Shown here: piece after piece, positions 1 through 64,000 of the stretch
Position numbering within the stretch: the stretch's first letter is position 1
Layout of the letters: each line of letters opens with the position of its first letter
Assembly (NCBI GenBank): GCA_963675945.1
Contig: OY780932.1
Span: 1,640,503-1,704,502, forward strand
Length of the DNA: 64,000 nucleotides
Reading direction: 5' to 3'
Source: Planctomycetota bacterium
GTDB taxonomy: Bacteria > Planctomycetota > SZUA-567
Program-made: the position numbers and the translations under genes
The notes under the pieces: model-generated
Database searches by the model: none
Seen by the model: only the letters and a program-made list of their open reading frames with translations
Told to the model about the DNA's origin: nothing

Positions 1-770
1 TATCCGGCACTCTTCTTTCTGCGGGCGCGTTTGTGCGCGGTTTTTGCATTCTTCTTTTTGGCAGGTTCTTGCCGGGCTTCTTTGTGCATGATAAACAGGT
101 AGTTGAAACCGCGGAGGAAGAAGTTCTCCTCGGCGGCGGCTTTGCGGTAATTGCCTTGCTCAAGCGTCTTGTTGTGCCGGACTACCGCGATGATATCCAC
201 CGGTTCGAAGTAACGCTGTAGAATGCAGAAGAGTTCAAAGCCGATAGGCATGAATTTCTTTTTTTTATTGATATATGAGTCTGAGACGTAGAGCCCGAGG
301 TAACGGTCAGGCTTTAGGACGCGGTAGAGCTCCCGGATGACATCTTCCATGGCAATATAGTAGTCATTGGTCTGGGCGCTCAGTTTGCCGATACAGCGCG
401 GGTCGTCCGAATAAGCGATATGGGTAGAGTAGGGCGGATCGACAAAGGCAAAGTCCATGCTCTCGGCTTCCAGTGGGAGCCGACGCGAATCGGTATGGAC
501 AATGTCTTCCCGCTGGGGATTGAGATCGAAGCCGAAGCCCTGGCGTTTGAGATCCTGGGCTACATCCAGGGTCGTGCCGCTACCGCACATCGGGTCGACC
601 ATACTCTGCCCTTCTTTTGTGTAACGCTGGAGCAGGTTCCAGATAATATAACTCGGAGTCGCCCCAATATAATTGGCATTTCCCTGTATCTCTTCTCCAT
701 AATGCTGGGAAGGGTATTCCCAGAGGGTTGATACCTGAATATTCAGTGGTGGTTTCTTATGCCGACTCAT
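1..770 (-). CDS. SAM-dependent amino-methyltransferase (DNA N6-A/N4-C or RNA m2G type), 5' part only; gene runs off window start
   Basis: Minus-strand translation from ATG at 770 gives MSRHKKPPLNIQ...SMVDPMCGSGTT (motif I) ...FAFVDPPYS (motif IV, DPPY), about 256 aa with no stop before position 1. It is absent from the ORF track because it is unterminated inside the window. Confidence 0.6.
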   Translation of the reverse strand, partial: MSRHKKPPLNIQVSTLWEYPSQHYGEEIQGNANYIGATPSYIIWNLLQRYTKEGQSMVDPMCGSGTTLDVAQDLKRQGFGFDLNPQREDIVHTDSRRLPLEAESMDFAFVDPPYSTHIAYSDDPRCIGKLSAQTNDYYIAMEDVIRELYRVLKPDRYLGLYVSDSYINKKKKFMPIGFELFCILQRYFEPVDIIAVVRHNKTLEQGNYRKAAAEENFFLRGFNYLFIMHKEARQEPAKKKNAKTAHKRARRKKSAG

Positions 771-790
771 CTGGCGAGCCTTTCTGCAAG

Positions 791-2170
791 TTAGAGAATA
801 AAGCGTGAAAGATCCTCGTTTTCGGTGATATCCGCAAGCTTGTCATCGATAAAGCCAGGGGTGACGGTAAAGGTCTCACCCTTGCGTTCCGGTGCTTCAA
901 AGGAGACCTCTTCAAAGATCTTCTCCATCACTGTATGCAGACGTCTGGCGCCGATATCATCGGTGGTCTGGTTTACCTTGGCGGTTATCGCCGCAATATG
1001 TGCGAGAGATTCAGGTGCGAATTCGACCTTGATGCCCTCGGTCTCCAGCAGCAGTTCGTACTGCTTGGTCAGGGCATTCTTCGGATGAGTGAGGATGCGT
1101 TCAAAATCCTCCTTGGTCAGAGACTCCAGCTCTACCCGGATAGGAAATCTCCCTTGAAGCTCGGGGATGAGGTCGGAAGGCTTCTTGCCGTGGAAGGCGC
1201 CGGCGGCGATGAAGAGGATGTGGTCGGTCTTGACTGCGCCGAATTTAGTGGAGACGGTGCTGCCTTCCACGATCGGCAGTAGATCGCGCTGTACCCCTTC
1301 TCGGCTCACATCCGGCCCGTTCTCCTTGGCTGTACCGATAATTTTGTCTATCTCGTCGATGAAGACCAGACCTTCCTGCTCGGCTCGCTCTATGCCCTGT
1401 TTATTGATCTCTTCTTCGTCTATCAATTTCTCCGCCTCTTCCTGGGTGAAGATGCGCAGTGCTTCCTGCACCGGTACTCGGCGTTGTTTCTTCTTGCCCG
1501 GCATCAAGCTGGAGATCATATCCTGCATCTCCAGACCCATCATATCATCGCCGCCGATGGCACCGATTACGCCGGATACCGGAGTCTTCTCCTGGGCGGC
1601 TATCTCCACCGGCTTCTCTTCCATATCGCCACTGCGTAGACGATCACGGAGTTTGCCGCGGGTACGCTCCCAGCGCCCACGTGATTTTTTGATTTCTTCA
1701 TCGGTACCAGTATGTTCCGGCTCGGGCAGGAGAATGTCGAGTACGCGCTCTTCGGCGTGCAGTGCGGCTTCACCCTTTACCCGCTCAATTTCGCGGTTTC
1801 TGAATTCGCCGACCGCAACCTTGACTAGATCGCGTATCATGCTCTCGACATCCCGGCCGTGGTAACCGACCTCGGTGTACTTGCTCGCTTCCACCTTGAC
1901 AAAGGGAGCGTCGACCAGGGTGGCGAGCCTGCGGGCTATCTCTGTCTTGCCTACGCCGGTGGGGCCGATCATGAGAATATTTCGTGGCATGATTTCTTTG
2001 CGCATTGATTCGTCAATCTGTTTGCGACGCCAACGGTTACGTATAGCGACGGCTACCGCCCGCTTACCTTGATCCTGACCGACAATATATTCATCCAGTT
2101 TATTGACTATCTCTTTAGGAGTCAGTGAGTTGCCTGATTTCTTATTGAGCAGCTTGTTGATTATTTCCAT
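791..2170 (-). CDS. hslU: ATP-dependent protease ATPase subunit HslU
   Basis: 459 aa; the N-terminus EIVNKLDEYIVGQDQGKRAVAVAIRNRWRR, Walker A MIGPTGVGKTEIARRLA and overall length match the HslU family. Confidence 0.9.
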   Translation of the reverse strand: MEIINKLLNKKSGNSLTPKEIVNKLDEYIVGQDQGKRAVAVAIRNRWRRKQIDESMRKEIMPRNILMIGPTGVGKTEIARRLATLVDAPFVKVEASKYTEVGYHGRDVESMIRDLVKVAVGEFRNREIERVKGEAALHAEERVLDILLPEPEHTGTDEEIKKSRGRWERTRGKLRDRLRSGDMEEKPVEIAAQEKTPVSGVIGAIGGDDMMGLEMQDMISSLMPGKKKQRRVPVQEALRIFTQEEAEKLIDEEEINKQGIERAEQEGLVFIDEIDKIIGTAKENGPDVSREGVQRDLLPIVEGSTVSTKFGAVKTDHILFIAAGAFHGKKPSDLIPELQGRFPIRVELESLTKEDFERILTHPKNALTKQYELLLETEGIKVEFAPESLAHIAAITAKVNQTTDDIGARRLHTVMEKIFEEVSFEAPERKGETFTVTPGFIDDKLADITENEDLSRFIL

Positions 2171-2459
2171 GTAAGTACCTTTTCGTGTTATTAGTTTGCT
2201 CTGTATGCGTGACCAAATCTATATTCTAGCGGTCGAGCGTAATTTAGCAATAGAGTAATTTGATCTCTAGCTCGGGTTTTTTTGGTATTTAACGGTCTGT
2301 AGGACAAACTTTGAGTCGATCAATACCAGTGCTTCTGACAGTAAAATTAATGAAGCTAAGGCTTGGACTCGGGTAGAATTGTTCATGCTGAAGTTGGTTT
2401 GTAGTTGTAACAAACAGATTTAAAGATTTATGATAAAGAGTGGATTAAGGGGTAAAGGC

Positions 2460-3119
2460 TTAGAAGGAGGTATAACTGTTGAGGCAGTCGTTGCAGAAAG
2501 CAGGTTGACGGTGGTATTTGGCTTCGTCTACCAGGCATTCACGATAGTATAACTCGCGGATATCGATCTCCTGGCAGTCAGCGTCGGATTTCGCGGTATC
2601 CACGGCGGCGGTCAAGCGGTATTCGGCGCCGGCATTGCTCAAGTTATTGATGCTCTCGATAGTTGAACCGTAGTCGCTGGTGTTGCCGATAGTTATTATT
2701 ATACTGGTATCTGTAAGTCCGGTAGGCAGTGCAAAATACTGGAGAGCTTCAGAAAAGCTCTCTTCGCAGGGTGAGGAATACGGGGTATAATGATCATCGG
2801 TGGCGCCAAAAGTATTGATCGCATCATCAATGATTTCTGAGGTCTCTTCGGCTTGTTCACCATTGCAGATAACACATGCCATACCTTGATTCAGCAACTC
2901 CTGGGCGAGTAGCTCAATATGTTCGACTGAGATCTTACTGACAATATTCAGTAACGCACTGAAGGGGCGTTTTTTGAAAGGGAGTGTTAAAGGTTTACCC
3001 GCTTCGTAGCGGATGGTGTAGAAGGTCTGATCACCTATTTTGCCCAGTTTGCCCTGATGCGTATTTGAAAAATACAGCTTTTTCAAATCAGGCTGTTCTG
3101 TATCGTCCTCAAAATCCAC
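2460..3119 (-). CDS. hypothetical protein (acidic, Cys-containing, 219 aa)
   Basis: Clean ORF in the position upstream of hslU where hslV would normally sit, but it has no HslV N-terminal Thr protease signature. No motif recognised. Confidence 0.4.
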   Translation of the reverse strand: MDFEDDTEQPDLKKLYFSNTHQGKLGKIGDQTFYTIRYEAGKPLTLPFKKRPFSALLNIVSKISVEHIELLAQELLNQGMACVICNGEQAEETSEIIDDAINTFGATDDHYTPYSSPCEESFSEALQYFALPTGLTDTSIIITIGNTSDYGSTIESINNLSNAGAEYRLTAAVDTAKSDADCQEIDIRELYYRECLVDEAKYHRQPAFCNDCLNSYTSF

Positions 3120-3500
3120 TTATTTCCCCCAACTGTATATAATAAGCAGCTTTGCGTCCTATAATAGTGGACGTAATACTTGCTTCATTCCTTTTCCCAA
3201 TGCATACTGGATGTACACAACATCTGCTAGCATATATATTGTGCTTCCCAACAACATCCAAATAAGCGACTTCGTAATTATCTATTTATGGGGCGTGAGG
3301 TCAACACTAAAATTGTTTTTTTGCGCCTTTTTTGCTCGTCTGGAGCCGGATAAAACTTTTTAAGTTTGATTAACCTTATGCCCCAATTATTATTAGGGAA
3401 AATCAGGATAATTTCCGATAATACTAGAGGTGGTTATGAAAAATATGTATAATCACGGGAGTAGTCAGAGTATGAGGTTTGCTGAATATCCGGAGGTAGA

Positions 3501-5765
3501 ATGAAATATAAATTGTATGCTGTGGTGTTGTTGCTGGCTCTGCTGCTGGTGGCTTGTGAAGAGATGCCGGAGATACTCCAGGAGGATGTAGTGGTAGATC
3601 CCCGTTTAATTGCAGGTCCTTACATTATAGAGACCAGCTCGGAGAATGGCGTTGTTGCGTATATGCGCACCAATGTCGACACCATCGCCGGAATTAGGGT
3701 CGTCGATTCCAAAGATAGGATGGTGCGCCGCTATGGACGCAGTAGCAAAGAACATAAGCTTGACCTGAGTTCGCTGGTGGATGAGAGTGTGCCACTGCAG
3801 AAGTTCCTGGTTTTGATCGATGACTTCAAGAGCGCGCTGTTGACGCTTAGGCATCCGCAACCGACACAGACGACAACCATTGGCTTTCTCGGAGGGGGGC
3901 GTGGGCGTAAGGAGTTACTCAAACTCGCTGCCGACAAGCTTGCGACCTACTCCCCGGACGCTACCGTATTGACCGGCGCTTCTTTTCCGCTGGATGAACG
4001 GATCGCGACTTGGGATGACCTCTTCTTTACCCCGCTTCAGCAGCTAACTCCGAGCAGTCCGCTTATGCTTCTGCCTGAGGATCAGGCTATCTTGCCGATT
4101 GGAGCCGGACGGGGGCAGCCGGTACCGTATTGGAGTCGAAATATCGGTGTGGTACATATAGTATTTCTGGCTATGGACAGTCTTAAGCGCCCTGCAGAAC
4201 GGGCTCAGACTCTGAGCTGGTTGCAACATGATCTTGCCGGCAATGCCGAACGCTTCCGGATACTCGTCCTTGCTGAGCCGCTCTTTGCCGCGCAGCAGAT
4301 CTATGCCCGAGCGGTTGAGACTCTGGGAACACTCCTGGAGTCCGGAGGGGTGGATCTGGTAGTGAGTGGCGGCGGCAAGTATTATCAACGTACTCTGCCG
4401 ATACAGGCTGGCGGGAGTAAACCGGTGCGTTATATCGTCAGCGGCGGCATAGATACCGCTACGGGGCTGCCCGTAGGCAGGGAGTACCGAGCGGCGACCG
4501 CTGATCGGCCGCATATCGCGGTACTCCGGGCGACAGCGGACTCGCTGGTCTGGGAGGTGGTGGCTCTGGATAACTCCGAGGTTCTGGATGTGGTAAGTAT
4601 TGACCGGCAAGGGATGAGTGTGAGTGGTGAGCCGTCGATTGAGAAGATGGATATTCTCTCTGACGCGCTCTCAGCATTGACCCTGCAACGTGAGGTGGTG
4701 ACTATCGCTACGCAGGCGGCCAAAGCGGTGCGTAATCCTGCGGCAGCGCAAAGTATCTCGTTCTTATTAGCCAATGCTTCGGCGCAGAATATCAAGGGCG
4801 AATTGGTCTGGGATATTCCGTATGATTCGGCGTATATGGTAGAGCCTACTGCGCTTAAGTTTGGCCTCAATAGTGGTTATGAGAGTAAGACTGCGTTCAA
4901 GATCAAGCCGCTTACCAAGGGGGCGGATGCAAGTCTGCCGGTGCTCAAGGTGAATATTGACGGTATTGGTTCGGCTGCGCAGCCGTTGATCATTGCCAAG
5001 CGCAAGTATGCGAATATTCAGCGCTGGCAGGCGCAGGAGCAGGTATTGGTCGACGGAATCATGCGCGAAGAGGGCTGGAAAGCAATTACCCCGCTCACCG
5101 GCTTTACTGTACTCGGAACCGAAGCAGAGCCCAAGCAACCGCTGGAGGTGCGCGTCACTTATAATAATTTGGGTATCTATGTCCTGGCGCGGGCGGCGGC
5201 AAATCGTCCGGATCAGATCGTGACCCAGGCGGTCAACCATGATGATCCAGTGCATAGGGATGAGAGTATTGAGATCTTTATCGATCCAGCGAATAACGGG
5301 CGTAATTACTTCCAGTTTGCGGTCAATACTCGCGGGGTGACGCTGGATCGCTCCAATACCATGGGGCTTGCCTGGAATCCACGTTGGGAGGCGGTGGTAA
5401 AGACATATGAATCTTATTATACGGTTGAGGCCTTTATCCCGTATCAGGCGCTCGGGCTCTACTCTGTACCGAATAATGGAGCGAAATGGGGGCTGAATAT
5501 CTGTCGCAATGATTATCAGGAGAGTGCGGTGCGGGAGAATCCGTTTGCGTTGGCTAATACTGGCAGTGACGGTAGTGCTGAGGTGCAGATATCTCGGCTT
5601 AATATCGGTGAACTCGCTGAGCAGGAGCTCGGGGAGAGTGTCGCAGTGGAAACCGATGAAGCGACAGAAGGCGTAGGAGCCGGGTTTGAGGTGGTGCAGT
5701 GGGCCGATACTTATGGGGATAACTCCAGGAGCGGTCTGTATGGTGAGATTACCTTCTCGGAGTAA
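3501..5765 (+). CDS. lipoprotein with metallophosphatase-like N-terminal domain (degenerate motifs) and C-terminal CBM9/DOMON-like carbohydrate-binding-like domain
   Basis: Signal peptide plus lipobox (LLLVAC). VDLVVSGGGKYYQRT resembles the purple-acid-phosphatase GHxHxYER motif with the His residues replaced by Gly. The C-terminal DESIEIFIDPANNGRNYFQFAVN...YTVEAFIPY is CBM9-like. Confidence 0.5.
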   Translation: MKYKLYAVVLLLALLLVACEEMPEILQEDVVVDPRLIAGPYIIETSSENGVVAYMRTNVDTIAGIRVVDSKDRMVRRYGRSSKEHKLDLSSLVDESVPLQKFLVLIDDFKSALLTLRHPQPTQTTTIGFLGGGRGRKELLKLAADKLATYSPDATVLTGASFPLDERIATWDDLFFTPLQQLTPSSPLMLLPEDQAILPIGAGRGQPVPYWSRNIGVVHIVFLAMDSLKRPAERAQTLSWLQHDLAGNAERFRILVLAEPLFAAQQIYARAVETLGTLLESGGVDLVVSGGGKYYQRTLPIQAGGSKPVRYIVSGGIDTATGLPVGREYRAATADRPHIAVLRATADSLVWEVVALDNSEVLDVVSIDRQGMSVSGEPSIEKMDILSDALSALTLQREVVTIATQAAKAVRNPAAAQSISFLLANASAQNIKGELVWDIPYDSAYMVEPTALKFGLNSGYESKTAFKIKPLTKGADASLPVLKVNIDGIGSAAQPLIIAKRKYANIQRWQAQEQVLVDGIMREEGWKAITPLTGFTVLGTEAEPKQPLEVRVTYNNLGIYVLARAAANRPDQIVTQAVNHDDPVHRDESIEIFIDPANNGRNYFQFAVNTRGVTLDRSNTMGLAWNPRWEAVVKTYESYYTVEAFIPYQALGLYSVPNNGAKWGLNICRNDYQESAVRENPFALANTGSDGSAEVQISRLNIGELAEQELGESVAVETDEATEGVGAGFEVVQWADTYGDNSRSGLYGEITFSE

Positions 5766-5814
5766 GGACGACGGTTGGCTGGCAATTTATGGCTGGGTGT
5801 GAAGGAGAGCGGCG

Positions 5815-6627
5815 ATGGTGGAGTTGAACTTTGTCAAGATGCAGGGGGCGGGCAATGACTTTATCCTGATTGATAATCGGCGAGGAATTATCCCCACTGC
5901 GGCCAAGGCGGAACTGGCAGCAAGACTCTGCCCCAGAGCTGTAGCGGTAGGGGCGGACGGGATGATATTCCTCGAAAATGATCAGGAGTGTGGTGCGCGT
6001 TGGGATTTTTATAATTCTGACGGTTCGCTGGCAGAGATGTGCGGTAACGGGGCGCGTTGCTTTACCCTCTTTGCGCGAGAACTCGGGATTTTTGAAGAGA
6101 AATTCACCTTTAGAACCCTGGCGGGAATTATCGATGCTTCAGTTACCGGGAGTGCCAGAGCACGGGTACGGCTGCCGGATGCGCCGCCACTGCGTATGTT
6201 CAATGCGTTGTATTTTGCCGGAGTGATCCAGGATGTCTATTCGATCAATACCGGAGTGCCGCATATTGTGGTGCCGGTGGAGGATGTTGAGACTATCGAT
6301 GTTAAGAAGTATGGTTCGGCTATTCGGTATCATGATGAATTTGCACCGGCGGGAACCAATGTTAACTTTATCTGTGCCGAGGCAGCGGGGATCAAGATAC
6401 GTACCTATGAACGTGGGGTCGAGGACGAGACCCTCGCTTGTGGAACCGGTTCGGTTGCGGCGGCGATTGTAGCCGGGGCGGAATACGGGTTGAAACCCCC
6501 GGTTACAGTGCTGACCCGTAGCGGCGAGACGTTACGAGTAGAGTATACCGCTGAAGGGGTGCAGAATGTCGGGGTCTATCTGGAAGGGCCGGCAATAAAG
6601 GTTTATAGCGGGAGTCTGCAGTTGTAA
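5815..6627 (+). CDS. dapF: diaminopimelate epimerase
   Basis: FVKMQGAGNDFILID N-terminal motif, the second catalytic Cys region GTGSVAAA, and 270 aa length. Confidence 0.85.
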   Translation: MVELNFVKMQGAGNDFILIDNRRGIIPTAAKAELAARLCPRAVAVGADGMIFLENDQECGARWDFYNSDGSLAEMCGNGARCFTLFARELGIFEEKFTFRTLAGIIDASVTGSARARVRLPDAPPLRMFNALYFAGVIQDVYSINTGVPHIVVPVEDVETIDVKKYGSAIRYHDEFAPAGTNVNFICAEAAGIKIRTYERGVEDETLACGTGSVAAAIVAGAEYGLKPPVTVLTRSGETLRVEYTAEGVQNVGVYLEGPAIKVYSGSLQL

Positions 6628-6645
6628 GTATTTTTATAAAAAAAA

Positions 6646-6673
6646 CTCCCTGCCCGTGTATCTGGGCAGGGAG
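6646..6673. terminator. bidirectional rho-independent terminator hairpin (ctccctgcccgtgtatctgggcagggag) between dapF and the convergent DksA-like gene
   Basis: Perfect 10-bp stem flanked by an A8 run on the + side (6637..6645), which reads as T8 for the minus-strand gene ending at 6704. Confidence 0.6.
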
Positions 6674-6703
6674 ATAATATATGACTGTCGAATCAACGCT
6701 GTT

Positions 6704-7657
6704 TCAACTGCTTTCGTTATCAGCTTCATCCCCGTCAAGGAAGGCCCAGGAAGAAGTAGCTTCTTTTTTGCTCTTGGTCTTTTCATAGTCCTGACGACAA
6801 TTGACGCAGCGAGTGGCGAAAGGAAGGATCTTGAGCCGGGAAGGGGAGATGGTAACATTACATATCTCACAGAGCCCGTAGGTGCCTTTTTCTATCTTCT
6901 CCAGTGCGGATTCAATCTGTTCAAGCTCTTCATCACTGTTGGCGGCAATTTCGAAGGTGACATCGTCGTCATAGGCATCGGCCGCTTGATCTACCGGGTC
7001 GGCAGAACTGGAGGAGGCGCGGTGACGGTAATCTGCCAGCTCTTTGCGCATATTCTCCAGAATACTCTCACGGAGTTCGATAAGCTTTTTGCGAGTAATT
7101 TTGAGTTCTTCTTCCGTCATGCGTCTGAACTCCTTGGGTTCGGCGCAGACGGTTGAAGCTTCGTTTTTTGGCTTTTTTGCGCCACTGAGCATTACTCCGG
7201 GAGCGAGTTTCAGGCCACCGGAAGGTTTTCTGGCGGTCACAATATGCCTCTGCTTTGCCCGACGGGATCCGGTCTTACCGGTTTTTTTGGGTGGGTGTAT
7301 GGTTTTTTTGCCATTTTCCACACTCTCGAGTTCCTTGATTTCCTTGCGGAGATGATCGCCTTCAAGATTGAGCGGGATAATCTCTTCGTCATCGGAATCT
7401 TGTAGATCGTCTTCAAGCTCCACTTCGGAATCAGTATCGAATTTGTCAAGATCGTTCTCGGTATCACGAGTATTTTCGACTACCTCGGTCTCTTGCTCCA
7501 GAGTGCTAGCTTTGGTGCTGCTCTTTTTGGCTACCTTTTTGCCGGACTTTTTGGCTGTTTTTTTTGAGGTTTTTTTGGCTACTTTCTTGGCTGTCTTCTT
7601 CCTCTCGGCTTTGGCTGTATCTTTTACAGTTTTCTTTGGAGCATCTTTTTTTGCCAT
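6704..7657 (-). CDS. DksA/TraR-family C4 zinc-finger protein with N-terminal lysine/alanine-rich histone H1-like tail
   Basis: The C-terminus CEICNVTISPSRLKILPFATRCVNCRQ is a DksA/TraR-type CxxC...CxxC finger. The N-terminal ~60 aa are KKxAKK repeats, followed by an acidic linker. Confidence 0.65.
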   Translation of the reverse strand: MAKKDAPKKTVKDTAKAERKKTAKKVAKKTSKKTAKKSGKKVAKKSSTKASTLEQETEVVENTRDTENDLDKFDTDSEVELEDDLQDSDDEEIIPLNLEGDHLRKEIKELESVENGKKTIHPPKKTGKTGSRRAKQRHIVTARKPSGGLKLAPGVMLSGAKKPKNEASTVCAEPKEFRRMTEEELKITRKKLIELRESILENMRKELADYRHRASSSSADPVDQAADAYDDDVTFEIAANSDEELEQIESALEKIEKGTYGLCEICNVTISPSRLKILPFATRCVNCRQDYEKTKSKKEATSSWAFLDGDEADNESS

Positions 7658-8099
7658 ATTGTTCTCCTTTTATCTGCAGTCAAATGCGGTTGCAGATAGT
7701 CTGGGTATTTGCTTGTCTCTAACCGGTATGGGTATAGAGGGGTACTGACATTTATTCTCTTCAAACACGACTATATAAATTGTATACTCTGTATCCTTGT
7801 GTAACCAAATGCCATAATTTTATTGAACCTAACTGCTTTGTTGGAATATGCGCAAACCTTTTTATCTGAAAACGTTCGAGAGTTAGAGCAAACTTATTTG
7901 TTGTTTTAATATGTAAAATCGCACAATAAGTATGGTGTTTGGGAGGTTAAATTCAAGAGTAAAATGCACAATTCTGTATTTTTTTCGCATGATTGATTAT
8001 ATCTTCTTCTGTAGTAAATAGTTGTGTGAGAAATTTTTGGGTTGTATTTGTGTGTTTTTGGGGGAGACGTGAGAGAGTGGAAAAAATAATATTAATATC

Positions 8100-8127
8100 T
8101 TGCTTATACGGGGTAAACGCATATAAT
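8100..8127 (+). promoter_or_regulatory. candidate sigma70 promoter for tRNA-Leu (TTGCTT-N16-TATAAT)
   Basis: -35 TTGCTT at 8100..8105 and -10 TATAAT at 8122..8127, about 25 nt upstream of the tRNA 5' end. Confidence 0.4.
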
Positions 8128-8152
8128 TTTTTCCACATTAAACTTGGTACAA

Positions 8153-8239
8153 GGGCGAGTGGCGGAATCGGCAGACGCAAGGGATTTAAAATCCCTTGAG
8201 ATTTATCTCGTACGGGTTCAAGTCCCGTCTTGCCCACCA
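8153..8239 (+). tRNA. tRNA-Leu (anticodon TAA)
   Basis: 87 nt including CCA. Acceptor stem GGGCGAG/CTTGCCC, anticodon stem AGGGA/TCCCT with loop TTTAAAA, long variable arm, T-loop TTCAAGT. Confidence 0.85.
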
Positions 8240-8244
8240 ATAAC

Positions 8245-8539
8245 AATCCCCCTCGACATTTATGTCGAGGGGGATTATTATTGGTGGTAGTAAGTAAGGG
8301 TCTCCCGTTTGTCCTGAGATGCTTTTGCAGGCGAGTAGTCGAGCGTGCAAAAGTGCCCACCAATTCCTTTTTCTGCGAGCATTTATGTCGAGGGGGATTA
8401 TTATTGGTGGTAGTAAGTAAGGGTCTCCCGTTTGTCCTGAGATACTTTTGCAGGCGAGTAGTCGAGCGTGCAAAAGTGCCCACCAATTTCTTATTCGTCG
8501 ACATTAATGCAGGCAGGGATTATTATTGGTGTCAGTGAG
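8245..8539. repeat. tandem direct repeats (about 123-bp period; two full copies and one partial) immediately 3' of tRNA-Leu; each full copy ends in TGCCCACCAAT, a copy of the tRNA 3' terminus
   Basis: Copy 1 spans 8247..8380, copy 2 8381..8503, and the partial copy 8504..8539. Copy 1 begins with a 32-bp perfect palindrome, aatccccctcgacatttatgtcgagggggatt. The tgcccaccaat motif occurs at 8231 (tRNA), 8354 and 8477. Confidence 0.8.
8526..8539. repeat. left copy of the 14-bp direct repeat TTGGTGTCAGTGAG bounding the RM/defence island (attL-like junction)
   Basis: The identical 14-mer recurs at 18715..18728. The repeat-unit homology is interrupted exactly here and resumes at the right copy. Confidence 0.6.
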
Positions 8540-8830
8540 AGAGTATAATGGTCTAAGAAATTTGGATAGTTGAATAAGGTAGATTTTCCCGATAATATTA
8601 TGAGAGAATTGATGTAAAATATAAGTTGGGGCTGAAGACTAGTACCACTTTTGTTGTATTATAGGGGTTAAGTTGAACTTAGAATGTATACAGTAGAAAA
8701 TAAGTACCATATTGTTATTGCTTTGTGCTCTTGAGGTTGTATTTTGCTTGCGCAGAAAGTGATTTAGGGTAGGATTGTAGGGTGGTAGTAATTTGGGTAA
8801 GAAGTTATTTGATAGAAGGATAATGGAACA

Positions 8831-10297
8831 ATGATAACTGGGGAGCTCAGGAATAAGGTAGATGCGATTTGGGATGTGTTTTGGGCTGGGGGGATTGCTA
8901 ATCCGATGACGGTTATTGAGCAGTTTACTTATCTACTTTTTATCAAGGGGCTTGATGATAGGCAGAATGAGCTGGATAGTAATGACTCGTTGATAGGGAC
9001 TGTGAGTGAGAAGATATTTCCAGATGATAAGCAGGAGCTTCGGTGGAGTACATTTAAGCATTTGCCGGCGGAGAAGATGTTTGAGTTGTTTGTTGATCCG
9101 AAGGATGGCGTGTTTGCGTTTATCAAGAATTTGCATGCGGATAAGGATTCGGCATTTTCTAAGTATATGGGGGATGCGATATTTGCGATACCGAAGGCGG
9201 GAATGCTGGAGAAGATTGTTACTTCGATTGATAAATTGGAGATCAAGGGGAAGGATGCGAAGGGGGACTTGTATGAGTATCTGCTGTCGAAGATAGCGAC
9301 GTCGGGGCAGAATGGGCAGTTTCGGACACCGAGGCATATTATCAAGATGATGGTGGAGCTGATGAAGCCGGTGCCGACGGATACGATAATTGATCCGGCT
9401 GCGGGGACGTCGGGGTTTCTGGTGGCTGCTGGGGAGTATTTGCAGGAGCATCATGATGAGATATTCAAGAAGCAGGAGTTAAGGGAGCATTATAATAATG
9501 AAATGTTCTTTGGGTTTGATACTGATACGACGATGCTGCGTATTGGGGCGATGAATATGATGCTACATGGGGTGGAGAATCCGAATATTGAGTATCGGGA
9601 TTCGTTGTCGGGTGATAATCATGAGCGGGAGAGGTGTTCGTTGATATTGGCGAATCCGCCGTTTAAAGGGTCGCTGAATTATGAGGATGTGTCGGCGGAT
9701 ATACTCAAAGTGACGAAGACGAAGAAGACTGAGTTATTGTTTGTGGCTCTTATGATCAAGATGCTCAAGAAGGGCGGGAGGTGTGCGTGTATTGTGCCGG
9801 ATGGGGTGCTCTTTGGGAGTAGCGGGGCGCATAAGATGCTGCGGAAGGAGATTGTGGAGAAGCATAATCTGCGGGCGATTATTTCTATGCCGAGTGGCGT
9901 GTTCAAGCCGTATGCGGGAGTTAGTACGGCGGTGATAATATTTGATAAGACTGGGATTGGGGGAACATCACAGATCTGGTTTTATGATATGGAGAGTGAC
10001 GGGTATAGTCTGGATGATAAGCGGACGGCGCTCAAGAGTTCTGATATACCGGATATTATCGAGCGGTTCGGGAGGCTGGAGAAGGAGAAGAAGCGGAAGC
10101 GGACGGAGCAGTCGTTCATGGTGCCGGTGAGTGAGGTGGTGAAGAATGAGTATGACTTGTCGATCAACCGGTATAAAGAGATAGTGTATGAAGAGGTGGA
10201 ATATGATGAGCCGGCGGTGATACTGGAAAGAGTGGCGGAGATGGAGAAGGATATTGGTAAGGGGATTAAGGATTTGCAGAAGATGCTGAGCAAGTAA
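8831..10297 (+). CDS. hsdM: Type I restriction-modification system N6-adenine DNA methyltransferase subunit HsdM
   Basis: HsdM N-terminal domain followed by the catalytic LANPPF motif and AdoMet motif DPAAGTSGFL; 488 aa. Confidence 0.9.
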   Translation: MITGELRNKVDAIWDVFWAGGIANPMTVIEQFTYLLFIKGLDDRQNELDSNDSLIGTVSEKIFPDDKQELRWSTFKHLPAEKMFELFVDPKDGVFAFIKNLHADKDSAFSKYMGDAIFAIPKAGMLEKIVTSIDKLEIKGKDAKGDLYEYLLSKIATSGQNGQFRTPRHIIKMMVELMKPVPTDTIIDPAAGTSGFLVAAGEYLQEHHDEIFKKQELREHYNNEMFFGFDTDTTMLRIGAMNMMLHGVENPNIEYRDSLSGDNHERERCSLILANPPFKGSLNYEDVSADILKVTKTKKTELLFVALMIKMLKKGGRCACIVPDGVLFGSSGAHKMLRKEIVEKHNLRAIISMPSGVFKPYAGVSTAVIIFDKTGIGGTSQIWFYDMESDGYSLDDKRTALKSSDIPDIIERFGRLEKEKKRKRTEQSFMVPVSEVVKNEYDLSINRYKEIVYEEVEYDEPAVILERVAEMEKDIGKGIKDLQKMLSK

Positions 10298-10313
10298 GGT
10301 AAGGGTATATTAT

Positions 10314-10739
10314 ATGAGTACTGAGATTGACTATGGAAAATTTAAGAAGGCATTGAAGTTGCTTGAGGAGCAGAATAACCGGCTTAATTCTGAGGTTGGG
10401 AGTATGGAAGAATGGGTAATTGATGCTGTTAAGGAGTCGACTATACAGAGATTTGAGACATGTTGGGACTGCCTGTGGAAGGTATTGAAGAGGTATTTGG
10501 AGATAGAGATAGGGCTTGCTGAAGTTCCGAATGGTCCGAATCCGATTTTGAGATTGGCGAATGAGAATAGTGTCTTGACTAGTTCTATTGAGGATTGGTT
10601 GATGTATGCGAGGGTAAGAGTTGGTACGTCACATGATTATAGCGGAGTGAAGGCTACTGATGCGTTGAAGTGTATGAGTAGTTTTATTGATGATGCGGTT
10701 AAGCTTTATGAGAAGATGAGTGGAGAGAGCTGGAGATAA
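10314..10739 (+). CDS. nucleotidyltransferase substrate-binding (HEPN, HI0074-like) toxin-antitoxin component
   Basis: 141 aa helical protein of the HI0074/NTase_sub_bind type. Its stop overlaps the start of the downstream minimal nucleotidyltransferase (ATAATG). Confidence 0.6.
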   Translation: MSTEIDYGKFKKALKLLEEQNNRLNSEVGSMEEWVIDAVKESTIQRFETCWDCLWKVLKRYLEIEIGLAEVPNGPNPILRLANENSVLTSSIEDWLMYARVRVGTSHDYSGVKATDALKCMSSFIDDAVKLYEKMSGESWR

Positions 10740-11056
10740 TGATTGATCATATACGTGATATAGATTTATCTGATGAGGAGTATCGTGAGGTGATGGCGTT
10801 GGTTGAGCGTTATATTCCTTGGGTTGAGGTATGGGTTTATGGTTCACGTGTTAAGCATACGGCAAAACCATATTCTGATTTGGATATGGTAGCTTTTGCT
10901 AGTGGTGAGAGTGTTTGTGCGGTTGCGGATTTGCGAGAGGCTTTTGAGGATAGTTATTTGCCATTCAGGGTTGATTTATTTATTTGGAAAGAGATACCGG
11001 AAGAGTTTAAGGAAGTTATTCGGGATGAGCATGTAGTTTTACAGGAAAAGAAATAG
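10739..11056 (+). CDS. minimal nucleotidyltransferase (MNT, HI0073/MntA-like) toxin-antitoxin component
   Basis: GSRVKHTAKPYSDLDM is the pol-beta-type NTase motif G[SG]x9-13Dx[DE]; 105 aa, translationally coupled to the upstream HEPN gene. Confidence 0.7.
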   Translation: MIDHIRDIDLSDEEYREVMALVERYIPWVEVWVYGSRVKHTAKPYSDLDMVAFASGESVCAVADLREAFEDSYLPFRVDLFIWKEIPEEFKEVIRDEHVVLQEKK

Positions 11057-11440
11057 GATTTGCAGAAGTAACGTTAATATAGCGTGTGATTTTAACCGAA
11101 GCGGTGAATACAGAATTGAGCGATCTGGCAAGCCAAGTAAATCGCTTTAGAAATTTACATAGTAGACTGAAGCGATACACAGGTCGCCAAGCAGGTGACA
11201 TTTTTCATCTGGGATGTATGTGAATTCCGAACTGGTGAGGAATGAGTCGTGTGCTTACTTTTGTCTGCTGGTCGGACGAAAAGTCAGTCGAAGTCTTCTG
11301 AGAATAGCGAATCCGACGCAGGAGGCGGGAGGATAGATGGAGCAACTTGTTGCGACACCCGAAGGGCAAGGACAGGGATGTCCGCAGTCAAGAAGGCTGA
11401 GAGTTTAGTCGTAGTTAAACTTGAAAATAGGGTTGAGTAA

Positions 11441-12598
11441 ATGAGTGAAAAGAAAAATAAAAAGCCGATTAATGAACATAAGTGGTATTTACTAATTATT
11501 ATTGTTGCTTTGGGGCTATTTTATATATATCCACTTTATACTCTGCTTGGAATTGGGTTTTTCTCACTAATAATTCATTTGCGATATGACCTTGATGACA
11601 TAGGAAAAATTGGTAGGAAGCATCCTGTATGGACAACAATTATATTATTTACATTTGGTATTGAGTTATATTTGTGGATTTATAAATATGGGTTATTATG
11701 GAAAGAACAGTATGCTCAACAGCCTTGGATAGAGTTGCTCGCAAATATTAAAAATGGTAAAGTTGTTGTAGGAAATAGTACCTTAGACTTTACTGAGTTG
11801 TTAAAAAAAGGCGTTGTTATGATGATTAGTACACCAGCATCAATTATTCCTATCATTCTTGCTCCGTATTTTTGGGTATTGTGGATTTGGAGGCATAATG
11901 ATAAAGAGTATGATAAAAAGAGAAATGAAGAGCTTGATGAGCAGGGTCGATTTAATCGGATAATTGATATGGTTGGGTCTACTGAGGTGAATTTACGATC
12001 AGGTGGAATGATGTTACTTGATGGCTTTCTAACTAGGTATGAAGATAATGATTTGGAATATAAATATTATTGTGGTGCTGCAATTTCTGTATTAGCAAAT
12101 AATTATTTCCCTGTTAATGATGGTATGTTTAATAGCAGAGTGATGTGTCATAAATCTTTTGCTGTTTGTTTAATATTACAAAATAAGCATTATAAAATAT
12201 GTGGAAAGCTAGCAGGTACTCCGTTATGTTTTGATTTTAATGTAAATGATTATATCGTCAGGTATTATGAGCTTTGTATTGATAATAGTCAGGAATTTGT
12301 TTTTGTTCGTTGTGTTGTAAGATTAGATATATTATTGTGTTTATTACGTAATAGTGAATATGCAAAAATATTTTCAAAAATGAAATTTAAAAAATCAATT
12401 TTTGAGATGACGGATTATTATTTAAAACATAGAATTCCCGATGATTTGATAGTTTTTTTTAGTGATAAAAATAAAGTTTATGAATGTTTATTGATGTGTC
12501 CTGAAGATAATTTTGCGAATAAGGAAGCATTTAAAATTATTAATAATTCAAATGATAATTTCTATATTGGTTTTAAATATGATAAAGAAGGAAATTAA
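11441..12598 (+). CDS. hypothetical multi-TM membrane protein, very AT-rich, translationally coupled to hsdS
   Basis: 385 aa with 3-4 N-terminal TM helices and a Cys-rich soluble C-terminal part; about 30% GC against about 45% in hsdM. Its stop overlaps the hsdS start (TAATG at 12596..12600). Confidence 0.55.
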   Translation: MSEKKNKKPINEHKWYLLIIIVALGLFYIYPLYTLLGIGFFSLIIHLRYDLDDIGKIGRKHPVWTTIILFTFGIELYLWIYKYGLLWKEQYAQQPWIELLANIKNGKVVVGNSTLDFTELLKKGVVMMISTPASIIPIILAPYFWVLWIWRHNDKEYDKKRNEELDEQGRFNRIIDMVGSTEVNLRSGGMMLLDGFLTRYEDNDLEYKYYCGAAISVLANNYFPVNDGMFNSRVMCHKSFAVCLILQNKHYKICGKLAGTPLCFDFNVNDYIVRYYELCIDNSQEFVFVRCVVRLDILLCLLRNSEYAKIFSKMKFKKSIFEMTDYYLKHRIPDDLIVFFSDKNKVYECLLMCPEDNFANKEAFKIINNSNDNFYIGFKYDKEGN

Positions 12599-13731
12599 TG
12601 AATAAATGGGAACTTGTTAAGCTTGGAGATGTAGTAACATTTCTTGATAATATGAGAGTGCCTGTAAAAGCTAGTGATAGAGTTGAAGGGGAATATCCAT
12701 ATTATGGGGCAAATGGACAGCAAGGAACAATTAATGATTATATTTTTGATGAATCATTAGTTTTGTTGGCTGAAGATGGTGGTAATTTTAATGATCCTAC
12801 TCGCCCTATTGCATACATTGCAAAGGGGAAGTATTGGGTTAATAACCATGCTCATGTTTTGCGCCCTTTAGAAATGATTACATTGAAATATTTATATTGG
12901 GTTTTAGCATTTTGTAATGTTATGCCTTATATTAAAGGGGCGACACGTCCAAAACTTACTAAAACTGACGCAAGTAGAATCAAAATCCCCCTCCCACCTC
13001 TGGCAACACAGAAACGCATAGTCAAGATACTGGACAAGGGGCAGGAGTTGATTGATAAGCGGAAGCGGCAGCTTGAGGAGATGGATGAACTGGTTAAGAG
13101 TTTGTTTTATGATATGTTTGGTGATCCTGTGACTAATCCTATGGGATGGGAAAAGGGAATAATTAGAGATTTAGCCGTGAAAACTCAGTATGGTACTAGT
13201 AAAAAGGCTCATGAAACAGATGGTGAGTTTCCTGTATTAAGAATGAATAACATAACATATAAGGGTACTTGGGACTTTAGCAGTCTTAAATATGTTGATT
13301 TTGATGAGAATGAAAAAGCAAAGTATTTAGTGTATAAAGGTGAGTTGCTTTTCAATAGAACTAATAGTAAGGAGCTAGTTGGTAAAACTGCTGTTTATAA
13401 AAATACTGAACCAATGGCATATGCTGGTTATCTTGTTAAGTTGATAGTGAATGAAAAAGCAAATTCTGAGTATATCTCTGCATATTTGAATTCAAATCAT
13501 GGTAAAGCAGTTTTGCTTAATATGGCAAAAAGTATTGTCGGTATGGCTAATATTAACGCTGAAGAATTAAAGAAGATTAAAATTTTGATCCCTCCTGTTT
13601 CGCTGCAAAATGAATTTGCAACCAGAGTACAAGCAATAGAAACAGAAAAAGAACGAATGCAGAAGTCACTCAAAGAGCTTGAGGATAATTTTGCAGCGTT
13701 GATGCAGAGGGTGTTTAAAGGGGAGTTGTAG
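12598..13731 (+). CDS. hsdS: Type I restriction-modification specificity subunit HsdS
   Basis: Two target-recognition domains, a central conserved LPPLATQKRIVKILD helix, a C-terminal coiled-coil repeat, 377 aa. Confidence 0.85.
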   Translation: MNKWELVKLGDVVTFLDNMRVPVKASDRVEGEYPYYGANGQQGTINDYIFDESLVLLAEDGGNFNDPTRPIAYIAKGKYWVNNHAHVLRPLEMITLKYLYWVLAFCNVMPYIKGATRPKLTKTDASRIKIPLPPLATQKRIVKILDKGQELIDKRKRQLEEMDELVKSLFYDMFGDPVTNPMGWEKGIIRDLAVKTQYGTSKKAHETDGEFPVLRMNNITYKGTWDFSSLKYVDFDENEKAKYLVYKGELLFNRTNSKELVGKTAVYKNTEPMAYAGYLVKLIVNEKANSEYISAYLNSNHGKAVLLNMAKSIVGMANINAEELKKIKILIPPVSLQNEFATRVQAIETEKERMQKSLKELEDNFAALMQRVFKGEL

Positions 13732-13871
13732 TTAGCTGAATACGCTGGCACGAAGCTTATATCTTGATGAATTTGGTAATTTGAATGCGGTGCTGGATTG
13801 TCATGAGGATTTTAATAGTAATATGAATTTTGTGGGTGAGTAGGTATATTTGAATAATAAGGACAATATTT

Positions 13872-14183
13872 ATGATTACCATTAAGATTAATAATGAATA
13901 CCGAAGGCTGAAAGATACGAGTAAAGAGTGGATTGTAAATATGTTTAGGAATATTCAAGCAGCGGGTGCTAACCCGTGGTATATTATCACTGTTGAAGAT
14001 CAGAATGTATATTCAGCATTTTGTTCGAATAATATTCCAACTTCACAAGAGTTGTGTCCGAAGTATACCCATACACTAGAAGAAAAAGAATTATCAGTTC
14101 TTTGGAAAACCCTTTGTGATGGGAGTAGTAACGTAAATGAAGTTTTGGCTTTTCTTGATAAAATTCCAAGTAAATATTTATAG
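13872..14183 (+). CDS. hypothetical small protein (103 aa) translationally coupled to downstream TIR-domain gene
   Basis: AT-rich ORF. Its stop at 14181..14183 is followed by GGAGGTG, the RBS of the TIR gene, 3 nt later. Confidence 0.45.
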   Translation: MITIKINNEYRRLKDTSKEWIVNMFRNIQAAGANPWYIITVEDQNVYSAFCSNNIPTSQELCPKYTHTLEEKELSVLWKTLCDGSSNVNEVLAFLDKIPSKYL

Positions 14184-14186
14184 GAG

Positions 14187-15146
14187 GTGATGATGGCAGG
14201 AGTATCGGTTTTCTTCTCATATTCGCATGCAGATGAAGAAATGAGAGATCAATTAGAGAAACACCTTACAATGTTAAAACGTAATGGTAATATATCAACA
14301 TTTCATGATAGAGAAATATTAGCTGGTGCTGAATTCGGTAATGAAATAGATCAAAATTTAATTGAAGCAGGAATAATTTTGTTATTAGTTAGTCCTGATT
14401 TTTTAGCGTCAGAATATTGTTATTCGATAGAGATGCAAACAGCTTTGAAAATGCATAAAGAAAATAAAGCAGTGGTTATCCCTGTAATTTTAGATCATTG
14501 CGATTGGCGAAGTGCTCCTTTTAGCTCTTTGATGGCTGTACCAAATGATGCAAAGCCAATTACTGAGTATGCAAATCAAAATAAGGCATTTGACGAAATT
14601 ACAACAGAGATAAGAAAAGTAGTTCAAAGTATTGCTGATACGGCTGATATCGCATGTTCAACAGCTAATTTTGAAGTTGAAAATTGTGAACCAAAAGTTG
14701 TTTGTAATGATAGATCAGCTAATTTGCATGTAAAGAAAGAATTTACTGAGCTTGATTTTAATGATTTTTTGAATAACTCATATGATTATATTGCAAAATA
14801 TATGCAGAACACACTTGAAGAATTTGAAAAAAGAAATGTTGGATTTCAAACAAGATTTAATTCTAATGATTCAAAAATTGAAATTTTAATATTTAATAAT
14901 GGAGTTAAAGTTGCTTATTGTAGAATTATGAAAGGAAGAGATGTTTCTTATATGATTGATTCGTTAGTATACTCTGAATCTGAGATGGGTAATTCTTTTA
15001 ATGATTCATTAAATATTGAAAATGATGGAACTTCTTTATTTTGGAAGCCAAGTTTTAATGTTGGGTATAGCCAAAAAGAAGAATTATTGTCGATGAAAGG
15101 GGCTGCTGAGTTTTTTTGGGATAAAGTTATTAGTAGGTTTCAGTAA
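14187..15146 (+). CDS. TIR-domain protein (N-terminal TIR_2-like domain plus about 170-aa C-terminal domain of unknown function)
   Basis: VFFSYSHADEEMRDQLEKHL ... IILLLVSPDFLASEYCYSIEMQTAL ... VIPVILD matches the bacterial TIR fold (SxSH, conserved Glu, hydrophobic beta-strand motifs). Strong RBS GGAGGTG. Confidence 0.7.
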   Translation: MMMAGVSVFFSYSHADEEMRDQLEKHLTMLKRNGNISTFHDREILAGAEFGNEIDQNLIEAGIILLLVSPDFLASEYCYSIEMQTALKMHKENKAVVIPVILDHCDWRSAPFSSLMAVPNDAKPITEYANQNKAFDEITTEIRKVVQSIADTADIACSTANFEVENCEPKVVCNDRSANLHVKKEFTELDFNDFLNNSYDYIAKYMQNTLEEFEKRNVGFQTRFNSNDSKIEILIFNNGVKVAYCRIMKGRDVSYMIDSLVYSESEMGNSFNDSLNIENDGTSLFWKPSFNVGYSQKEELLSMKGAAEFFWDKVISRFQ

Positions 15147-15297
15147 TTAGAATTAATGAAGTTTTCAACAAACTGCCCAGTGCGGGCTGCGCACCGAGGG
15201 ATGCAAGGGGCGAGGAGCCCCTGCGGAAGGGGTTTGGGGAAGGAACGTCCCCATTAGGAGTGACTTTGAACTATAAGGTTGGGTAAAAGGGATAGAG

Positions 15298-18200
15298 ATG
15301 AGTAACTTTGGGTTTTTGGATAAGCATAGTATGTTCAGGACGATTACGCCGCTGTGTAAAGAGGCGGAGAGTGCGCTCGGGGTGTCTAATGCTATCGCGG
15401 CGCTGTCGGCTAGGAGAGCGCTGGAGAGTGCGGTGAAATGGATGTACTCACATGACAGTACGCTTGAAGTGCCGTATCAGGATAACCTTTCCGCACTGAT
15501 TCATGATTATAAATTCAAAGACCTGATAGATGAAAGACTGTTTCCGAGAATCAAGTTCATTATAACACTGGGGAATAAAGCAGCGCATCAGTCTATGCCG
15601 ATGCGACGGGATGAGAGTGTGAAAGCGCTGGAGAATCTGTTTCATTTTATGAGGTGGATTACGTACGCTTATGGCGGTGAGAACTGTGCGGTGAAGTTTG
15701 AGGTTGGGAAACTGGCGGGTAGTGCTGAATATGAGCGGAAGACGAAGGCGATACAGGATGAGTTCAGAGAGAAGAAGGTTGAGTGGGAAGCGGAGAAGAA
15801 GAAGCTTGAAGAGCTGCTGCTGAGTAAGGAAGAGCGGGAAGAGGTAACGCAGAAGCGAGAAGAGAATGAGCAGAAGGCTGATTTTGCGTGTGAAGATATA
15901 TCTGAGTTCAAGACGAGAAAGGTTTATATCGATCTGGCGCTGGAGATGGCTGGCTGGGAGATTGGGGCTGACTGTAGGGAAGAGGTAGAAGTAAGCGGGA
16001 TGAAGAATGCTTCGGGAGTGGGGTTTGTTGATTATGTGCTGTATGCTGCTGACGGTAAGCCGCTCGCGGTAGTCGAGGCGAAGCGGGCGGCTAAAGATCC
16101 GAAGATTGGTAAGGTGCAGGCGAAGCTGTATGCGGATTGTCTGGAAGAGGAGTATGGTGTTCGACCGCTTATCTATTATACCAATGGATTTGAATACTGG
16201 TTGTGGGAGGATGCGTTCTATCCGGAGAGAAGGGTGTCGGGGATTGCGACGCGGGACAGCCTTGACTGGTACAGGCAGAGAGTAAAGACACGGAAGGATA
16301 TTTCTGCTGTTAAAGTGAATGATGAGATATCAAACAGACCTTATCAGAAAGCTGCGATTCAGGCGGTGTGTGAGAATCTGAGTAAGGCACAGAGGAAGTC
16401 TTTACTGGTGATGGCTACGGGGGCGGGCAAGACGCGTACGGCTATATCGATCGTTGATGTGCTGACTAAGAATAACTGGATTAAGAATGTCTTATTCCTT
16501 GCTGACAGGCGTGAGCTGGTTAAACAGGCTAAGCAGAACTTTTCTAAATTACTGCCGCATCATACAATCTGTAATCTGCTGGAGAAGAAGACGGAGGATA
16601 ATTCACTCAACAGTAGGATTATATTCTCTACTTATCCGACGATAATGAATGCGATTGATGTGACAAAGAAGGATGATGGTTCGACGCTCTTTACGGTAGG
16701 GCATTTTGACTTAATTATTATTGATGAATCACACCGTTCAATTTATAAAAAATATCAGGATATCTTTGCGTACTTTGACTCGTATCTACTGGGGCTTACT
16801 GCTACGCCGAAGAGCGATATCGGGAAGAATACTTATGGGTTCTATGATATTGAGAATGGAGTGCCGACGCATGCGTATACGCTGGATGAGGCGATACGTG
16901 ATGAGTGGCTGGTGCCGTATCGGGTGGTGAATACTACGCTGAAGTTTCTCACTTCTGGGGTTAAGTATGATGAGTTGTCGGATGAGGAGCAGGAGGAGTG
17001 GGAGGATAAGATTGGTGAGGAGATTGACAGTATCAGCAGTAACGAGGTGAACAGGATACTCTTCAATGATAATACTGTGGATACGGTTATTCAGGCGTTG
17101 ATGAATGATGGGATTAAGATTGAGGGCGGGGATAAGATCGGGAAGACGATTATCTTTGCTGCCAATACGAAGCATGCGGAGTATATTCTTGGGAGATTCA
17201 ATAAATTGTATCCGCATTACGCGGGGAAATTTGCTGCGACTATTTATAACGGGGTGAATTATGTTGATTCGCTGATCGATGATTTTAAGGAGGAGGATAA
17301 ATTTCCGCAGATTGCTGTGTCGGTGGATATGCTTGATACGGGGATTGATGTGCCGTCGATTGTCAATCTGGTCTTCTTTAAGAAGGTGCGCTCTAAAGCG
17401 AAGTTTCATCAGATGATTGGGCGTGGGACTAGGCTTTGTGAGGATCTCTTCGGTATTGGGGAGGATAAAGATGGATTTCGTATTTTTGATTATTGTTCGA
17501 ATTTTGAATTCTTCAAGGAAAATACGCAGGGGATTGAGACGAGACCGCAGAGGTCGCTCTCTGAGTGTCTGTTTATTATAAAGACTGAGATTGCGAAATT
17601 GCTTGAACATGCAACCTATCAGGAGAAGGAGTATATTAATCACCGTAAAGAGTTGGTGACTGGGTTGGCGAAAGAGGTGTATATGCTGGATGACTCTAGT
17701 CTTATCAATAGACTTCATTTAAAGTATATTCATGAATATCGTGATGTGAATGCATGGCAGAGTATATCTGACAAGATGCTGGCTGATATTAAAGAGCATA
17801 TTGCGCAGATTGTGATTCCGTCTACAGAGGATGAGTTGAAGAAACGGTTTGATTACTTGATGTATGCGATTGAGCATGCGTGTCTTGACCGGAAACAGCC
17901 TGCGCCGAAGAATAGGCGGAAGTTACAAACAACGGCTGAGAAGCTTGAGGAGAAGGGTAATTTGCCACAGGTGCAGCGTAACCTTGAGATTATAGAGTAT
18001 GTACAGTCTGAGGAGTATTGGGAGAATGCGTCTGTGTTTGATCATGAGCGGGTGCGTATTGCGCTGCGTGAGCTTGTGGTTCTCCTTGAGAGAGAAAACG
18101 CTGCAACGTACTTCACCAACTTTATGGATGAAGTGCTTGAGGTGCAGGAGATTGAGGGAGTGTACACTACGGATGAGTTTGTGAGCTACCGCAGGAAGGT

Positions 18201-18642
18201 TGAGGCTTATCTCAAAGAGCATCAGGATGACTTTGTTGTTTATAAGTTGCGTCACAATGAAACGCTCAACTTGAAGGATGTTGAGCATCTGGAGGATCTT
18301 CTGTGGAATGAGCTTGGGAGTGAGAATGATTACAAAACAGAGTATGGTGAGCAGCCCTTGCTTGAATTAGCTGCCAAACTTGTCGGCTTAGACCGTAATA
18401 CAGCGCAGGGTTTGTTCTCTGAATTTTTGTCTGATAATTCTCTCAATAGCAATCAGATTAATTTTGTCTCTCAGATTGTTGATTATATTGAGGATAATGG
18501 TGTGATTGATAAAAAGGTATTGCATGATCATCCGTTCAATCAGCAGGGGAGTATTGCTGAGCTGTTTGAGAATAAATTGCATGTTGTGACTAGTATAGCG
18601 AAAATTCTTGATGCTGTTAATGAGCGGGTTAGAGTGGGGTAA
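15298..18642 (+). CDS. hsdR: Type I restriction-modification endonuclease/helicase subunit HsdR
   Basis: 1114 aa. HsdR N-terminal region, PD-(D/E)xK nuclease motif FVDYVLY...VVEAKR, SF2 helicase Walker A MATGAGKTRTA and DExH box IIIDESHR. Confidence 0.9.
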   Translation: MSNFGFLDKHSMFRTITPLCKEAESALGVSNAIAALSARRALESAVKWMYSHDSTLEVPYQDNLSALIHDYKFKDLIDERLFPRIKFIITLGNKAAHQSMPMRRDESVKALENLFHFMRWITYAYGGENCAVKFEVGKLAGSAEYERKTKAIQDEFREKKVEWEAEKKKLEELLLSKEEREEVTQKREENEQKADFACEDISEFKTRKVYIDLALEMAGWEIGADCREEVEVSGMKNASGVGFVDYVLYAADGKPLAVVEAKRAAKDPKIGKVQAKLYADCLEEEYGVRPLIYYTNGFEYWLWEDAFYPERRVSGIATRDSLDWYRQRVKTRKDISAVKVNDEISNRPYQKAAIQAVCENLSKAQRKSLLVMATGAGKTRTAISIVDVLTKNNWIKNVLFLADRRELVKQAKQNFSKLLPHHTICNLLEKKTEDNSLNSRIIFSTYPTIMNAIDVTKKDDGSTLFTVGHFDLIIIDESHRSIYKKYQDIFAYFDSYLLGLTATPKSDIGKNTYGFYDIENGVPTHAYTLDEAIRDEWLVPYRVVNTTLKFLTSGVKYDELSDEEQEEWEDKIGEEIDSISSNEVNRILFNDNTVDTVIQALMNDGIKIEGGDKIGKTIIFAANTKHAEYILGRFNKLYPHYAGKFAATIYNGVNYVDSLIDDFKEEDKFPQIAVSVDMLDTGIDVPSIVNLVFFKKVRSKAKFHQMIGRGTRLCEDLFGIGEDKDGFRIFDYCSNFEFFKENTQGIETRPQRSLSECLFIIKTEIAKLLEHATYQEKEYINHRKELVTGLAKEVYMLDDSSLINRLHLKYIHEYRDVNAWQSISDKMLADIKEHIAQIVIPSTEDELKKRFDYLMYAIEHACLDRKQPAPKNRRKLQTTAEKLEEKGNLPQVQRNLEIIEYVQSEEYWENASVFDHERVRIALRELVVLLERENAATYFTNFMDEVLEVQEIEGVYTTDEFVSYRRKVEAYLKEHQDDFVVYKLRHNETLNLKDVEHLEDLLWNELGSENDYKTEYGEQPLLELAAKLVGLDRNTAQGLFSEFLSDNSLNSNQINFVSQIVDYIEDNGVIDKKVLHDHPFNQQGSIAELFENKLHVVTSIAKILDAVNERVRVG

Positions 18643-18714
18643 GCTACTCAATGAAGGTAGATTATGAGTAAGAAATATAAGAAGAAGATTACGTTGTTTA
18701 ATGTGTTGTCTGTG

Positions 18715-18728
18715 TTGGTGTCAGTGAG
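18715..18728. repeat. right copy of the 14-bp direct repeat TTGGTGTCAGTGAG (attR-like junction), followed by a repeat-unit remnant (18729..18768) homologous to the 8290..8330 and 8413..8453 units
   Basis: Sequence identity to 8526..8539, and continuation of the interrupted repeat unit (taagggtctctcgtttgtcctgagatgcttttgcaggc). Confidence 0.6.
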
Positions 18729-20277
18729 TAAGGGTCTCTCGTTTGTCCTGAGATGCTTTTGCAGGCTGGGACTTACGGGGAGTTTTTTGGAAGGGCTTAC
18801 TGCCGATAAAAATACGGCACAGAAGAGTAATTCCAGAAGCGGCAAGACAGATTACGGCAATGCCGCAGAGCATGTTTTTGATTCCCAGCCAGTGCATAAC
18901 CATCGGCAGAAAAAATACACCTGAAACAGCGCCGATCTTGGAACAGAAAGCGGCCAGCCCGTGGATTGTACCGCGCATTTCAGTCGGGAATATTTCCACC
19001 GGCAGCATGAAGGTGGTTGAGTTCGGTCCGGCGTTCATCAGTAAGTTGAAAATTATAAATCCGGAGAAGATAACCCACATTGCTGCCTGTGGCTTTCCGT
19101 CAGCTCCTAGAGCGTTGGAGAGGATAATTAGCCCTAGCGCCATTCCGATAAAACCAATAACTTGCAGACGGATTCGACCGACTCTTTCTACCAGAAGAAT
19201 ATTTAAGATAAATCCGCCCAGCAGGAAAAGATCGACAAAAGCAGAGCCTTCGGTTGAGAGCATTACATTGCTGAAGATGTTGTAGTGGCCTGAATGCGCG
19301 CCTTTGGATACGATATCGGTAATGATAAGCGGGGTGAATATGCCGATGCCGTAAGTTGCCACATCCATCAGGAACCAGGGAATGGTTACCAGAATTGTCC
19401 GCCAGATATATTTTGGGGTTAATAGTTCATGGTAGCACTGCCCATGTTTATTTATCAGGGTTTCCTGATATTCTTGCTCTTCTATAAGTATGCGTTCGAT
19501 GACTTTCATCTTGTAAGGCACATATTTGCGGATAATTTTGGCTGCGTCATGTACTCTTCCTTGCAGTAGGAGCCAACGCGGACTTTCTGGCACATATGAG
19601 CGTAGAAAGAGGACGATAACCGCGGGCAGAGCTAGAAAAGTCAGATATAGTCTCCAGGAAAAAATCTGATCCGGCAGCATCAGCATTATGCCGATGCCGC
19701 TCAGAGCTGCAAAGATCATCCCCACCGACTGGAAGGAGAAAGCCGCGATTAGCAGCCGCCCGCGCAGGTGAGAAGGCATTAATTCTGTGACGTAGGAAGC
19801 GGCGATGGGGTAATCCGAGCCTGCGGCGTAACCGACTATGAATTGGCAGACTGAGAGCATGTAGACATCACTGGAGAGTCCGCTGAGCAAAGCTCCTACA
19901 ACTGCTATAAGCATATTGAAGGTGAAGAAAAACCTGCGTCCGAAAATATCAGCAAGCCTGCCGGAAATTAGCGAACCGATAGCGGCGCCGAGGAGGGTCG
20001 AAACACCGGACAAGCCAAGCTGCCAGTATACCAATTCGAAATTATTCTTGATAAGCGGAAGGGCTACACCTATGGAAAAAATGCAGTATCCTTCAAGAAA
20101 TATCCCCATCGCCGCGAGAATCCAGACATAAAGATGAAGTTTGGAAAATTTTGCTTCGTCAAGCATTTCATTGAGGTTGGTTGCCACCTGATTTTTATTT
20201 GTCATTTTATGTCCTGTAAATTTTGTTGTTGCCTTGCCCGTGTAATGAGGCTTGGATTTTAATGTGATGTGTAACAT
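18721..20277 (-). CDS. MFS transporter (sugar/metabolite:H+ symporter-like)
   Basis: 518 aa with 12 predicted TM helices and a sugar-porter-like GRR/PESPRWL motif. The last 16 codons are encoded by the repeat/att region. Confidence 0.75.
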   Translation of the reverse strand: MLHITLKSKPHYTGKATTKFTGHKMTNKNQVATNLNEMLDEAKFSKLHLYVWILAAMGIFLEGYCIFSIGVALPLIKNNFELVYWQLGLSGVSTLLGAAIGSLISGRLADIFGRRFFFTFNMLIAVVGALLSGLSSDVYMLSVCQFIVGYAAGSDYPIAASYVTELMPSHLRGRLLIAAFSFQSVGMIFAALSGIGIMLMLPDQIFSWRLYLTFLALPAVIVLFLRSYVPESPRWLLLQGRVHDAAKIIRKYVPYKMKVIERILIEEQEYQETLINKHGQCYHELLTPKYIWRTILVTIPWFLMDVATYGIGIFTPLIITDIVSKGAHSGHYNIFSNVMLSTEGSAFVDLFLLGGFILNILLVERVGRIRLQVIGFIGMALGLIILSNALGADGKPQAAMWVIFSGFIIFNLLMNAGPNSTTFMLPVEIFPTEMRGTIHGLAAFCSKIGAVSGVFFLPMVMHWLGIKNMLCGIAVICLAASGITLLCRIFIGSKPFQKTPRKSQPAKASQDKRETLTH

Positions 20278-21007
20278 TTACAATTTTCATGAAGCTTGTT
20301 TGTATACCTCAAGCGGGCTTTTTTAATCCACGTCTCTTTCGTGGTCGACTGCCAACCTTCTTTGCTATTGCTTTCACCGATTCGTCAAGCTTATTTGCTC
20401 TGGGTTTGACCCTCCTTATCATGGCTTTTCTTTGGGCTTGCTTATTTCTATTGTTCACGCTGCTGCGGTTATGCCGTCTTTTACTGCTGATTGTACTTTT
20501 ATGTACCCTGAGAATTATGGTAATAAATATGAATCACTTTTTCCTCTTACAATATGACTTTGATAACTGAACGAGCTTAATAAGTAAGGTAATGATATTT
20601 CTGCCCTATGCGCTTTCCTTGAGTAGAATATGATAGTATACTTTTGGCGTAATATTTAACTGAGACCTTACTCTTTCTTCTTTTACTCGGGTATTGTCGT
20701 TGAAATCTGAATTTACAAGATTAAAGAATATCAGTTATTTGTTTGTATGGAAAGTTTGAAAAATGTTAGGATAAAGATTGTTTATGTGCAGCTTGCAGTG
20801 ATATGAGTTTGGTGGCAATTGATTTATGGTTTTGAGTAGCAGGTTGATAGCATTCTCTTTGGTTGGGGTTGCCTCTGGAATGATAAGAGCGTTAAGAAGT
20901 GCGGAATCTGAATTTTTTATTGTTGTATGTAATATCATGCCTTCAGAATGCGGTTATTCACTCTGAAGGCAGAATTGAATGCAGATTGCTTCTCATTATA
21001 AAGATAG

Positions 21008-21667
21008 TTATAACGGCTCGTAGCGGCGCATTATATCCCCGGTGATATCGATGATCTCGCCCTCTAAAAACGGCGGCGCCCCCTCTTCTGGGGCTGAGGC
21101 TTGGGGGTGGCGCAGCATCCATTTATTTGCTGAAACCAGGAGCTTATCCTCGCCGTACCCAGGCTGTGCCGGGGCAAGCTTGCCGCAGGTTCCCTGTAGC
21201 AGCGCTACGGCAACGCGGAAGCCCTTGCCCAACCTGCCGTCACACGGTGCATAATGCAGCGTATAGGGCAGGATCTCCAACATGGTGCCGGCAGGTACCA
21301 GGAATGCTTCTAAATGTTTGGTGTCGTATCTCTGACCGGTCATATCTGCGGTAGATCCTAAAATAAACACCGTAGCGCTTGCGGTTATGCAGAGTTCACT
21401 GCACTTGTGATATTCAACTGCATCCAGGGTTGTATTCGTCCCGTTACAGTAACCTAGCTGGATAGGCAGACCGCCGAAGAAACGCTGCCTGAGTTCGGGG
21501 AAGATACTCTGGCTCTCCAGCTCTGGCGCTGCCGCGACATAATTGAAACCGGTATTGGGGAGGGCGGTCACGGCTGTATAGTGCTCGACAAAGCCGGTGA
21601 CATCATACCCTTCTATTATCCGGGCGTACCGGGTAAAACTGCTGTCTTGAACAGATTTTAGCTCCAA
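21008..21667 (-). CDS. cupin-like protein related to the ureidoglycolate-lyase (AllA) / DUF4867 group, function unknown
   Basis: N-terminal pattern LKSVQDSSFTRYARIIEG resembles the AllA-like xLxxxxLSxExFxxYGxxIE start; last gene of the TRAP operon. Confidence 0.35.
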   Translation of the reverse strand: MELKSVQDSSFTRYARIIEGYDVTGFVEHYTAVTALPNTGFNYVAAAPELESQSIFPELRQRFFGGLPIQLGYCNGTNTTLDAVEYHKCSELCITASATVFILGSTADMTGQRYDTKHLEAFLVPAGTMLEILPYTLHYAPCDGRLGKGFRVAVALLQGTCGKLAPAQPGYGEDKLLVSANKWMLRHPQASAPEEGAPPFLEGEIIDITGDIMRRYEPL

Positions 21668-21703
21668 CGTCTACTCCTTTTTTAATAATCTATGATTCAC
21701 GGT

Positions 21704-22996
21704 CTATACCTCTATTCCGAACAAGCGGGGGAGCCAGAGAGTAAGCTCAGGGATAAAACCTGTAGCCAGAACAATCAAGAGGTTGAAGGCCAGGAACGGC
21801 AAGACCTCCTTACTGACTTTGAAGAGATCCACCTTTGCTAGATCGGTTATGGCAAAGAGAATATTCCCCACTGGTGGCGTGCAGAGGCCGATATTGGTAT
21901 TGATGATCAGCATGATTCCGAACTGAATTTCATTGAGCCCCATCTTGGCGGCAATCGGCCAGAGAATGGGGGCGAATAGAATGATCGATACTCCGGGATC
22001 CATCCAGGTGCCCATAAACAGGAAGAAGGCATTTACCAGCAGAACCAGGAGTATCTTACTGGTGGTGATGGAGAGGAAGAAGTTCTCGGCGACCTTCGGC
22101 ACCTGCTCTGCTCCGAAGACCCAGGTGATTACCGAGGCTCCGGCAATAATAAGATATAGTTTCGCCGAACTACGTGCTGCGCCCTTTAGCGATGCCAGCA
22201 GATCCTTCCACTTCAGCGAGCGATAAACGATAAAGCCGATAATCAGCGAATAGAATACCGAGACGGCTGCGGCCTCAGTCGGGGTGAACATCCCGGAGAG
22301 GATACCTGCAATAATTATCACCGGCATCAGCATTGCGAGGAAAGCATCCTTCAGGCTGAACATGAATTCTTTCGGCGTGGTTTTGACTACGACTTTCGGG
22401 TACTTGCGGTACGAGGAGATTGCTGCAACGACACCCATATCGGCGACGCCGATCAGCAGTCCTGGAATAATCGCTCCGAGGAACATTCCGCCTACTGAGA
22501 CCTTCATAACCGCTGCATACAGGACGATTACCGTGCTGGGAGGGATAATCGGGCCGACCAGCGACGAGGCTGCAGTCACCCCGGCGCTGAACTCCTTGTC
22601 ATAACCCTGCTTCTCCATCGAGGGGATAAAGATGGTGCCAAGTGCCGCAATATCACCTAAAGCTACCCCAGTTATCCCGGCAAACAGGATACTTGCCAGT
22701 ACATTTACCTGAGCCAAGCCGCCGCGTACCCGGCCAATAACGATATTGGAGAACTGAATAAGCCTGTCTGAGATTCCGGCTCGGTTCATGATATCGCCTG
22801 CCAGCATGAAGAAGGGGATAGCGGTTAGGACAAAGACATTTATCCCTCCAAATACCTTTTCCGGCATCATCATCAGGTTCATGAAGTCCCCGGAAAAGAG
22901 CAGATACAGAAAGCCGCTTATCAACATCGAGAAACCAACCGGCATCCCTAAGAATAAGAAGGCTAGAAACACCAGCAAAAAGACACCTAAGGTCAT
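21704..22996 (-). CDS. dctM: TRAP transporter large permease subunit (DctM family)
   Basis: 430 aa, about 12 TM helices, DctM-type sequence. Confidence 0.85.
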   Translation of the reverse strand: MTLGVFLLVFLAFLFLGMPVGFSMLISGFLYLLFSGDFMNLMMMPEKVFGGINVFVLTAIPFFMLAGDIMNRAGISDRLIQFSNIVIGRVRGGLAQVNVLASILFAGITGVALGDIAALGTIFIPSMEKQGYDKEFSAGVTAASSLVGPIIPPSTVIVLYAAVMKVSVGGMFLGAIIPGLLIGVADMGVVAAISSYRKYPKVVVKTTPKEFMFSLKDAFLAMLMPVIIIAGILSGMFTPTEAAAVSVFYSLIIGFIVYRSLKWKDLLASLKGAARSSAKLYLIIAGASVITWVFGAEQVPKVAENFFLSITTSKILLVLLVNAFFLFMGTWMDPGVSIILFAPILWPIAAKMGLNEIQFGIMLIINTNIGLCTPPVGNILFAITDLAKVDLFKVSKEVLPFLAFNLLIVLATGFIPELTLWLPRLFGIEV

Positions 22997-22998
22997 GC

Positions 22999-23538
22999 TT
23001 ACTCCTTTACCTGCAAGTCAAGATCTTTGTTGCCATACCTGTCCGGGTGCTTTAAATCTTGCAGAAAATTTCTAATCAAAAATATACTCATAATAATCCC
23101 GCTCAACGGTATGGCAAAATACGGCCACATCATGGAGATGCCGAGTCCGCTGGACCACATATACTCCATAAACAATGCAGTGTCAAACCCTACAAAAATC
23201 CAGATCAACATCGTCGCAAAGATACAGATATCAAAGAACAACCGCAGCACATAGCGCAGTAAACGGGGCAGGTGATCAAAAAAATAGTTTACTGTTATAT
23301 GCTCTCGCTCATAGGTTACGGTTGCAGCGGTAAGTAGAGCCATATATACAATCAGATAGCGGGTCAACTCTTCTGCCCAGGGAAAAGAGTATTTGAACAG
23401 ATATCGAGAGAAAACCAGCGCCGTCATCACTATTACCGAGATAAATAGCAGAATAGCCGAGAGCAGAACCAGTTTGTCTGACAGTCTGCTTAAAAATGAG
23501 CCGATAGACGTTAAAAGCCCTGAGGATGATGATTTCAC
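22999..23538 (-). CDS. dctQ: TRAP transporter small permease subunit (DctQ family)
   Basis: 179 aa, 4 TM helices, sits directly between dctP and dctM. Confidence 0.75.
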   Translation of the reverse strand: MKSSSSGLLTSIGSFLSRLSDKLVLLSAILLFISVIVMTALVFSRYLFKYSFPWAEELTRYLIVYMALLTAATVTYEREHITVNYFFDHLPRLLRYVLRLFFDICIFATMLIWIFVGFDTALFMEYMWSSGLGISMMWPYFAIPLSGIIMSIFLIRNFLQDLKHPDRYGNKDLDLQVKE

Positions 23539-23678
23539 TTATTATCCTTTCACGATAACAAATATCGAAATATATGCAAAACAGCTGTTGCTGATAGTTC
23601 TGGAAGCATCTGTACAAGCTCAGAATGAGCGTTACGAAAATGCTCCCAGCATCAATGTGGCGCAATGTGCTCTGCTAT

Positions 23679-24707
23679 TTATTCATAACCCAGTTTCTTC
23701 TCAACTTCGGTGACCTCTTTGAGTACAGCGTCAACCCATTTTGAACCGATATTGGAGTTGTCCCGGAGGTATTTGATAGCCGAAGGTTGGGTCGCTTCAC
23801 GGAAAGCATTCTTCTCGGCAATAGTAGGTTTGTAGACCTGTACCCCACACTCTTTTAATTTTTTAAGAGCGTTATATTCACCGACCACCGATACGCCGCG
23901 ATCTACTACGGTAGCCACCTCAACCGCATTGAGCACTACCGCCTGCAGCTCACGGGGCAAGGTGTTGAACCACTTTTCATTGAACACGAGTACGAGTGTA
24001 GCGTAAACATGACCATCCAGCACCATAAACTTCTGGACTTCCTCCAGCTTGGGAATGAGGAAGGTGGATACGGAATTCTCCTGTCCGTCAACTACACCGG
24101 TCTGCAGCGAGGTATAGAGTTCGCTCCAGGATATAGGGGTGGGGGAGGCACCGAGATCTTCCACAATCTGCATATGCAGCGGCACGTTCATGGTTCTGAT
24201 CTTCAGACCGGACATATCCGCAGGGGAGTGTATCTCCTTTTGATTATTGGAGAAATGCCGGAAACCGCCGCTCTCCGCCCATTTGAAAACGCGTAGACCG
24301 GTCTTCTGTGCCATATCGTCTGAGAGTTCCTTACCGATTGGACCGTCAAGAACAGTCCAGGCGACAGTACGGTCAGCAAAGAGGTATGGAATCGACAATA
24401 CCTGCAGTGGCTGATAAATTGATCCGACCACGCCGTCATTCTGGAGTGATACCTGAAGAATGCCGCGTCGGGTCTGGGTCAGCATCGATTCGCCGTTTCC
24501 CAACTGGCGGTTGGGATAATATTCAACCTTGATTCTGCCGTTGGAGTTTGCTTCGACCTCTCGGATAAATGTCTCCACCATCGCTCCGCCGTGATGCCCC
24601 CAGTTTCCCGCAGGGTCTTCAGTGCCGACCTTCATCAAGTAATCGGCAGCAAAACTCGGCACACAGCAAATACACATCAGCACAACTAGCATTGCAAATA
24701 TTCTCAT
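23679..24707 (-). CDS. dctP: TRAP transporter substrate-binding protein (DctP family)
   Basis: Signal peptide followed by a DctP-family periplasmic binding fold. Confidence 0.8.
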   Translation of the reverse strand: MRIFAMLVVLMCICCVPSFAADYLMKVGTEDPAGNWGHHGGAMVETFIREVEANSNGRIKVEYYPNRQLGNGESMLTQTRRGILQVSLQNDGVVGSIYQPLQVLSIPYLFADRTVAWTVLDGPIGKELSDDMAQKTGLRVFKWAESGGFRHFSNNQKEIHSPADMSGLKIRTMNVPLHMQIVEDLGASPTPISWSELYTSLQTGVVDGQENSVSTFLIPKLEEVQKFMVLDGHVYATLVLVFNEKWFNTLPRELQAVVLNAVEVATVVDRGVSVVGEYNALKKLKECGVQVYKPTIAEKNAFREATQPSAIKYLRDNSNIGSKWVDAVLKEVTEVEKKLGYE

Positions 24708-24892
24708 TTTTTCTCCTAATTTAAATAAGTTTCCATAATAAATTGATTCTATCTATTTGTCTGCAATCACAAACATGACACTCTGCCCGCATAAAGTACT
24801 CGGATATAATTTGTAACAGCTTCAATCCTGTTGCGGCAGCTTAATACCAGGTTTACCCCTAGCGTCTGGTACGCACTGCTGAGCGCTGACTC

Positions 24893-26083
24893 TTAGTTTG
24901 TTACCAAAACTTTCCGGCAGTTGGTCAACGCGTATTCTGAGAATTCATTGCCTATACCGGGAAGTTCGGGGACTTTATACTTTCCGTTTACCGGTTGATA
25001 ATCATGAATGCAGAGCCGCTTATTCAATTCGGTCAGGCAAATTTGGTGGTGTTCATGGATAACAAAATTCGGGATTACCGATTCCAGATGCAGCGCAACA
25101 GCGGTTGAGAGCGGGCTGGCGCATACATGCGCCTGGACATTGACGTCGTAGGTATATGCCATATCACAGATCTTCTTGCCTTCGGTAATACCACCGCAGT
25201 TGCCAAGATCCGGCTGAATCACTTGCACCGAGCTGTTCTCAAAATAACTGGCGAACTGCCACCTGCTGTAAATCCTCTCGCCATGGGCAATCGGGATATT
25301 TACCTTGTCAGCAATAAATTTGGCTAGCTTCGGGGTAGGGGTGTTGGGCTCTTCAAAATAGAAGATGCGGTATTTTTCGGCCATCTGTCCTAGCTGCACC
25401 GCTGTCTGGGCATCCAGGAAAGAATGATTTTCCATAATTATGTCAACTTTTCCGCCTACCTTTTCTCGTACTGCAGCAAGACGTTCTTCTACAAGCTCGA
25501 CGGTATCCGGTGCGAGTAGCCTGGTTGTGTGCTCTTCGTTGAGGAGTTTGGAATCACGGTCAAAGGTAAAGAAGTCCAGTTTGATTGCATCATAACCCTG
25601 CGCTACTGCTGCTGCTGCTGCTGCTGCGTAATCCTCCTTTTTGCCCAGATTCAGCTTTTCAGGCCCCCAGCCAAATTGAAGCTGACTGGCGTAGCAACGG
25701 AGATTGTCGCGACGTTTGCCACCCAGCAGTTTATAGATAGGCGCATTGAAGTACTTGCCTTTGATATCCCACAGGGCGATATCTATCGCACTTATCCCAG
25801 AGAAGACGACCGGCCCACCATTCTGTCCCCAGAAACTACGTTTATACATCTTGTCCCAGATAACCTCGTTATCCAAAGGATCCATGCCTATTACCATTGT
25901 GGCCAGATCTTGTATCATACCGAATGCAGCCGGTGCGCCAATACCGTATGCCATCGCCGCTTCACCATCACCGTAGATGCCTTCATCGGTGTAAACTCGG
26001 CAGATTACCGGACGCCAGGTAGGATCCTCTTGGCACTCTACCTGCATTACATCAATTTTTTCAATCTTCATTAATTGCTCCAA
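24893..26083 (-). CDS. enolase-superfamily sugar-acid dehydratase (mandelate racemase/muconate lactonizing enzyme family; D-mannonate/D-galactonate dehydratase-like)
   Basis: KIEKIDVMQV...VICRVYTDEGIYGDGEA capping domain followed by a metal-binding barrel; 396 aa. Confidence 0.75.
   Translation of the reverse strand: MEQLMKIEKIDVMQVECQEDPTWRPVICRVYTDEGIYGDGEAAMAYGIGAPAAFGMIQDLATMVIGMDPLDNEVIWDKMYKRSFWGQNGGPVVFSGISAIDIALWDIKGKYFNAPIYKLLGGKRRDNLRCYASQLQFGWGPEKLNLGKKEDYAAAAAAAVAQGYDAIKLDFFTFDRDSKLLNEEHTTRLLAPDTVELVEERLAAVREKVGGKVDIIMENHSFLDAQTAVQLGQMAEKYRIFYFEEPNTPTPKLAKFIADKVNIPIAHGERIYSRWQFASYFENSSVQVIQPDLGNCGGITEGKKICDMAYTYDVNVQAHVCASPLSTAVALHLESVIPNFVIHEHHQICLTELNKRLCIHDYQPVNGKYKVPELPGIGNEFSEYALTNCRKVLVTN
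25606..25626. repeat. (CTG)7 trinucleotide repeat inside the dehydratase gene (encodes Ala7 on minus strand)
   Basis: Read directly from the sequence; the protein shows DYAAAAAAAVAQ. Confidence 0.9.
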
Positions 26084-26112
26084 TTTGTATAATGTGTGTT
26101 TAGAAAAATTTA

Positions 26113-27285
26113 TTAGTGCTTCATCAGGAAGGTGAAGTCTCCGGGTTCGCCGTACTCAGCAGCAGTTGACAGCTCGCTGATTTTTTCGGCTAGTTTTGAA
26201 ACTTCTGCTTCACCTTGGACAATGCTTATGTTATGTCTGAACTTTATTTCGCTGTACGGGGCAATAGTTGCTACTCGTTTCTGGCTGCGTTCAAAGGCGC
26301 GGCTATTGGGCAGATCGGTACATGGATTCATCCCCGCGACGTAGCCTTCTGCCTCTGCGGCGGTGCGTTTCCACAGTATCGTATAGGGTAAGGTTAGGGG
26401 ATCAAAGGTTATATGCGCCGCCAGATCTTGCGCGGCATTTGTCAGCAGTTGATGCGCCAGACCGTCGGCGTCCGCCTGCGCGCGGTAGAGATACACCTGC
26501 TCAATAAAGCCGGGTGTCGGTTCGCTGAATTTTGAGATTTCGTCGCTAGTGTGCGCCCCGAATTCGTCACGGGGGACGAGCCGGGAGTAACTGCCGTAGT
26601 AATGCGATCCCTTCTCCAGGAATGGCGCGCCGAAATTCGTATGGTAGAGCATCTCATATTCACCTGGCTGCGCTCCCAGATTGCAGAGCGTATCCTCCAG
26701 CTCTATCGCGGTCGAGCCGGGGCGGAGCTGGAGGCTGGTTTTGAGTAGATAATTGACCCCGAAGACATTCTGCTCCGGTACCTCTCCTTCCAGTATCAAC
26801 GTTCCGTCAATACAACGCAGTACGACTCTCGAAGCCGGTGTCCAGCCGATCTTGCCGTGCAGCGGCAGAAAGATGGTGTTACTCTGCCCCTTATTATCAA
26901 TAACCTCATCCTCACCCATGGCTCCCGACCACTCAATGCCGCAACGGTTGAGCATCTCGTTGAACCCGTAATGGCAGCCGCGCCCACCCAGGTCGTATAG
27001 GTCAATGTACTGTGGATGCACAAGCTCTCTTACCGGAGAATTCCAGCCCAGATAGTGTTCACCACAGCTGCCGCTGACGATCCCCATACCGCGAGTGGGG
27101 CAGATGTTGAGGGTAATCTTGCCATTAGATATTTCGATTAGCTCTACACCCTGCTGTCGCCCTCCACTGAGGGTAGTCTTGCGGCAATATGCGTCTGCAC
27201 CTAGTCCTAGAGTCTGTCCGCTGATCAGAAAATCTGATGCGGAGAAGGAGGAGGCGCTATCCGTTATAATCCAATACTGTTCCAT
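26113..27285 (-). CDS. conserved hypothetical protein, possibly galactose-mutarotase-like (DUF4432-type) sugar-acid pathway protein
   Basis: 390 aa ORF inside the sugar-acid operon. The family assignment is from weak overall resemblance only. Confidence 0.3.
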   Translation of the reverse strand: MEQYWIITDSASSFSASDFLISGQTLGLGADAYCRKTTLSGGRQQGVELIEISNGKITLNICPTRGMGIVSGSCGEHYLGWNSPVRELVHPQYIDLYDLGGRGCHYGFNEMLNRCGIEWSGAMGEDEVIDNKGQSNTIFLPLHGKIGWTPASRVVLRCIDGTLILEGEVPEQNVFGVNYLLKTSLQLRPGSTAIELEDTLCNLGAQPGEYEMLYHTNFGAPFLEKGSHYYGSYSRLVPRDEFGAHTSDEISKFSEPTPGFIEQVYLYRAQADADGLAHQLLTNAAQDLAAHITFDPLTLPYTILWKRTAAEAEGYVAGMNPCTDLPNSRAFERSQKRVATIAPYSEIKFRHNISIVQGEAEVSKLAEKISELSTAAEYGEPGDFTFLMKH

Positions 27286-27295
27286 ATTTCTCTCC

Positions 27296-28675
27296 TTACT
27301 GTAGGTAGCTCAGATACTTAGACTGCAGCGAGATAATTGTATTCAAGCTCCTCTCGGCAGCGCTGACATTGTCGACGACCGGATCGAGCAGTAGCGCCTG
27401 GAGCGCCAACTCTTTTGATTGTTGTAGAACAGCTTCGACCGTCAATTCGCAGAGAAAGACCTGATTATTCAGTAGTCCGGCAAACCCTGTCGGCACCTTA
27501 CCGAGTCTGACCCCATGTATCCCGCCTGCGTCCACTGTTGCCGGTACTTCCACTACCGCTGAGGACGGGAGGTTCGCGATATAGCCGTTATTCAGTATAT
27601 TCACTGCCATCTCGTCATGCCCGGAGTTGCTGACGATTCCTTCAATAATCGGGATGTCTCTCCAGTACTCAATCTCCCGCGTACCCTTGATCCGGGACTC
27701 GGGAACCTGCTCCAGGCACCATTTTTTGTAAAAATGGTAGAAGTCCAGAATACCTTCATGATCGACCACCGAATACGCCCAGCTTACATACTCACCCAGA
27801 TGGCTGTCGGTGGTAATTGGAAAGACACCGAATTTCTCCAGCAGGACTCTGAAGAGTTCGCGTTCCGGCCAGACCTTTACCCGATCGGCTCGCCTCGCGG
27901 TTGTGCCGTTACCTTTCTGGGTCTTGGTCAGATCAATTAGTTCTTTGGTCGCGCCGAGGTTTTCATATGAACCTTCCGGCAAGGATTCAAAGTACGCAGC
28001 AGATTTGGCAATGATGTCCGGGTAGGCATCCTTGCCGTTATCCTTATAGCTGGCGCTGAGCAAGGCGCTGAAATGATTGAGACCACCCGCCTTCACCTCT
28101 AGCTTGTCCCACGGGGTACCGAGGATCTTCGGCAGATGCTCCATAAGCGAGACCACCTCATGGCAGAGGCCGACAGCTTTGAGCTCTGGATACTTGGTAT
28201 TGATCGCCTTGGTAATCCTGGTCATTGGATTGCTTAGATTGAAGACCCAGGCTTCAGGGCAGATACGGCTGATATCGTCGCAAATGTCAAGAATAGGCGG
28301 GATGATACGTAGTGAATGGAATAAGCCGCCGGGGCCGCCATTCTCCCCGTAAACCCCACGTAGACCGTATTGCAGGGGGATATGCCAATCTTGCTCCCAG
28401 AGTTCATAACGGTTGCCTACCTCAATAGCAATAATACAGAAATCAGCGCCCTGGAGGGCTTCGTTTCTGGAGGTTGTCGCCAGCAAGGTATAATCCAGTG
28501 AATTATCATTCAGATAGCGGCGGGCTACAGTTTCGACTTTGGTTAGGGCTTCCTTATTGATATCATGCAGGACAATCTCACTGCCGGTCAGCACCTTGCT
28601 CTTAAATATATTACCTACGGAACCAAGTCCGAACATCGCACTCCCAGCCCCAATCAATACAATCCTTTTGGGCAT
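27296..28675 (-). CDS. glycoside hydrolase family 4 (NAD+/Mn2+-dependent alpha-glucosidase/alpha-galacturonidase-like)
   Basis: N-terminal Rossmann motif IVLIGAGSAMFG, the NLSNPM motif, 459 aa. Confidence 0.8.
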   Translation of the reverse strand: MPKRIVLIGAGSAMFGLGSVGNIFKSKVLTGSEIVLHDINKEALTKVETVARRYLNDNSLDYTLLATTSRNEALQGADFCIIAIEVGNRYELWEQDWHIPLQYGLRGVYGENGGPGGLFHSLRIIPPILDICDDISRICPEAWVFNLSNPMTRITKAINTKYPELKAVGLCHEVVSLMEHLPKILGTPWDKLEVKAGGLNHFSALLSASYKDNGKDAYPDIIAKSAAYFESLPEGSYENLGATKELIDLTKTQKGNGTTARRADRVKVWPERELFRVLLEKFGVFPITTDSHLGEYVSWAYSVVDHEGILDFYHFYKKWCLEQVPESRIKGTREIEYWRDIPIIEGIVSNSGHDEMAVNILNNGYIANLPSSAVVEVPATVDAGGIHGVRLGKVPTGFAGLLNNQVFLCELTVEAVLQQSKELALQALLLDPVVDNVSAAERSLNTIISLQSKYLSYLQ

Positions 28676-28716
28676 TTTAATCTCCTTACTTTAAAAAAAG
28701 TTGGTTATTTTCTGAT

Positions 28717-28738
28717 AAAATGTTTGCGCAAACATTTT
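28717..28738. promoter_or_regulatory. perfect 22-bp palindrome AAAATGTTTGCGCAAACATTTT, LacI-family-type operator candidate in the GH4 promoter region
   Basis: Central CG with the TGnnnnCGnnnnCA pattern, 42-63 bp upstream of the GH4 start and divergent from the LacI gene. Confidence 0.5.
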
Positions 28739-28942
28739 GTGTCAACATAATAGAACTATGGAGTATAAATCAGCGTTAGTCAAATTATATTTGAAAATAA
28801 CCTAATTAATTTTATAATGCTGCAGAATATTTTATTGTATTAATTCAGTTTACAATAATTTAAATTAACCCATAATTATAGGGTGTTATAGCCAGAGCAG
28901 AGATTACTACCGGGTATGACCCGTCAGGGAAGAGGGGAGAAC

Positions 28943-29953
28943 ATGGCTTCACAACAGGATGTAGCAAAACTGGCCAAGGTATCGTTTATGACGGTATCAA
29001 GGGTTATAAATAACCAGCCGAATGTGCGCAAGGAGACCCGCGACAAAGTACTCCGCGCTATCAAGGAGTTGGGGTATTATCCCGATGCCTCGGCTCAGGC
29101 CTTGTCTACCGGTAAAACCAGAAACATTGGCGCAATTTTTCCGCATGCCGAGTACTCTTTCGCCCATCCTTTTCTGGTTGAGCTTTCAATTAATCTTGAA
29201 GAGCAACTCAACAAGCATGGCTACCATCTCTTTATCGGCTCTAACCGCAAGGGTGAGGAGTATGCCATGCCGACTCCGCTACTCAATGAAAAAAAAGTCG
29301 ATGGGCTGATTATAATAGCCCCGGCAAAGACCGATCCCTTACTCAGGAGTCTCAGAAAATCTCCCATTCCCTTTATTCTGCTCAACGGTAGGGATAATCA
29401 AAGGTCGGCTTTTGTGGATTCGGATAATATTCAGGGAACCGAGCTCTTGCTGCAGCATCTGTTTGAACTCGGACACAAGAATATTGGTTTCGTCACTGGT
29501 GATATGCAGGAGCAGAACGCCAATGACCGTTATGCTACCTATCTTGCTCAACTTGAGCAGCACAAATTCAAAGTAGACGCTAGGCTTATTTATAATGGCA
29601 ACTGGTCGATTGAGAGCGGATATGCCGGATTCAATACCCTTGTGGAGCATAACCGGGATATCTCGGCTATTGTCTTTTCCAATGACCAGATGGCGCTGGG
29701 CGGAATCAGGGCGGCACATGAAAAGGGTATAGGCATACCTCGGGATATCTCGATCTGTGGGTATGATGATACTAAATATGCCCGGTACTCTGTTCCATCT
29801 TTGACGACTGTTCACCAGTCGCTCAACCGGCTCACCGAGGTCGCAGTGCAGATGATCATTGCCAAGATCGAGGGCATGAAGAATGTTCGGAGCAAGGTCA
29901 TTCCTTCAGAACTCAGGCTGGGTGAATCAACCAGGGCGTTTTCCGGGAAATAA
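28943..29953 (+). CDS. LacI-family transcriptional regulator
   Basis: HTH region MASQQDVAKLAKVSFMTVSRVIN followed by a periplasmic-binding-protein-like effector domain. The start at 28943 (MASQQ) is preferred over 28916 because of the RBS GAGGGGAGA. Confidence 0.8.
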   Translation: MASQQDVAKLAKVSFMTVSRVINNQPNVRKETRDKVLRAIKELGYYPDASAQALSTGKTRNIGAIFPHAEYSFAHPFLVELSINLEEQLNKHGYHLFIGSNRKGEEYAMPTPLLNEKKVDGLIIIAPAKTDPLLRSLRKSPIPFILLNGRDNQRSAFVDSDNIQGTELLLQHLFELGHKNIGFVTGDMQEQNANDRYATYLAQLEQHKFKVDARLIYNGNWSIESGYAGFNTLVEHNRDISAIVFSNDQMALGGIRAAHEKGIGIPRDISICGYDDTKYARYSVPSLTTVHQSLNRLTEVAVQMIIAKIEGMKNVRSKVIPSELRLGESTRAFSGK

Positions 29954-30329
29954 TTATTGTTGCTTGTGAACTTTGGATTACCTGCATAATACTTAAAATT
30001 ATTGATGAAAGGTCTGGCTGCTAGGTATTTTTATTGATATTTGCAAGTGTATGGGGAGGTTATGGGGTGGAAATTCAGAGTGTTTCCGTAGTGCTAAATC
30101 AAATCTGAATAATAGGCAGAAGGTGAATTTTCTGATTAATTCTTGGTGTGAGGGCATGGAGGTGCAATAATTATAGAAATTTTTTAAATGAATTTTCTGT
30201 CAAAAATTTGAGGTTAGACGTTGTGTTGTATTACGTTATAGGTTTTTCTGTCTTGTGTTTGGATGTGACAAATTTATAAATACGTATTGACATGCCGCGC
30301 GATATCGGTATTGTTTTAAAACATAATTT

Positions 30330-30415
30330 GCGGAAGTGGCGGAACGGCAGACGCGCCTGGTTCAGGTCCATGTGATAGCAATATCGTGGAGGTTCAAATC
30401 CTCTCTTCCGCACCA
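30330..30415 (+). tRNA. tRNA-Leu (anticodon CAG)
   Basis: Acceptor stem GCGGAAG/CTTCCGC, anticodon loop TTCAGGT, long variable arm, T-loop TTCAAAT, CCA encoded. Confidence 0.8.
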
Positions 30416-30714
30416 AAAACTAGAGTGGTGTGTAAACTTAGTGTTTGCACACCACATTTTTATGTACCATACCTTAATATGCTAATATGCTTTTGACAGT
30501 GCAGAGACAAATTTGCTGTCGGACACCTCTTGTTATATACATGTAAAATATGATACAAAAAGCGCAGTAGCCTCTTGACTTTAGTAAGCAAATATCTAAT
30601 ATTGATCCTGGCGGATAAATGTTGCTATCACGTATAAAACTGCTATAATTTTATGATAAATATTGGTGGTGATTTTGCGTGGTTTTACATTTTAATTAGA
30701 ATGCGTGTTATGGT

Positions 30715-31266
30715 GTGAATATGGAAGAAATATTTAGTAGCTGGTCGAGCTTTGAAATGGTAATGTTCTGTAGCGCCGCCGTCTTTACTGTGATCTTTTT
30801 TATCCAGGTGATACTTGCTTTTGTGGGCTTCAGCCTTGATTCCATCGATGCTTTAGGATTGGCCGGTGATGATGGCTTGAGCTTTTTTACTCTGCGTAAT
30901 ATGGTCACTTTCTTTGCTTGCCTGGGTTGGACAGCTTTTTTTCTCAGTGTCAATGATGTCCATGAGCTGATCGCCCTGGTTAGTGGTATTGTGGTAGGGT
31001 TATTCGCCATGTTACTTAATTTCAGTGTTATGCGTTCGCTCAGTCGTCTGAACGAGAATAATGCTTTCGATCTTCAGGCGACAATAGGGGCTTCGGCCAA
31101 GGTGTATACACCTATTACGCCGGAGAAACCCGGATTGGTGCAGATAAGCTATGGTGGGGGGCTGCATGAAGTGTATGCCCGCGCCGATACGGCAATAGCC
31201 AGTCATACTCCGGTAGTTGTTACGGAAGTTCTCGGTGCAAACTTAGTCTTGGTTAAGCCGCTTTGA
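30715..31266 (+). CDS. NfeD-family membrane protein (short form, C-terminal OB-fold)
   Basis: Three TM segments and a C-terminal beta domain; sits immediately upstream of the flotillin gene. Confidence 0.65.
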   Translation: MNMEEIFSSWSSFEMVMFCSAAVFTVIFFIQVILAFVGFSLDSIDALGLAGDDGLSFFTLRNMVTFFACLGWTAFFLSVNDVHELIALVSGIVVGLFAMLLNFSVMRSLSRLNENNAFDLQATIGASAKVYTPITPEKPGLVQISYGGGLHEVYARADTAIASHTPVVVTEVLGANLVLVKPL

Positions 31267-31301
31267 TTATTGTCAGATAGTATGCTTTTGAAAGGATTTT
31301 T

Positions 31302-32699
31302 ATGATTGCTTTAGGTCTTGGTATTGTACCGTTAATTATTATTATCGGTCTATTTGCTATTGTTATCGCTGCTCTGGTCTTTTACAAAAAATGCCCTTCG
31401 GATAGAATTCTGGTTATTTACGGTATGATTGGAAAATCGGATGATGGGCAGAAGCGCACAGCAAAGTGTATTCACGGTGGTGCGGCATTTATCTGGCCGA
31501 TAATTCAAGATTACAAGTGGCTCAGCCTGATTCCGATGCAGATTGATATTGACCTGCGCGGCGCTCTTTCCAAGCAGAATATCCGGGTAAATATCCCTGC
31601 TTCATTTACTATCGCTATTTCTAATTCTACCAGTATCATGCAGAATGCGGCAGAACGCCTCCTTGATCTCAGTTCAAATGAAATAAAAAAACAAGCGGAA
31701 GATATCATCTTCGGCCAGTTGCGCCAGGTTATTGCCACCATGTCAATCGAAGATATAAATGCGGATAGGGATAAATTTATCGAGAATGTGACCAATAACC
31801 TGGGGATTGAACTGAATAAAATCGGGCTTGATCTGATAAATGTTAACATCAAGGATATTACCGATGAATCCGGGTATATTGAAGCACTTGGTAAAAAAGC
31901 TGCGGCAATCGCTACCGAGCAGGCTAAAATTGATGTGGCTGAGCAGGAGAAAGCAGGTGATACCGGTAAAGCTAAAGCCGATCAGGAACGCCGTGTTAAA
32001 GTGGCGTCGGCTAATGCCGAGGCGGTCAGCGGTGAAAACCTTGCGTTGATAGTAAAGGCGAATTCTGATGCGGACAGGCGTGAGAATGAAGCGAAAGCTC
32101 ACTCTAGAGCGGTAGCTGCGGAATCTGTACAGAGTGCAAATGCGGAACGAGAGGGGTATATGGCTCAGATTGAAACCCAGAAGACCCTGGCCGAACTCAA
32201 TCGCCAGAAAGAGACTGCAAATAAGATTGTGCCCGCCGAGATTGCCAAACAAGAGGTGATTATTGAGGCGCAGGCGGAAGCTGAAAAGCTGAGGATTGAG
32301 GCTGAAGGCGCAGCACAGGCAGTATTTGTCAAGATGAAGGCTGAAGCTGAAGGTAATTACGAGATCCTCAAGCAGATGGCTAAAGGTTTTGATGAGACGG
32401 TCAAGGCGGTTGGTGGCGCTCCAGAGCAGGCGGTGATGATGATGATCGCGGATAAATTAGAGAACCTGATGAAGATTCAGGTCGATGCGATAAGTGGTAT
32501 TAATATCGATAAGATTACGGTTTGGGATAGCGGAACGGGAAGCAATGGCAATACTTCAACTGCCAACTTTGTTCGAGGGCTGGTACAAGCGGTGCCGCCG
32601 ATTCAGGAGATGTTCAAAATGTCGGGTATGGAGCTGCCAAAATGGCTGGGGAGTGAGGATAAGGAGGCGACTGCCTCTGCTGTGGACGGAGAAGAATAG
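31302..32699 (+). CDS. flotillin-like SPFH/band-7 domain protein
   Basis: N-terminal TM, an SPFH domain, and long Ala/Glu-rich coiled-coil repeats (AEAEKLRIEAEGAAQA). Confidence 0.8.
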   Translation: MIALGLGIVPLIIIIGLFAIVIAALVFYKKCPSDRILVIYGMIGKSDDGQKRTAKCIHGGAAFIWPIIQDYKWLSLIPMQIDIDLRGALSKQNIRVNIPASFTIAISNSTSIMQNAAERLLDLSSNEIKKQAEDIIFGQLRQVIATMSIEDINADRDKFIENVTNNLGIELNKIGLDLINVNIKDITDESGYIEALGKKAAAIATEQAKIDVAEQEKAGDTGKAKADQERRVKVASANAEAVSGENLALIVKANSDADRRENEAKAHSRAVAAESVQSANAEREGYMAQIETQKTLAELNRQKETANKIVPAEIAKQEVIIEAQAEAEKLRIEAEGAAQAVFVKMKAEAEGNYEILKQMAKGFDETVKAVGGAPEQAVMMMIADKLENLMKIQVDAISGINIDKITVWDSGTGSNGNTSTANFVRGLVQAVPPIQEMFKMSGMELPKWLGSEDKEATASAVDGEE

Positions 32700-32739
32700 T
32701 CTGCGGGCGGTGCTGCGGACAAGTAAGGGTTATAATTGA

Positions 32740-32776
32740 GTTGAGACCTGGGTTGGTACTGGGTCTCAACTTTTGT
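32740..32776 (+). terminator. rho-independent terminator after flotillin gene
   Basis: Stem gttgagacc / ggtctcaac with a 13-nt loop, followed by TTTTGT. Confidence 0.6.
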
Positions 32777-33005
32777 ATGTAGCTTGCCGTATGCGGCAGT
32801 GGACGAGCGTTAATATATTCTTCTGGGTGCACAAGGGGGGAGGCTTGAGGTTTATGCGGCGATAATTGAGGAGAAAATCTGATCCAGCTTGACAATTGCG
32901 GTTGTATGCCTATTATTTAGTTAGCTACAATATTGTATAAAATGGTTGGCTGAGCGGTTCCAAGTGTTGTTATAGCTACTGCCGCGAAGATTACTGGAGA
33001 TAAGA

Positions 33006-34277
33006 ATGAGCGATAGAACAGCAACCGAGGTTGAAGCGATCCTGGCGACAGACATTACTACCTTGCTTGCAGAATTTCCCAGCCTTGGCGGCGAGTTTAC
33101 GGCGAGGGGGCTGGGTGCATTCTGTACTGCGGAAGCAAAGGCGGGAATCGGACGCTTTCTTCATTTGGAGACGGTGTTGCGCCGACGTGAGATTGATGCG
33201 TTGGGTTTTGTTAATGAGTGTATTCTGCCTGTAATTCACGAGCAGGATGACGACCTGGGTGAGCTGCGGGATGTGCCGACCTCTGAAGTTATCAATTACG
33301 GGGCTGGGGCGGGGAGCGTGTTGGCGCTACTGCCCTGCGGTTTGAAGCGTTCATACCATGCCGGAATAAAGGAGTTTGCCAGTGCACAGCCGGAGGATTA
33401 TGCGCAACTTGATTTTCTTATTCAAGGAAATGTCAATCATGAACTCTCGTACTACCCGCACTTGTCGCGGGTTCAGTCCGAGGGGGAGATACCGGAGATG
33501 CTGTTGGTCTCGGATTTTAACTGTCTCTTTCACCATGATTTTATAAAGCGTTTTGTAAATCCCGGCCTCTTTGCGGCTCCGGCGGGTTATCCAGGTGCTG
33601 ACGCCAGTAGAGCCTTTCAGGAATGCGGTTATTTTGATCCGCAGAATAAGTACATGATGTTGACTGCCAATCCGCTGATTATGGTTGTTGATCGAGCAAG
33701 GTTGGGCGGCAAAGCCGCCCCGCGTTCCTGGCGGGAGCTGATAGAAGGGGATTATCGCAATGAGGTCAGCATTCGGGGGGATGGCAGTTTTTTCTGCAAC
33801 GGCGTACTCCTCCCGCTGTATAAGAAGTTCGGTTTTGACGGATTACGTAAGCTTGCGGCGCAGGTTAAGAACGGCCTGCACCCTTCCCAGATGGTCAAGG
33901 AGCTTTCGCAGAAGAGTCCGCAGCGTTCGGCAATCTATATCATACCGTATTTCTTTGCGCAGACTATCTCGGGTAATAATGAGTGTGAGTTGATCTGGCC
34001 GGAAGAAGGGGCGATTATTAGTCCGGTATTTATGGTGGCGAAGGAACGGAGTCTGTCGGTTATGGAGCCGCTGATCAAGTATTTCTGCAGCGAGCGTTTC
34101 GGGCGCATTCAAGATAATGCTTACTTTCCGCCGGTCTCGGAGATTGCCTCCAGCTTTGATCCGGCCGATAGGAATTTCTATTGGCTGGGCTGGGATTTTT
34201 TGCGCGGTGAGGACAGTGGCCGGATAAAACAGGAGATAGAGCAGATGTTTGTGCCTGCGGTGGAGTCTACCCGGTAG
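33006..34277 (+). CDS. cytoplasmic protein with C-terminal ABC-type periplasmic-binding-protein-like (SBP_bac_1/8-like) domain and unknown N-terminal domain
   Basis: No signal peptide. The segment PRSWRELIEGDYRNEVSIRGDGS...YIIPYFFA resembles Fe/thiamine/polyamine-type SBP folds. 423 aa. Confidence 0.45.
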   Translation: MSDRTATEVEAILATDITTLLAEFPSLGGEFTARGLGAFCTAEAKAGIGRFLHLETVLRRREIDALGFVNECILPVIHEQDDDLGELRDVPTSEVINYGAGAGSVLALLPCGLKRSYHAGIKEFASAQPEDYAQLDFLIQGNVNHELSYYPHLSRVQSEGEIPEMLLVSDFNCLFHHDFIKRFVNPGLFAAPAGYPGADASRAFQECGYFDPQNKYMMLTANPLIMVVDRARLGGKAAPRSWRELIEGDYRNEVSIRGDGSFFCNGVLLPLYKKFGFDGLRKLAAQVKNGLHPSQMVKELSQKSPQRSAIYIIPYFFAQTISGNNECELIWPEEGAIISPVFMVAKERSLSVMEPLIKYFCSERFGRIQDNAYFPPVSEIASSFDPADRNFYWLGWDFLRGEDSGRIKQEIEQMFVPAVESTR

Positions 34278-34332
34278 TCTCCGCTCTGGTTATGATGGTA
34301 TTTTGTGTTTTGATTGGATTGAGATTTTAGCT

Positions 34333-35040
34333 ATGAGACTTATTACCATATCCGGCCCTCCTTCAAGTGGCAAGACTACCCTGCTGCTGCGAATCGTTGA
34401 GTCATTACGGCAGAATAGACTGACGGCAGGGGTGGTGAAGTTTGATTGCCTGGCTAACTCCGACAAGCAGGTATTTGCGGCTAACGGGGTGCCGGTAAAG
34501 GTAGGACTCTCGGGCGGCCTCTGCCCGGATCATTTTTATATCAGCAATGTGGAGCAGGCACACGACTGGGGGCAACGGAGAGGGTTTGACTACCTCTTCT
34601 TTGAGAGCGCAGGACTCTGTAACCGTTGCAGTCCGCATCTGAAGGATATTCTGGCAGTCTGTGTGATCGATAACCTCTCGGGCCTCAATACTCCCTATAA
34701 GATTGGGCCGATGCTCAGGGGGGCGGATGTTGTGGTTATAACCAAGGGTGATATTGTCTCGCAGGCTGAGCGCGAGGTCTTCGCTTTCCGGGTGCGTCAG
34801 GTTAATCGCCGAGCCAGGATTATCCCGGTAAATGCGCTGACCGGGCAAGGGGTACTGCTTCTGGTAAACCTCTGTATGGGGGCGGAGCCGCGGTCTGAGC
34901 TTACCGACTGTCAGTTGCGCTTTACGATGCCGGCGGCTCTGTGCAGTTATTGTCTGGGGGAGACCTCGGTCGGTAAGGACAAACAGATCGGTATGGTAAA
35001 GTATATTGATTTTTCAGATGGGGAGGCGGTAGATGGTTGA
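34333..35040 (+). CDS. G3E-family P-loop GTPase (HypB/UreG-like metallochaperone)
   Basis: Walker A GPPSSGKTTLL, SGGLCPDH in the position of HypB GKGCHLDA, switch/Walker B FFESAGL, an NKxD-like VITKGD, and a C-terminal CSYC. The start at the internal ATG 34333 (MRLITISG) is preferred over 34249. Confidence 0.6.
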   Translation: MRLITISGPPSSGKTTLLLRIVESLRQNRLTAGVVKFDCLANSDKQVFAANGVPVKVGLSGGLCPDHFYISNVEQAHDWGQRRGFDYLFFESAGLCNRCSPHLKDILAVCVIDNLSGLNTPYKIGPMLRGADVVVITKGDIVSQAEREVFAFRVRQVNRRARIIPVNALTGQGVLLLVNLCMGAEPRSELTDCQLRFTMPAALCSYCLGETSVGKDKQIGMVKYIDFSDGEAVDG

Positions 35041-36040
35041 GCCGCAGGTGAAGGTCAAGGATTTTCTGGGGATGACCCTGGAAGAGATCCGCCGCGAGGA
35101 GACCGATCTCTGGCAGATGCTCCAGGCAATGCTGGGGGAATGGCCGTTGTTGACCAAAAGTTTGGCGGTGAATATTGCGGCACTGGATGAGGGACAGCTC
35201 AAGGACAGGGGGCTCAGCAGAGAGGTTATCCGTGGTGCAGTCAACGATTTTGCGGAGCATGTGGCTAATTCCAGGGTGGATTCAGCGGTGGAGATGATTA
35301 CCATTATCGGGGGGCAGGCTAAGGATGGCACGCCTGAAGGTGTTAATTTGGATATCTGCCGCGGGAAGATAAGTTGCCTGGTGGGGGCGACCGGAGCTGG
35401 TAAGAGTCAATTACTCAACGATCTTGAATGTCTGGCGCAGGGAGATACCCCGAGTAAGCGACGGATCTTACTGGACGGGCAGAGCCCGGATGATGAGCTG
35501 CGGTTTTCTATCGAGCGTAAAATTGTCGCTCAGTTGACTCAGAATATGAATTTTGTCATGGATATTCCGGTGGGAGAGTTTATCCTACTCCATGCTCGAA
35601 GTCGTCTCAAGGCCGAGCCGGAGCGACTTACCCGGGAGGTTTTGCAGACCGCAAATAACTTGGCTGGAGAGAAGTTCTCCCCGGATACCCCGCTAACAGG
35701 ACTCAGCGGCGGGCAGTCGCGGGCGTTGATGATCGCCGATACCGCCCTTATCTGTGATTCGCCGGTGGTGCTGATTGATGAGATCGAGAATGCTGGAGTA
35801 GATCGGCGTCGGGCGCTTGATCTCTTGTTAAATCAGCAGAAGATCGTGATTCTGGCGACCCATGATCCGGTACTCGCCTTGCTCGCTGATCAGCGCATAA
35901 CTATCCGGGACGGGGCGATTGTGGCGGTGTTGGAGACGACCTACGAGGAGAAAAAACTTCTTGAGTCCCTGCTGGTAGCGGATGAACGGATAAGCAAAAT
36001 TAGAACTAGCTTGCGTAACGGAGAGCGCGTCGGTGGGTAG
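35033..36040 (+). CDS. ABC-type ATPase with about 110-aa N-terminal extension (no cognate permease nearby)
   Basis: Walker A GATGAGKS, signature LSGGQ, Walker B VVLIDE, H-loop ATHD. Its start overlaps the stop of the GTPase gene. Confidence 0.7.
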   Translation: MVEPQVKVKDFLGMTLEEIRREETDLWQMLQAMLGEWPLLTKSLAVNIAALDEGQLKDRGLSREVIRGAVNDFAEHVANSRVDSAVEMITIIGGQAKDGTPEGVNLDICRGKISCLVGATGAGKSQLLNDLECLAQGDTPSKRRILLDGQSPDDELRFSIERKIVAQLTQNMNFVMDIPVGEFILLHARSRLKAEPERLTREVLQTANNLAGEKFSPDTPLTGLSGGQSRALMIADTALICDSPVVLIDEIENAGVDRRRALDLLLNQQKIVILATHDPVLALLADQRITIRDGAIVAVLETTYEEKKLLESLLVADERISKIRTSLRNGERVGG

Positions 36041-36148
36041 AGATGTGGGAATGGTTAAATGGGTGTATCTTCTGACTGTAATGAGTTTTAATCTTTCACC
36101 CGGTATGGCTATACTGGGTTTGGGCTGAGGGTATGATGATGGCGTGTT

Positions 36149-39100
36149 TTAGGAGTGGCGGCCGGTGACGGTAGCTATGGCCTTATTGATCTGGGCGCGG
36201 GTAAACGGCTTTTGGATAAAGACCTCGACCCCGGCTGTCAGCAGATCACTGGCGGCGCCGTTGAGGCTGTAACCGCTGGAGAGTATGGCTCGGATATCAG
36301 GATTGATTGCCCGCATAGCGTTGAAGGTATCTTTACCGTCCAGCTTTGGCATGATCATATCAAAGATGACTAAGTCGAATTCTTGCCAGCGTTCTTGGTA
36401 GATTGCCAGTGCCTCTGCTCCATCGGCAGCAGCTGTAACCGTACAACCTTCGTCCTCAAGAATATCGGTCAGCAGGGTGCGGATACTCTCTTCGTCTTCG
36501 ATCACCAAGATGTGCAGTTCGGCGATGTCGTGGGATTGCGGGATAAATTCCTTGACCGTGGTGTCGGCGTCTTTTTCAGTTAGGGGCAGATAGACCCTGA
36601 AGATGGTGCCGATCCCGGGTTCTGAATAGACGTTGATTGCGCCTTGGTGATGTTTGACCGTACCGTAGACGGCGGCCAGTCCCATCCCGGTACCTTTGCC
36701 GAGTTCCTTGGTGGTGAAGAATGGCTCGAATATCCGCTTGAGATCTGCCGGGGCGATTCCGCAGCCGGTATCGCTGATAGATATTTTGAGGTAAGAACCG
36801 GCTGTGATCTCATAAGGTATAGTCTTACAGTATTCTGTATCAAGCATTTCGTTGCTCGTCTCAAAGGTGAGTACACCGCCTTCGGGCATCGCATCCCGGG
36901 CATTGATGGCCAGATTTAACAGGGCGTTTTGCAACATGGAGGGGTCACCGATAACCGTAGTGACCTCGGTGTTGAAGAAGGTTCGTAGTTCGATTCGTTT
37001 GTCTATGGTGTGCTTGAGAATCGAGGTGACCTCGTGGATAATATCCTGGATGTTGACCGGTATGGCTTGGCATTGAGCTTTACGGGAAAAAGCAAGTAAT
37101 TGCTGGGTTAGGTCTGCAGATTTATTGGCGGCGCTGATAATTGCTTGAATATACTTCTCCTGTCTTTCGGCATTGTCTTCATAAAGCAGCATATCGGCAT
37201 AACCTAATATTCCGGTCAATTGATTATTGAAGTCATGGGCAACCCCACCGGCGAGCTGGCCGATAGCGTCCATCTTCTCGGTCTGGCGGATACGTTCTTC
37301 CAACTGGCGATGTTGGGTTATGTCCATATGGGTTCCGCACATACGCAGCGGTTGACCGTTGCTATCACGTTCTACAACTCTGCCCCGGCTCAGTACCCAG
37401 ATCCAGTCGCCGTTCTTATGCTGCAGCCGGTACTGCATACTGTAGTGTTCGGTCTCGCCTTGCATATATTGGTTCAGAGCTTCCTTGACCTCCGGCATAT
37501 CATCGGGATGGAGCAACTTTTCCCAGGAACTTATATATGGAGCAACATCTGTGGGTTTATAGCCGAGCATCTCGACCCAGCGCTCATCAAACCATAGCTT
37601 CCCACTGCTAATATCCAGATCCCAAGCTCCAAGATCGCCGCCTTTCAGCGCCATTTCTGTCCGTTCTTCACTGGCCTTGAGGTTTGCTTCGGCCTTGAAT
37701 TTGGAGAGTGCTACAGCCAGGTATTCAGTCAGACGCTCCCACTGATGGATCAAATCAAGAGTAAAACGATTGTACTGTTTATCATTGAGTTGCAGCAGAC
37801 CATACCGTTCACTTCCGGATCGCAAGGGGAGCAGCGCTACTGATTCATAACCTGAACCATTGCAGCGGTTGCGGGTATTGGCTTGCCTTTGGGCGGCGGT
37901 AGTGCTGGCGAGAAGCTCGGTTGTGCAGTTCGACCAGAAGCTGCCGCGTTCGGTGAAAAACGGCAGGGCAGGGTCGAATCTGCCGCAGATGACATTGCCG
38001 CACATGCACTCAAGCATCGGTTCGCCATTCTGATCACAGACGGCTCTGCCGTCAACATCATAGGAGCAGAGTTTGTTCTCCAACTTTACGAATTCGGCTG
38101 GGAAGCCATGGGTCTCGTAATATGGATAATCCACCCCGTCCTTCAAGCGAATACCTACTGCCTCACAACCGGATATCTGTTGAAAAAATGCTGTGGCTGA
38201 TTGAATCAGTTCCTTGAGCGATTTGCTGTTATTGACCAGCCCGAGAAATTCAATTGCCCAGTCACGCTCTAGCTCCCACATTTTACGGTCTGAGATATCC
38301 GTAATCAGGGTAATCACTGCCGGGGGGTCTTCGTCGGGGAGTAGAGAGTATACCTTATGTACCCACGCAATCTTTTTATCCTTGCAGATAAAGCGGTTTT
38401 CGATTTCGAAATCTGTGATCTCGCCGTTAAGCAAACGCTGAATTTTTCTGAGGTTGGCATTACGGTCATCCGGATGAATAAATGAAAAAAAGGGATTACT
38501 ACGGATTTCCGCTTCGCTGTAACCGAGTATCCGGCAGAAGGCCGGGTTGCACTGGATTATTGAGCCTTCCGCGGTCTCAATGACAATACCCAGAGCCGCG
38601 TATTTATAGATACGGCCAAAGCGCTCTTCCAGACGATGGCGCAGTTTGCGCTCTTTATGTACACGCTTGGCAATTTCCCGTAAGTCATTCTGAGGCGTAT
38701 TCAGTCTTTTGGTTAATTCGACATTGGTCATAGCCACCGAGGCGGCATCGGCAAGGCTGAACAGAATTTCCAACTCCTGTTGGGTTGCAGTATGGGGCTG
38801 CGCCCAGTAGGCGCCGATTGCTGCTACCGGATCTGTCCGGCGCACTGGAGCCATGGCCAGACTTTTGACAAAGGTTGGACGGTAGGCATCAGCAGGTATA
38901 CGCGCGTCTGCAAAGATGTCAGGGATAATGACCTCCCGTTTGTTGAGCATTACCCAGCCGGAGATGCAGATACTCATGGGGAAGCGTTTGCCTTTCCACA
39001 AGGGAGCGATCGCATCCTCTTCCGCATAATAACACTGATCACCGTCACGCAGGACAAAGGTAACTCCATCGGCACCGATTGTCTCACGTGCGGTTACTTT

Positions 39101-39220
39101 GACAATATCCATGACCGCCTGCAGGGTCTTAGCCGAAGCAAGCTCGCGAATGGCAGAGGCAAGATTGATATCTATGTTCATATGAATCTCCCAAGCTCTA
39201 ATTTTAGTAACACAAAACAC
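36149..39220 (-). CDS. hybrid sensor histidine kinase (GAF and PAS sensor domains, HisKA, HATPase_c, C-terminal REC)
   Basis: H-box [15 protein letters not shown], an ATPase domain, and the receiver motif [14 protein letters not shown]. An alternative start at 39181 (MNIDINL) is possible. Confidence 0.8.
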
Positions 39221-39788
39221 ACTGCCCTATATTTAATTGTAAGATCAAAATTCGGATTAGTCTATCAATTTTTCTAAATATGATTATTATATTTTTCTAA
39301 CTGTCAGCAAATATTAGGGTAGAAAGGTTGGATACAGAAATTTTGGCGGACATATGGTTAAAAAAAATTGAGGAAATGCAGGTGGCTTACAGACTGTGGT
39401 GCGGTAAAACAAGGGATTAGATGATTTAATCCCGGTGATGTTTAAATTTATATCCTGAACTCAAGATCGGGCGCATATTTGATCATATGACAATAACGTT
39501 GTTTCTGATATTATTGTAAAATAGTAATAATATTAGTTTTGTTTAAGTATTTTTGAGCAGTGAAGAGTTTTTTATGCGGGAGGAATAGTAAAGGTACGGA
39601 GTTAGAAGAAGGTGGGAGGGATGGTTGAGGTTTGCTACTAGGGTTTGAGACTACGCATAAACTGTAATTATTTTAGAGATAAAATTTGATAAGATTTGTG
39701 AAATTGTGGGTTTATGGAGCAGAGTATTTAGGGTGAGACTTGGGTTGTGATTTGGCATTATGTCGCTATTAGGTCTGATTATAGAACA

Positions 39789-39830
39789 GACAACTCCCTG
39801 GTTGTTGGCCGGGGAGTTGTCTGTTTTTTT
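39789..39830 (+). terminator. strong plus-strand rho-independent terminator hairpin in a region with no annotated plus-strand gene
   Basis: Stem acagacaactccc / gggagttgtctgt of 13 bp, followed by TTTTTTT. Confidence 0.5.
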
Positions 39831-39952
39831 GGTTAAAGATCACTACCTTTGCGCGGGCTAAGTGTGAGTTATATTGATATTTCCGCTTACGGCTTAGGAC
39901 TCGAACAACTGCGGTAAGGGTTGTTCACCTTAAAGGCGCATGTAACGAGCGT

Positions 39953-40930
39953 TTAGAGGCTGGTGCGCGGCGCACCGGCTGTAAACAGACGGTAGAGCAG
40001 GTAGCAGACAGCGATTACGATGACTGCACCTATAACCCCTGCTATTCCGGTAGAGATAGCCGGGTTGGTAATACTGGTGAGGCTATAGTCAGGCAGTGGG
40101 GAACTGGTCCAGAGCTCCTTGATGCGGTCGATAAAGCCCATGTCCTCGGCAACTCGTTCCAGACCATCCGGTGAAGATGAGGCGAAGGGACTGAGGAAGG
40201 CTGCAAGCAGGAAGGAGAGACCGACACCGATCAGGGCTATCGGCCAGATCCGTGACGGACGGTGGCTGGAAGGAGCGAGCTTGGAGAAGCCTGTCCAGTC
40301 TGGAAGGAGATCCGGGCGGGAATAGGCAACGGCTCCGACGATGGCGCAGGAGATCAGACCCTCGCCGATACCGATGAGCGCGTGGGTACCGACCATTGCT
40401 GGCAGCCCTGCCGCAAGCGGAACGCTACCGGAAAGCGCCAGCTCAATACTGCAGGCGATTGAGGCGAGAATTACCGAAGCCCAACTGGCAATACCGACGG
40501 CTCCGAGAAATCCGACACGGTTTTTTGGTAAGAAGAGCATTAGACCGCGGAGAACACCGTAGCCGACAAAGCCGCCGATTACACCCATATTGAAAAGATT
40601 GGCTCCCAGAGCAATTATACCTCCGTCAGCAAAGGCGAAGGCCTGAACCGCCAGCACGCTGAGCATGATCAGAAAAGCACGGCAGGGGCCGAAGAGTGCA
40701 GCCATGGCCAGGGCGCCGAGAAAGTGGCCGCTGGTGCCGGAAGCTACCGGGAAGTTGAGCATCTGGGCTGAGAAGACTACACCAGCAGCAGTAGCTGGGA
40801 GTAGGCTTGAGCCCTTGGCCTTGCTTTGACCCTGGCGAATCTTGGCAATACTCAGGCCAAGAGCGCCCAGCGAGACTGCCGCTGTAGTCATACTTACGGG
40901 AAGTGAACAGAAACCATCAGGAATATGCAT
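39953..40930 (-). CDS. cbiM: CbiM/NikM-family ECF-transporter substrate-capture (S) component fused to a C-terminal PDGLE domain
   Basis: N-terminal MHIPDGF metal-binding signature, multiple TM helices, and a C-terminal SPDGLERVAED...TM segment. 325 aa. Confidence 0.75.
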   Translation of the reverse strand: MHIPDGFCSLPVSMTTAAVSLGALGLSIAKIRQGQSKAKGSSLLPATAAGVVFSAQMLNFPVASGTSGHFLGALAMAALFGPCRAFLIMLSVLAVQAFAFADGGIIALGANLFNMGVIGGFVGYGVLRGLMLFLPKNRVGFLGAVGIASWASVILASIACSIELALSGSVPLAAGLPAMVGTHALIGIGEGLISCAIVGAVAYSRPDLLPDWTGFSKLAPSSHRPSRIWPIALIGVGLSFLLAAFLSPFASSSPDGLERVAEDMGFIDRIKELWTSSPLPDYSLTSITNPAISTGIAGVIGAVIVIAVCYLLYRLFTAGAPRTSL

Positions 40931-41156
40931 TTTTTTTCTCCTATCAGAAAGGTGTGGAATTAGTTCGATCCGTTGATTCCTTGAGTTACTTGTATTACAT
41001 CTCCAATAATACCTAAAATAATGATGAAGAAAAGGTTTTTTTGTGAAATAAAATTAAGTTTGTCGACTTGTCTTGCTGTAGGCTGGGTGGGCGGTATTGG
41101 CTAAATATACCAGGTTACGACGTGAGAGACGGTTGGGAGTCAGATCAGGTATGGGC

Positions 41157-43862
41157 TTATGGGTTTGGATTATCCGGGTCGAGATCTGGGATATCCTGTA
41201 TCTGGGTGTCTTGAGGAATCTTGGTAACGCAGCGATTGCGACCCTGTTCCTTAGCGTAGTATAATCTTCTATCGGCGCGTTTGAAGAGGGTATCCTCATC
41301 GTCATTTGCTTTAACCTCGGCAATACCGATACTTACCGTAAGTTTTTTTTCTTGGTTTAGTTTGAGTTCGGACTCGATTTGCTGGCGGATCTTCTCGGCA
41401 AGGGTGGCTGCGTTATTCAGGTCGGTGTTGGTAAGGAGGATGACAAACTCCTCTCCGCCGATACGGAAGATATAGTCGGTCTTGCGGATAATTGATCTGA
41501 GCAGCTGGCTGAAGGTGATCAGTATGCTGTCACCGGCCTTGTGACCGCAGGTGTCGTTGATCTCTTTGAAGTGATCGATGTCGAGTATCAGCATGGTAAA
41601 GGTGGTGCTGTAGCGGTTGCACTGGGCAATGAGTTCGTTTATCCGTTCGTTGTAGGCCTTGCGGTTTGGGAGTTGGGTGAGTTCGTCGGTATAGGATTGG
41701 GTCTTTATTATCTCAAAGGCGGTGTGCAGTTCGGTGAGGTCGATACTGGTCATCAGGTACTCGGTTTTATTCGGCATCAGTACTATCGATGATCTGATGA
41801 TGCGGGAGGCTCCATCTTTGCGGATATACTCCATCTCGAAATCTTCGACATATCCCTTCTGCAGTACATCATTATAGACACATTTGGTGCGGTCTACATT
41901 ATTTTGGAGTATCAGGTCGTAACAGTGCATCAAGGTAAGTTCTTCCTCAGAATAGCCTAGAAGTTCGCAGAACTTCTTGTTTACCCGTTTGAATCTGGTG
42001 TCCAACCCCAGCAGGGCGATACCTTCCAGTGCGTTATTGAAGATGGTTGAGAACTCATCCCGGCTGCGGATAATGACGCGTTCGGCTTCTTTCTGCGAGC
42101 TGATATCACGCTGAGAGGCGTAGATATAGAGTTTGCCTTCAAGTTCTATGACTTTGGTGTTAATCTGGACGTCAAAGAGTGAGCCGTCCTTGCGGCGGTG
42201 GATGGTCTCAAAGGTTCTTTGCGTGTCAACCCCTTCCTCCAAGAATTCCTTAAAGCTAGTGAAACCGGTACGCGTCAGATCCTGATCCCAGTCAGTGAGG
42301 TTGAGGTTGTACGCTTCGTCCAGGGTGTAACCGAGATTTTGGGCAAAGGAGATACTGCACTCAAGGATATTACCGTGCGCATCGAGAACGTGGATACCAT
42401 CGGCAGCGTTTTCCAGCAGACTCTTGTATTTCTGTTGGGATATAATATCTTTGGTGACATCCTGATTGGTGCCGATAAGGCGCAGCGGTTCAGCGGATTC
42501 GGAGAATTCGTTGATCCAGAAGATATTGATGCATTTACGCTTCCCGCCCGGGGTTGTTATCCAGAAGTTAGAGCTATTCTCTACCTCCCCGTTATCCAGA
42601 TCTGCCATAAGCATATCTTTAATTCTCTGCTGATCATCCTGGTCGATATAATTCCACCAGGATTCCAGCGTAATTTCTGAGTTAGGGTTGAACTCATATA
42701 TCCGGTGCATCTGTGCATCCCAGGTTACTTCCTGGGTTTGCAGATTCAGCTCCCAGATTCCGAGTTTCGAGGCCTTGAGCGCAAGATTATTACGGAGTTG
42801 GAGGTGCCGGAGATGCTCGTTGAGGCTTGTGACCTTGTCCAGATTGAGCAGGGTGCGGCTGAAGATCTTGATGATGAAGAAGGTTAGGACGAGTGAGAGG
42901 ATAAATACCAGGAGCGAGATGGTGAGGTAATGGTTTTGGCTATTCTTCTCCTGCGACTCAATATAGGATTGCTTGAGCTGGAGAATCAGGATCAGACCTC
43001 CTGTGATGGGCAGGTCGAGCTTGCGGGAGACAAAGGAACTGTTGGTGTATATTTGGTTATTCTCTATCTCTTGAAAGTGCTGGGGGAATTCGGTAGAGAT
43101 ATTGTACGTCGGATACTGAAAACGCCCCCAACAGCGCGAGTGATCATTATTGAAGTGCTGGTAATGGAAGATGGTATAGCCTGCATCGTCGCAGAGTATC
43201 ATATCGTAGAGTGGGGTGTAAGTCAGTTGTTCAATCAGCTCTTCGACAAAGTAATTGATGATCAGGATGCCGGCGAATTCACCATTCTGCTCTACCGGGA
43301 GGGTGGCTCTGAAGGTCGGCCGGTGTGGCACCTCGATCTGGTTGTTCTCGCTATTGAGGTCGAAGGCGGAGAACCAGACCTGTTCAAGGGGGTTAGTCTG
43401 TGAATCGGTGAAGAAGTAACGCTCAACTTTATCTTGAAGCTCGGCAGCGGCTACGGGGTGGACGGGAGAACCGTGACTCTGCCGGTCTATGCGAAGCTGT
43501 TCTCTACCCTGGCGGTCGATAAAACGGAGTTTCATGATGTCGGGATTGGCGGCGCCGATGGTCATAAATAACGCTTCCAAATTGGATTTGGTTCCAGCAT
43601 TATCCGGGTTCTGGAGGTAGGCGGTGAAGAAGTCTGACTGGCGCACAGCCATAAGGTGTTCAGCAGCACTGTCGAGGAAGGAACGGAGTACAGCTTCACG
43701 TTCCTTACTCTTGTTTACGGCATTATCCAGAGCAACTGTCTGGGCTCCCTTTTCAAAGAAGAGATCCTCCATAATCATGATGGCTAGGGAGAGTATCAGC
43801 GAGAAGGTGATGAAGATAATTATTAGCTGTTTTATATTATTGTCACTAGTAGCAGTTTTCAT
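41157..43862 (-). CDS. membrane sensor diguanylate cyclase (periplasmic Cache-like domain, 2 PAS domains, GGDEF)
   Basis: Active-site motif RIGGEEFVILL, N-terminal TM-periplasmic-TM topology; 901 aa. Confidence 0.8.
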   Translation of the reverse strand: MKTATSDNNIKQLIIIFITFSLILSLAIMIMEDLFFEKGAQTVALDNAVNKSKEREAVLRSFLDSAAEHLMAVRQSDFFTAYLQNPDNAGTKSNLEALFMTIGAANPDIMKLRFIDRQGREQLRIDRQSHGSPVHPVAAAELQDKVERYFFTDSQTNPLEQVWFSAFDLNSENNQIEVPHRPTFRATLPVEQNGEFAGILIINYFVEELIEQLTYTPLYDMILCDDAGYTIFHYQHFNNDHSRCWGRFQYPTYNISTEFPQHFQEIENNQIYTNSSFVSRKLDLPITGGLILILQLKQSYIESQEKNSQNHYLTISLLVFILSLVLTFFIIKIFSRTLLNLDKVTSLNEHLRHLQLRNNLALKASKLGIWELNLQTQEVTWDAQMHRIYEFNPNSEITLESWWNYIDQDDQQRIKDMLMADLDNGEVENSSNFWITTPGGKRKCINIFWINEFSESAEPLRLIGTNQDVTKDIISQQKYKSLLENAADGIHVLDAHGNILECSISFAQNLGYTLDEAYNLNLTDWDQDLTRTGFTSFKEFLEEGVDTQRTFETIHRRKDGSLFDVQINTKVIELEGKLYIYASQRDISSQKEAERVIIRSRDEFSTIFNNALEGIALLGLDTRFKRVNKKFCELLGYSEEELTLMHCYDLILQNNVDRTKCVYNDVLQKGYVEDFEMEYIRKDGASRIIRSSIVLMPNKTEYLMTSIDLTELHTAFEIIKTQSYTDELTQLPNRKAYNERINELIAQCNRYSTTFTMLILDIDHFKEINDTCGHKAGDSILITFSQLLRSIIRKTDYIFRIGGEEFVILLTNTDLNNAATLAEKIRQQIESELKLNQEKKLTVSIGIAEVKANDDEDTLFKRADRRLYYAKEQGRNRCVTKIPQDTQIQDIPDLDPDNPNP

Positions 43863-44163
43863 TATTCTCTGATCTTTCAGTATTTTATGAACAGTCCTAT
43901 ATAGTATATTTTAGTACAATTTTCCGGGAGATGCAGGCTTTTTTCGGAAAAAATTTATATTTTATTCGCAGAGTAATAAGCTTTGCCAGGATGGGATTGC
44001 AGTATTGCTATCTGTCAGGGGAGGTGTGAGGCGTTGAAGCGTATTCTCACTTCTATTGCCGGATATAGCCCGCCCCGGCTTGGATGGTGCCGGGGCGGGG
44101 TGTATTAGTATCTTTGGTATTCGGATAATCTGTCGCTTGCAAATAATGGGTCAGATTTTAGGG

Positions 44164-45684
44164 TTAGTTCTGGAAGAGTTCGAAGATACCGTTGTCATGG
44201 AGCACGGTATAGACCCGGCGCAGTGCTTCCTTCTTGGCTTTATAGATCTGGATATTTTCAGGATTGGGGGCGGTGGTTCGCTGTATCTTGATGAAGCGGT
44301 CGACGGCGGCAAAGGACGGGAGGGCGCCTACGCCGACACCGCCGATGATGGCGGCACCCATACTGCTGGCGCCTTCGAGTACATTGGGTACCTCGATATG
44401 CCTATTAAAGGTGTCTGCCAGCACCTGGCACCAGAGTTCGCCCTGCGCCCCACCACCGATGGCGCGTACTCGGTCGAAGCTCTGATTGTTGGCGAAGACC
44501 TCGAGAATCAGCCCGAGATTGGCGCTGATACCCTCAATAATCGCTCTGAAGATGTCGGCGCGGGTATGCTCGAGCGAGAGTCCGAGAATGCCGCCCTTAC
44601 TCATGCTGTTCCACCAGGGGCTGCGTTCGCCGAGGAGGTAGGGCATGAAGAGCAGTCCTCTGGCTCCCGGAGGTGAGGTCTCGATGAGGCGGTTGATCAG
44701 CTCATACGGGCTGCTGCTGTTCTTGGCGGCTTCGATGGTCTCGGCATGCGCGAGCTCATCTTTGAGCCAGTTGAAGGAGCGTCCGCCGGTCATCATCGGG
44801 CCGGTCGGCTGGAGCAGACCCTCAATCGGGTGGGCAAGGGTGAAGATTGCCATCTCCGGATCGTCGAGCATCTCGGTGGAGCTGGAAGAGATCCAGGAGG
44901 AGGAACCGAGATTGCAGTAGGTGATCCCGGGTTCTATTGCACCGATACCGATATTCGCTGCGCCTCCGTCGCCGGTACCGGCGACTACCGGGGTGCCGGC
45001 CTTGATCCCGGTGGCTTTGGCGGCCTCGGCGGTTACCTCGCCGATGACTGTGGCTGAGGGGACGGCTTCAGGGTATTTATCCCGGTCGATGCCGGAAGCT
45101 TCGAGGATCGTGTCCGACCAGTCGAGCGTGTTCAGGTCGAAGACCAGCGTGCCTGAAGCATCATTGTAATCCGAATACATGTTACCGGTTAGCCGGAAGT
45201 TGATATAATCTTTGGCTTGGAGAAATTTGTAGGTCTGATCATAGATGTCGCGGGCATTCTCCTTGAGCCACATAACTTTGGGGTTGGTCAGGGTCGGGTT
45301 GGGGCGGTGACCGGTGATAGCGTAGATCTCGCGGACTGAGAGCTTCTCCAGAAGTCTGTCGATACTGGTTTTGGCACGTTGGTCGCAATAGAGCATGTGG
45401 TTGGCCAGAGGGGTGCCGTTACGGTCTACCGGCAGACAACCCATCATATGTCCGCTGAAGCAGACAGCGGCGATCTTGTCCGTATCTATCCCCGCCAGTA
45501 GTTCCTGGCTGGATTTGCAGACCGCTTCCCACCAGTCCTGCGGGTTCTGTTCGGCCCAGTTGTCATTGAAATACCTTGATTTGTAGGATTCGGTAATACT
45601 CTTGAGCAGTTCTCCCTCAAGGGAGAAGAGGGTGGCTTTGTTGCCACTGGTACCGAGATCATGGGCGAGGATATACTCTTTCAT
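44164..45684 (-). CDS. FGGY-family carbohydrate kinase (xylulokinase-like)
   Basis: N-terminal AHDLGTSGNKATLF and the FGGY C-terminal domain; 506 aa. Confidence 0.8.
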   Translation of the reverse strand: MKEYILAHDLGTSGNKATLFSLEGELLKSITESYKSRYFNDNWAEQNPQDWWEAVCKSSQELLAGIDTDKIAAVCFSGHMMGCLPVDRNGTPLANHMLYCDQRAKTSIDRLLEKLSVREIYAITGHRPNPTLTNPKVMWLKENARDIYDQTYKFLQAKDYINFRLTGNMYSDYNDASGTLVFDLNTLDWSDTILEASGIDRDKYPEAVPSATVIGEVTAEAAKATGIKAGTPVVAGTGDGGAANIGIGAIEPGITYCNLGSSSWISSSSTEMLDDPEMAIFTLAHPIEGLLQPTGPMMTGGRSFNWLKDELAHAETIEAAKNSSSPYELINRLIETSPPGARGLLFMPYLLGERSPWWNSMSKGGILGLSLEHTRADIFRAIIEGISANLGLILEVFANNQSFDRVRAIGGGAQGELWCQVLADTFNRHIEVPNVLEGASSMGAAIIGGVGVGALPSFAAVDRFIKIQRTTAPNPENIQIYKAKKEALRRVYTVLHDNGIFELFQN

Positions 45685-46531
45685 CGTTGCTGCTCCTTAC
45701 TGTGAAGTCGCAGGGCTGTAGGTTTAGCTAAGCGTATCAGCTCTGTTGGGCTTCTCTGAGATTAATTGTGAATTATTCCGCTAATAGCAAGATATTATAG
45801 TAATACCGCAAAGGGATGACAAGATGTATGTATTAAGATTAGGTGTAAAAACAATCTGGAAGTCGTCTTCTTCCGGGCTGACTAAGGGAGTATGGGGGTA
45901 ATTATGATAAAACTAAAGGACACCTGCGGGATGCGAGGGTGCCCTTTAGTATGCTCGCCTTATTTGTCTGCCATGTTGCTTCCCCGCCCCGTGACATTCA
46001 TAACGAGCCATATGTTTTATTATAGCACTTTATAAACCCTATGCAAGAAAAGATTGCTGGCAAGATTGGTATATTTGAGTAATATGCTGGTTTTATCAGG
46101 GTTTTGTACTTAATTTTTTTTTTAGATATCTACTTAGCTAAAGCTATTGTGGCTATAACTTATTTTATACTAAGTTGTTAGGTGATTGCTGGCTGTGGAT
46201 TGAAGGCTGGTTTTAATGAGCATAATATCGTGATGTTTTTATCAGTATGACCGGGGTATTTATCTAATTACTGAATTTGTAAGTGCTTATATTAAAAAAC
46301 GGAATGGAGTCAGTAGCTGAGTTGTGAGGTTGTTTTTTCGGTAAAGATTGGGGTGTGGATAGTTAATACCGGCGAATTGGAGTGAGTTTGGCTGTGAGGC
46401 GGTACCGCGTCTGTGTGTGGAAGGCTCAACTATGAGCAGAAATCAGAATTCTTAAGGGAGTTATTTCGGGCTATTGCCGATAGAGTATAGAACTTATTAT
46501 TAATATTTAAACAGTATAGGTTAGAGATTCG

Positions 46532-47299
46532 ATGGATAGAAGAGATTTTATCAAGGTGTGCGGCTCGGTTCTGGCGCTTGGCGGACTGGCCGGTTGTAGT
46601 AGTGGCAGTAATACGAATATGAGCAGCAGTTATAGCCAGGAGGTATATAGCGGTGATATCCTCTCGGGAGGGCCGTTTCCGCATAAGCGAGATAGGTATG
46701 CAAGTAACGAGCATTTCTCCCCGAGTACTACCCCGAAGTTGGGGCGTAACGAGGTAAGTCTTGATACTCACACTGCGCCGCAACGAAGTGAGCGTATCCA
46801 GGCTTATTCCCGAAGCAAATGGCAGGCTGAGGATATTATTCCCAGTCGGATGCGGCCGATGAACGGAGTGGAGCGGATAACGGTGCATCATGAAGGAAAC
46901 CCCAGACCCAATATTGCTACCGCCCCGGCAGAGGTTGAGCGGTCGATTCATCAAATTCAGCAGACCCATTTCAGAATCCTGAAAGCTGGGGATATTGCGT
47001 ATCATTATATTATTGACCGCGCCGGGAGAATCTGGCAGGGACGTAATATCAAGTATCAAGGAGCGCACGCGAAGCATAATAATAGTCATAATATCGGTAT
47101 TATGTGCTTGGGAAATTTTGAGATTCAACAGCCTTCATCCTGCCAGGTGGCGACTCTGGAGACACTCTGTCTTCGGCTTATGCAGGGTTATAATATTCCG
47201 GCGAGTAAGCTCTATGGGCATCGGGAACTCAAGAGTACGGCTTGTCCGGGGAAGAATCTCTTCCCTTATGTTAAGAAGATTCGGGCGCTAGCGGTTTAG
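46532..47299 (+). CDS. N-acetylmuramoyl-L-alanine amidase (Amidase_2/PGRP domain, AmiD-like) lipoprotein with Tat-type signal
   Basis: RRDFIK twin-arginine motif plus lipobox LAGC; Amidase_2 zinc-ligand region ITVHHEG...GAHAKHNNSHNIGIMCLGNF...CPG. Confidence 0.75.
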   Translation: MDRRDFIKVCGSVLALGGLAGCSSGSNTNMSSSYSQEVYSGDILSGGPFPHKRDRYASNEHFSPSTTPKLGRNEVSLDTHTAPQRSERIQAYSRSKWQAEDIIPSRMRPMNGVERITVHHEGNPRPNIATAPAEVERSIHQIQQTHFRILKAGDIAYHYIIDRAGRIWQGRNIKYQGAHAKHNNSHNIGIMCLGNFEIQQPSSCQVATLETLCLRLMQGYNIPASKLYGHRELKSTACPGKNLFPYVKKIRALAV

Positions 47300-47314
47300 C
47301 TGGGAGGGTTATAG

Positions 47315-47365
47315 CAGCCAGTAATGCAGTTACTGGCTGAGGCTGCTTCTACAGCCCGCTTTTTA
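47315..47365 (+). terminator. tandem hairpins plus T-run terminator after the amidase gene
   Basis: Stem cagccagtaa / ttactggctg, then a second hairpin ggctg...cagcc followed by CGCTTTTTA. Confidence 0.5.
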
Positions 47366-47452
47366 TCCCTAGATGTTTGAAAATATGAACTGGTGTAATA
47401 TTTTCAGGCATGAGCGTTTTCCGTTAGTACGCATGCGAATTCCGAACTGATA

Positions 47453-47476
47453 GAGAAATTGCGTAGGCAATTTCTT
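47453..47476. promoter_or_regulatory. palindromic site GAAATTGCGTAGGCAATTTC (copy 1 of 2)
   Basis: Arms aaattgc / gcaattt with a gtag spacer; an almost identical copy lies at 47690..47713. Confidence 0.45.
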
Positions 47477-47689
47477 GTTTGATTATAAGTATGGGTTACT
47501 GGTTTAGCGTAAGATTATAGGTGTAGCTGGTTAGCGAAAGGGTATAGGCCTGCGGGTTGAGGTTTTAGGCTGGCTGGAGTCCGGGCTTTGCGCAGGGCTA
47601 ATATCTTGACTTAACCGCTACTCTGCTTACGCTTACATTCTCAGCCACTGCTCGCCAAGCAGGCGACCTGTGTAGTGTTTCAGCGAAAT

Positions 47690-47713
47690 ATGAAAATTGC
47701 GTAGGCAATTTTC
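47690..47713. promoter_or_regulatory. palindromic site GAAAATTGCGTAGGCAATTTTC (copy 2 of 2), 35-55 bp upstream of the GT87-like gene
   Basis: Same arms as copy 1, extended by 1 bp on each side. Confidence 0.45.
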
Positions 47714-47746
47714 TGGGATTGGCGGGAATCTTTGGTGTAGCGGGAT

Positions 47747-48979
47747 ATGAAAAATGCAGGATTAAATCATATGTCTAAATTAGCAGATAAGATTTTAACG
47801 TTGTTGGAGCAACCTAAGATTCGTTATTCGGCTTTTGCGGCTATAGGCGGAATTACTATCTTCTTGTTTGTTCAGAGTATCGGCTGTGCCCTCCGCCCTA
47901 TAGGCTATGACTTTACATCATATTATATGTCTGCACAAGCTCTGTTGAACGGCACCGATCCGTATAATAACGGTACCGCTTTCCCTTATGTCTACCCCCT
48001 GACCTTGGCTTTCGCCATCATTCCTCTGGCAGTCCTGCCTTATTGGCTTGCTGCTGCGCTCTGGTTCATTCTAACCGCCTTGTGTCTGGTCGGTGTGTTC
48101 TGGTTGCTTATCATGATATTTAAGGACAATGGATATGGGTTGGCTTTGCAACGCGCACCCGGGGTCATACTAGTATTCTACATCTTATTATTTGAGATAC
48201 TTCAGAATAACTTCAGGAACGGGCAGGTGAATCTGCAGGTGCTACTCTTATGCGTATTGTTTATCTATTGTTATACTGTAGAGCGAAAGTACCTGGCCGC
48301 AGTATTTCTGGCGCTGGCTATAGCTTGTAAACTGGTGCCAGGATTTCTAATCCTCTTTCTTCTCTACAGGGGAGAGTATAGAGTATTGCTAGCGACCGTG
48401 TTATTGACCCTCGGGTTCTGCTTTATCCCGATTATTATTACCGGGGCAGAGATATTCACTTATTACGGGGTATGGTTTGAAGATTTTATCCTGCATGATC
48501 TACAGCATCAGACCTCTGCCCCGGGTACCTTTTTGAGTTATAATCTGGCGGATACGCTGGGAGTCCACCTGCATCTACCGATGCGCGTAGCCAGGCCGCT
48601 GGCTTTCGGTCTGGTGATAGGCGGTTTTGGGGTAATAGAGCTGGTATGCCGCAAAGCAAGGGGCAGCTTGAAGGATATAGCTATTTTCTCCCTCTACTTA
48701 CTCGGTATGTTGCTGTTGTCTCCCAGATCGCAGACACATTATCTCGTATACTTATTTCCTGCGCTATTTGTCGCTTTCACCCTGTTGGCAGCTGAAGAGC
48801 AGAAAGGGCGGAAAATACTCATTGCGGCCTTTGTGGCGATATTTATACTGCTGTTGATAGCAGAGAATTATAAGCACGGGGTCTGGTATTTCCTGGCCAT
48901 CAGCGACACTTTTATAGTTCTGACATACCTCCTGTTTGCTCACTTCGAATATGAGAAGAAGCTTACTCTGGAAGAATAG
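47747..48979 (+). CDS. polytopic membrane protein of the DUF2029 / glycosyltransferase family 87-like group
   Basis: 410 aa with about 11 TM helices and the DUF2029-typical hydrophobic organisation; no soluble domain. Confidence 0.5.
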   Translation: MKNAGLNHMSKLADKILTLLEQPKIRYSAFAAIGGITIFLFVQSIGCALRPIGYDFTSYYMSAQALLNGTDPYNNGTAFPYVYPLTLAFAIIPLAVLPYWLAAALWFILTALCLVGVFWLLIMIFKDNGYGLALQRAPGVILVFYILLFEILQNNFRNGQVNLQVLLLCVLFIYCYTVERKYLAAVFLALAIACKLVPGFLILFLLYRGEYRVLLATVLLTLGFCFIPIIITGAEIFTYYGVWFEDFILHDLQHQTSAPGTFLSYNLADTLGVHLHLPMRVARPLAFGLVIGGFGVIELVCRKARGSLKDIAIFSLYLLGMLLLSPRSQTHYLVYLFPALFVAFTLLAAEEQKGRKILIAAFVAIFILLLIAENYKHGVWYFLAISDTFIVLTYLLFAHFEYEKKLTLEE

Positions 48980-49121
48980 CCGGTTATTCATAGATTAATG
49001 CAAATCAATAGGTTTCAGCCGCCGGTGCGTGAAATATCAGGCATCGGGGCTCGCGCTTGTCTACTCTTATCATATTAGTAAAAAAGTTATTAAAACTACT
49101 TTTGTAACTTGACTAAGCACT

Positions 49122-50363
49122 TTGACGGGGTATACTCCAGGTATTATGCTTAAAAATGAAAAGGGCAGATCGCTCAAACAAAGTAACAGGTATATAATTC
49201 TCAACACCCTGCGTGGGGTGCAGGATATCTCTATAGCCGGGTTGGCGCGATTTACCGAACTGAGTAAACCAACGATTAAGAAGGTGTTGGATCACTTTAT
49301 TGAGCAGGGGCTGGTATGTGAAGTTGGGAAGGGCAGCTCTACCGAGGAGGGAGGGAAGAGACCGCTACTCTATAGCTTCAACGCGGATTATTCGCGGGTA
49401 ATAGCTATCCATCTGGGGCCGAATTTTATAATTAGCACCTTACTCAATTTTCGGGGTGAAGTAGTCAAATCCGAGTCGGTTGAGCTTGGCGCCGGAGTGA
49501 GCTTTACTGAAGTGATTAATGAGTTGGTAGGGCATATTCATGGCTTCAGTGCGGGGCGAAAAGGCTGTGAAATAAGTGCTATTGTGTTGGCTCTACCCGG
49601 TATTGTCGATCCTGTACAAGGGAGGCTCAGGTATTCGCCTCACTTCGATTCCTGGGAGAGTGTGGAGTTCCGGCGGGAGATTGAGCAGCGTATCGGCAGG
49701 GATATTCCAATCTATGTGGATAATGTCAATCGTTATCAGACATTCGCCGAGATGCATAGCGGCAAGGCGGTCGGGGTGGATAATTTTGCGGTGATCGATG
49801 TGCTGGAGGAAGGGGTCGGCAGTGGTTTGATCCTTGAGGGTAGACTCAAGCACGGCAAACAGAACCTGGCTGGGGAGATCGGACATACCATCGTCAATAC
49901 TGCAGGCGGAGCGGAGTGTATCTGTGGTGGAGTTGGCTGTTTTGAGGCGGAAGTTTCCTGGAAGAACGTTTATCGGCTTATTGAGACGGGGCGGCAGCAG
50001 TATCCGGATTCGGCGCTGTTTCAGCAGGAGCGCTTGAGTCTGCAGAAACTCTTTGATGCGGCCAGAGGCGCAGATAAGCTGGCGCTTATGGTGATGGATA
50101 AGGTGACGACCTATTTTGCCCGTGGCATAAATAACCTGGTGCTGGCGACAGATCCAGAGTTGATAATTATTCAGGGTGTGTATAATGCGGCCGGAGAGGG
50201 TTTTATCCAGCAGATCAAGCATAAGGTTGATAGCTTGTCGCTGGTCTTATTGCGCCGTGATATCAGAATAGTGTTTTCTGATTTCGGGATGGATAGAGGA
50301 ATTCACGGAGCGGGGATGTACTGGATATCGCGGTTCTTCGAAGAGGACAGTCTGTACGAGTAA
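49122..50363 (+). CDS. ROK-family transcriptional regulator (NagC/Mlc/XylR-like)
   Basis: N-terminal wHTH, a sugar-kinase-like domain, and the ROK zinc motif CICGGVGCFE. An alternative start at 49146 is possible. Confidence 0.8.
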   Translation: MTGYTPGIMLKNEKGRSLKQSNRYIILNTLRGVQDISIAGLARFTELSKPTIKKVLDHFIEQGLVCEVGKGSSTEEGGKRPLLYSFNADYSRVIAIHLGPNFIISTLLNFRGEVVKSESVELGAGVSFTEVINELVGHIHGFSAGRKGCEISAIVLALPGIVDPVQGRLRYSPHFDSWESVEFRREIEQRIGRDIPIYVDNVNRYQTFAEMHSGKAVGVDNFAVIDVLEEGVGSGLILEGRLKHGKQNLAGEIGHTIVNTAGGAECICGGVGCFEAEVSWKNVYRLIETGRQQYPDSALFQQERLSLQKLFDAARGADKLALMVMDKVTTYFARGINNLVLATDPELIIIQGVYNAAGEGFIQQIKHKVDSLSLVLLRRDIRIVFSDFGMDRGIHGAGMYWISRFFEEDSLYE

Positions 50364-50492
50364 GGCTCAAGCATGGGCGCGGAAATCTGTCTCTTTGAAC
50401 ACCTGGGGGATAGGAGCGGGATTTTATTGAAATTAATTTATGCTAAATTATTAGTAGTGAGTGGTGTTTGGGTTACAGGAAAGGTAGATATT

Positions 50493-50978
50493 ATGAAGAT
50501 CAAGAGTGTAGAGTTGCAGAGTGCTGAATTTGCGCCTTATGGCGAGATAATGGCCGGAGGTGATCTGGGTGGTTTTACGCCGCTAGGGGCAGATGACGCG
50601 TATACCTATACTAGCACGACCTGTGGGGTGCCAGTAGGCGAGGAGTGCTGCTCGGGGATGCTTATTTGCAAGAATCGGGAGATGGTATTTCAGAAGATGG
50701 AGTATCACGCGCATACCTCGGAGATTCTGGTGGCGCTCAAGAATGATTATGTGCTCTGTGTGGCGCCGAAGAATGCCGAGAAGCCCGAACTGGATAAGCT
50801 CAAGGCGTTCAAGGTAAAGCAGGGAACCGTGTTGGCAATGTCGCAGGCCTGCTGGCACTGGATTCCCTTCCCTCTGGGTACGGAGAATGCCGACGTGTTG
50901 GTTATCTTCAAGGATAAGACCGGCGAGAATGATCTGATATATGCCGATCTGCCGGAACCGGTGGAGGTGGAACTGTAG
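50493..50978 (+). CDS. ureidoglycolate-lyase-like (AllA family) cupin protein
   Basis: The N-terminus MKIKSVELQSAEFAPYGEIM parallels AllA [20 protein letters not shown]. About 161 aa from the internal ATG with RBS AGGAAAGG. Confidence 0.55.
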   Translation: MKIKSVELQSAEFAPYGEIMAGGDLGGFTPLGADDAYTYTSTTCGVPVGEECCSGMLICKNREMVFQKMEYHAHTSEILVALKNDYVLCVAPKNAEKPELDKLKAFKVKQGTVLAMSQACWHWIPFPLGTENADVLVIFKDKTGENDLIYADLPEPVEVEL

Positions 50979-51036
50979 CGCTAGGTTGTTTGGCGTCTGA
51001 AGTTTTTTTCTTTTTGATAGATGAATGGGGTTAATT

Positions 51037-51831
51037 ATGGATCTTAAGCTGAAAGGGAAACAGGTATTTATTACTGGTGGGAGTGTCGGCATCGGACTTG
51101 GTGTAGCCAGAGCCTTTGCGGCAGAGGGAGTTGAAGTGGCGATCTGTGCGCGTAATCAGGAGCGGGTCGAGGCCGAGGCTGAGAAGATAGCGACAGAGTT
51201 CGGGGTCAAGACTCTCGGGATTGCTGCCGATGTGACCAAACCTGAGGATATAGAACGGGCGCGAGCGCGGATTGAGGAGGAGTTCGGCGGTATAGATATC
51301 CTGATTAACAATGCCGGGGTCGGTACCGAAGAGACAATCATGGAGGCACCGGATGAGAAGTGGTATCGGGTCTGGGATCTGCATGTGATGGCGGCGATAC
51401 GCACAGCGAGAGCCTTTATCCCGTATATGCGTAAGCGCGGCGGCGGGGCGATTATCAATACCGCGAGTATCTGTGCCAAGCAGCCGCTCGGGTATGAGCC
51501 GATATATAATGTTACCAAAGCGGCTCTGGTGATGCTCGGTAAATGCCTCTCCAATGAGGTGGTCGGCGATAATATCCGGGTCAATACCATAAGCCCGGGA
51601 TTGGTACTTACTCCTGACTGGCGCAAGACCGCTGGTATTCTCTGTCAGAAGGATGGTATAACCGCGGATGAATTCCTCGATAGAATCGCCGAGGGGAATG
51701 CGCCGATCAAGCGTTTCTCCAGCCCGGAGGAGGTCGCCTATACCTATCTCTTTATGGCGTCAGAGTGCGCAAGCTATACGCTTGGGTCTAACTATTCAGT
51801 GGATGGCGGCTGGCTTCAGGTAACCGACTGA
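51037..51831 (+). CDS. SDR-family oxidoreductase
   Basis: TGGSVGIGLGVARAF cofactor motif, the NNAG motif, and YxxxK with Tyr inside the catalytic region. Confidence 0.75.
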   Translation: MDLKLKGKQVFITGGSVGIGLGVARAFAAEGVEVAICARNQERVEAEAEKIATEFGVKTLGIAADVTKPEDIERARARIEEEFGGIDILINNAGVGTEETIMEAPDEKWYRVWDLHVMAAIRTARAFIPYMRKRGGGAIINTASICAKQPLGYEPIYNVTKAALVMLGKCLSNEVVGDNIRVNTISPGLVLTPDWRKTAGILCQKDGITADEFLDRIAEGNAPIKRFSSPEEVAYTYLFMASECASYTLGSNYSVDGGWLQVTD

Positions 51832-51983
51832 GTAGCAGTTGTGGGTTGCGGTATCTTGAAACGAGTAGGCGTGCTGGGTTAGGCGGCGGGATAATCTCAA
51901 TAAAGCGGTTGTAAAATCTAGGAATTCGGGTAAGATCTGAGTACTTATGGAGATTAGGGTTTTTCTAGGTAGTTGAGGAGTTT

Positions 51984-52226
51984 ATGGATACCAAGACTGA
52001 ATTTGCCAGGCGGCGCAGGCTGATAAGCATAATGCTCTTTGTGATGGCTTGTCTGATGCTCTCGTTGTTCTTTATTCGGATTACGCTCTGGGATGTGATT
52101 GTGGTTATTGTCTCGGCGGTGCTGGTGGCGCTGAGTATGCGCCTCAATCGTTGCCCGGCGTGTAATGCTAAGATCAAGAATGATGAGGCCAAGGAGTGTG
52201 AGAATTGTGGGGCGGAACTGCGCTGA
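51984..52226 (+). CDS. small membrane protein with C-terminal CxxC...CxxC zinc-ribbon
   Basis: 80 aa; two TM helices followed by CPACNAKIKNDEAKECENCGAEL. Confidence 0.4.
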   Translation: MDTKTEFARRRRLISIMLFVMACLMLSLFFIRITLWDVIVVIVSAVLVALSMRLNRCPACNAKIKNDEAKECENCGAELR

Positions 52227-52258
52227 GTTATGTTTTGCCGAGTCGTGATAGTTTACGA

Positions 52259-52288
52259 GAAGGAAAATTGCTTCTGCAATTTTCCTTC
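52259..52288 (+). terminator. terminator hairpin after small zinc-ribbon gene
   Basis: Perfect 13-bp stem gaaggaaaattgc / gcaattttccttc, followed by TTTGCTG. Confidence 0.5.
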
Positions 52289-52306
52289 TTTGCTGATATT
52301 ATAAAT

Positions 52307-52331
52307 CAGCCAGCAACGAAGTTGCTGGCTG
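52307..52331 (-). terminator. terminator hairpin downstream of hcp (minus strand)
   Basis: Stem cagccagcaac / gttgctggctg; on the minus strand it is followed by A/T-rich ATTTATAATA. Confidence 0.4.
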
Positions 52332-52347
52332 TGGCGTTGGAGATTAC

Positions 52348-53952
52348 TTACTTTAATGCGTCGGCGATATCGGCGTCGGCGGTGGTGGTCGGAGCGATAT
52401 TAAAGGTATCTACGAGTACCTGCAGCGCTTCCTGAGTGATAAAGGCGGGCAGGGTTGGCCCGAGTTTGATATTCTTGACTCCGAGGAAGAGGAGGCTGAG
52501 GAGTATGGCCACAGCTTTCTGTTCGTACCAGCTCAGGATGATTGAGAGCGGGAGTTCGTTTACCCCGCAGCCGAAGGCCTGGGCGAGCATGAGGGCACAC
52601 TGGACGGCGGAGTAAGCATCGTTACACTGGCCGATATCGAGCAGTCGGGGCAAGTCGGCGACGCTGCCGAAATCAAGCTTGTTGAAGCGGTACTTGCCGC
52701 AGGCGAGGGTGAGGATGATCGAGTCCTGTGGAACCTTCTCAGCCAGCTCGGTATAGTAGTTTCTGCCGCTCTTGGCGCCGTCACAGCCGCCGATAAGGAA
52801 GAAGTGTTTTACCGCGCCGCTTTTGACCGCTGCGACCACGGCGGGAGCGGCATGCTCCAGGGCGTTGTGGCCGAAACCGATGAGGATCTTCTTCTCCGGG
52901 GCGGTCTCGCTGAAGCCGTCTGCAGCTAGCGCAGCTTCAATGACCGGAGTAAAGTCTTTTTCTGCACCGATGTGCGTGACGCCGTCGAAAGCGACTAGAC
53001 CGGTGGTGAAGATACGCGCGGTGTAGGTGGTAGGCTTCTGAATGCAGTTGGTGGTCATGAGGATGGCACCGGGGAATTCGGCGAATTCCTGCTGCTGATC
53101 CTGCCAGGCGCCGCCGTAATTTCCGGCAAGGTGTGGATATTTCTTGAGTTCGGGGTAGGCCAAGGCGGGTAGCATCTCGCCGTGCGTATAGATATCAATA
53201 CCTTTGCCCGCTGTCTGTTCGAGCAGATCCTTCAAATCCTTGAGGTCATGGCCGGAGACGAGTATGCACTTGCCGGCGCGGGGCGTGACTGCGACCTCAG
53301 TCGGCTCGGGATTGCCATACGCGGTAGTGTTGGCTTTATCCAGGAGTTCCATGGCTTGGAAGTTCAGCTCACCCGTAGCCAGTGCCTGCTCCAGCAGCTT
53401 TTCGACTGAGTCCGGTTCTTCGGCGAGAAAAGCGAGTATCGCGCGGAGTTTAGCGTATACCTCTTCAGCTTCGACCCCGAGTACGCGGGCATGATGGAGG
53501 TAGGCGGCGGCGCCCTTGAGGCCGTAGAAGACTACTTCCTGTAGACCAGCGACGGTGGCACCGTACTTTTTTTGCCTGGCAGTGATGGAGACACTCTCGG
53601 CAGTCTTCACGTTCTGGGTTATATCTGAACTGATAGGGATGTCGATCCCGGTGATAGCGGCAGCGGCAGTCGGCTTGAAGCTGGCGCGCAGATCGGCTCC
53701 GGCGAGGATGAGCTCCTGCATCCGGGATTCTGAGAAGTTCACATTGGTAACGGTGGTAAACAAGGCATCGACCAAGTAACGGCTTACCTCTGTATTATTT
53801 TGGGCAGAATTCTCTGCCAGCCAGGCGAGCCCCTTGGCTACTTCGTTCAGTAGATCCTGCAGCCCGGCGACTGACTCTGACTTTCCGCATACACCCTGCT
53901 TGCTCTGGCAGCCTTGGCAATTGACGGTCTGTTCGCACTGATAACAAAACAT
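52348..53952 (-). CDS. hcp: hydroxylamine reductase / hybrid-cluster protein
   Basis: Starts MFCYQCEQT, the N-terminal Cys cluster of Hcp; 534 aa. Confidence 0.9.
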   Translation of the reverse strand: MFCYQCEQTVNCQGCQSKQGVCGKSESVAGLQDLLNEVAKGLAWLAENSAQNNTEVSRYLVDALFTTVTNVNFSESRMQELILAGADLRASFKPTAAAAITGIDIPISSDITQNVKTAESVSITARQKKYGATVAGLQEVVFYGLKGAAAYLHHARVLGVEAEEVYAKLRAILAFLAEEPDSVEKLLEQALATGELNFQAMELLDKANTTAYGNPEPTEVAVTPRAGKCILVSGHDLKDLKDLLEQTAGKGIDIYTHGEMLPALAYPELKKYPHLAGNYGGAWQDQQQEFAEFPGAILMTTNCIQKPTTYTARIFTTGLVAFDGVTHIGAEKDFTPVIEAALAADGFSETAPEKKILIGFGHNALEHAAPAVVAAVKSGAVKHFFLIGGCDGAKSGRNYYTELAEKVPQDSIILTLACGKYRFNKLDFGSVADLPRLLDIGQCNDAYSAVQCALMLAQAFGCGVNELPLSIILSWYEQKAVAILLSLLFLGVKNIKLGPTLPAFITQEALQVLVDTFNIAPTTTADADIADALK

Positions 53953-54149
53953 AAACTCTCCTTTTTTAGAATGGTAAAGCTTGGTTGCACTGTGAGTGAG
54001 TACTGACCTTACTCTAACCTGAAAAAAAACAACTAGTTATAAATAACCTGAAAATGCGAATAATAAATAACGCTGGGGGTATTTGTTTGTTGCACTCAAC
54101 GGTATTAAAATCTATAATTACAGAGTACATTAATGCTTGAAGAGTTTCC

Positions 54150-54163
54150 TTGACTTAAGTCAA
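54150..54163. promoter_or_regulatory. perfect palindrome TTGACTTAAGTCAA (Crp/Fnr-family-type half-sites) in the hcp / amidotransferase divergent region
   Basis: TTGAC-N4-GTCAA, about 200 bp upstream of the hcp start and about 40 bp upstream of the plus-strand gene start. Confidence 0.4.
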
Positions 54164-54201
54164 TAGTCAGGATTTTTTTTTGATAAAATTAGAAGGTATT
54201 T

Positions 54202-54918
54202 ATGGATACTGTATATATTATCATGCACTCTGAGGCTGAAGATGGAGGCAATATCAGGCTCTGGGCTGCGCAGAGAGGTATTGGAATATGCCCGGTGAGG
54301 ATCTTTGCCGATGAACCGCTACCGGAGGTTGAAGCTGGGGATATGGTGGCGATTATGGGCGGGGCGATGAGCGTCTATGCTACCGGACGTTATCCGTGGC
54401 TCGCCGGGGAGGTGACCTGGCTGCGGGAGGTTATTGAGTCCGAAGTGCCGCTGCTCGGAGTCTGTCTGGGGGCGCAGTTGATTACTCTGGCTTTAGGGGG
54501 GCGGGTAGAGGAGAACTCCTGCCGCGAGGTGGGTCATACTACCATCTGTGTGGTGCCGGGAGGTGAGGTGGGCTCGCTCTTTGTGGATTTGCCCAAGAAG
54601 TTCAGTGCTTTTCAGTGGCATAGTGATGAGTGTATACCGCCGAAGAGCGTACGTCTGTTGGCTAGGTCTCTGCATTGCAAGGTGCAGGCCTTTGAATATA
54701 AAGAATTGGTGCTCGGTATTCAGTTTCATCTGGATTACGACGAAACGGCGGTACGCTATAATTTGGATAATTTCCCGCAGGCACTTGAACCCGGCGAGTC
54801 GGTACAGAGCCGGGAGGAGATACTGGCTGGGCTGGAGAATCTGGTGCAAGGCAGAGAGTACCTGAATCTGCTCCTGGATAGGCTCCTGGCTAGGGCAGGC
54901 AAGGTTAGAAAGAGGTAG
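54202..54918 (+). CDS. class I glutamine amidotransferase-like protein
   Basis: GATase1 fold with the catalytic nucleophile motif GVCLGAQL and a His/Glu region (QFHLDYDE). Confidence 0.7.
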   Translation: MDTVYIIMHSEAEDGGNIRLWAAQRGIGICPVRIFADEPLPEVEAGDMVAIMGGAMSVYATGRYPWLAGEVTWLREVIESEVPLLGVCLGAQLITLALGGRVEENSCREVGHTTICVVPGGEVGSLFVDLPKKFSAFQWHSDECIPPKSVRLLARSLHCKVQAFEYKELVLGIQFHLDYDETAVRYNLDNFPQALEPGESVQSREEILAGLENLVQGREYLNLLLDRLLARAGKVRKR

Positions 54919-54920
54919 GA

Positions 54921-55979
54921 ATGGGATTATTGGAAGAGACGGTTGTACAGCTACAGCCACAGGATGAAACGAAAAGAAAAGAAGCCAAAGAGCGCCTGGA
55001 TAAGCTGGCAATACCGCACTGGTCGCTCGGTAAATTGCAGGATCTGGCACTGGAACTGGCCGGGATGTGCGGGAGTATGACCCCGGCGGTGGCGCGGCGG
55101 GTGGTAATTACCTGTGCGGGCGATCACGGGATTGTCGCCCAAGGGGTGAGTGCATTTCCCAAAGAAGTTACGGTAGAGATGGTGAAGAACTTTCTTCGCC
55201 GCGGGGCGAGTATCAATGCCTTAGCCAAGGTGAGCGGTACCGAGGTGTTGGTCGCAGACTTTGGCGTTGATGCAGACCTCAGTGATCTCGGAGGTGGGCT
55301 TATCGCTAAGAAGGTCGCGCGGGGTACGAAGAATTTTTATGTTGAACCGGCGATGAGTCGGGAAGAGGCGGTGCGGGCTATCGAAGGCGGAATTGAGATA
55401 GTCCAGGATAATCTGGATAAATATGATGTCTTCGCCACCGGCGATATGGGAATTGGTAATACTACGCCTTCGAGCGCGATCTGCGCGGCGTTGACCGGTC
55501 TGCCGGCGCTTGAGGTGACGGGGCGCGGTACCGGGATCGGCGATCCGGCACTTCTGAAGAAGGCCAAGGTGATCGATGAGGCGTTGGCGCGGCGTCAGCC
55601 GGATATTAGTGACGGGTTGGATATTCTGGCCAAGGTCGGTGGTTTTGAGATAGGGGGGATTGCCGGGATAATTCTCGGTGCGGCCGCGGCGCGCCGGCCG
55701 GTGGTGGTCGACGGTTTTATCTCTACCGCTGGAGCGATGATTGCTGCGACGCTAAATCCTCTGGCCAAGGAGTATATGATCTCCGCGCATAAGAGCGTGG
55801 AACCGGGGCATATTCAGATGCTGAAATACCTGGGTCTTGATCCGTTGCTTGATTTGGATTTCAGACTCGGGGAAGGCACCGGCTCGGCGGTCTGTATGGG
55901 ACTCCTTGACGCGGCGGTAGCGGTGCTTACAGACATTATGACCTTTGAAGAGGCGGCGGTCAGTACCCGTATAGATTGA
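54921..55979 (+). CDS. cobT: nicotinate-nucleotide--dimethylbenzimidazole phosphoribosyltransferase
   Basis: GDMGIGNTTPSSAI signature; 352 aa. Confidence 0.85.
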   Translation: MGLLEETVVQLQPQDETKRKEAKERLDKLAIPHWSLGKLQDLALELAGMCGSMTPAVARRVVITCAGDHGIVAQGVSAFPKEVTVEMVKNFLRRGASINALAKVSGTEVLVADFGVDADLSDLGGGLIAKKVARGTKNFYVEPAMSREEAVRAIEGGIEIVQDNLDKYDVFATGDMGIGNTTPSSAICAALTGLPALEVTGRGTGIGDPALLKKAKVIDEALARRQPDISDGLDILAKVGGFEIGGIAGIILGAAAARRPVVVDGFISTAGAMIAATLNPLAKEYMISAHKSVEPGHIQMLKYLGLDPLLDLDFRLGEGTGSAVCMGLLDAAVAVLTDIMTFEEAAVSTRID

Positions 55980-56017
55980 GTACCTAGATCTACTTTGTAC
56001 GGAAAGGATGGAGGCAG

Positions 56018-56839
56018 ATGTATCAGGAGAATGTGTTACCGGCGTTTGGTCTGGTCTTATTCGCTGGTCTGTCGACCGGTATCGGTAGTACCCTGGCGTT
56101 CTTCGCCAAGAAGACCAATACCAAATTTCTTTCGATTGCTCTGGGGTTCAGTGCAGGAGTGATGCTCTATGTCTCCTTTGTTGAGATCTTTCAGAAGGCT
56201 CGAGTCGCGCTGACCCAGCCGGAGGTGTTTGGAAACTTCTGGGGAACCTGGGCGACGGTCGGGGCGTTCTTTGCCGGGATGGTGCTGATTGCGCTGATCG
56301 ATAAGCTGGTGCCAACGGTTGAGAATCCGCATGAGATGCATGACGTGCGGGAGATGACCCCGAAGCAGGTCGAGGAGCATAAGTCCAAGCGGCTGATGCG
56401 GATGGGGTTGATGTCGGCGTTGGCGATCGGTATTCACAACTTTCCCGAGGGGCTCGCGACCTTTGCTGGAGCGCTACAGGATCCGGCCGCAGGTATTGCT
56501 ATTGCCGTGGCGATTGCAATACATAATATTCCTGAAGGAATTGCGGTATCGGTGCCGGTCTACTACGCGACGGGGGATAAGAAGAAGGCCTTTATCTACT
56601 CCTTTGCCTCCGGTCTGTCTGAACCGATCGGGGCGCTGCTCGGGTACTTCATCTTTATGCGCTGGTTCTCACCGGCGATGTTTGGGATGATCTTTGCCGG
56701 GGTGGCTGGAATTATGGTCTTTATCTCACTTGATGAACTGCTGCCTACAGCTGAAAAATATGCTGAGCACCATCTCTGTATCTACGGGCTGGTCGCGGGT
56801 ATGGCGGTGATGGCGCTGAGCCTGCTGCTCTTCTTGTAA
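56018..56839 (+). CDS. zupT: ZIP-family zinc transporter ZupT
   Basis: 8 TM helices and HNFPEG / HNIPEG metal-binding motifs; 273 aa. Confidence 0.85.
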   Translation: MYQENVLPAFGLVLFAGLSTGIGSTLAFFAKKTNTKFLSIALGFSAGVMLYVSFVEIFQKARVALTQPEVFGNFWGTWATVGAFFAGMVLIALIDKLVPTVENPHEMHDVREMTPKQVEEHKSKRLMRMGLMSALAIGIHNFPEGLATFAGALQDPAAGIAIAVAIAIHNIPEGIAVSVPVYYATGDKKKAFIYSFASGLSEPIGALLGYFIFMRWFSPAMFGMIFAGVAGIMVFISLDELLPTAEKYAEHHLCIYGLVAGMAVMALSLLLFL

Positions 56840-57019
56840 TATTTTCCACTATAACTGGTTAGGTTTTGCCTGATTGTGGTTTGGCTGGATACTGGGGTTG
56901 GGGTGTGGAGTGGCTGGAAATATTGTTAGTAAAAAATTAGGAAGGCTATTGACATTAGCGGGTAATCCCGTATTATTCTCTTGTTAACATATTGCTTGAG
57001 TGGTATGTTGATGCTAGAA

Positions 57020-57097
57020 GTTCCCATCGTCTAGCCTGGTCCAGGACGACAGATTCTCAGTCTGTAAACAGGGGTTCGAATCCCCTTGGGAATGCCA
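57020..57097 (+). tRNA. tRNA-Glu (anticodon CTC)
   Basis: Acceptor stem GTTCCCA/TGGGAAT, D-arm GTCTAGCCTGGTCCAGGAC, anticodon stem ACAGA/TCTGT with loop TTCTCAG, T-loop TTCGAAT, CCA encoded. Confidence 0.8.
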
Positions 57098-57363
57098 AAT
57101 ATTAAGCTCTGTATACCTAGTGTATATAGGGCTTTTTTTGTCGGTATACATAGGATCTGAGATACTTGCGCTACTCAGTGTATTTATTTCATTTTTGTTC
57201 GAATGGGTAGACGTGAACCCGCTCCTCTTGGGCAATTTTTGGTCAATATTTGGCCAGTTTGACATATGTATCACCATTTCTCAAAGTACTAATTGTGCTG
57301 TCTACTTTAAAATTTACAATTATGCTAAAAGGGTAATTCTACCCAGCACAAATTTTAATTAAA

Positions 57364-57400
57364 GAAAAGTCTTGACCATAGCGTATAGCTACTATACACT
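57364..57400. promoter_or_regulatory. imperfect palindrome gaccatagcgtatagctactatacactatggtc overlapping the MarR start, candidate autoregulatory operator
   Basis: 14-bp arms with one mismatch around the centre TAGCTACTA; a related palindrome lies at 58112..58138. Confidence 0.45.
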
Positions 57401-57862
57401 ATGGTCATGCTTATTAATAAAAGAAATAACAATCGCATAAGTTATGACCTTTTAACTGTAACTTGGAAACTATTTGAATCTGATAAAAAGCTACGGAATT
57501 TCGGTACAGACACGATATTATATGAAGCAGAAATTCATATGATTATGTATATTAAGGATAATCCTGATTTACATGTTTCTGGTTTGGCAAAAAAGATAGG
57601 TGTTACTAAAGGCGCTGTTTCTCAGATAGTCACAAAGCTTGTAAAAAAAGGCATGGTGGTAAAAACTAAAGACGAAGCAAATTTATCGCGAACTTTACTA
57701 CGTTTAACAGGTAAAGGCGAGGTTGCTTATAAGGTGCATGAAAAAATGCATAATGAATTTGATCTAGGAGTAGAAGAAATACTGACAGATGCAACTGTTG
57801 AACAACTAGAATTTCTGCACGATTTCTTAAGAAAGCTTGAAAACTATATAGATGAAAATTAA
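57401..57862 (+). CDS. MarR-family transcriptional regulator
   Basis: wHTH region VSGLAKKIGVTKGAVSQIVTKLVKKGMV; 153 aa. Confidence 0.8.
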   Translation: MVMLINKRNNNRISYDLLTVTWKLFESDKKLRNFGTDTILYEAEIHMIMYIKDNPDLHVSGLAKKIGVTKGAVSQIVTKLVKKGMVVKTKDEANLSRTLLRLTGKGEVAYKVHEKMHNEFDLGVEEILTDATVEQLEFLHDFLRKLENYIDEN

Positions 57863-57892
57863 GGTTCATGACAAGATAACTTTGCTTAATCT

Positions 57893-58106
57893 CCTATAAA
57901 GGGTTCTTACGAATTATCTTCAAAACCAGTTTATACAAATCATCATCTCGATGATTAAAACGAAATTCGCACTCTTTTAAGTGCAAGTAAAAAGTCTTTT
58001 TGCTAATACCACGATACTTACTTAATCTGGTTTTAGCTATAGACCAAAAGTTTTCAATACCATTAATATGATTTTTGCCTTTTGCAAATTCACTATTAGA
58101 GTGGTT
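57893..58106 (-). pseudogene. IS1595-family transposase, C-terminal fragment only (about 70 aa)
   Basis: Minus-strand translation gives NSEFAKGKNHINGIENFWSIAKTRLSKYRGISKKTFYLHLKECEFRFNHRDDDLYKLVLKI, which matches the conserved IS1595 transposase C-terminus. There is no N-terminal part and a stop immediately upstream. Confidence 0.65.
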
Positions 58107-58111
58107 TTAAA

Positions 58112-58138
58112 CGTAGCGTTTAGCTACTAAACGCTTGG
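58112..58138. promoter_or_regulatory. palindrome aaacgtagcgtttagctactaaacgct related to the MarR-promoter palindrome
   Basis: It shares the AGCGT(A/T)TAGCTACTA(T/A)ACNC core with 57364..57400 and lies between the IS fragment and the MATE gene. Confidence 0.4.
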
Positions 58139-58262
58139 AGGATTCAAATGGATGTAAATGAGAGCAAAATTAAAATCACAGTATGAGGGATGATTTCTTG
58201 AAAATATCATCAGCGCTTTTCAGAAATTAAGCTTACCTGCAATCACATGAGAATGTAATTAA

Positions 58263-59544
58263 ATTTTTTTAAACGTCATTAATGCCTTATATAATCTCGT
58301 TGATGCTTATTTTGTAGGTGGGTGGGCTAGGCACTAGTCAAATTGCAGCAGTATCAATCGTTTTTCCTCTGGTTCAAATTATTATTGGTATAGGCCTAAC
58401 CTTTGGAAGTGGCGCCGCCATGTCAATTTCTCGAAAACTTGGAGCAAAAGAATATACTAAAGCAAGTGTAACAGCTTCAACTGCAATTTTTTACAGTATA
58501 GTTAGTGGAGTTATTATTACGGCGATTTCGCTACTGTTTATAGATAAAATTTTAGTCTCTCTTGGAGCATCAGAAACAATTTTACCATACGCCCGTAGTT
58601 ATGGTATGATATATCTTGCTGGATGCATACTGCATATCTTCTGTATTGCTATGAATAATATAGTCCTTTCAGAAGGAGCTGCTAAGATGACAATGTTTGC
58701 TATGATTTTAGGTGGTGGATTAAATACAATACTTGATCCAATATTAATTTATACATTTGATTTAGGGATTTCGGGGGCGGGTATCGCCACAGTCTTATCT
58801 CAAGGCATAACATTTTTAGTATTTCTCTGGTATATTATAGCTAAAAAGGGCATATTAAAAATAAATTGGAGATTATTTAACTTTGAACGAAGTACAATAA
58901 TAGAGATATTAAAGTTTGGAATACCCGTATTACTATTACAAGTTTTTTCAGGTATGGCTATGGGATTAACAAATACGGCAGCGAGTTCTTATGGTGATTC
59001 CGCTGTCGCCGCTATGGGAATTGTCGCTAGAGTTATTGCTTTGGCTTGCTATATTGTATTTGGTTATGTAAAAGGGTTTCAACCAATAGCTGGGTATAAC
59101 TATGGAGCGAAAAACTATAAAAGACTGAATCAGGCTATTTCTATTTCGTTAAAATGGACTTTCATATACTGCGTGCTTGTAACAGTAGTATTTATTACTT
59201 TTCCTGCAAACATCATGCATCTATTCAGTAAGAGCGACCAAAGGTTGATATCACTTGGTATTCAAACACTTCAAGCGAATGCATATGTATTTATATTCTT
59301 TGGAGCTATTATGGTATATTCAACATTATTCCTTGCTCTTGGTAATGCTAAGGAAGGGAGTATTTTAAGCTTCGCCCGTCAAGGTATTTTCTTTATACCG
59401 GCAATATTTTTACTACCATATTTCTTCGGATTAAATGGAGTTATTTATGCACAGCCTTTTGCTGATTTATTAGCTTTTTTCCTAACATTGTGCTATGCTT
59501 TACCACTTCATAAGAAGCTTAAATTAGCATATGGAAAAATATAA
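58263..59544 (+). pseudogene. MATE-family efflux transporter, 5'-truncated and frameshifted
   Basis: Frame A (58263..58334) reads IFLNVINALYNLVDAYFVGGWARH*. The main ORF from 58318 continues GGLGTSQIAAV..., so the conserved LYNLVD.YFVG.LG motif is split by an extra GTGG/TGGG repeat at 58317..58326. About 20 N-terminal residues are missing, and stops in all frames lie upstream. Confidence 0.65.
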
Positions 59545-60306
59545 CTAAATAGTTGGATTTATTAATAGCAACGAAGAGCAGCGATGCCTGCTGTGCGGCA
59601 TCCGTCTCAGGCATTCCTCCTGCCCTAATCTACCCAATCGCTCGCACTACTACATTTTTCGCATCAAATGTCAGGTTTTATATCTGCCTGTATCGCGCCT
59701 TAAGGCTTTGAGTTTATCTGAGATACGCCTTGAACCATAGAAGAGATGCTTCAGATATATCTAATCAATTTCACGTTTCAGCAGATTATCTCCTTCATGA
59801 TTTTTTACTGAAGCATAATGATAAGCAGATCTAGATATACCGAGTAATTCACATTGTCTGCTGATTGAAATATTTACAGACAGATTATTGATCAGTGCCT
59901 TGCGTTCAGAGAATCCCAAGCTCATCAGATTTTTTTTAAGCTAGTCTACCTCAATTTTTAGGCGACCGATTTCTTCGAATAACTTTGCTTCGTAATGTTC
60001 TTGCTGCTGCTTCATTTTCTTTCTCTTGCCGAAGAAAATATCTGGCAGATTATTCAAAAGCTCCTTCTTCCATTGCCGCACCTGATTTGGTTGGACATCG
60101 TATTTAGATGATATTTCAGATAATGGCTTGTCATCTTTTGTCGCTTCAAGTGCTACTTTTGCATTAAACTTTGCTGTGTACTGCTTAACCGGCTTCACAA
60201 GTAAGGTGTAGATATTTCTGCTCCATAGGCTCTCCTTGAGTAGATGAAATAGTGTGTTTCTGGCTAAATATATATCGACCACCTTATTATTTCTTCTTTT
60301 ACTCAA
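59545..60306 (-). mobile_element. IS3-family insertion sequence remnant (orfA-like HTH gene 59941..60306 plus frameshifted/truncated orfB 5' part 59761..59925 and below)
   Basis: orfA contains KQYTAKFNAKVALEA...LSEISSKYDVQPNQVRQWKK. The orfB fragments translate to MSLGFSERKALINNLSVNISISRQCELLGISRSAYHY and YGSRRISDKLKALRR. There is too little DNA for an integrase core. Confidence 0.6.
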
Positions 60307-60427
60307 GTGCTGTATTTGGAATTAGAATCGACCAAGTAATAATTTGACTAAAGGTTAATTTTGTAATATATTATCAGGGGTGTGGAACTGTGTTCGTCAT
60401 TGTAGAATAATCATCAGGAGATAAAAA

Positions 60428-61432
60428 ATGTTGGAAAAATTAGTATTTGCGGTTATGGCTGTTGCTATAGGTTTACTGGGAATAAATAACTTGAGTGCGG
60501 GCGAGCCAGTAACTCTGTCTTTCTCTTCGCAAAGTGTACCAAATGATGCACATACTCAGGCTATGTATAAATTTAAAGAAGAGGTAGAGAAAATTTCCAA
60601 TGGAGAGATCACGGTAGATGTCTATGACTCTGGGCAGTTGTTTACTCAGGATGGTGAGCAGACGGCAATTATGCGTGGTTCGGTAGATATGATTTACTCC
60701 AGTGCTCCATGGATTGCACAGCAAATACCCTATATCTCTATGTTGGGCGGTGTATATACCTTTGCCGGGTATGACCATATGAACAAGGTGATGACTGGAG
60801 ATATCGGTAAGAAGATATTTGAAGATGTTACAAAACAGATAGGAATCAGACCTCTTACTGCATTCTACCTCGGTACTCGTCAGTTGCTTCTTCGTGATAT
60901 CGGCAAGGAGGTAAGATCTCCAGAGGATATGAAAGGGGTAAAACTTCGCGTACCTAACTCTCCTACTTGGATTGCTCTGGGTAAGGCTCTGGGTGGTAAC
61001 CCGACTCCAATGAGTTTTGGTGAGGTATACCTTGCTCTTAAGACAGGCGTTGCTGATGGGCAGGACAATCCTATGCCGACCGATAAAAATGCTAAGTTTT
61101 ACGAAGTATCAAAATACCTGATCCTTACAAATCATGTTGTCGATACTGTCTGGCCTACAATTAATGAAGCAAAGTGGAATACCCTCACAGATCAGCAGAA
61201 AGAGTGGGTAATGACTGCTCTTGCAAAAGCAAAAGAGCTATGTGATTCCACCAATATCTCTGCTGAAGCAGGGCTTGTAGACTTCTTCAAGAATAACGGC
61301 ATCGTCGTTATTGAAGATCCAGACATTGAGGCATTCATGAGTTATGCAAAGAATTCATATCAGACTGAGAGTAAGGATATCTCTAAAGACTGGGACTGGA
61401 AACTTTATGAGCAAATTCAAGACGCTAAATAG
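60428..61432 (+). CDS. TRAP transporter substrate-binding protein (DctP/SiaP family)
   Basis: Signal peptide plus a DctP-family fold; 334 aa. Confidence 0.8.
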   Translation: MLEKLVFAVMAVAIGLLGINNLSAGEPVTLSFSSQSVPNDAHTQAMYKFKEEVEKISNGEITVDVYDSGQLFTQDGEQTAIMRGSVDMIYSSAPWIAQQIPYISMLGGVYTFAGYDHMNKVMTGDIGKKIFEDVTKQIGIRPLTAFYLGTRQLLLRDIGKEVRSPEDMKGVKLRVPNSPTWIALGKALGGNPTPMSFGEVYLALKTGVADGQDNPMPTDKNAKFYEVSKYLILTNHVVDTVWPTINEAKWNTLTDQQKEWVMTALAKAKELCDSTNISAEAGLVDFFKNNGIVVIEDPDIEAFMSYAKNSYQTESKDISKDWDWKLYEQIQDAK

Positions 61433-61575
61433 TCGTCTGTAGTTTTTTGCTGCAGATAATTTGATTATGCCACTCTGGAGTGCAGTGTAATACTGCGCTC
61501 ACTGAGTGGTATCTTTGTAAAAAGTGGTTTGAAGTCTGAAATAAAATAACCAGTATCTATAAGGTTTTACGCATA

Positions 61576-62058
61576 ATGAAAGTAATAAAAATAATAGCAA
61601 AATGTATAGCGGATTTATTTGAGCTATACTTGCCGTGTACTACTTTTTGCATAATGTTTTTAGCATTTATTACGCAAATTGTCAGCCGGTATATCTTTAA
61701 TCACCCAGTCTCATGGGCATTTGAAGTTACAACCTTTGGTTTTGTTTGGACTGTTCTCTTAAGCGCGCTATATGCAAAGAGAACGAGAAGCCATGTCAAG
61801 TTTTCAATTATATATGACTTATTCTCACCCAAGACTAAATTATGGGTCAGGCTCTGTGGAAATTCACTTATTGTCTTTTCATTTGTTGCTGCTGTATATC
61901 CAGCGTGGGAGTACATCATGTTTATGGGCTATAAGAAATCAACTATATTGAATATTCCATACAGCATACTGTATTTTCCATTTATTATCTTCCTTGTCGG
62001 GATGATACTCAGGTTTTCAATTGATATTATCAACGATCTCAAAACAATCAGAAAATAG
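61576..62058 (+). CDS. TRAP transporter small permease (DctQ family)
   Basis: 160 aa, 4 TM helices, gene order P-Q-M. Confidence 0.7.
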   Translation: MKVIKIIAKCIADLFELYLPCTTFCIMFLAFITQIVSRYIFNHPVSWAFEVTTFGFVWTVLLSALYAKRTRSHVKFSIIYDLFSPKTKLWVRLCGNSLIVFSFVAAVYPAWEYIMFMGYKKSTILNIPYSILYFPFIIFLVGMILRFSIDIINDLKTIRK

Positions 62059-62138
62059 TAATATAAATTGTCCGTGAGTAAGCTAGTCGCTAGCGACTGG
62101 TTTATGATTATGTTTATGAAAAGAAGCAAGGAACAAAA

Positions 62139-63434
62139 ATGAATTTTCCATTAATTATATTTTTTGTCAGCTTTGCTATGATATTTGCACTGCGCCTTCC
62201 GATTGCTATTGGAATGGTGACATCCAGTGTGCTCTATTTCATGGTCTCTAATGCTCCGGGGACAGGTATCGATATGGTCGCAGAGAAGATCATGACAAAC
62301 CTGGAAGCTAATTATATTATCATAGCAGTCCCGCTATTTATCTTTATGGCTCAAATTATGAACTCTGGAAAGATTACTGATATGATCTTTCAGTTTGCTA
62401 ATGCTGTAGTAGGGCACCGTAGAGGCGGGCTAGGGCATGTGAATGTTATCGCTTCAATCATCTTCTCGGGAATGACTGGCTCAGCGGTTGCTGATGCCTC
62501 AGGACTTGGGATGATGGAGATCAAAGCGATGAAGAAGAATGGCTATGATGATGGCTTTAGCTGTGCTATTACCGCGGCATCTGCTACTATAGGACCGATC
62601 TTCCCGCCAAGTATTCCCATGGTGTTTTACGCCATGCTCTCCGGCGCGTCCATTGGTAACCTCTTTCTGGCTGGGATGGTTCCAGGGTTACTTATTGGAG
62701 TTGCTCTTATGGTATATATAGCCTGGATTGCGGATAAAAGAGATTATCCGAGAGGTATAAAAGTCGCTTTTAGAGATCTTATCGCAATTACAATAAAAGC
62801 ATTTCCCGCACTCTTTTCGGTAGTTGTGCTCTTAGGAGGGATCTACTCTGGTATTGTTACTCCTACTGAAGCAGGAGCATTAGCTTCGGCGTATGCAATA
62901 CTTGTGGCGGTGCTCGTTTACAGAGTTATGGGTTGGAATTATCTAGGACTTGCTGTAAAGGAAACAGTTAGAACGACAGGTGTAGTGTCTATTATTGTAG
63001 GATGTACATATACATTCTCTTACATTATAGCTAGAGAGCATATCCCGCAGTATGTAGCAGCTCTTTTGCTGGACGTAACGACGAATAAGTATCTGCTCTT
63101 GTTATTAATAAATATTATATTCCTTGTTCTGGGAATGTTTATAGATACAGCAGTGATTACTGTTGTCTTTATCCCTATGGTACTTCCTCTAGTAAATATG
63201 CTTGGCATCGACTTGGTGCACTTTGGTGTAATTGTGGTAATCAATATGATGATAGGCCTATCTACGCCACCGTTCGGGATGCTGCTATTTATAGTATCAG
63301 GGATATCAGATACTTCACTAAGCAGAGTAATTAAAGAGGTTATGCCTATGATTATTGCGATGCTTGTAGTGCTGTTGCTGGTAACTTATATACCACAGAT
63401 TGTGTTGTTCTTGCCGAATCTACTAGGGTTTTAA
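62139..63434 (+). CDS. TRAP transporter large permease (DctM family)
   Basis: 431 aa; paralogue of 21704..22996. Confidence 0.85.
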   Translation: MNFPLIIFFVSFAMIFALRLPIAIGMVTSSVLYFMVSNAPGTGIDMVAEKIMTNLEANYIIIAVPLFIFMAQIMNSGKITDMIFQFANAVVGHRRGGLGHVNVIASIIFSGMTGSAVADASGLGMMEIKAMKKNGYDDGFSCAITAASATIGPIFPPSIPMVFYAMLSGASIGNLFLAGMVPGLLIGVALMVYIAWIADKRDYPRGIKVAFRDLIAITIKAFPALFSVVVLLGGIYSGIVTPTEAGALASAYAILVAVLVYRVMGWNYLGLAVKETVRTTGVVSIIVGCTYTFSYIIAREHIPQYVAALLLDVTTNKYLLLLLINIIFLVLGMFIDTAVITVVFIPMVLPLVNMLGIDLVHFGVIVVINMMIGLSTPPFGMLLFIVSGISDTSLSRVIKEVMPMIIAMLVVLLLVTYIPQIVLFLPNLLGF

Positions 63435-63471
63435 TTAATATTATGATTGTTTTATATGAAAGGTTGGATAG

Positions 63472-64000
63472 ATGGATATTGATAGAATTTCACCTGATGG
63501 TATGTGGGTGACAATGATTACGCCGTTTACTGATGAAGGTAAGGTTGACTACGAATCATTGAAGCGTCTGGTTGAATGGTATATTGAAGGTGGGCTTGAT
63601 GGTATCTTTGCAATTTGCCAATCAAGTGAGATCTTTTTCTTAACACCTGAAGAGAAAATAAAGATCCTGAAAGCAACTATAAAAGCAGCTGACGGGAGAA
63701 TACCTATTGTTGCCTCCGGGCATACTAGTGATAATGCTAAAAAGCAACTTGATGAACTCAAGGCAGTCGCTGATACCGGAGTAGAGGATATTGTGCTCAT
63801 AGTAAATAGATTTGCCAAGGTAGATGAGAATGATCATATCTGGAAGAATAACCTTGATAATCTTGTTGATAACCTTGATAGTTCGGTTGCTCTAGGTATG
63901 TATGAGTGCCCTTATCCCTATCACAGGTTCCTCAGTGAGGACAATATTAAGCATATCATTGCCAATGAAAGGTTTGTGTACTTCAAAGATACTTGTTGCT
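63472..64000 (+). CDS. DapA-family (dihydrodipicolinate synthase / N-acetylneuraminate lyase-like) aldolase, 5' part only; gene runs off window end
   Basis: MDIDRISPDGMWVTMITPFTDEGKVDYESLKRLVEWYIEGGLDGIFAICQSSE is the typical DapA/NanA N-terminus. RBS GAAAGG. The ORF is unterminated in the window. Confidence 0.7.
   Translation, partial: MDIDRISPDGMWVTMITPFTDEGKVDYESLKRLVEWYIEGGLDGIFAICQSSEIFFLTPEEKIKILKATIKAADGRIPIVASGHTSDNAKKQLDELKAVADTGVEDIVLIVNRFAKVDENDHIWKNNLDNLVDNLDSSVALGMYECPYPYHRFLSEDNIKHIIANERFVYFKDTCC

Follow-up and report, generated by a model that had tools for sequence, protein, structure and literature searches.

A module of three genes on the forward strand (33006-36040) of the window, the 64,000-nucleotide stretch of planctomycetotal DNA analysed here, encodes a binding-protein-like subunit, a G3E GTPase and an ABC ATPase. 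Judged from sequence comparison and gene neighborhoods, it is proposed to form a cytoplasmic ATP- and GTP-driven hand-off system for molybdenum (or tungsten) that would feed the FeMo-cofactor and possibly other molybdenum enzymes, a proposal that stands about an even chance of being right. An earlier note on this DNA had suggested a soluble, NTP-driven machine for a metal or cofactor, which remains the best reading; its suggestion of Ni, Co or Zn as the metal is not upheld, as the genomic context points to molybdenum (or tungsten) and the nitrogenase cofactor. No literature on this three-gene module was found.

Organization of the locus

All three open reading frames reported in the earlier note are present in the sequence. 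Gene 1 (33006-34277, +) encodes a protein of 423 aa with a Pfam SBP_bac_6 domain, gene 2 (34333..35040, +) a G3E GTPase of 235 aa (Pfam PF02492) and gene 3 (35033-36040, +) an ABC ATPase of 335 aa, in which ABC_tran covers residues 103-250. The mechanically derived reading frame of gene 2 opens at a TTG at 34249; homologues open at the ATG at 34333 (MRLITISGPPSSGKT...). Genes 2 and 3 share 8 nt, in line with the overlap noted before. The module represents a self-contained operon with its own conserved promoter, a sigma-70-type element at 32889..32916 (+) composed of TTGACA, a 16-nt spacer and TATTAT (11/12 matches). The promoter block CAGCTTGACAATT...TGCYTATYAT is kept in four Planctomycetota loci whose proteins are only ~71-73% identical. 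Upstream lies an NfeD/flotillin unit, which is closed by a terminator-like hairpin (32738..32772, +; a 14-bp stem followed by a T-run, found by a scan and read directly in the sequence), and the module is therefore probably transcriptionally isolated. Downstream, a convergent histidine kinase gene follows. As previously noted, an ABC permease is absent within ~10 kb of the module in the window, and the window itself contains no Mo or nif neighbors of the module. The CbiM gene to which the earlier note drew attention at a distance of 4 kb is indeed present (CbiM-PDGLE, 39953-40930, -) and lacks CbiQ or CbiO. It is not a conserved neighbor, as a CbiM-like gene near the module occurs only in the window, in its 97%-identical twin and in one other locus, and it is therefore probably irrelevant to the module.

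Distribution and integrity of the module

The trio is intact and in the same gene order in 81/87 loci, with adjacent genes mostly joined by 4-nt overlaps. The binding-protein gene overlaps the GTPase gene in 55/84 loci, the GTPase gene overlaps the ATPase gene in 42/81, and the GTPase gene stands between the other two in every locus. These loci belong to Planctomycetota (including the window), Bacteroidota, Desulfobacterota, Vibrio, Fibrobacterota, Kiritimatiellota and Methanosarcinales. The trio was further found, outside the 87 loci, in Acidobacteriota, Deferribacterota, Chrysiogenota and Negativicutes, so that archaea and at least seven bacterial phyla carry the module. Because the same genes recur in the same order in 81/87 loci of many phyla, their association is far beyond chance, and they are predicted to be co-transcribed or translationally coupled and to have been inherited together in Archaea and in a broad range of bacterial phyla. 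The G3E proteins of Planctomycetota are 51-66% identical to those of other phyla, including archaea.

A cytoplasmic binding protein

The product of gene 1 matches Pfam SBP_bac_6 over residues 161-400 (E 3e-59; 200.9 bits against a cut-off of 24.6). No lipobox or signal peptide was detected in any member of its family. The most hydrophobic 15-residue stretch of the N-terminal 50 aa was scored on the Kyte-Doolittle scale in 81 members; the median is 0.95 and no member exceeds 1.65, whereas the periplasmic controls ModA and Peripla_BP_2 reach 1.9-2.5. This N-terminal hydropathy agrees with the earlier description of a binding protein without a signal peptide, and the protein is predicted to be cytoplasmic throughout the family. 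An additional N-terminal domain of about 130 aa had also been described; an extra N-terminal part exists, but it is not a single domain. In the AlphaFold model (pLDDT 84), residues 1-77 are helical, residues 78-103 form a disordered linker and the binding-protein fold begins at residue 104. The helical part (33006..33236, +; AF2 helices at residues 2-77) is of the DUF1858 type. Pfam DUF1858 (PF08984) is precomputed on most gene 1 homologues, and a family profile of the N-domains matches the DUF1858 structure 2k53 (E 8e-7), followed by ScdA (0.04) and 2fi0 (0.05). The homologue annotation and the 2k53 match place the N-domain in PF08984; Pfam misses it in the protein of the window, whose sequence is too divergent.

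The remainder of the protein (residues 104-423; 33315..34277, +) adopts a class-II solute-binding-protein fold according to SBP_bac_6, AF2 and Foldseek. SBP_bac_6 belongs to cluster D, which includes FbpA, PotD, PhnS and AfuA, and Foldseek aligns the model to many of its members with a probability of 1.0 and a TM-score of ~0.65, normalised on the target. The fold matches comprise P5PA, PhnS-like, PotD, AfuA and FbpA proteins at 10-16% identity. In fold, the binding domain is thus closest to binders of PLP, phosphonates, polyamines, sugar phosphates and Fe3+, not to ModA/WtpA: the top 50 Foldseek matches contain no ModA or WtpA structure, and assignment to ModA/WtpA was rejected as SBP_bac_11 and TIGR01256 are unmatched (Pfam, NCBIfam). 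By sequence, the nearest relatives are FbpA-type Fe3+ binders. Gene 1 was nevertheless rejected as such a binder, since the tyrosinate ligands of such proteins, a Tyr-Tyr pair plus another Tyr, are not conserved; in an HMM alignment to 1y4t, F263/C264 and Y315/F316 occupy these positions. The invariant positions of the family are P110-C111-G112, G141-N142-x-N144-x-E146-x-S148-Y149-Y150, R257-G258, F262-x-C264, H292-P293, P314-x-F316-F317, G335-A336, S339-P340 and W393-x-G395-W396.

A cysteine-rich G3E GTPase

Gene 2 matches the cobW/HypB/UreG family PF02492 (E 1e-14; 54.7 bits against a cut-off of 20.7), and every G3E motif quoted in the earlier note was found in its sequence. It displays the hallmarks of the G3E superfamily: a P-loop (GPPSSGKT), an ExxG switch II (E91-SAGL-C96-xR-C99-xP-H102), an [N/T]KxD guanine motif (TK138xD140) and putative metal-binding Cys/His residues between G1 and G3 (C64-P-D-H67), to which an invariant C39 is added. 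The C64-P-D-H67 segment aligns with the Cys-Pro-His interface metal site of UreG (structures 5xkt and 4hi0). A family-specific C-terminal tail of ~60 aa carries C204-SY-C207, and in total six Cys and two His are invariant over 80 sequences. The protein scores below every NCBIfam cut-off and thus passes no curated family threshold. As HypB it was rejected by its score (51.7 bits against the TIGR00073 cut-off of 121.2), the absence of the N-terminal CxxCGC and the absence of hyp genes in ~90 loci. UreG was dismissed similarly (34 bits against the TIGR00101 cut-off of 204.2), as ure genes are absent and the motif occurs only as the C-P-D-H variant. A COG0523/CobW protein is contradicted by the lack of the GCxCC motif and of CobW_C, with only a partial NF041053 match at residues 1-97. 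Finally, MobB, which the earlier note had named as an alternative, is ruled out by a TIGR00176 score of 23.6 bits against a cut-off of 76.2, with only residues 4-38 (the P-loop) matching; the assignment as a G3E GTPase of the metallochaperone type is thereby sustained.

An ABC ATPase with a related N-terminal domain

Gene 3 matches Pfam ABC_tran (E 2.5e-15), and its nucleotide-binding domain (NBD) occupies 35318..36040 (+). Invariant over 76 sequences are Walker A (G118xTGxGKS), Q167, LSGGQ at 224-228, L247-IDE250 (Walker B and catalytic Glu) and H277, from which a catalytically intact ATPase is predicted. The closest solved NBDs are of the MacB, BceA, LolD and MJ0796 types together with ModC, reached only at E 1e-17 to 1e-13. 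The N-terminal extension seen in the earlier note is present and measures ~95 rather than ~110 residues (35033..35317, +). It is helical, with AF2 helices at residues 16-82 (pLDDT about 85). Profile-profile alignment of the N-domains of genes 1 and 3 (hhalign) yields a Prob of 92.6-93% and E 4-5e-7 over 69-71 columns, by which the two are judged homologous. Pfam finds no DUF1858 in the gene 3 extension; a PDB profile search returns ScdA alone, weakly (E 1.2), and the best Foldseek match, 2k5e, is not significant (E 3.3). Conserved Cys residues are absent from the N-domains of both proteins.

Molybdenum and nitrogenase neighborhoods

A Mo gene, a MolB-like importer or a nif gene lies within 10 kb of the module in 40/87 loci. 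This census includes modABC, ModE and Mop, MolB-like type II importers, and nifENB, nifV, nifX and TIGR01616; for a locus present once in a genome of 4 Mb, we estimate the chance expectation of such a neighbor at well under 1%. The neighboring modA product is assigned to TIGR01256 (187 bits against a cut-off of 62.5), ModE and Mop exceed their cut-offs, and a ModE-N-like wHTH was detected among the neighbors (E 6e-20). In Desulfuromonadales, the module follows modE-modA-modB-modC, and in Pontiella it is located between modA and modBC. A Mop gene of Paludibacter resides within a FecCD-type operon along with the G3E and ABC genes. In Holophaga, a locus additional to the 40/87, the gene that immediately follows the module encodes ModD (TIGR01334; 219.6 bits against a cut-off of 178.85). 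In ~20 loci (Bacteroidota, Victivallales and others), a TonB receptor, Peripla_BP_2, FecCD and a 258-aa ATPase precede the module. Among solved structures, this FecCD permease best matches its homologue MolB (HI1471), which belongs to the molybdate/tungstate importer (E 1e-73, compared with 8e-59 for FhuB). Its best NCBIfam match is BtuC, below the cut-off of that family, and these importers could instead carry Fe chelates or corrinoids.

Other loci link the module to nitrogenase genes. The module is embedded in the order nifE-nifN-nifB-[module]-TIGR01616 in Desulfobulbus, nifH...K-EN-B-...-[module]-nifV in a groundwater MAG (L052) and nifH-D-K-X-fdx-X-[module]-nifB-modB-modC-nifV in Syntrophotalea carbinolica DSM 2380, and it adjoins nifB-nifV-modABC in a member of the Marinilabiliaceae (L037). 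In 47/87 loci, including the window, no Mo or nif gene occurs within 10 kb; such neighbors are absent in Desulfurispirillum, Calditerrivibrio, Propionispora and all Methanosarcinales loci except L079. The ModE operator of M. acetivorans has been experimentally defined (PMC12327845); it was not found upstream of the module at any of 12 loci in Methanosarcinales, which, like the 47/87 loci without Mo or nif neighbors, counts against the molybdenum reading. Likewise, 14 loci yielded no Moco riboswitch.

Proposed function

The conservation of the module and its frequent molybdate-importer and nitrogenase-cofactor neighbors suggest that it may be a missing route of Mo to its enzymes in anaerobes. 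Its three proteins, all predicted to be cytoplasmic, would act after molybdate/tungstate has been imported and before metallocofactors are assembled, chiefly the nitrogenase FeMo-cofactor. The binding-protein-like subunit would take up the imported oxyanion or a thio-derivative in its cleft, whose walls are expected to present invariant residues (Cys, His, Asn, Glu and Tyr) at strand ends and helix N-termini. Next, the ABC ATPase dimer would dock onto the binding protein via the shared, putatively DUF1858-type domains, and its ATP-driven closure would prise the binding protein open, directly doing what a permease normally transmits. The metal would then be handed to the Cys/His-rich, dimeric G3E GTPase, and GTP hydrolysis would cause its delivery to a client, with NifEN/NifH as candidates in the case of FeMo-co; in other settings, the step might serve the insertion of Moco or Wco. 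As gene 2 shares its fold and an aligned Cys-Pro-(Asp)-His motif with UreG, a GTP-gated logic of metal release is likely. The module would thereby fill the role of NifQ in proteobacteria; NifQ is absent from methanogens, and the path by which sulfidic anaerobes deliver Mo to FeMo-co is regarded as unsettled (PMC11484787). The specific picture of a transporter without a membrane, in which the ABC dimer directly operates a cytosolic binding protein through homologous DUF1858-type docking domains and released Mo or thio-Mo passes via the Cys-rich G3E GTPase to insertion at the NifEN stage, is offered tentatively and may well prove wrong. If true, it would represent a cytoplasmic machine of a previously unrecognised kind, would be the route by which anaerobic diazotrophs, methanogenic archaea among them, handle Mo independently of NifQ, and would include the first G3E chaperone specific for molybdenum.

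Alternative explanations

It is extremely unlikely that the module is an ordinary ABC importer with a permease elsewhere and a mis-called start of the binding protein, even though, in Pfam and source annotations, gene 1 is listed as an extracellular binding protein and gene 3 as the ATPase of an ABC transporter. The NBD motifs of a canonical importer, Walker A, Walker B, signature motif and H-loop, are present, and a secreted binding protein and a dedicated permease are missing. Signal peptide and lipobox are lacking in all family members, and the N-terminal domain of gene 1 is conserved and folded, which argues against a mis-called start. The interposed G3E gene is also at odds with an importer. 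The earlier note had seen a weak point of its reading in homologues that are routinely encoded beside ABC permeases. Importer genes do adjoin the module in ~35% of loci, but these importers are self-sufficient, each bringing its own permease, ATPase and secreted binding protein; no permease lies within 10 kb in 47/87 loci. The module thus appears functionally tied to import without being an importer itself, and the claim that it is not a transporter, supported by the cytoplasmic binding protein of the family and the lack of a dedicated permease, stands.

The remaining explanations concern the cargo and its use. The same soluble machine might serve nitrogenase with iron or an Fe-S fragment, vanadium, homocitrate or a cofactor precursor such as NifB-co, and mod genes would then be close by merely as a consequence of mod-nif clustering. 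Such a cargo fits the control that ModE of M. acetivorans exerts over transporters with an Fe ABC annotation, as well as the sequence proximity of the binding domain to FbpA-type Fe3+ binders, fold relatives that bind phosphorylated organics, the many loci with TonB-receptor/FecCD importers typical of iron chelates and a GTPase whose many cysteines would suit an Fe-S cluster. However, the modules of Desulfuromonadales and Pontiella lie inside or directly after modE-modABC with nif absent within 10 kb, ModD (Holophaga) and Mop (Paludibacter) are immediate neighbors, and the iron-ligand tyrosines of FbpA are replaced in gene 1, so that another cargo is considered unlikely. A device for Mo homeostasis, which would buffer, store or sense molybdate/tungstate in the cytoplasm by sequestering it after import or would feed back on importers, would agree with the proximity of importers, ModE and Mop molbindins and with a binding-protein fold suited to tight, reversible binding. 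It is rated quite unlikely: a store or sensor has no obvious use for two distinct NTPases, GTPases of the G3E family are known to act in metal insertion, and positions between nifX and nifB or nifB and nifV point to cofactor assembly. A general Ni/Co/Zn metallochaperone system of the G3E type, or a repair system for iron centres under redox or NO stress by analogy to DUF1858/ScdA-N (RIC), is very unlikely. No urease, hydrogenase, cobalamin or hcp/ric neighbor recurs in ~90 loci, and although the closest relatives of the GTPase are UreG and HypB, both Ni chaperones, it misses their family cut-offs by far and lacks the N-terminal CxxCGC of HypB. The weak ScdA match of the gene 1 N-domain (E 0.04) is set against N-domains without conserved Cys, and the CbiM gene 4 kb away in the window against its lack of conservation as a neighbor; a YgbA_NO gene after the Calditerrivibrio module remains in favor of repair.

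Comparison with known systems

In its proposed role, the molybdenum hand-off module would resemble NifQ, a Cys-rich cytoplasmic Mo acceptor after import and donor to the NifEN/NifH stage, and several lineages encode it within nif clusters, as is the case for nifQ. The two are unrelated in sequence: the NifQ domain PF04891 is unmatched in all three proteins and the Cys spacing is not Cx4Cx2Cx5C. NifQ is also a single protein without NTPase activity, whereas the module comprises three proteins with two NTPases and extends to archaea. With ModABC and MolBC-A (HI1470/71/72), the module shares a class-II binding-protein fold and an ABC NBD, and it is physically linked to both importer types. It differs in having no transmembrane subunit, a cytoplasmic binding protein of SBP_bac_6 rather than SBP_bac_11/Peripla_BP_2, and an ATPase with an N-terminal, putatively DUF1858-like domain and no TOBE, remote from ModC/MJ0796-type NBDs. 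Among DUF1858/ScdA-N proteins (2k53, 2fi0, RIC/ScdA), to which the gene 1 N-domain belongs and the ATPase N-domain is related at the profile level, known domains stand alone or precede hemerythrin-like di-iron domains; those of the module lack conserved cysteines and occur as fusions with a binding protein and with an ABC ATPase. In the SufBCD system, the soluble ABC ATPase SufC drives conformational change in an Fe-S cluster assembly complex without a membrane domain, which provides a precedent for an ABC ATPase in metallocofactor assembly. The module ATPase is not SufC-like and best matches transporter-type NBDs, and its partner has a binding-protein fold, in contrast to the SufB/SufD beta-helix scaffolds. 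Finally, UreG and HypB have the PF02492 fold, P-loop, ESxG switch II and [N/T]KxD in common with gene 2, to which the module GTPase adds the invariant C39, C96, C99 and H102 and the ~60-aa CSYC tail. The partners HypA and UreEFD are absent here, their place being taken by the ABC ATPase and the binding-protein-like subunit, and the hydrogenase or urease context of UreG and HypB is replaced by one of Mo and nif.

Organization of the operon

The module comprises three forward-strand genes: gene 1 (33006-34277), which encodes a 423-aa protein matching Pfam SBP_bac_6 (E 3e-59), gene 2 (34333-35040; mechanical ORF from 34249), which matches Pfam cobW/HypB/UreG (E 1e-14), and gene 3 (35033-36040), which encodes a 335-aa protein matching ABC_tran (E 2.5e-15). 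Comparison with homologues places the start of gene 2 at the ATG at 34333 rather than the TTG at 34249, and its previously reported overlap with the ABC ATPase gene was confirmed as 8 nt. Since a hairpin terminator (32738-32772) and a sigma-70 promoter with 11/12 matches (32889-32916) lie upstream and the gene on the 3' side is convergent, the module forms an autonomous operon. The promoter block is kept in four loci from Planctomycetota, with a protein identity of only ~72%. Just 5' of this conserved promoter, upstream of the -35 box, two related Planctomycetota loci (L001 and L009, ~9870-9885) carry the perfect palindrome ATATTGCAATAT, which is degenerate in the window (32875-32890). These relatives also encode a MarR-family regulator (cluster c30) and a cupin protein (cluster c31) upstream, both absent from the window; the palindrome may serve the former as operator.

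The remaining genes of the window include sugar-acid/TRAP, NfeD/flotillin, sensor kinase, Hcp, CobT and ZIP genes, none of them Mo- or nif-related. A low-GC island (8831-18642; 32-41% vs ~50% elsewhere) encodes type I restriction-modification (HsdM, HsdS, HsdR). A 385-aa ORF without annotation and a gene for a TIR-domain protein (14187-15146) are interspersed among these genes, and the region is a possible defence island. At 39953-40930 (-) lies a gene for a CbiM-PDGLE fusion, whose description as an orphan is borne out by the absence of CbiQ and CbiO nearby. CbiM-like genes occur beside the module only in the window, in the 97%-identical Planctomycetota MAG locus L007 and in locus L057. Gene 3 as the partner ATPase of this CbiM was excluded, since CbiO and ECF models score far under their cut-offs and CbiM is no conserved neighbour. 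The hybrid cluster protein (Prismane) gene lies at 52348-53952 (-), 16 kb from the module.

Conservation and distribution

A genome scan detected gene 1 relatives in 248 species, from which the best 80 were fetched as 20-kb loci. Of 87 loci, 81 retain the complete order SBP-G3E-ABC; contig ends or frameshifts explain the exceptions. Most gene junctions are 4-nt overlaps. In L007, the G3E gene is called at just 184 aa (11328-11882), and 146 nt separate it from the ABC gene; this probably stems from a frameshift in the assembly, not from decay of the gene. No exact-sequence match to gene 1 of the window was found; gene 3 is 100% identical to database protein P0244. The module occurs in anaerobic or facultatively anaerobic members of the Planctomycetota, Bacteroidota, Desulfobacterota, Vibrio, Kiritimatiellota, Lentisphaerota, Fibrobacterota, Spirochaetota and Methanosarcinales, to which look-ups from the G3E and ABC side added Acidobacteriota, Deferribacterota, Chrysiogenota and Negativicutes. 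The SBP family is small, with 392 clusters at 50% identity, of 1.84 billion.

Features of the three proteins

Gene 2 encodes a G3E GTPase outside HypB, UreG, CobW and MobB, membership of these families being excluded by score cut-offs and motifs: no NCBIfam model passes (HypB 51.7 bits against a cut-off of 121.2, UreG 34 against 204.2), and the earlier note's caveat that the protein might prove to be MobB is answered by 23.6 bits against 76.2. Its metallochaperone-type character was upheld by the Pfam match and by the alignment of C64-P-D-H67 with the Cys-Pro-His metal site of UreG. Further invariant residues are C39, C96, C99, H102, C204 and C207, and the GTPase is unusually conserved, with 51-66% identity across domains of life.

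Gene 1 is a member of SBP_bac_6 that is neither an FbpA- nor a ModA-type binder; no NCBIfam model exists for it. As had been noticed for the window, it lacks a signal peptide, and so does every family member. An N-terminal extension is present, but it is not a single domain of about 130 aa: in the AlphaFold model (pLDDT 84), residues 1-77 form a helical N-domain, which a disordered linker (78-103) joins to the class-II binding-protein fold of residues 104-423. Pfam DUF1858 is found at the N-terminus of most homologues, and the family N-domain profile matches the DUF1858 structure 2k53 (E 8e-7). DUF1858 domains elsewhere are known as Hcp-associated; Hcp is not adjacent to the module in the window or in any relative examined. 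In both lobes, the invariant motifs (PCG, GNxNxExSYY, RG...FxC, HP, PxFF, GA..SP, WxGW) lie at the ends of strands and the N-termini of helices, positions that would correspond to the ligand sites of cluster-D binding proteins. Foldseek matched PLP, phosphonate, polyamine, sugar-phosphate and Fe3+ binders at 10-16% identity, with no ModA among the matches, and this search of the binding domain singled out no ligand class. An FbpA-like iron site was rejected, as the iron-ligand tyrosines are not conserved.

Divergent relatives of gene 1 were also observed. A second cytoplasmic SBP paralogue of ~396 aa, without signal peptide, is encoded between a TonB receptor and a periplasmic binding protein in L034 (5916-7106), L089 (7228-8427) and ~10 other Bacteroidota loci; its His and WxGW motifs are retained, and PCG, GNVNHELSYY and FFC are missing. 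In Paludibacter, a paralogue of this type is the sole SBP alongside the G3E and ABC genes. In the 534-aa protein P0412 from the representative library, a divergent SBP of this family is joined to a class-I SAM methyltransferase domain.

Gene 3 encodes an ABC nucleotide-binding domain that lacks a permease. All catalytic motifs are invariant in its family, no NCBIfam cut-off is reached, and the nearest solved relatives (MacB, BceA, LolD and MJ0796-type domains, and ModC) are all remote. Its N-terminal extension, estimated earlier at ~110 residues, is present and helical, with a length of ~95 aa. Profile comparison shows it to be homologous with the N-domain of gene 1 (Prob 93%, E ~4e-7), a relationship unconfirmed by Pfam, which detects no DUF1858 there, and by fold and structure searches, which were not significant.

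Genomic neighbourhoods

All flanking ORFs were clustered, and the clusters were annotated by Pfam, NCBIfam and PDB searches. Three contexts recur: FecCD-type importers, mod operons and nif clusters. The first is found in ~20 Bacteroidota loci and in Victivallales, Desulfatiglandales and Desulfuromonas, in the order lipoprotein, TonB receptor, (paralogous cytoplasmic SBP), Peripla_BP_2, FecCD permease, 258-aa ATPase, module, ModE-N-like regulator. Among solved structures, the closest homologue of this permease is MolB (HI1471), from the type II molybdate/tungstate importer. Mod-type arrangements include modE-modABC-(Mop)-module in Desulfuromonadales, modA-modA-module-modB-modC in Pontiella, module-ModD-TrmO in Holophaga and a Mop gene inside the operon in Paludibacter. 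Among nif clusters are nifE-nifN-nifB-module-TIGR01616 in Desulfobulbus, nifH-I1-I2-D-K-EN-B...module-nifV in the groundwater MAG L052, the module beside nifB-nifV-modABC in Marinilabiliaceae, and nifH-D-K-X-fdx-X-module-nifB-modB-modC-nifV in Syntrophotalea carbinolica DSM 2380. The 'nitrogenase-associated protein' TIGR01616 flanks the module in six loci of four lineages. Altogether, 40/87 loci have at least one Mo-, MolB-like-importer- or nif-type neighbour within 10 kb. The Mo and nif associations come from at least nine and seven independent lineages, respectively.

Further observations concern individual loci. The S. carbinolica locus (L087; CP000142, 2444479-2465165) has modB and modC in its nif cluster and no modA-type gene within 10 kb; the cytoplasmic SBP of the module is the sole binding-protein-fold gene there. 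A TrmO/TsaA-like gene (TIGR00104, above cut-off) lies between the SBP and G3E genes in L010, L018 and L037 and adjacent to the module in L027, L030, L075, L088 and L089; we know of no link between its tRNA-methyltransferase fold and metal trafficking. Directly upstream of the Holophaga module (L088, 6962-8737), a 591-aa radical-SAM protein is encoded whose C-terminal region resembles a periplasmic binding protein; the radical-SAM gene ma1204 of M. acetivorans is a ModE regulon member.

Proposed function and alternatives

Building on the established location, coupling, motif integrity, UreG-like metal site, homologous N-domains and genomic association, we infer the ligand, the order of transfer and the client: with about an even chance of being correct, the module is a cytoplasmic NTP-driven hand-off system for Mo (possibly also W) between import and cofactor assembly. 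It would take Mo after import and pass this cargo on, chiefly to FeMo-co, the ATPase opening the binding protein through the shared N-domains. The suggestion that homologues might sit beside ABC permeases proved correct for some loci, but not as an ordinary importer: every adjacent importer comes with a secreted binding protein and an ATPase of its own and is thus self-sufficient, so the module is an addition to import and not part of it. Together with the cytoplasmic location of the SBP, this led us to reject the ordinary ABC importer, which we consider extremely improbable, in agreement with the initial impression that the module is not a transporter.

Several findings speak against the Mo reading. 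Informative neighbours are lacking in over half of the loci, among them the window and almost all from archaea; the SBP fold is not ModA-like, and the cargo of the FecCD importers is ambiguous. No ModE operator was found upstream of archaeal modules (Methanosarcinales loci, n=12), and no Moco riboswitch in 14 loci. In seven importer-linked loci, examined as a possible cobalamin importer context, neither cobalamin nor Moco riboswitches were found, a null result that is uninformative for Mo. In Methanosarcina sp. T3 (L079, 16410-16431), an exact match to the ModE operator of M. acetivorans (RTTATGT-N8-RCATAAY) precedes a FecCD-type importer, 5 kb downstream of the module; the module itself is preceded by none. 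A different nitrogenase-related cargo, compatible with the nif contexts, is unlikely given the mod contexts, and Mo buffering or sensing, which would share the latter, appears improbable beside the placement in nif clusters. A Ni/Co/Zn chaperone or iron-centre repair seems slightly less probable still.

Significance and comparison with known systems

The route of Mo from importer to FeMo-cofactor is understood in proteobacteria only, via NifQ, which methanogens and most anaerobic diazotrophs lack, in habitats that are Mo-scarce or sulfidised (PMC11484787). Embedded in nif clusters, the module is a conserved candidate for this missing step. Its presence in the genetically tractable or cultured Methanosarcina acetivorans, M. 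barkeri and Syntrophotalea carbinolica makes its function directly testable. If the Mo reading is true, a new metal would join the G3E chaperone repertoire, a binding protein and an ABC ATPase would act for the first time as a soluble pair, and three accessory genes would merit consideration for nitrogenase transfer into new hosts; if the function differs, a widespread, strongly conserved three-protein system without assigned function is still at hand. No description of the trio was found in the literature, and database sources name its proteins only generically. We regard the module as an NTPase metallochaperone system whose partners are without precedent and whose metal is probably a new one. 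Its closest analogue by proposed role is NifQ, which is unrelated in sequence, whereas its nearest architectural precedent is SufC, a soluble ABC ATPase in cofactor assembly.

What the first reader, a model, noticed from the sequence alone, without database searches (positions are those of the whole stretch)
57364..59544. MarR regulator and its MATE pump separated by an IS1595 fragment; MATE gene 5'-truncated and frameshifted; two related palindromes mark a likely MarR regulon
The palindromes at 57364..57400 (overlapping the marR start) and at 58112..58138 (upstream of the MATE gene) share the core AGCGT(A/T)TAGCTACTA. The conserved MATE motif LYNLVDAYFVG-GLG is split across two frames by an extra GTGG at 58317..58326. 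The first ~20 residues are missing, and stops lie upstream in all frames. A ~70-aa IS1595 transposase C-terminal fragment lies between marR and the pump, and an IS3 remnant abuts the pump's 3' end. This looks like a decaying drug-efflux module whose regulator may still be active.
Basis: seen in the sequence. Interest (0 to 1): 0.5.

Follow-up and report, generated by a model that had tools for sequence, protein, structure and literature searches.

The report
Broken MarR–MATE efflux cassette, regulator intact
A small, horizontally acquired drug-efflux cassette (a repressor gene plus the pump it controls) whose pump gene has been knocked out by an insertion-sequence hit and a tight cluster of small insertions, while the repressor and both of its DNA binding sites remain intact; this is an ordinary kind of gene decay.

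Summary
Both palindromes are real (57380-57400 and 58115-58135). They match a motif, GTWTAG-N3-CTAWAC, found at the same two positions in 30 related marR loci, so they are very probably MarR operators. marR is intact. Its homologous start is ATG 57407, not 57401, and it is probably translated from a leaderless mRNA.

A 244-nt IS1595 3' fragment (57863-58106, minus strand) begins directly after the marR stop codon. A truncated IS3 element abuts the cassette's right boundary at about 59660.

The MATE gene is not 5'-truncated. Its ribosome-binding site (58137-58141), ATG (58148) and first 44 codons are all present. They are disrupted by five window-specific insertions (+5, +6, +2, +21, +4 nt), giving three frameshifts and two in-frame stops. 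Removing them restores a 452-codon frame 91% identical to an intact ortholog.

The remaining 408 codons have no indels and dN/dS of 0.13, so inactivation looks recent and localised rather than slow erosion. An assembly artefact is not excluded.

The cassette lies in a low-GC island that starts 42 nt after tRNA-Glu. It resembles S. aureus mepRA in layout but is not orthologous. Interest is low to moderate.

The parts
57020..57097 (+). tRNA-Glu(CTC). Collinearity with a related genome (L004) ends at 57139, and GC falls from about 55% to about 33%, marking the left edge of a genomic island.
57326..59662 (+). The marR-MATE cassette as delimited by homology to the intact locus L003. 57326-57861 is 92% nt identical and 58115-59662 is 87% identical.
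57372..57400 (+). Predicted marR promoter: -35 TTGACC (57372-57377), 17-nt spacer, -10 TACACT (57395-57400).
   Evidence: The same geometry is seen in 30/30 related loci.
57373..57407 (.). Operator 1: palindrome TGACCATAGCGTATAG-CTA-CTATACACTATGGTCA. The core GTATAG-N3-CTATAC is at 57383-57397. It fills the -35/-10 spacer and overlaps the -10.
57407..57862 (+). marR, 151 aa, intact. The start is homologous to those of the orthologs and lies 6 nt after the -10, so the mRNA is probably leaderless. The ATG at 57401 that the ORF list uses is window-specific.
57863..58106 (-). IS1595-family 3' fragment: terminal inverted repeat GGTTCATGACAAG at 57863, directly after the marR stop codon, plus the last 70 codons of the transposase. 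The 5' two-thirds of the element are deleted. The deletion junction GTGGTT|TTAAACGT lies in the T-run of the old spacer.
58115..58135 (.). Operator 2: perfect palindrome AGCGTTTAG-CTA-CTAAACGCT, immediately upstream of the MATE ribosome-binding site.
58137..58150 (+). MATE ribosome-binding site GGAGG (58137-58141) and original start codon ATG (58148-58150).
58148..59544 (+). MATE (DinF-subfamily) pseudogene. Window-specific insertions are at 58177-58181 (CACAG), 58195-58200 (TTCTTG), 58221-58222 (CA), 58248-58275 (9 nt replaced by 30 nt, net +21, with in-frame TGA and TAA) and 58324-58327 (4-nt GTGG-type duplication).
58318..59544 (+). Still-open 408-codon remainder, called as a protein in public data (P0001). 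It lacks TM1 and the conserved TM1 aspartate. It has no indels relative to L003 and dN/dS of 0.13.
59655..60310 (-). IS3-family remnant: orfA (HTH_Tnp_1) and about 90 codons of orfB with an in-frame stop. It is truncated where it meets the cassette's right boundary. Both end coordinates are approximate.

Best explanation
**What it is.** This is a 2.3-kb marR-MATE efflux cassette carried in a low-GC island next to tRNA-Glu.

**How intact relatives are built.** A MarR-family repressor is made from a leaderless transcript. Its promoter is TTGACA, 17 nt, TAYACT, then ATG 6 nt later. The promoter is overlaid by a palindromic operator, GTWTAG-N3-CTAWAC. One or two further copies of the operator lie just upstream of the MATE gene. 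The inferred mechanism is that one MarR dimer per site represses both its own gene and the pump until a ligand releases it, as in S. aureus mepRA.

**What happened in this window.**
- An IS1595 element inserted directly after the marR stop codon.
- That element later lost its 5' two-thirds together with part of the spacer.
- The first 180 nt of the MATE gene acquired five small insertions, giving three frameshifts and two in-frame stops. These abolish synthesis of TM1 and of the conserved TM1 aspartate.

The pump is therefore dead. marR, its promoter and both operators remain intact, so the repressor is probably still made and now regulates only itself.

**Shown versus inferred.**
- Shown: the sequence anatomy, the five lesions measured against three intact orthologs, conservation of the operator and promoter geometry, and the identity of the IS elements.
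- Inferred: MarR binding to the sites, the leaderless start, the order of events, and that inactivation is recent.
For: - **Intact orthologs.** L003 (MarR 89% aa identical; MATE P0121 91% identical after repair), L001 and L002 have marR followed after a gap of 50-65 nt by a 451-452-aa MATE.
- **Lesions are window-specific.** All five insertions are absent from the three orthologs. Deleting them restores a 452-codon frame.
- **Operator motif.** It scores at least 11/12 in 29 of 30 loci upstream of marR (10/12 in L015). It occurs again between marR and MATE. Nowhere else in 224 kb does it occur, apart from five extra sites in the marR-downstream flank of the same loci.
- **Window sites.** Only two exact sites occur in the 64-kb window. 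None was found in 100 shuffles of the longer 21-nt pattern, and the 2-mismatch matches to the core are at chance level.
- **Promoter geometry.** The -35 is TTGACA in 25 of 30 loci. An ATG lies 5-7 nt after the -10 in 29 of 30 loci.
- **marR is intact.** dN/dS is 0.18, with no excess of lineage-specific changes.
- **Missing catalytic residue.** The DinF-BH D40 equivalent (D41 of P0121) lies upstream of the 408-aa ORF.
- **IS elements.** The IS1595 and IS3 assignments rest. The IS1595 end GGTTCATGAC resembles GGGTCATGAC of an annotated element.
- **Island boundary.**
- **Functional precedent.** mepRA has one operator at mepR and two at mepA, with GTTAG-N4-CTAAC repeats (PMC3936728). CdmR-MATE is a second precedent (PMC12657311).
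Against: - No binding, transcription or read-level data exist.
- The five lesions are all insertions and all lie in 13% of the gene. This is atypical of bacterial pseudogene decay, which is deletion-biased (my own knowledge), and could indicate a local assembly problem.
- Operator 2 has only a weak promoter-like context in the window, so it is unclear whether MATE was transcribed from its own promoter or from the marR promoter.
- The MarR is not close to any characterised regulator. Its best matches, FabT and AdcR, score far below their family cut-offs.
Confidence: 0.75

Rival explanations
1. The cluster of insertions in the MATE 5' end is an assembly or consensus artefact, for example from merging reads of strains with and without the IS. 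In that case the pump gene is intact in the organism.
For: - All five lesions are insertions confined to 150 nt.
- The rest of the gene shows no sign of relaxed constraint.
- The 5' region shows no clear excess of substitutions: 12 window-specific against 8 L003-specific.
- The contig names of related records (ctg...c / ctg...l) suggest long-read metagenome assemblies.
Against: - The insertions are 2-21 nt long and not homopolymer-type.
- The neighbouring 11 kb aligns to L004 with only 10 gap openings in 9.45 kb, so assembly quality is otherwise normal.
- The IS fragment junction and both operators are clean.
Confidence: 0.12
2. The lesions reflect ordinary gradual neutral erosion of a long-dead pseudogene, and their clustering is chance.
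For: IS fragments on both sides show that the cassette has been through several degenerative events.
Against: - If indels fell at random along 1397 nt, the chance that all five land in the first 183 nt is about 4e-5 (my arithmetic).
- The other 408 codons have no indels, no stops, dN/dS of 0.13 and symmetric lineage-specific changes, 12 against 12.
Confidence: 0.06
3. The 408-codon remainder is still a functional, selected gene. It would be a TM1-less MATE derivative expressed from the promoter-like TTTAAA-N16-TATAAT (58268-58295) created by the 21-nt insertion.
For: - The ORF stays open across 1227 nt of AT-rich DNA with dN/dS of 0.13.
- A 10/12 promoter match lies just upstream.
Against: - The GTG at 58318 has no Shine-Dalgarno sequence.
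- The product would lack TM1 and the aspartate equivalent to DinF-BH D40.
- The low dN/dS is equally explained by recent inactivation.
- Promoter-like matches in this region are at chance frequency: 16 found against 12.2 expected.
Confidence: 0.04
4. The palindromes act as RNA hairpins (terminator or attenuator, or a structure sequestering the RBS) rather than as protein operators.
For: - Site 1 folds at -20.8 kcal/mol with z = -5.6.
- Site 2 of L002 folds at -15.5 kcal/mol with z = -4.1.
Against: - Site 1 lies between the -35 and the predicted transcription start, so it would not be transcribed.
- Site 2 hairpins are weak in the window (z = -1.3) and in L003 (-5.5 kcal/mol, z = -0.1).
- The two sites share sequence, not merely pairing potential. 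The conserved letters are GTWTAG/CTAWAC, and the 3-nt centre varies freely.
Confidence: 0.03

Closest known systems
Staphylococcus aureus mepRA(B): MarR-family MepR with MATE pump MepA
   Same: - The gene order is the same: a MarR-family repressor gene immediately upstream of, and co-oriented with, a MATE pump gene.
- One palindromic operator overlaps the repressor's own promoter, and one or two more lie in front of the pump gene.
- The half-sites are similar in type: GTTAG-N4-CTAAC in mepRA (PMC3936728) against GTWTAG-N3-CTAWAC here.
   Different: - It is not orthologous. No MepR chain appears among PDB hits with E of 0.01 or better.
- The MATE scores 158-172 bits against the MepA equivalog cut-off of 850.
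- Half-site length and spacing differ.
- marR here appears leaderless.
- The pump is a pseudogene in this window.
Clostridioides difficile CdmR-MATE operon
   Same: A MarR-family gene sits 16 bp upstream of, and is presumably co-transcribed with, a MATE gene. Two palindromic or pseudo-palindromic sites are bound by the dimer (PMC12657311).
   Different: In C. difficile both sites lie upstream of cdmR. Here one site is upstream of marR and the other lies between marR and MATE. Sequence relatedness was not tested.
DinF-BH (Bacillus halodurans BH2163; PDB 4LZ6, 5C6O), a DinF-subfamily MATE
   Same: It is the best solved-structure match of the intact ortholog P0121 (E = 2.6e-64, residues 15-436). 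The TM1 motif LYNxVD with the aspartate is conserved.
   Different: The window copy cannot encode TM1 or that aspartate in frame. The substrate is unknown.
E. coli MarR / marRAB
   Same: It shares the family fold (winged helix-turn-helix; Pfam PF01047) and autorepression through palindromes overlapping the -35/-10 region (family knowledge).
   Different: The similarity is very distant: 19 bits against NCBIfam PRK11512. E. coli MarR controls an activator (MarA), not an adjacent MATE pump.

Membership tests
MarR family transcription regulators | Winged helix-turn-helix domain matching Pfam MarR/MarR_2 above the gathering score | tested here: met
   PF12802 scores 43.9 bits (cut-off 27) and PF01047 scores 40.9 bits (cut-off 24.6).
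MarR family transcription regulators | Palindromic operator overlapping the regulator's own promoter (autoregulation) | tested here: met
   This is met at sequence level only. The palindrome 57373-57407 fills the -35/-10 spacer. The arrangement is conserved in 30/30 loci. Binding itself was not tested.
MarR family transcription regulators | Ligand-responsive release from DNA | not testable with these tools
   This needs EMSA or ITC with candidate ligands.
MepR (S. aureus) orthologs | Sequence similarity to MepR and the operator signature GTTAG-N4-CTAAC | tested here: not met
   No MepR chain appears among 23 PDB hits with E of 0.01 or better. The operator is GTWTAG-N3-CTAWAC, against the MepR signature given.
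MATE family (TIGR00797 / PF01554) | Profile match above the curated cut-off | tested here: met
   TIGR00797 scores 185.2 bits for the 408-aa ORF and 204.5 bits for P0121 (cut-off 147.4). PF01554 scores 132.4 bits with two stretches.
MATE family (functional transporter) | Uninterrupted 12-TM reading frame including TM1 with its conserved aspartate | tested here: not met
   Three frameshifts and two in-frame stops lie between ATG 58148 and 58330. The D41/D40 equivalent lies upstream of the open ORF. The feature is met in the orthologs L003, L001 and L002.
MepA equivalog (NF000131) | Score at or above 850 bits | tested here: not met
   157.7 bits for the window ORF and 172.1 bits for P0121.
IS1595 family insertion sequence | DDE_Tnp_IS1595 transposase domain | tested here: met
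   PF12762 scores 28.3 bits (cut-off 27), covering profile positions 102-153 of 153. The fragment is 69% identical to an annotated IS1595 transposase.
IS1595 family insertion sequence | Complete element: both terminal inverted repeats, full transposase, 8-bp target duplication | tested here: not met
   Only one end (GGTTCATGACAAG at 57863) and 70 codons remain. The other end and the duplication are gone.
IS3 family insertion sequence | orfA with HTH_Tnp_1 followed by orfB (DDE) | tested here: inconclusive
   orfA scores 24.5 bits (cut-off 24.1) and is 50% identical to annotated IS3 transposases. Only about 90 orfB codons remain, with an in-frame stop, and there is no DDE domain.
tRNA-linked genomic island | Break of synteny and shift in composition next to a tRNA gene; integrase and att repeats | tested here: inconclusive
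   Synteny with L004 ends at 57139 and GC drops from 55% to 33%. No integrase or direct repeat of the tRNA 3' end was found before the window ends at 64000.

The most novel reading that the evidence does not exclude
The five small insertions may be the scar of a single complex, partly templated repair or template-switch event, coupled to the deletion that truncated the IS1595 copy 45-225 nt away. They would then not be independent mutations. The 21-nt insertion reads AATTAA + T7 + AAACGT. That is the last 6 nt of marR, followed by the ancestral marR-MATE spacer as preserved in relatives. It is also what the lost IS target-duplication junction would have looked like. If so, this would be a natural example of a localised insertion 'shower' at an IS-mediated breakpoint in a bacterium.
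Probability: 0.2. Interest if true: 0.5.

Novelty: new member of a known kind. Interest (0 to 1): 0.25.

Why it matters
**Practical.** Public gene calls list the 408-aa ORF as a MATE protein (P0001). It should be treated as a pseudogene, and the annotated marR start is probably 6 nt too early.

**Biological.** The comparison defines an uncharacterised but widespread marR-MATE cassette family. Its promoter-operator layout is very stereotyped: TTGACA, 17 nt, TAYACT, ATG 6 nt later, with operator GTWTAG-N3-CTAWAC. This gives a ready-made, testable operator and a clear candidate for leaderless translation of a regulator.

**Open curiosity.** The insertion-only cluster next to an IS breakpoint bears on mutational mechanisms only if read-level data confirm it.

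Tried and rejected
- **Source contig.** Looking it up by exact protein (P0001, ZupT) failed, as it is not on record. I therefore could not inspect more of the island or other copies of the IS.
- **Genome scan.** The genome-contig scan with the MarR alignment found only the contigs already in hand, L006 = L003 and L007 = L001.
- **P0006 locus (L008).** It has ABC transporter genes upstream and no marR, so it was not informative.
- **Local templates for the insertions.** I searched for 8-14-mers on both strands. Only 8-mers turned up, at chance level, plus one 10-mer, TTTTAAACGT (58105 and 58267), with about 0.6 expected by chance. This is suggestive only.
- **Gene conversion from a paralog.** The second MATE in L003 (12395-13762) is not the donor, because its 5' end bears no resemblance to the inserted sequences.
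- **Rfam.** Nothing was found in 54000-64000 except the tRNA.
- **Other IS1595 copies.** None is present in the window.
- **Further operator sites.** Relaxed matches in the window are at chance level.
- **Programmed frameshifting.** Rejected, because there are three shifts plus two in-frame stops.
Full report
**1. What is in the sequence**

The region follows a tRNA-Glu(CTC) gene at 57020-57097. GC content drops there from about 55% to about 33%.

A related genome fragment, L004, is collinear with the window from 46191 to 57139 at about 93% nt identity. It then diverges and does not resume before the window ends. Everything from 57140 onwards is therefore an acquired island.

Within the island, 57326-57861 and 58115-59662 are 92% and 87% identical to locus L003, a contig labelled 'MAG: Planctomycetota bacterium'. 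This delimits a marR-MATE cassette of about 2.3 kb. In L003 the cassette sits in a different genomic context.

**2. The palindromes**

AGCGTATAGCTACTATACACT (57380-57400) and AGCGTTTAGCTACTAAACGCT (58115-58135) are the only matches to the shared pattern in 64 kb, even when up to 3 mismatches are allowed. None occurred in 100 shuffles. The first extends to 16-nt arms at 57373-57407.

Both sites occupy the same positions in three intact orthologous loci (L003, L001, L002) and in a GC-rich relative, L009. A metagenome scan with the MarR alignment added 26 loci with 48-59% MarR identity.

Across all 30 loci that retain upstream sequence:
- A GTWTAG-N3-CTAWAC site lies just upstream of marR. It scores at least 11/12 in 29 loci and 10/12 in L015.
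- One or two further sites lie between marR and the downstream gene, which is MATE where tblastn could see it.
- In 224 kb of locus sequence the motif occurs nowhere else, apart from five extra sites further downstream in the same loci.

The conserved letters are the half-sites, and the 3-nt centre varies freely. Changes are often symmetric, for example GTATAG/CTATAC against GTTTAG/CTAAAC.

The upstream site is embedded in a fixed promoter geometry:
- The -35 hexamer is TTGACA in 25 of 30 loci.
- The spacer is 17 nt.
- The -10 hexamer is TAYACT-like.
- An ATG that opens the marR frame lies 6 nt later in 24 of 30 loci, and 5-7 nt later in 29 of 30.

I infer three things:
- The sites are DNA operators for the MarR dimer.
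- marR is transcribed as a leaderless mRNA.
- The homologous start in the window is ATG 57407. The ATG at 57401 abuts the -10 and has no counterpart in L003.

An RNA-hairpin reading is unlikely. Site 1 would not be transcribed, and site 2 folds weakly in the window and in L003. Relaxed searches find no further sites in the window above chance, so the local 'regulon' consists of these two sites.

**3. The regulator**

The protein matches Pfam MarR and MarR_2 above the cut-offs. It is 89% identical to the L003 protein and the same length. Between the window and L003, dN/dS is 0.18, with 3 lineage-specific changes in the window against 7 in L003. It therefore looks intact.

It is not close to any characterised MarR. 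The best PDB and NCBIfam matches are FabT, AdcR and BilQ, all far below their equivalog cut-offs. No MepR chain is hit.

**4. The pump gene**

The open ORF 58318-59544 (408 aa) is a MATE and is present in public protein sets as P0001.

Its cluster mate P0121 (452 aa, L003), together with P0002 and P0003 (451 aa, L001 and L002), shows what the intact gene looks like.

DNA alignment shows that the window retains three features:
- the ribosome-binding site GGAGG (58137-58141);
- the start codon ATG (58148);
- recognisable sequence for all 44 N-terminal codons.

Relative to all three orthologs, the window carries five extra segments:

| Position | Change |
|---|---|
| 58177-58181 | CACAG (+5) |
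| 58195-58200 | TTCTTG (+6) |
| 58221-58222 | CA (+2) |
| 58248-58275 | 9 nt replaced by 30 nt (net +21), bringing in-frame TGA and TAA |

Deleting the five segments gives a 1359-nt frame of 452 codons that is 91% identical to P0121. One residual TGA remains at codon 30, at the edge of the 21-nt event.

So the gene is not 5'-truncated. It is a pseudogene with three frameshifts and two in-frame stops concentrated in its first 180 nt.

The best solved-structure match of the intact ortholog is DinF-BH. The aspartate in the LYNxVD motif of TM1 (D41 of P0121, aligned to D40 in the 5C6O numbering) lies upstream of the open ORF. From my knowledge of DinF-BH and PfMATE, that residue is needed for proton-coupled transport. 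The 408-aa product would also lack TM1. I therefore regard it as non-functional.

**5. The pattern of decay is unusual**

The evidence on timing and distribution is as follows:
- The other 408 codons have no indels relative to L003, dN/dS of 0.13, and equal lineage-specific amino-acid changes, 12 against 12.
- marR has no indels.
- In the damaged 5' segment, substitutions are only mildly asymmetric: 12 window-specific against 8 L003-specific, four of them adjacent to the 21-nt event.
- The baseline between the window and L004 is 10 gap openings in 9.45 kb, with insertions and deletions mixed.
- If five indels fell at random along 1397 nt, the chance that all land in the first 183 nt is about 4e-5 (my arithmetic).

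Slow uniform erosion is therefore a poor explanation. The lesions look recent and local.

They lie 45-225 nt from the junction where the IS1595 copy was truncated (about 58106). The 21-nt insertion reads AATTAA-TTTTTTT-AAACGT with an A before the T-run. Its parts match as follows:
- AATTAA is the last 6 nt of marR.
- The T7 run matches the spacer of L001 and L003.
- TTTTAAACGT matches the window's own residual spacer (58105-58114).

This is what the marR-stop/spacer junction, or the lost IS target-duplication junction, would have looked like. It suggests a templated, complex repair event. However, the exact 10-mer alone is near chance expectation, so I record this as unexplained and not as a finding.

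The alternative of a local assembly artefact cannot be excluded without reads. Against it are two points. The insertions are multi-nucleotide and not homopolymeric. The flanking assembly also behaves normally.

**6. The insertion sequences**

*IS1595.* The 70-codon minus-strand fragment matches the C-terminal third of PF12762. It is 69% identical to an annotated IS1595 transposase in a Trichlorobacter lovleyi plasmid.

That element ends in GGGTCATGACTAG / CTAGTCATGACCC and has an 8-bp duplication, TTAAATTA. The window has GGTTCATGACAAG starting at 57863, immediately after the marR stop codon. That IS end is therefore intact.

IS-derived sequence stops at about 58106, where it joins the T-run of the old spacer. 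L003 has 33 nt of spacer in place of the fragment. No other copy of the element is present in the window.

*IS3.* On the right, IS3-family orfA and about 90 codons of orfB, with an in-frame stop, run on the minus strand from about 60310 down to about 59655. They meet the cassette's homology boundary at 59662. The remnant abuts the cassette, not the stop codon of the pump.

**7. Comparison with known systems**

The layout and inferred logic are those of S. aureus mepRA. There, a MarR-family repressor is autoregulated through one inverted repeat at its promoter and represses the adjacent MATE gene through two sites, with GTTAG-N4-CTAAC repeats (PMC3936728). C. difficile CdmR-MATE is similar (PMC12657311).

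Membership in the MepR or MepA families fails the sequence tests, and the half-site differs. This is a new member of a known kind, present here as a decayed copy.

**8. Verdict**

The claim of a missing 5' end is wrong, and the damage is more extensive than one 4-nt duplication.

The comparative evidence for the operators and for a leaderless marR is strong. The pseudogene itself is ordinary. The insertion-only cluster beside an IS breakpoint is the only unusual feature, and it needs read-level confirmation.

Noticed in passing
window 57140-64000: A low-GC island begins 42 nt after tRNA-Glu. Besides the cassette it carries an apparently intact TRAP transporter: DctP 60428-61432, DctQ 61576-62058 and a 431-aa DctM-like ORF at 62139-63434. 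No integrase is seen before the window ends.
   Followed up: partly
L003 9343-9372: A tRNA 3'-end-like sequence, GGTTCGATTCCCGCCGCCTCCACCA, lies about 27 nt left of the cassette's homology boundary in the intact locus. ARAGORN calls no tRNA there. It may be an att-type remnant. In both genomes, then, the cassette sits at the edge of an integrated element near tRNA sequence.
   Followed up: partly
L003 11825-13762: A second, unrelated marR (SarA/Rot-like)-MATE pair lies convergent to the first, 470 nt downstream. Its 5' end is not the source of the inserted sequences.
   Followed up: partly
window 58268-58295: The 21-nt insertion creates a promoter-like TTTAAA-N16-TATAAT (10/12 match) just upstream of the open 408-codon ORF. 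Promoter-like matches in this AT-rich region are at chance frequency overall.
   Followed up: no
window 58170-58260: The +5 insertion yields AATCACAGTATGAG. The stretch 65 nt downstream reads AATCACATGAGAATG, where orthologs have AATCACAGGGATG. The two sites look as if they exchanged short patches. This may be a template switch or may be chance.
   Followed up: partly
L011 3840; L012/L013 3989/3988; L021/L028 4425/4426: Extra operator-motif matches (at least 11/12) lie 1-2 kb downstream of marR in some distant loci. These may be additional regulated genes in those cassettes.
   Followed up: no
window 20567-20712: This stretch has weak similarity (73% nt over 146 nt; 65% aa over 20 residues) to the IS3 orfA region. 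It may be another IS3-family remnant elsewhere in the window.
   Followed up: no
window 50432 (against L004 about 4414): A 1-nt deletion relative to L004 falls inside or near the start of a ureidoglycolate-lyase-like gene. I did not check whether it is a frameshift or lies upstream of the true start.
   Followed up: no
window 56949-56976: A near-consensus promoter, TTGACA-N16-TATTAT (11/12), lies upstream of tRNA-Glu. A terminator-like hairpin at 57104-57134 lies just after it, still within the region collinear with L004.
   Followed up: no
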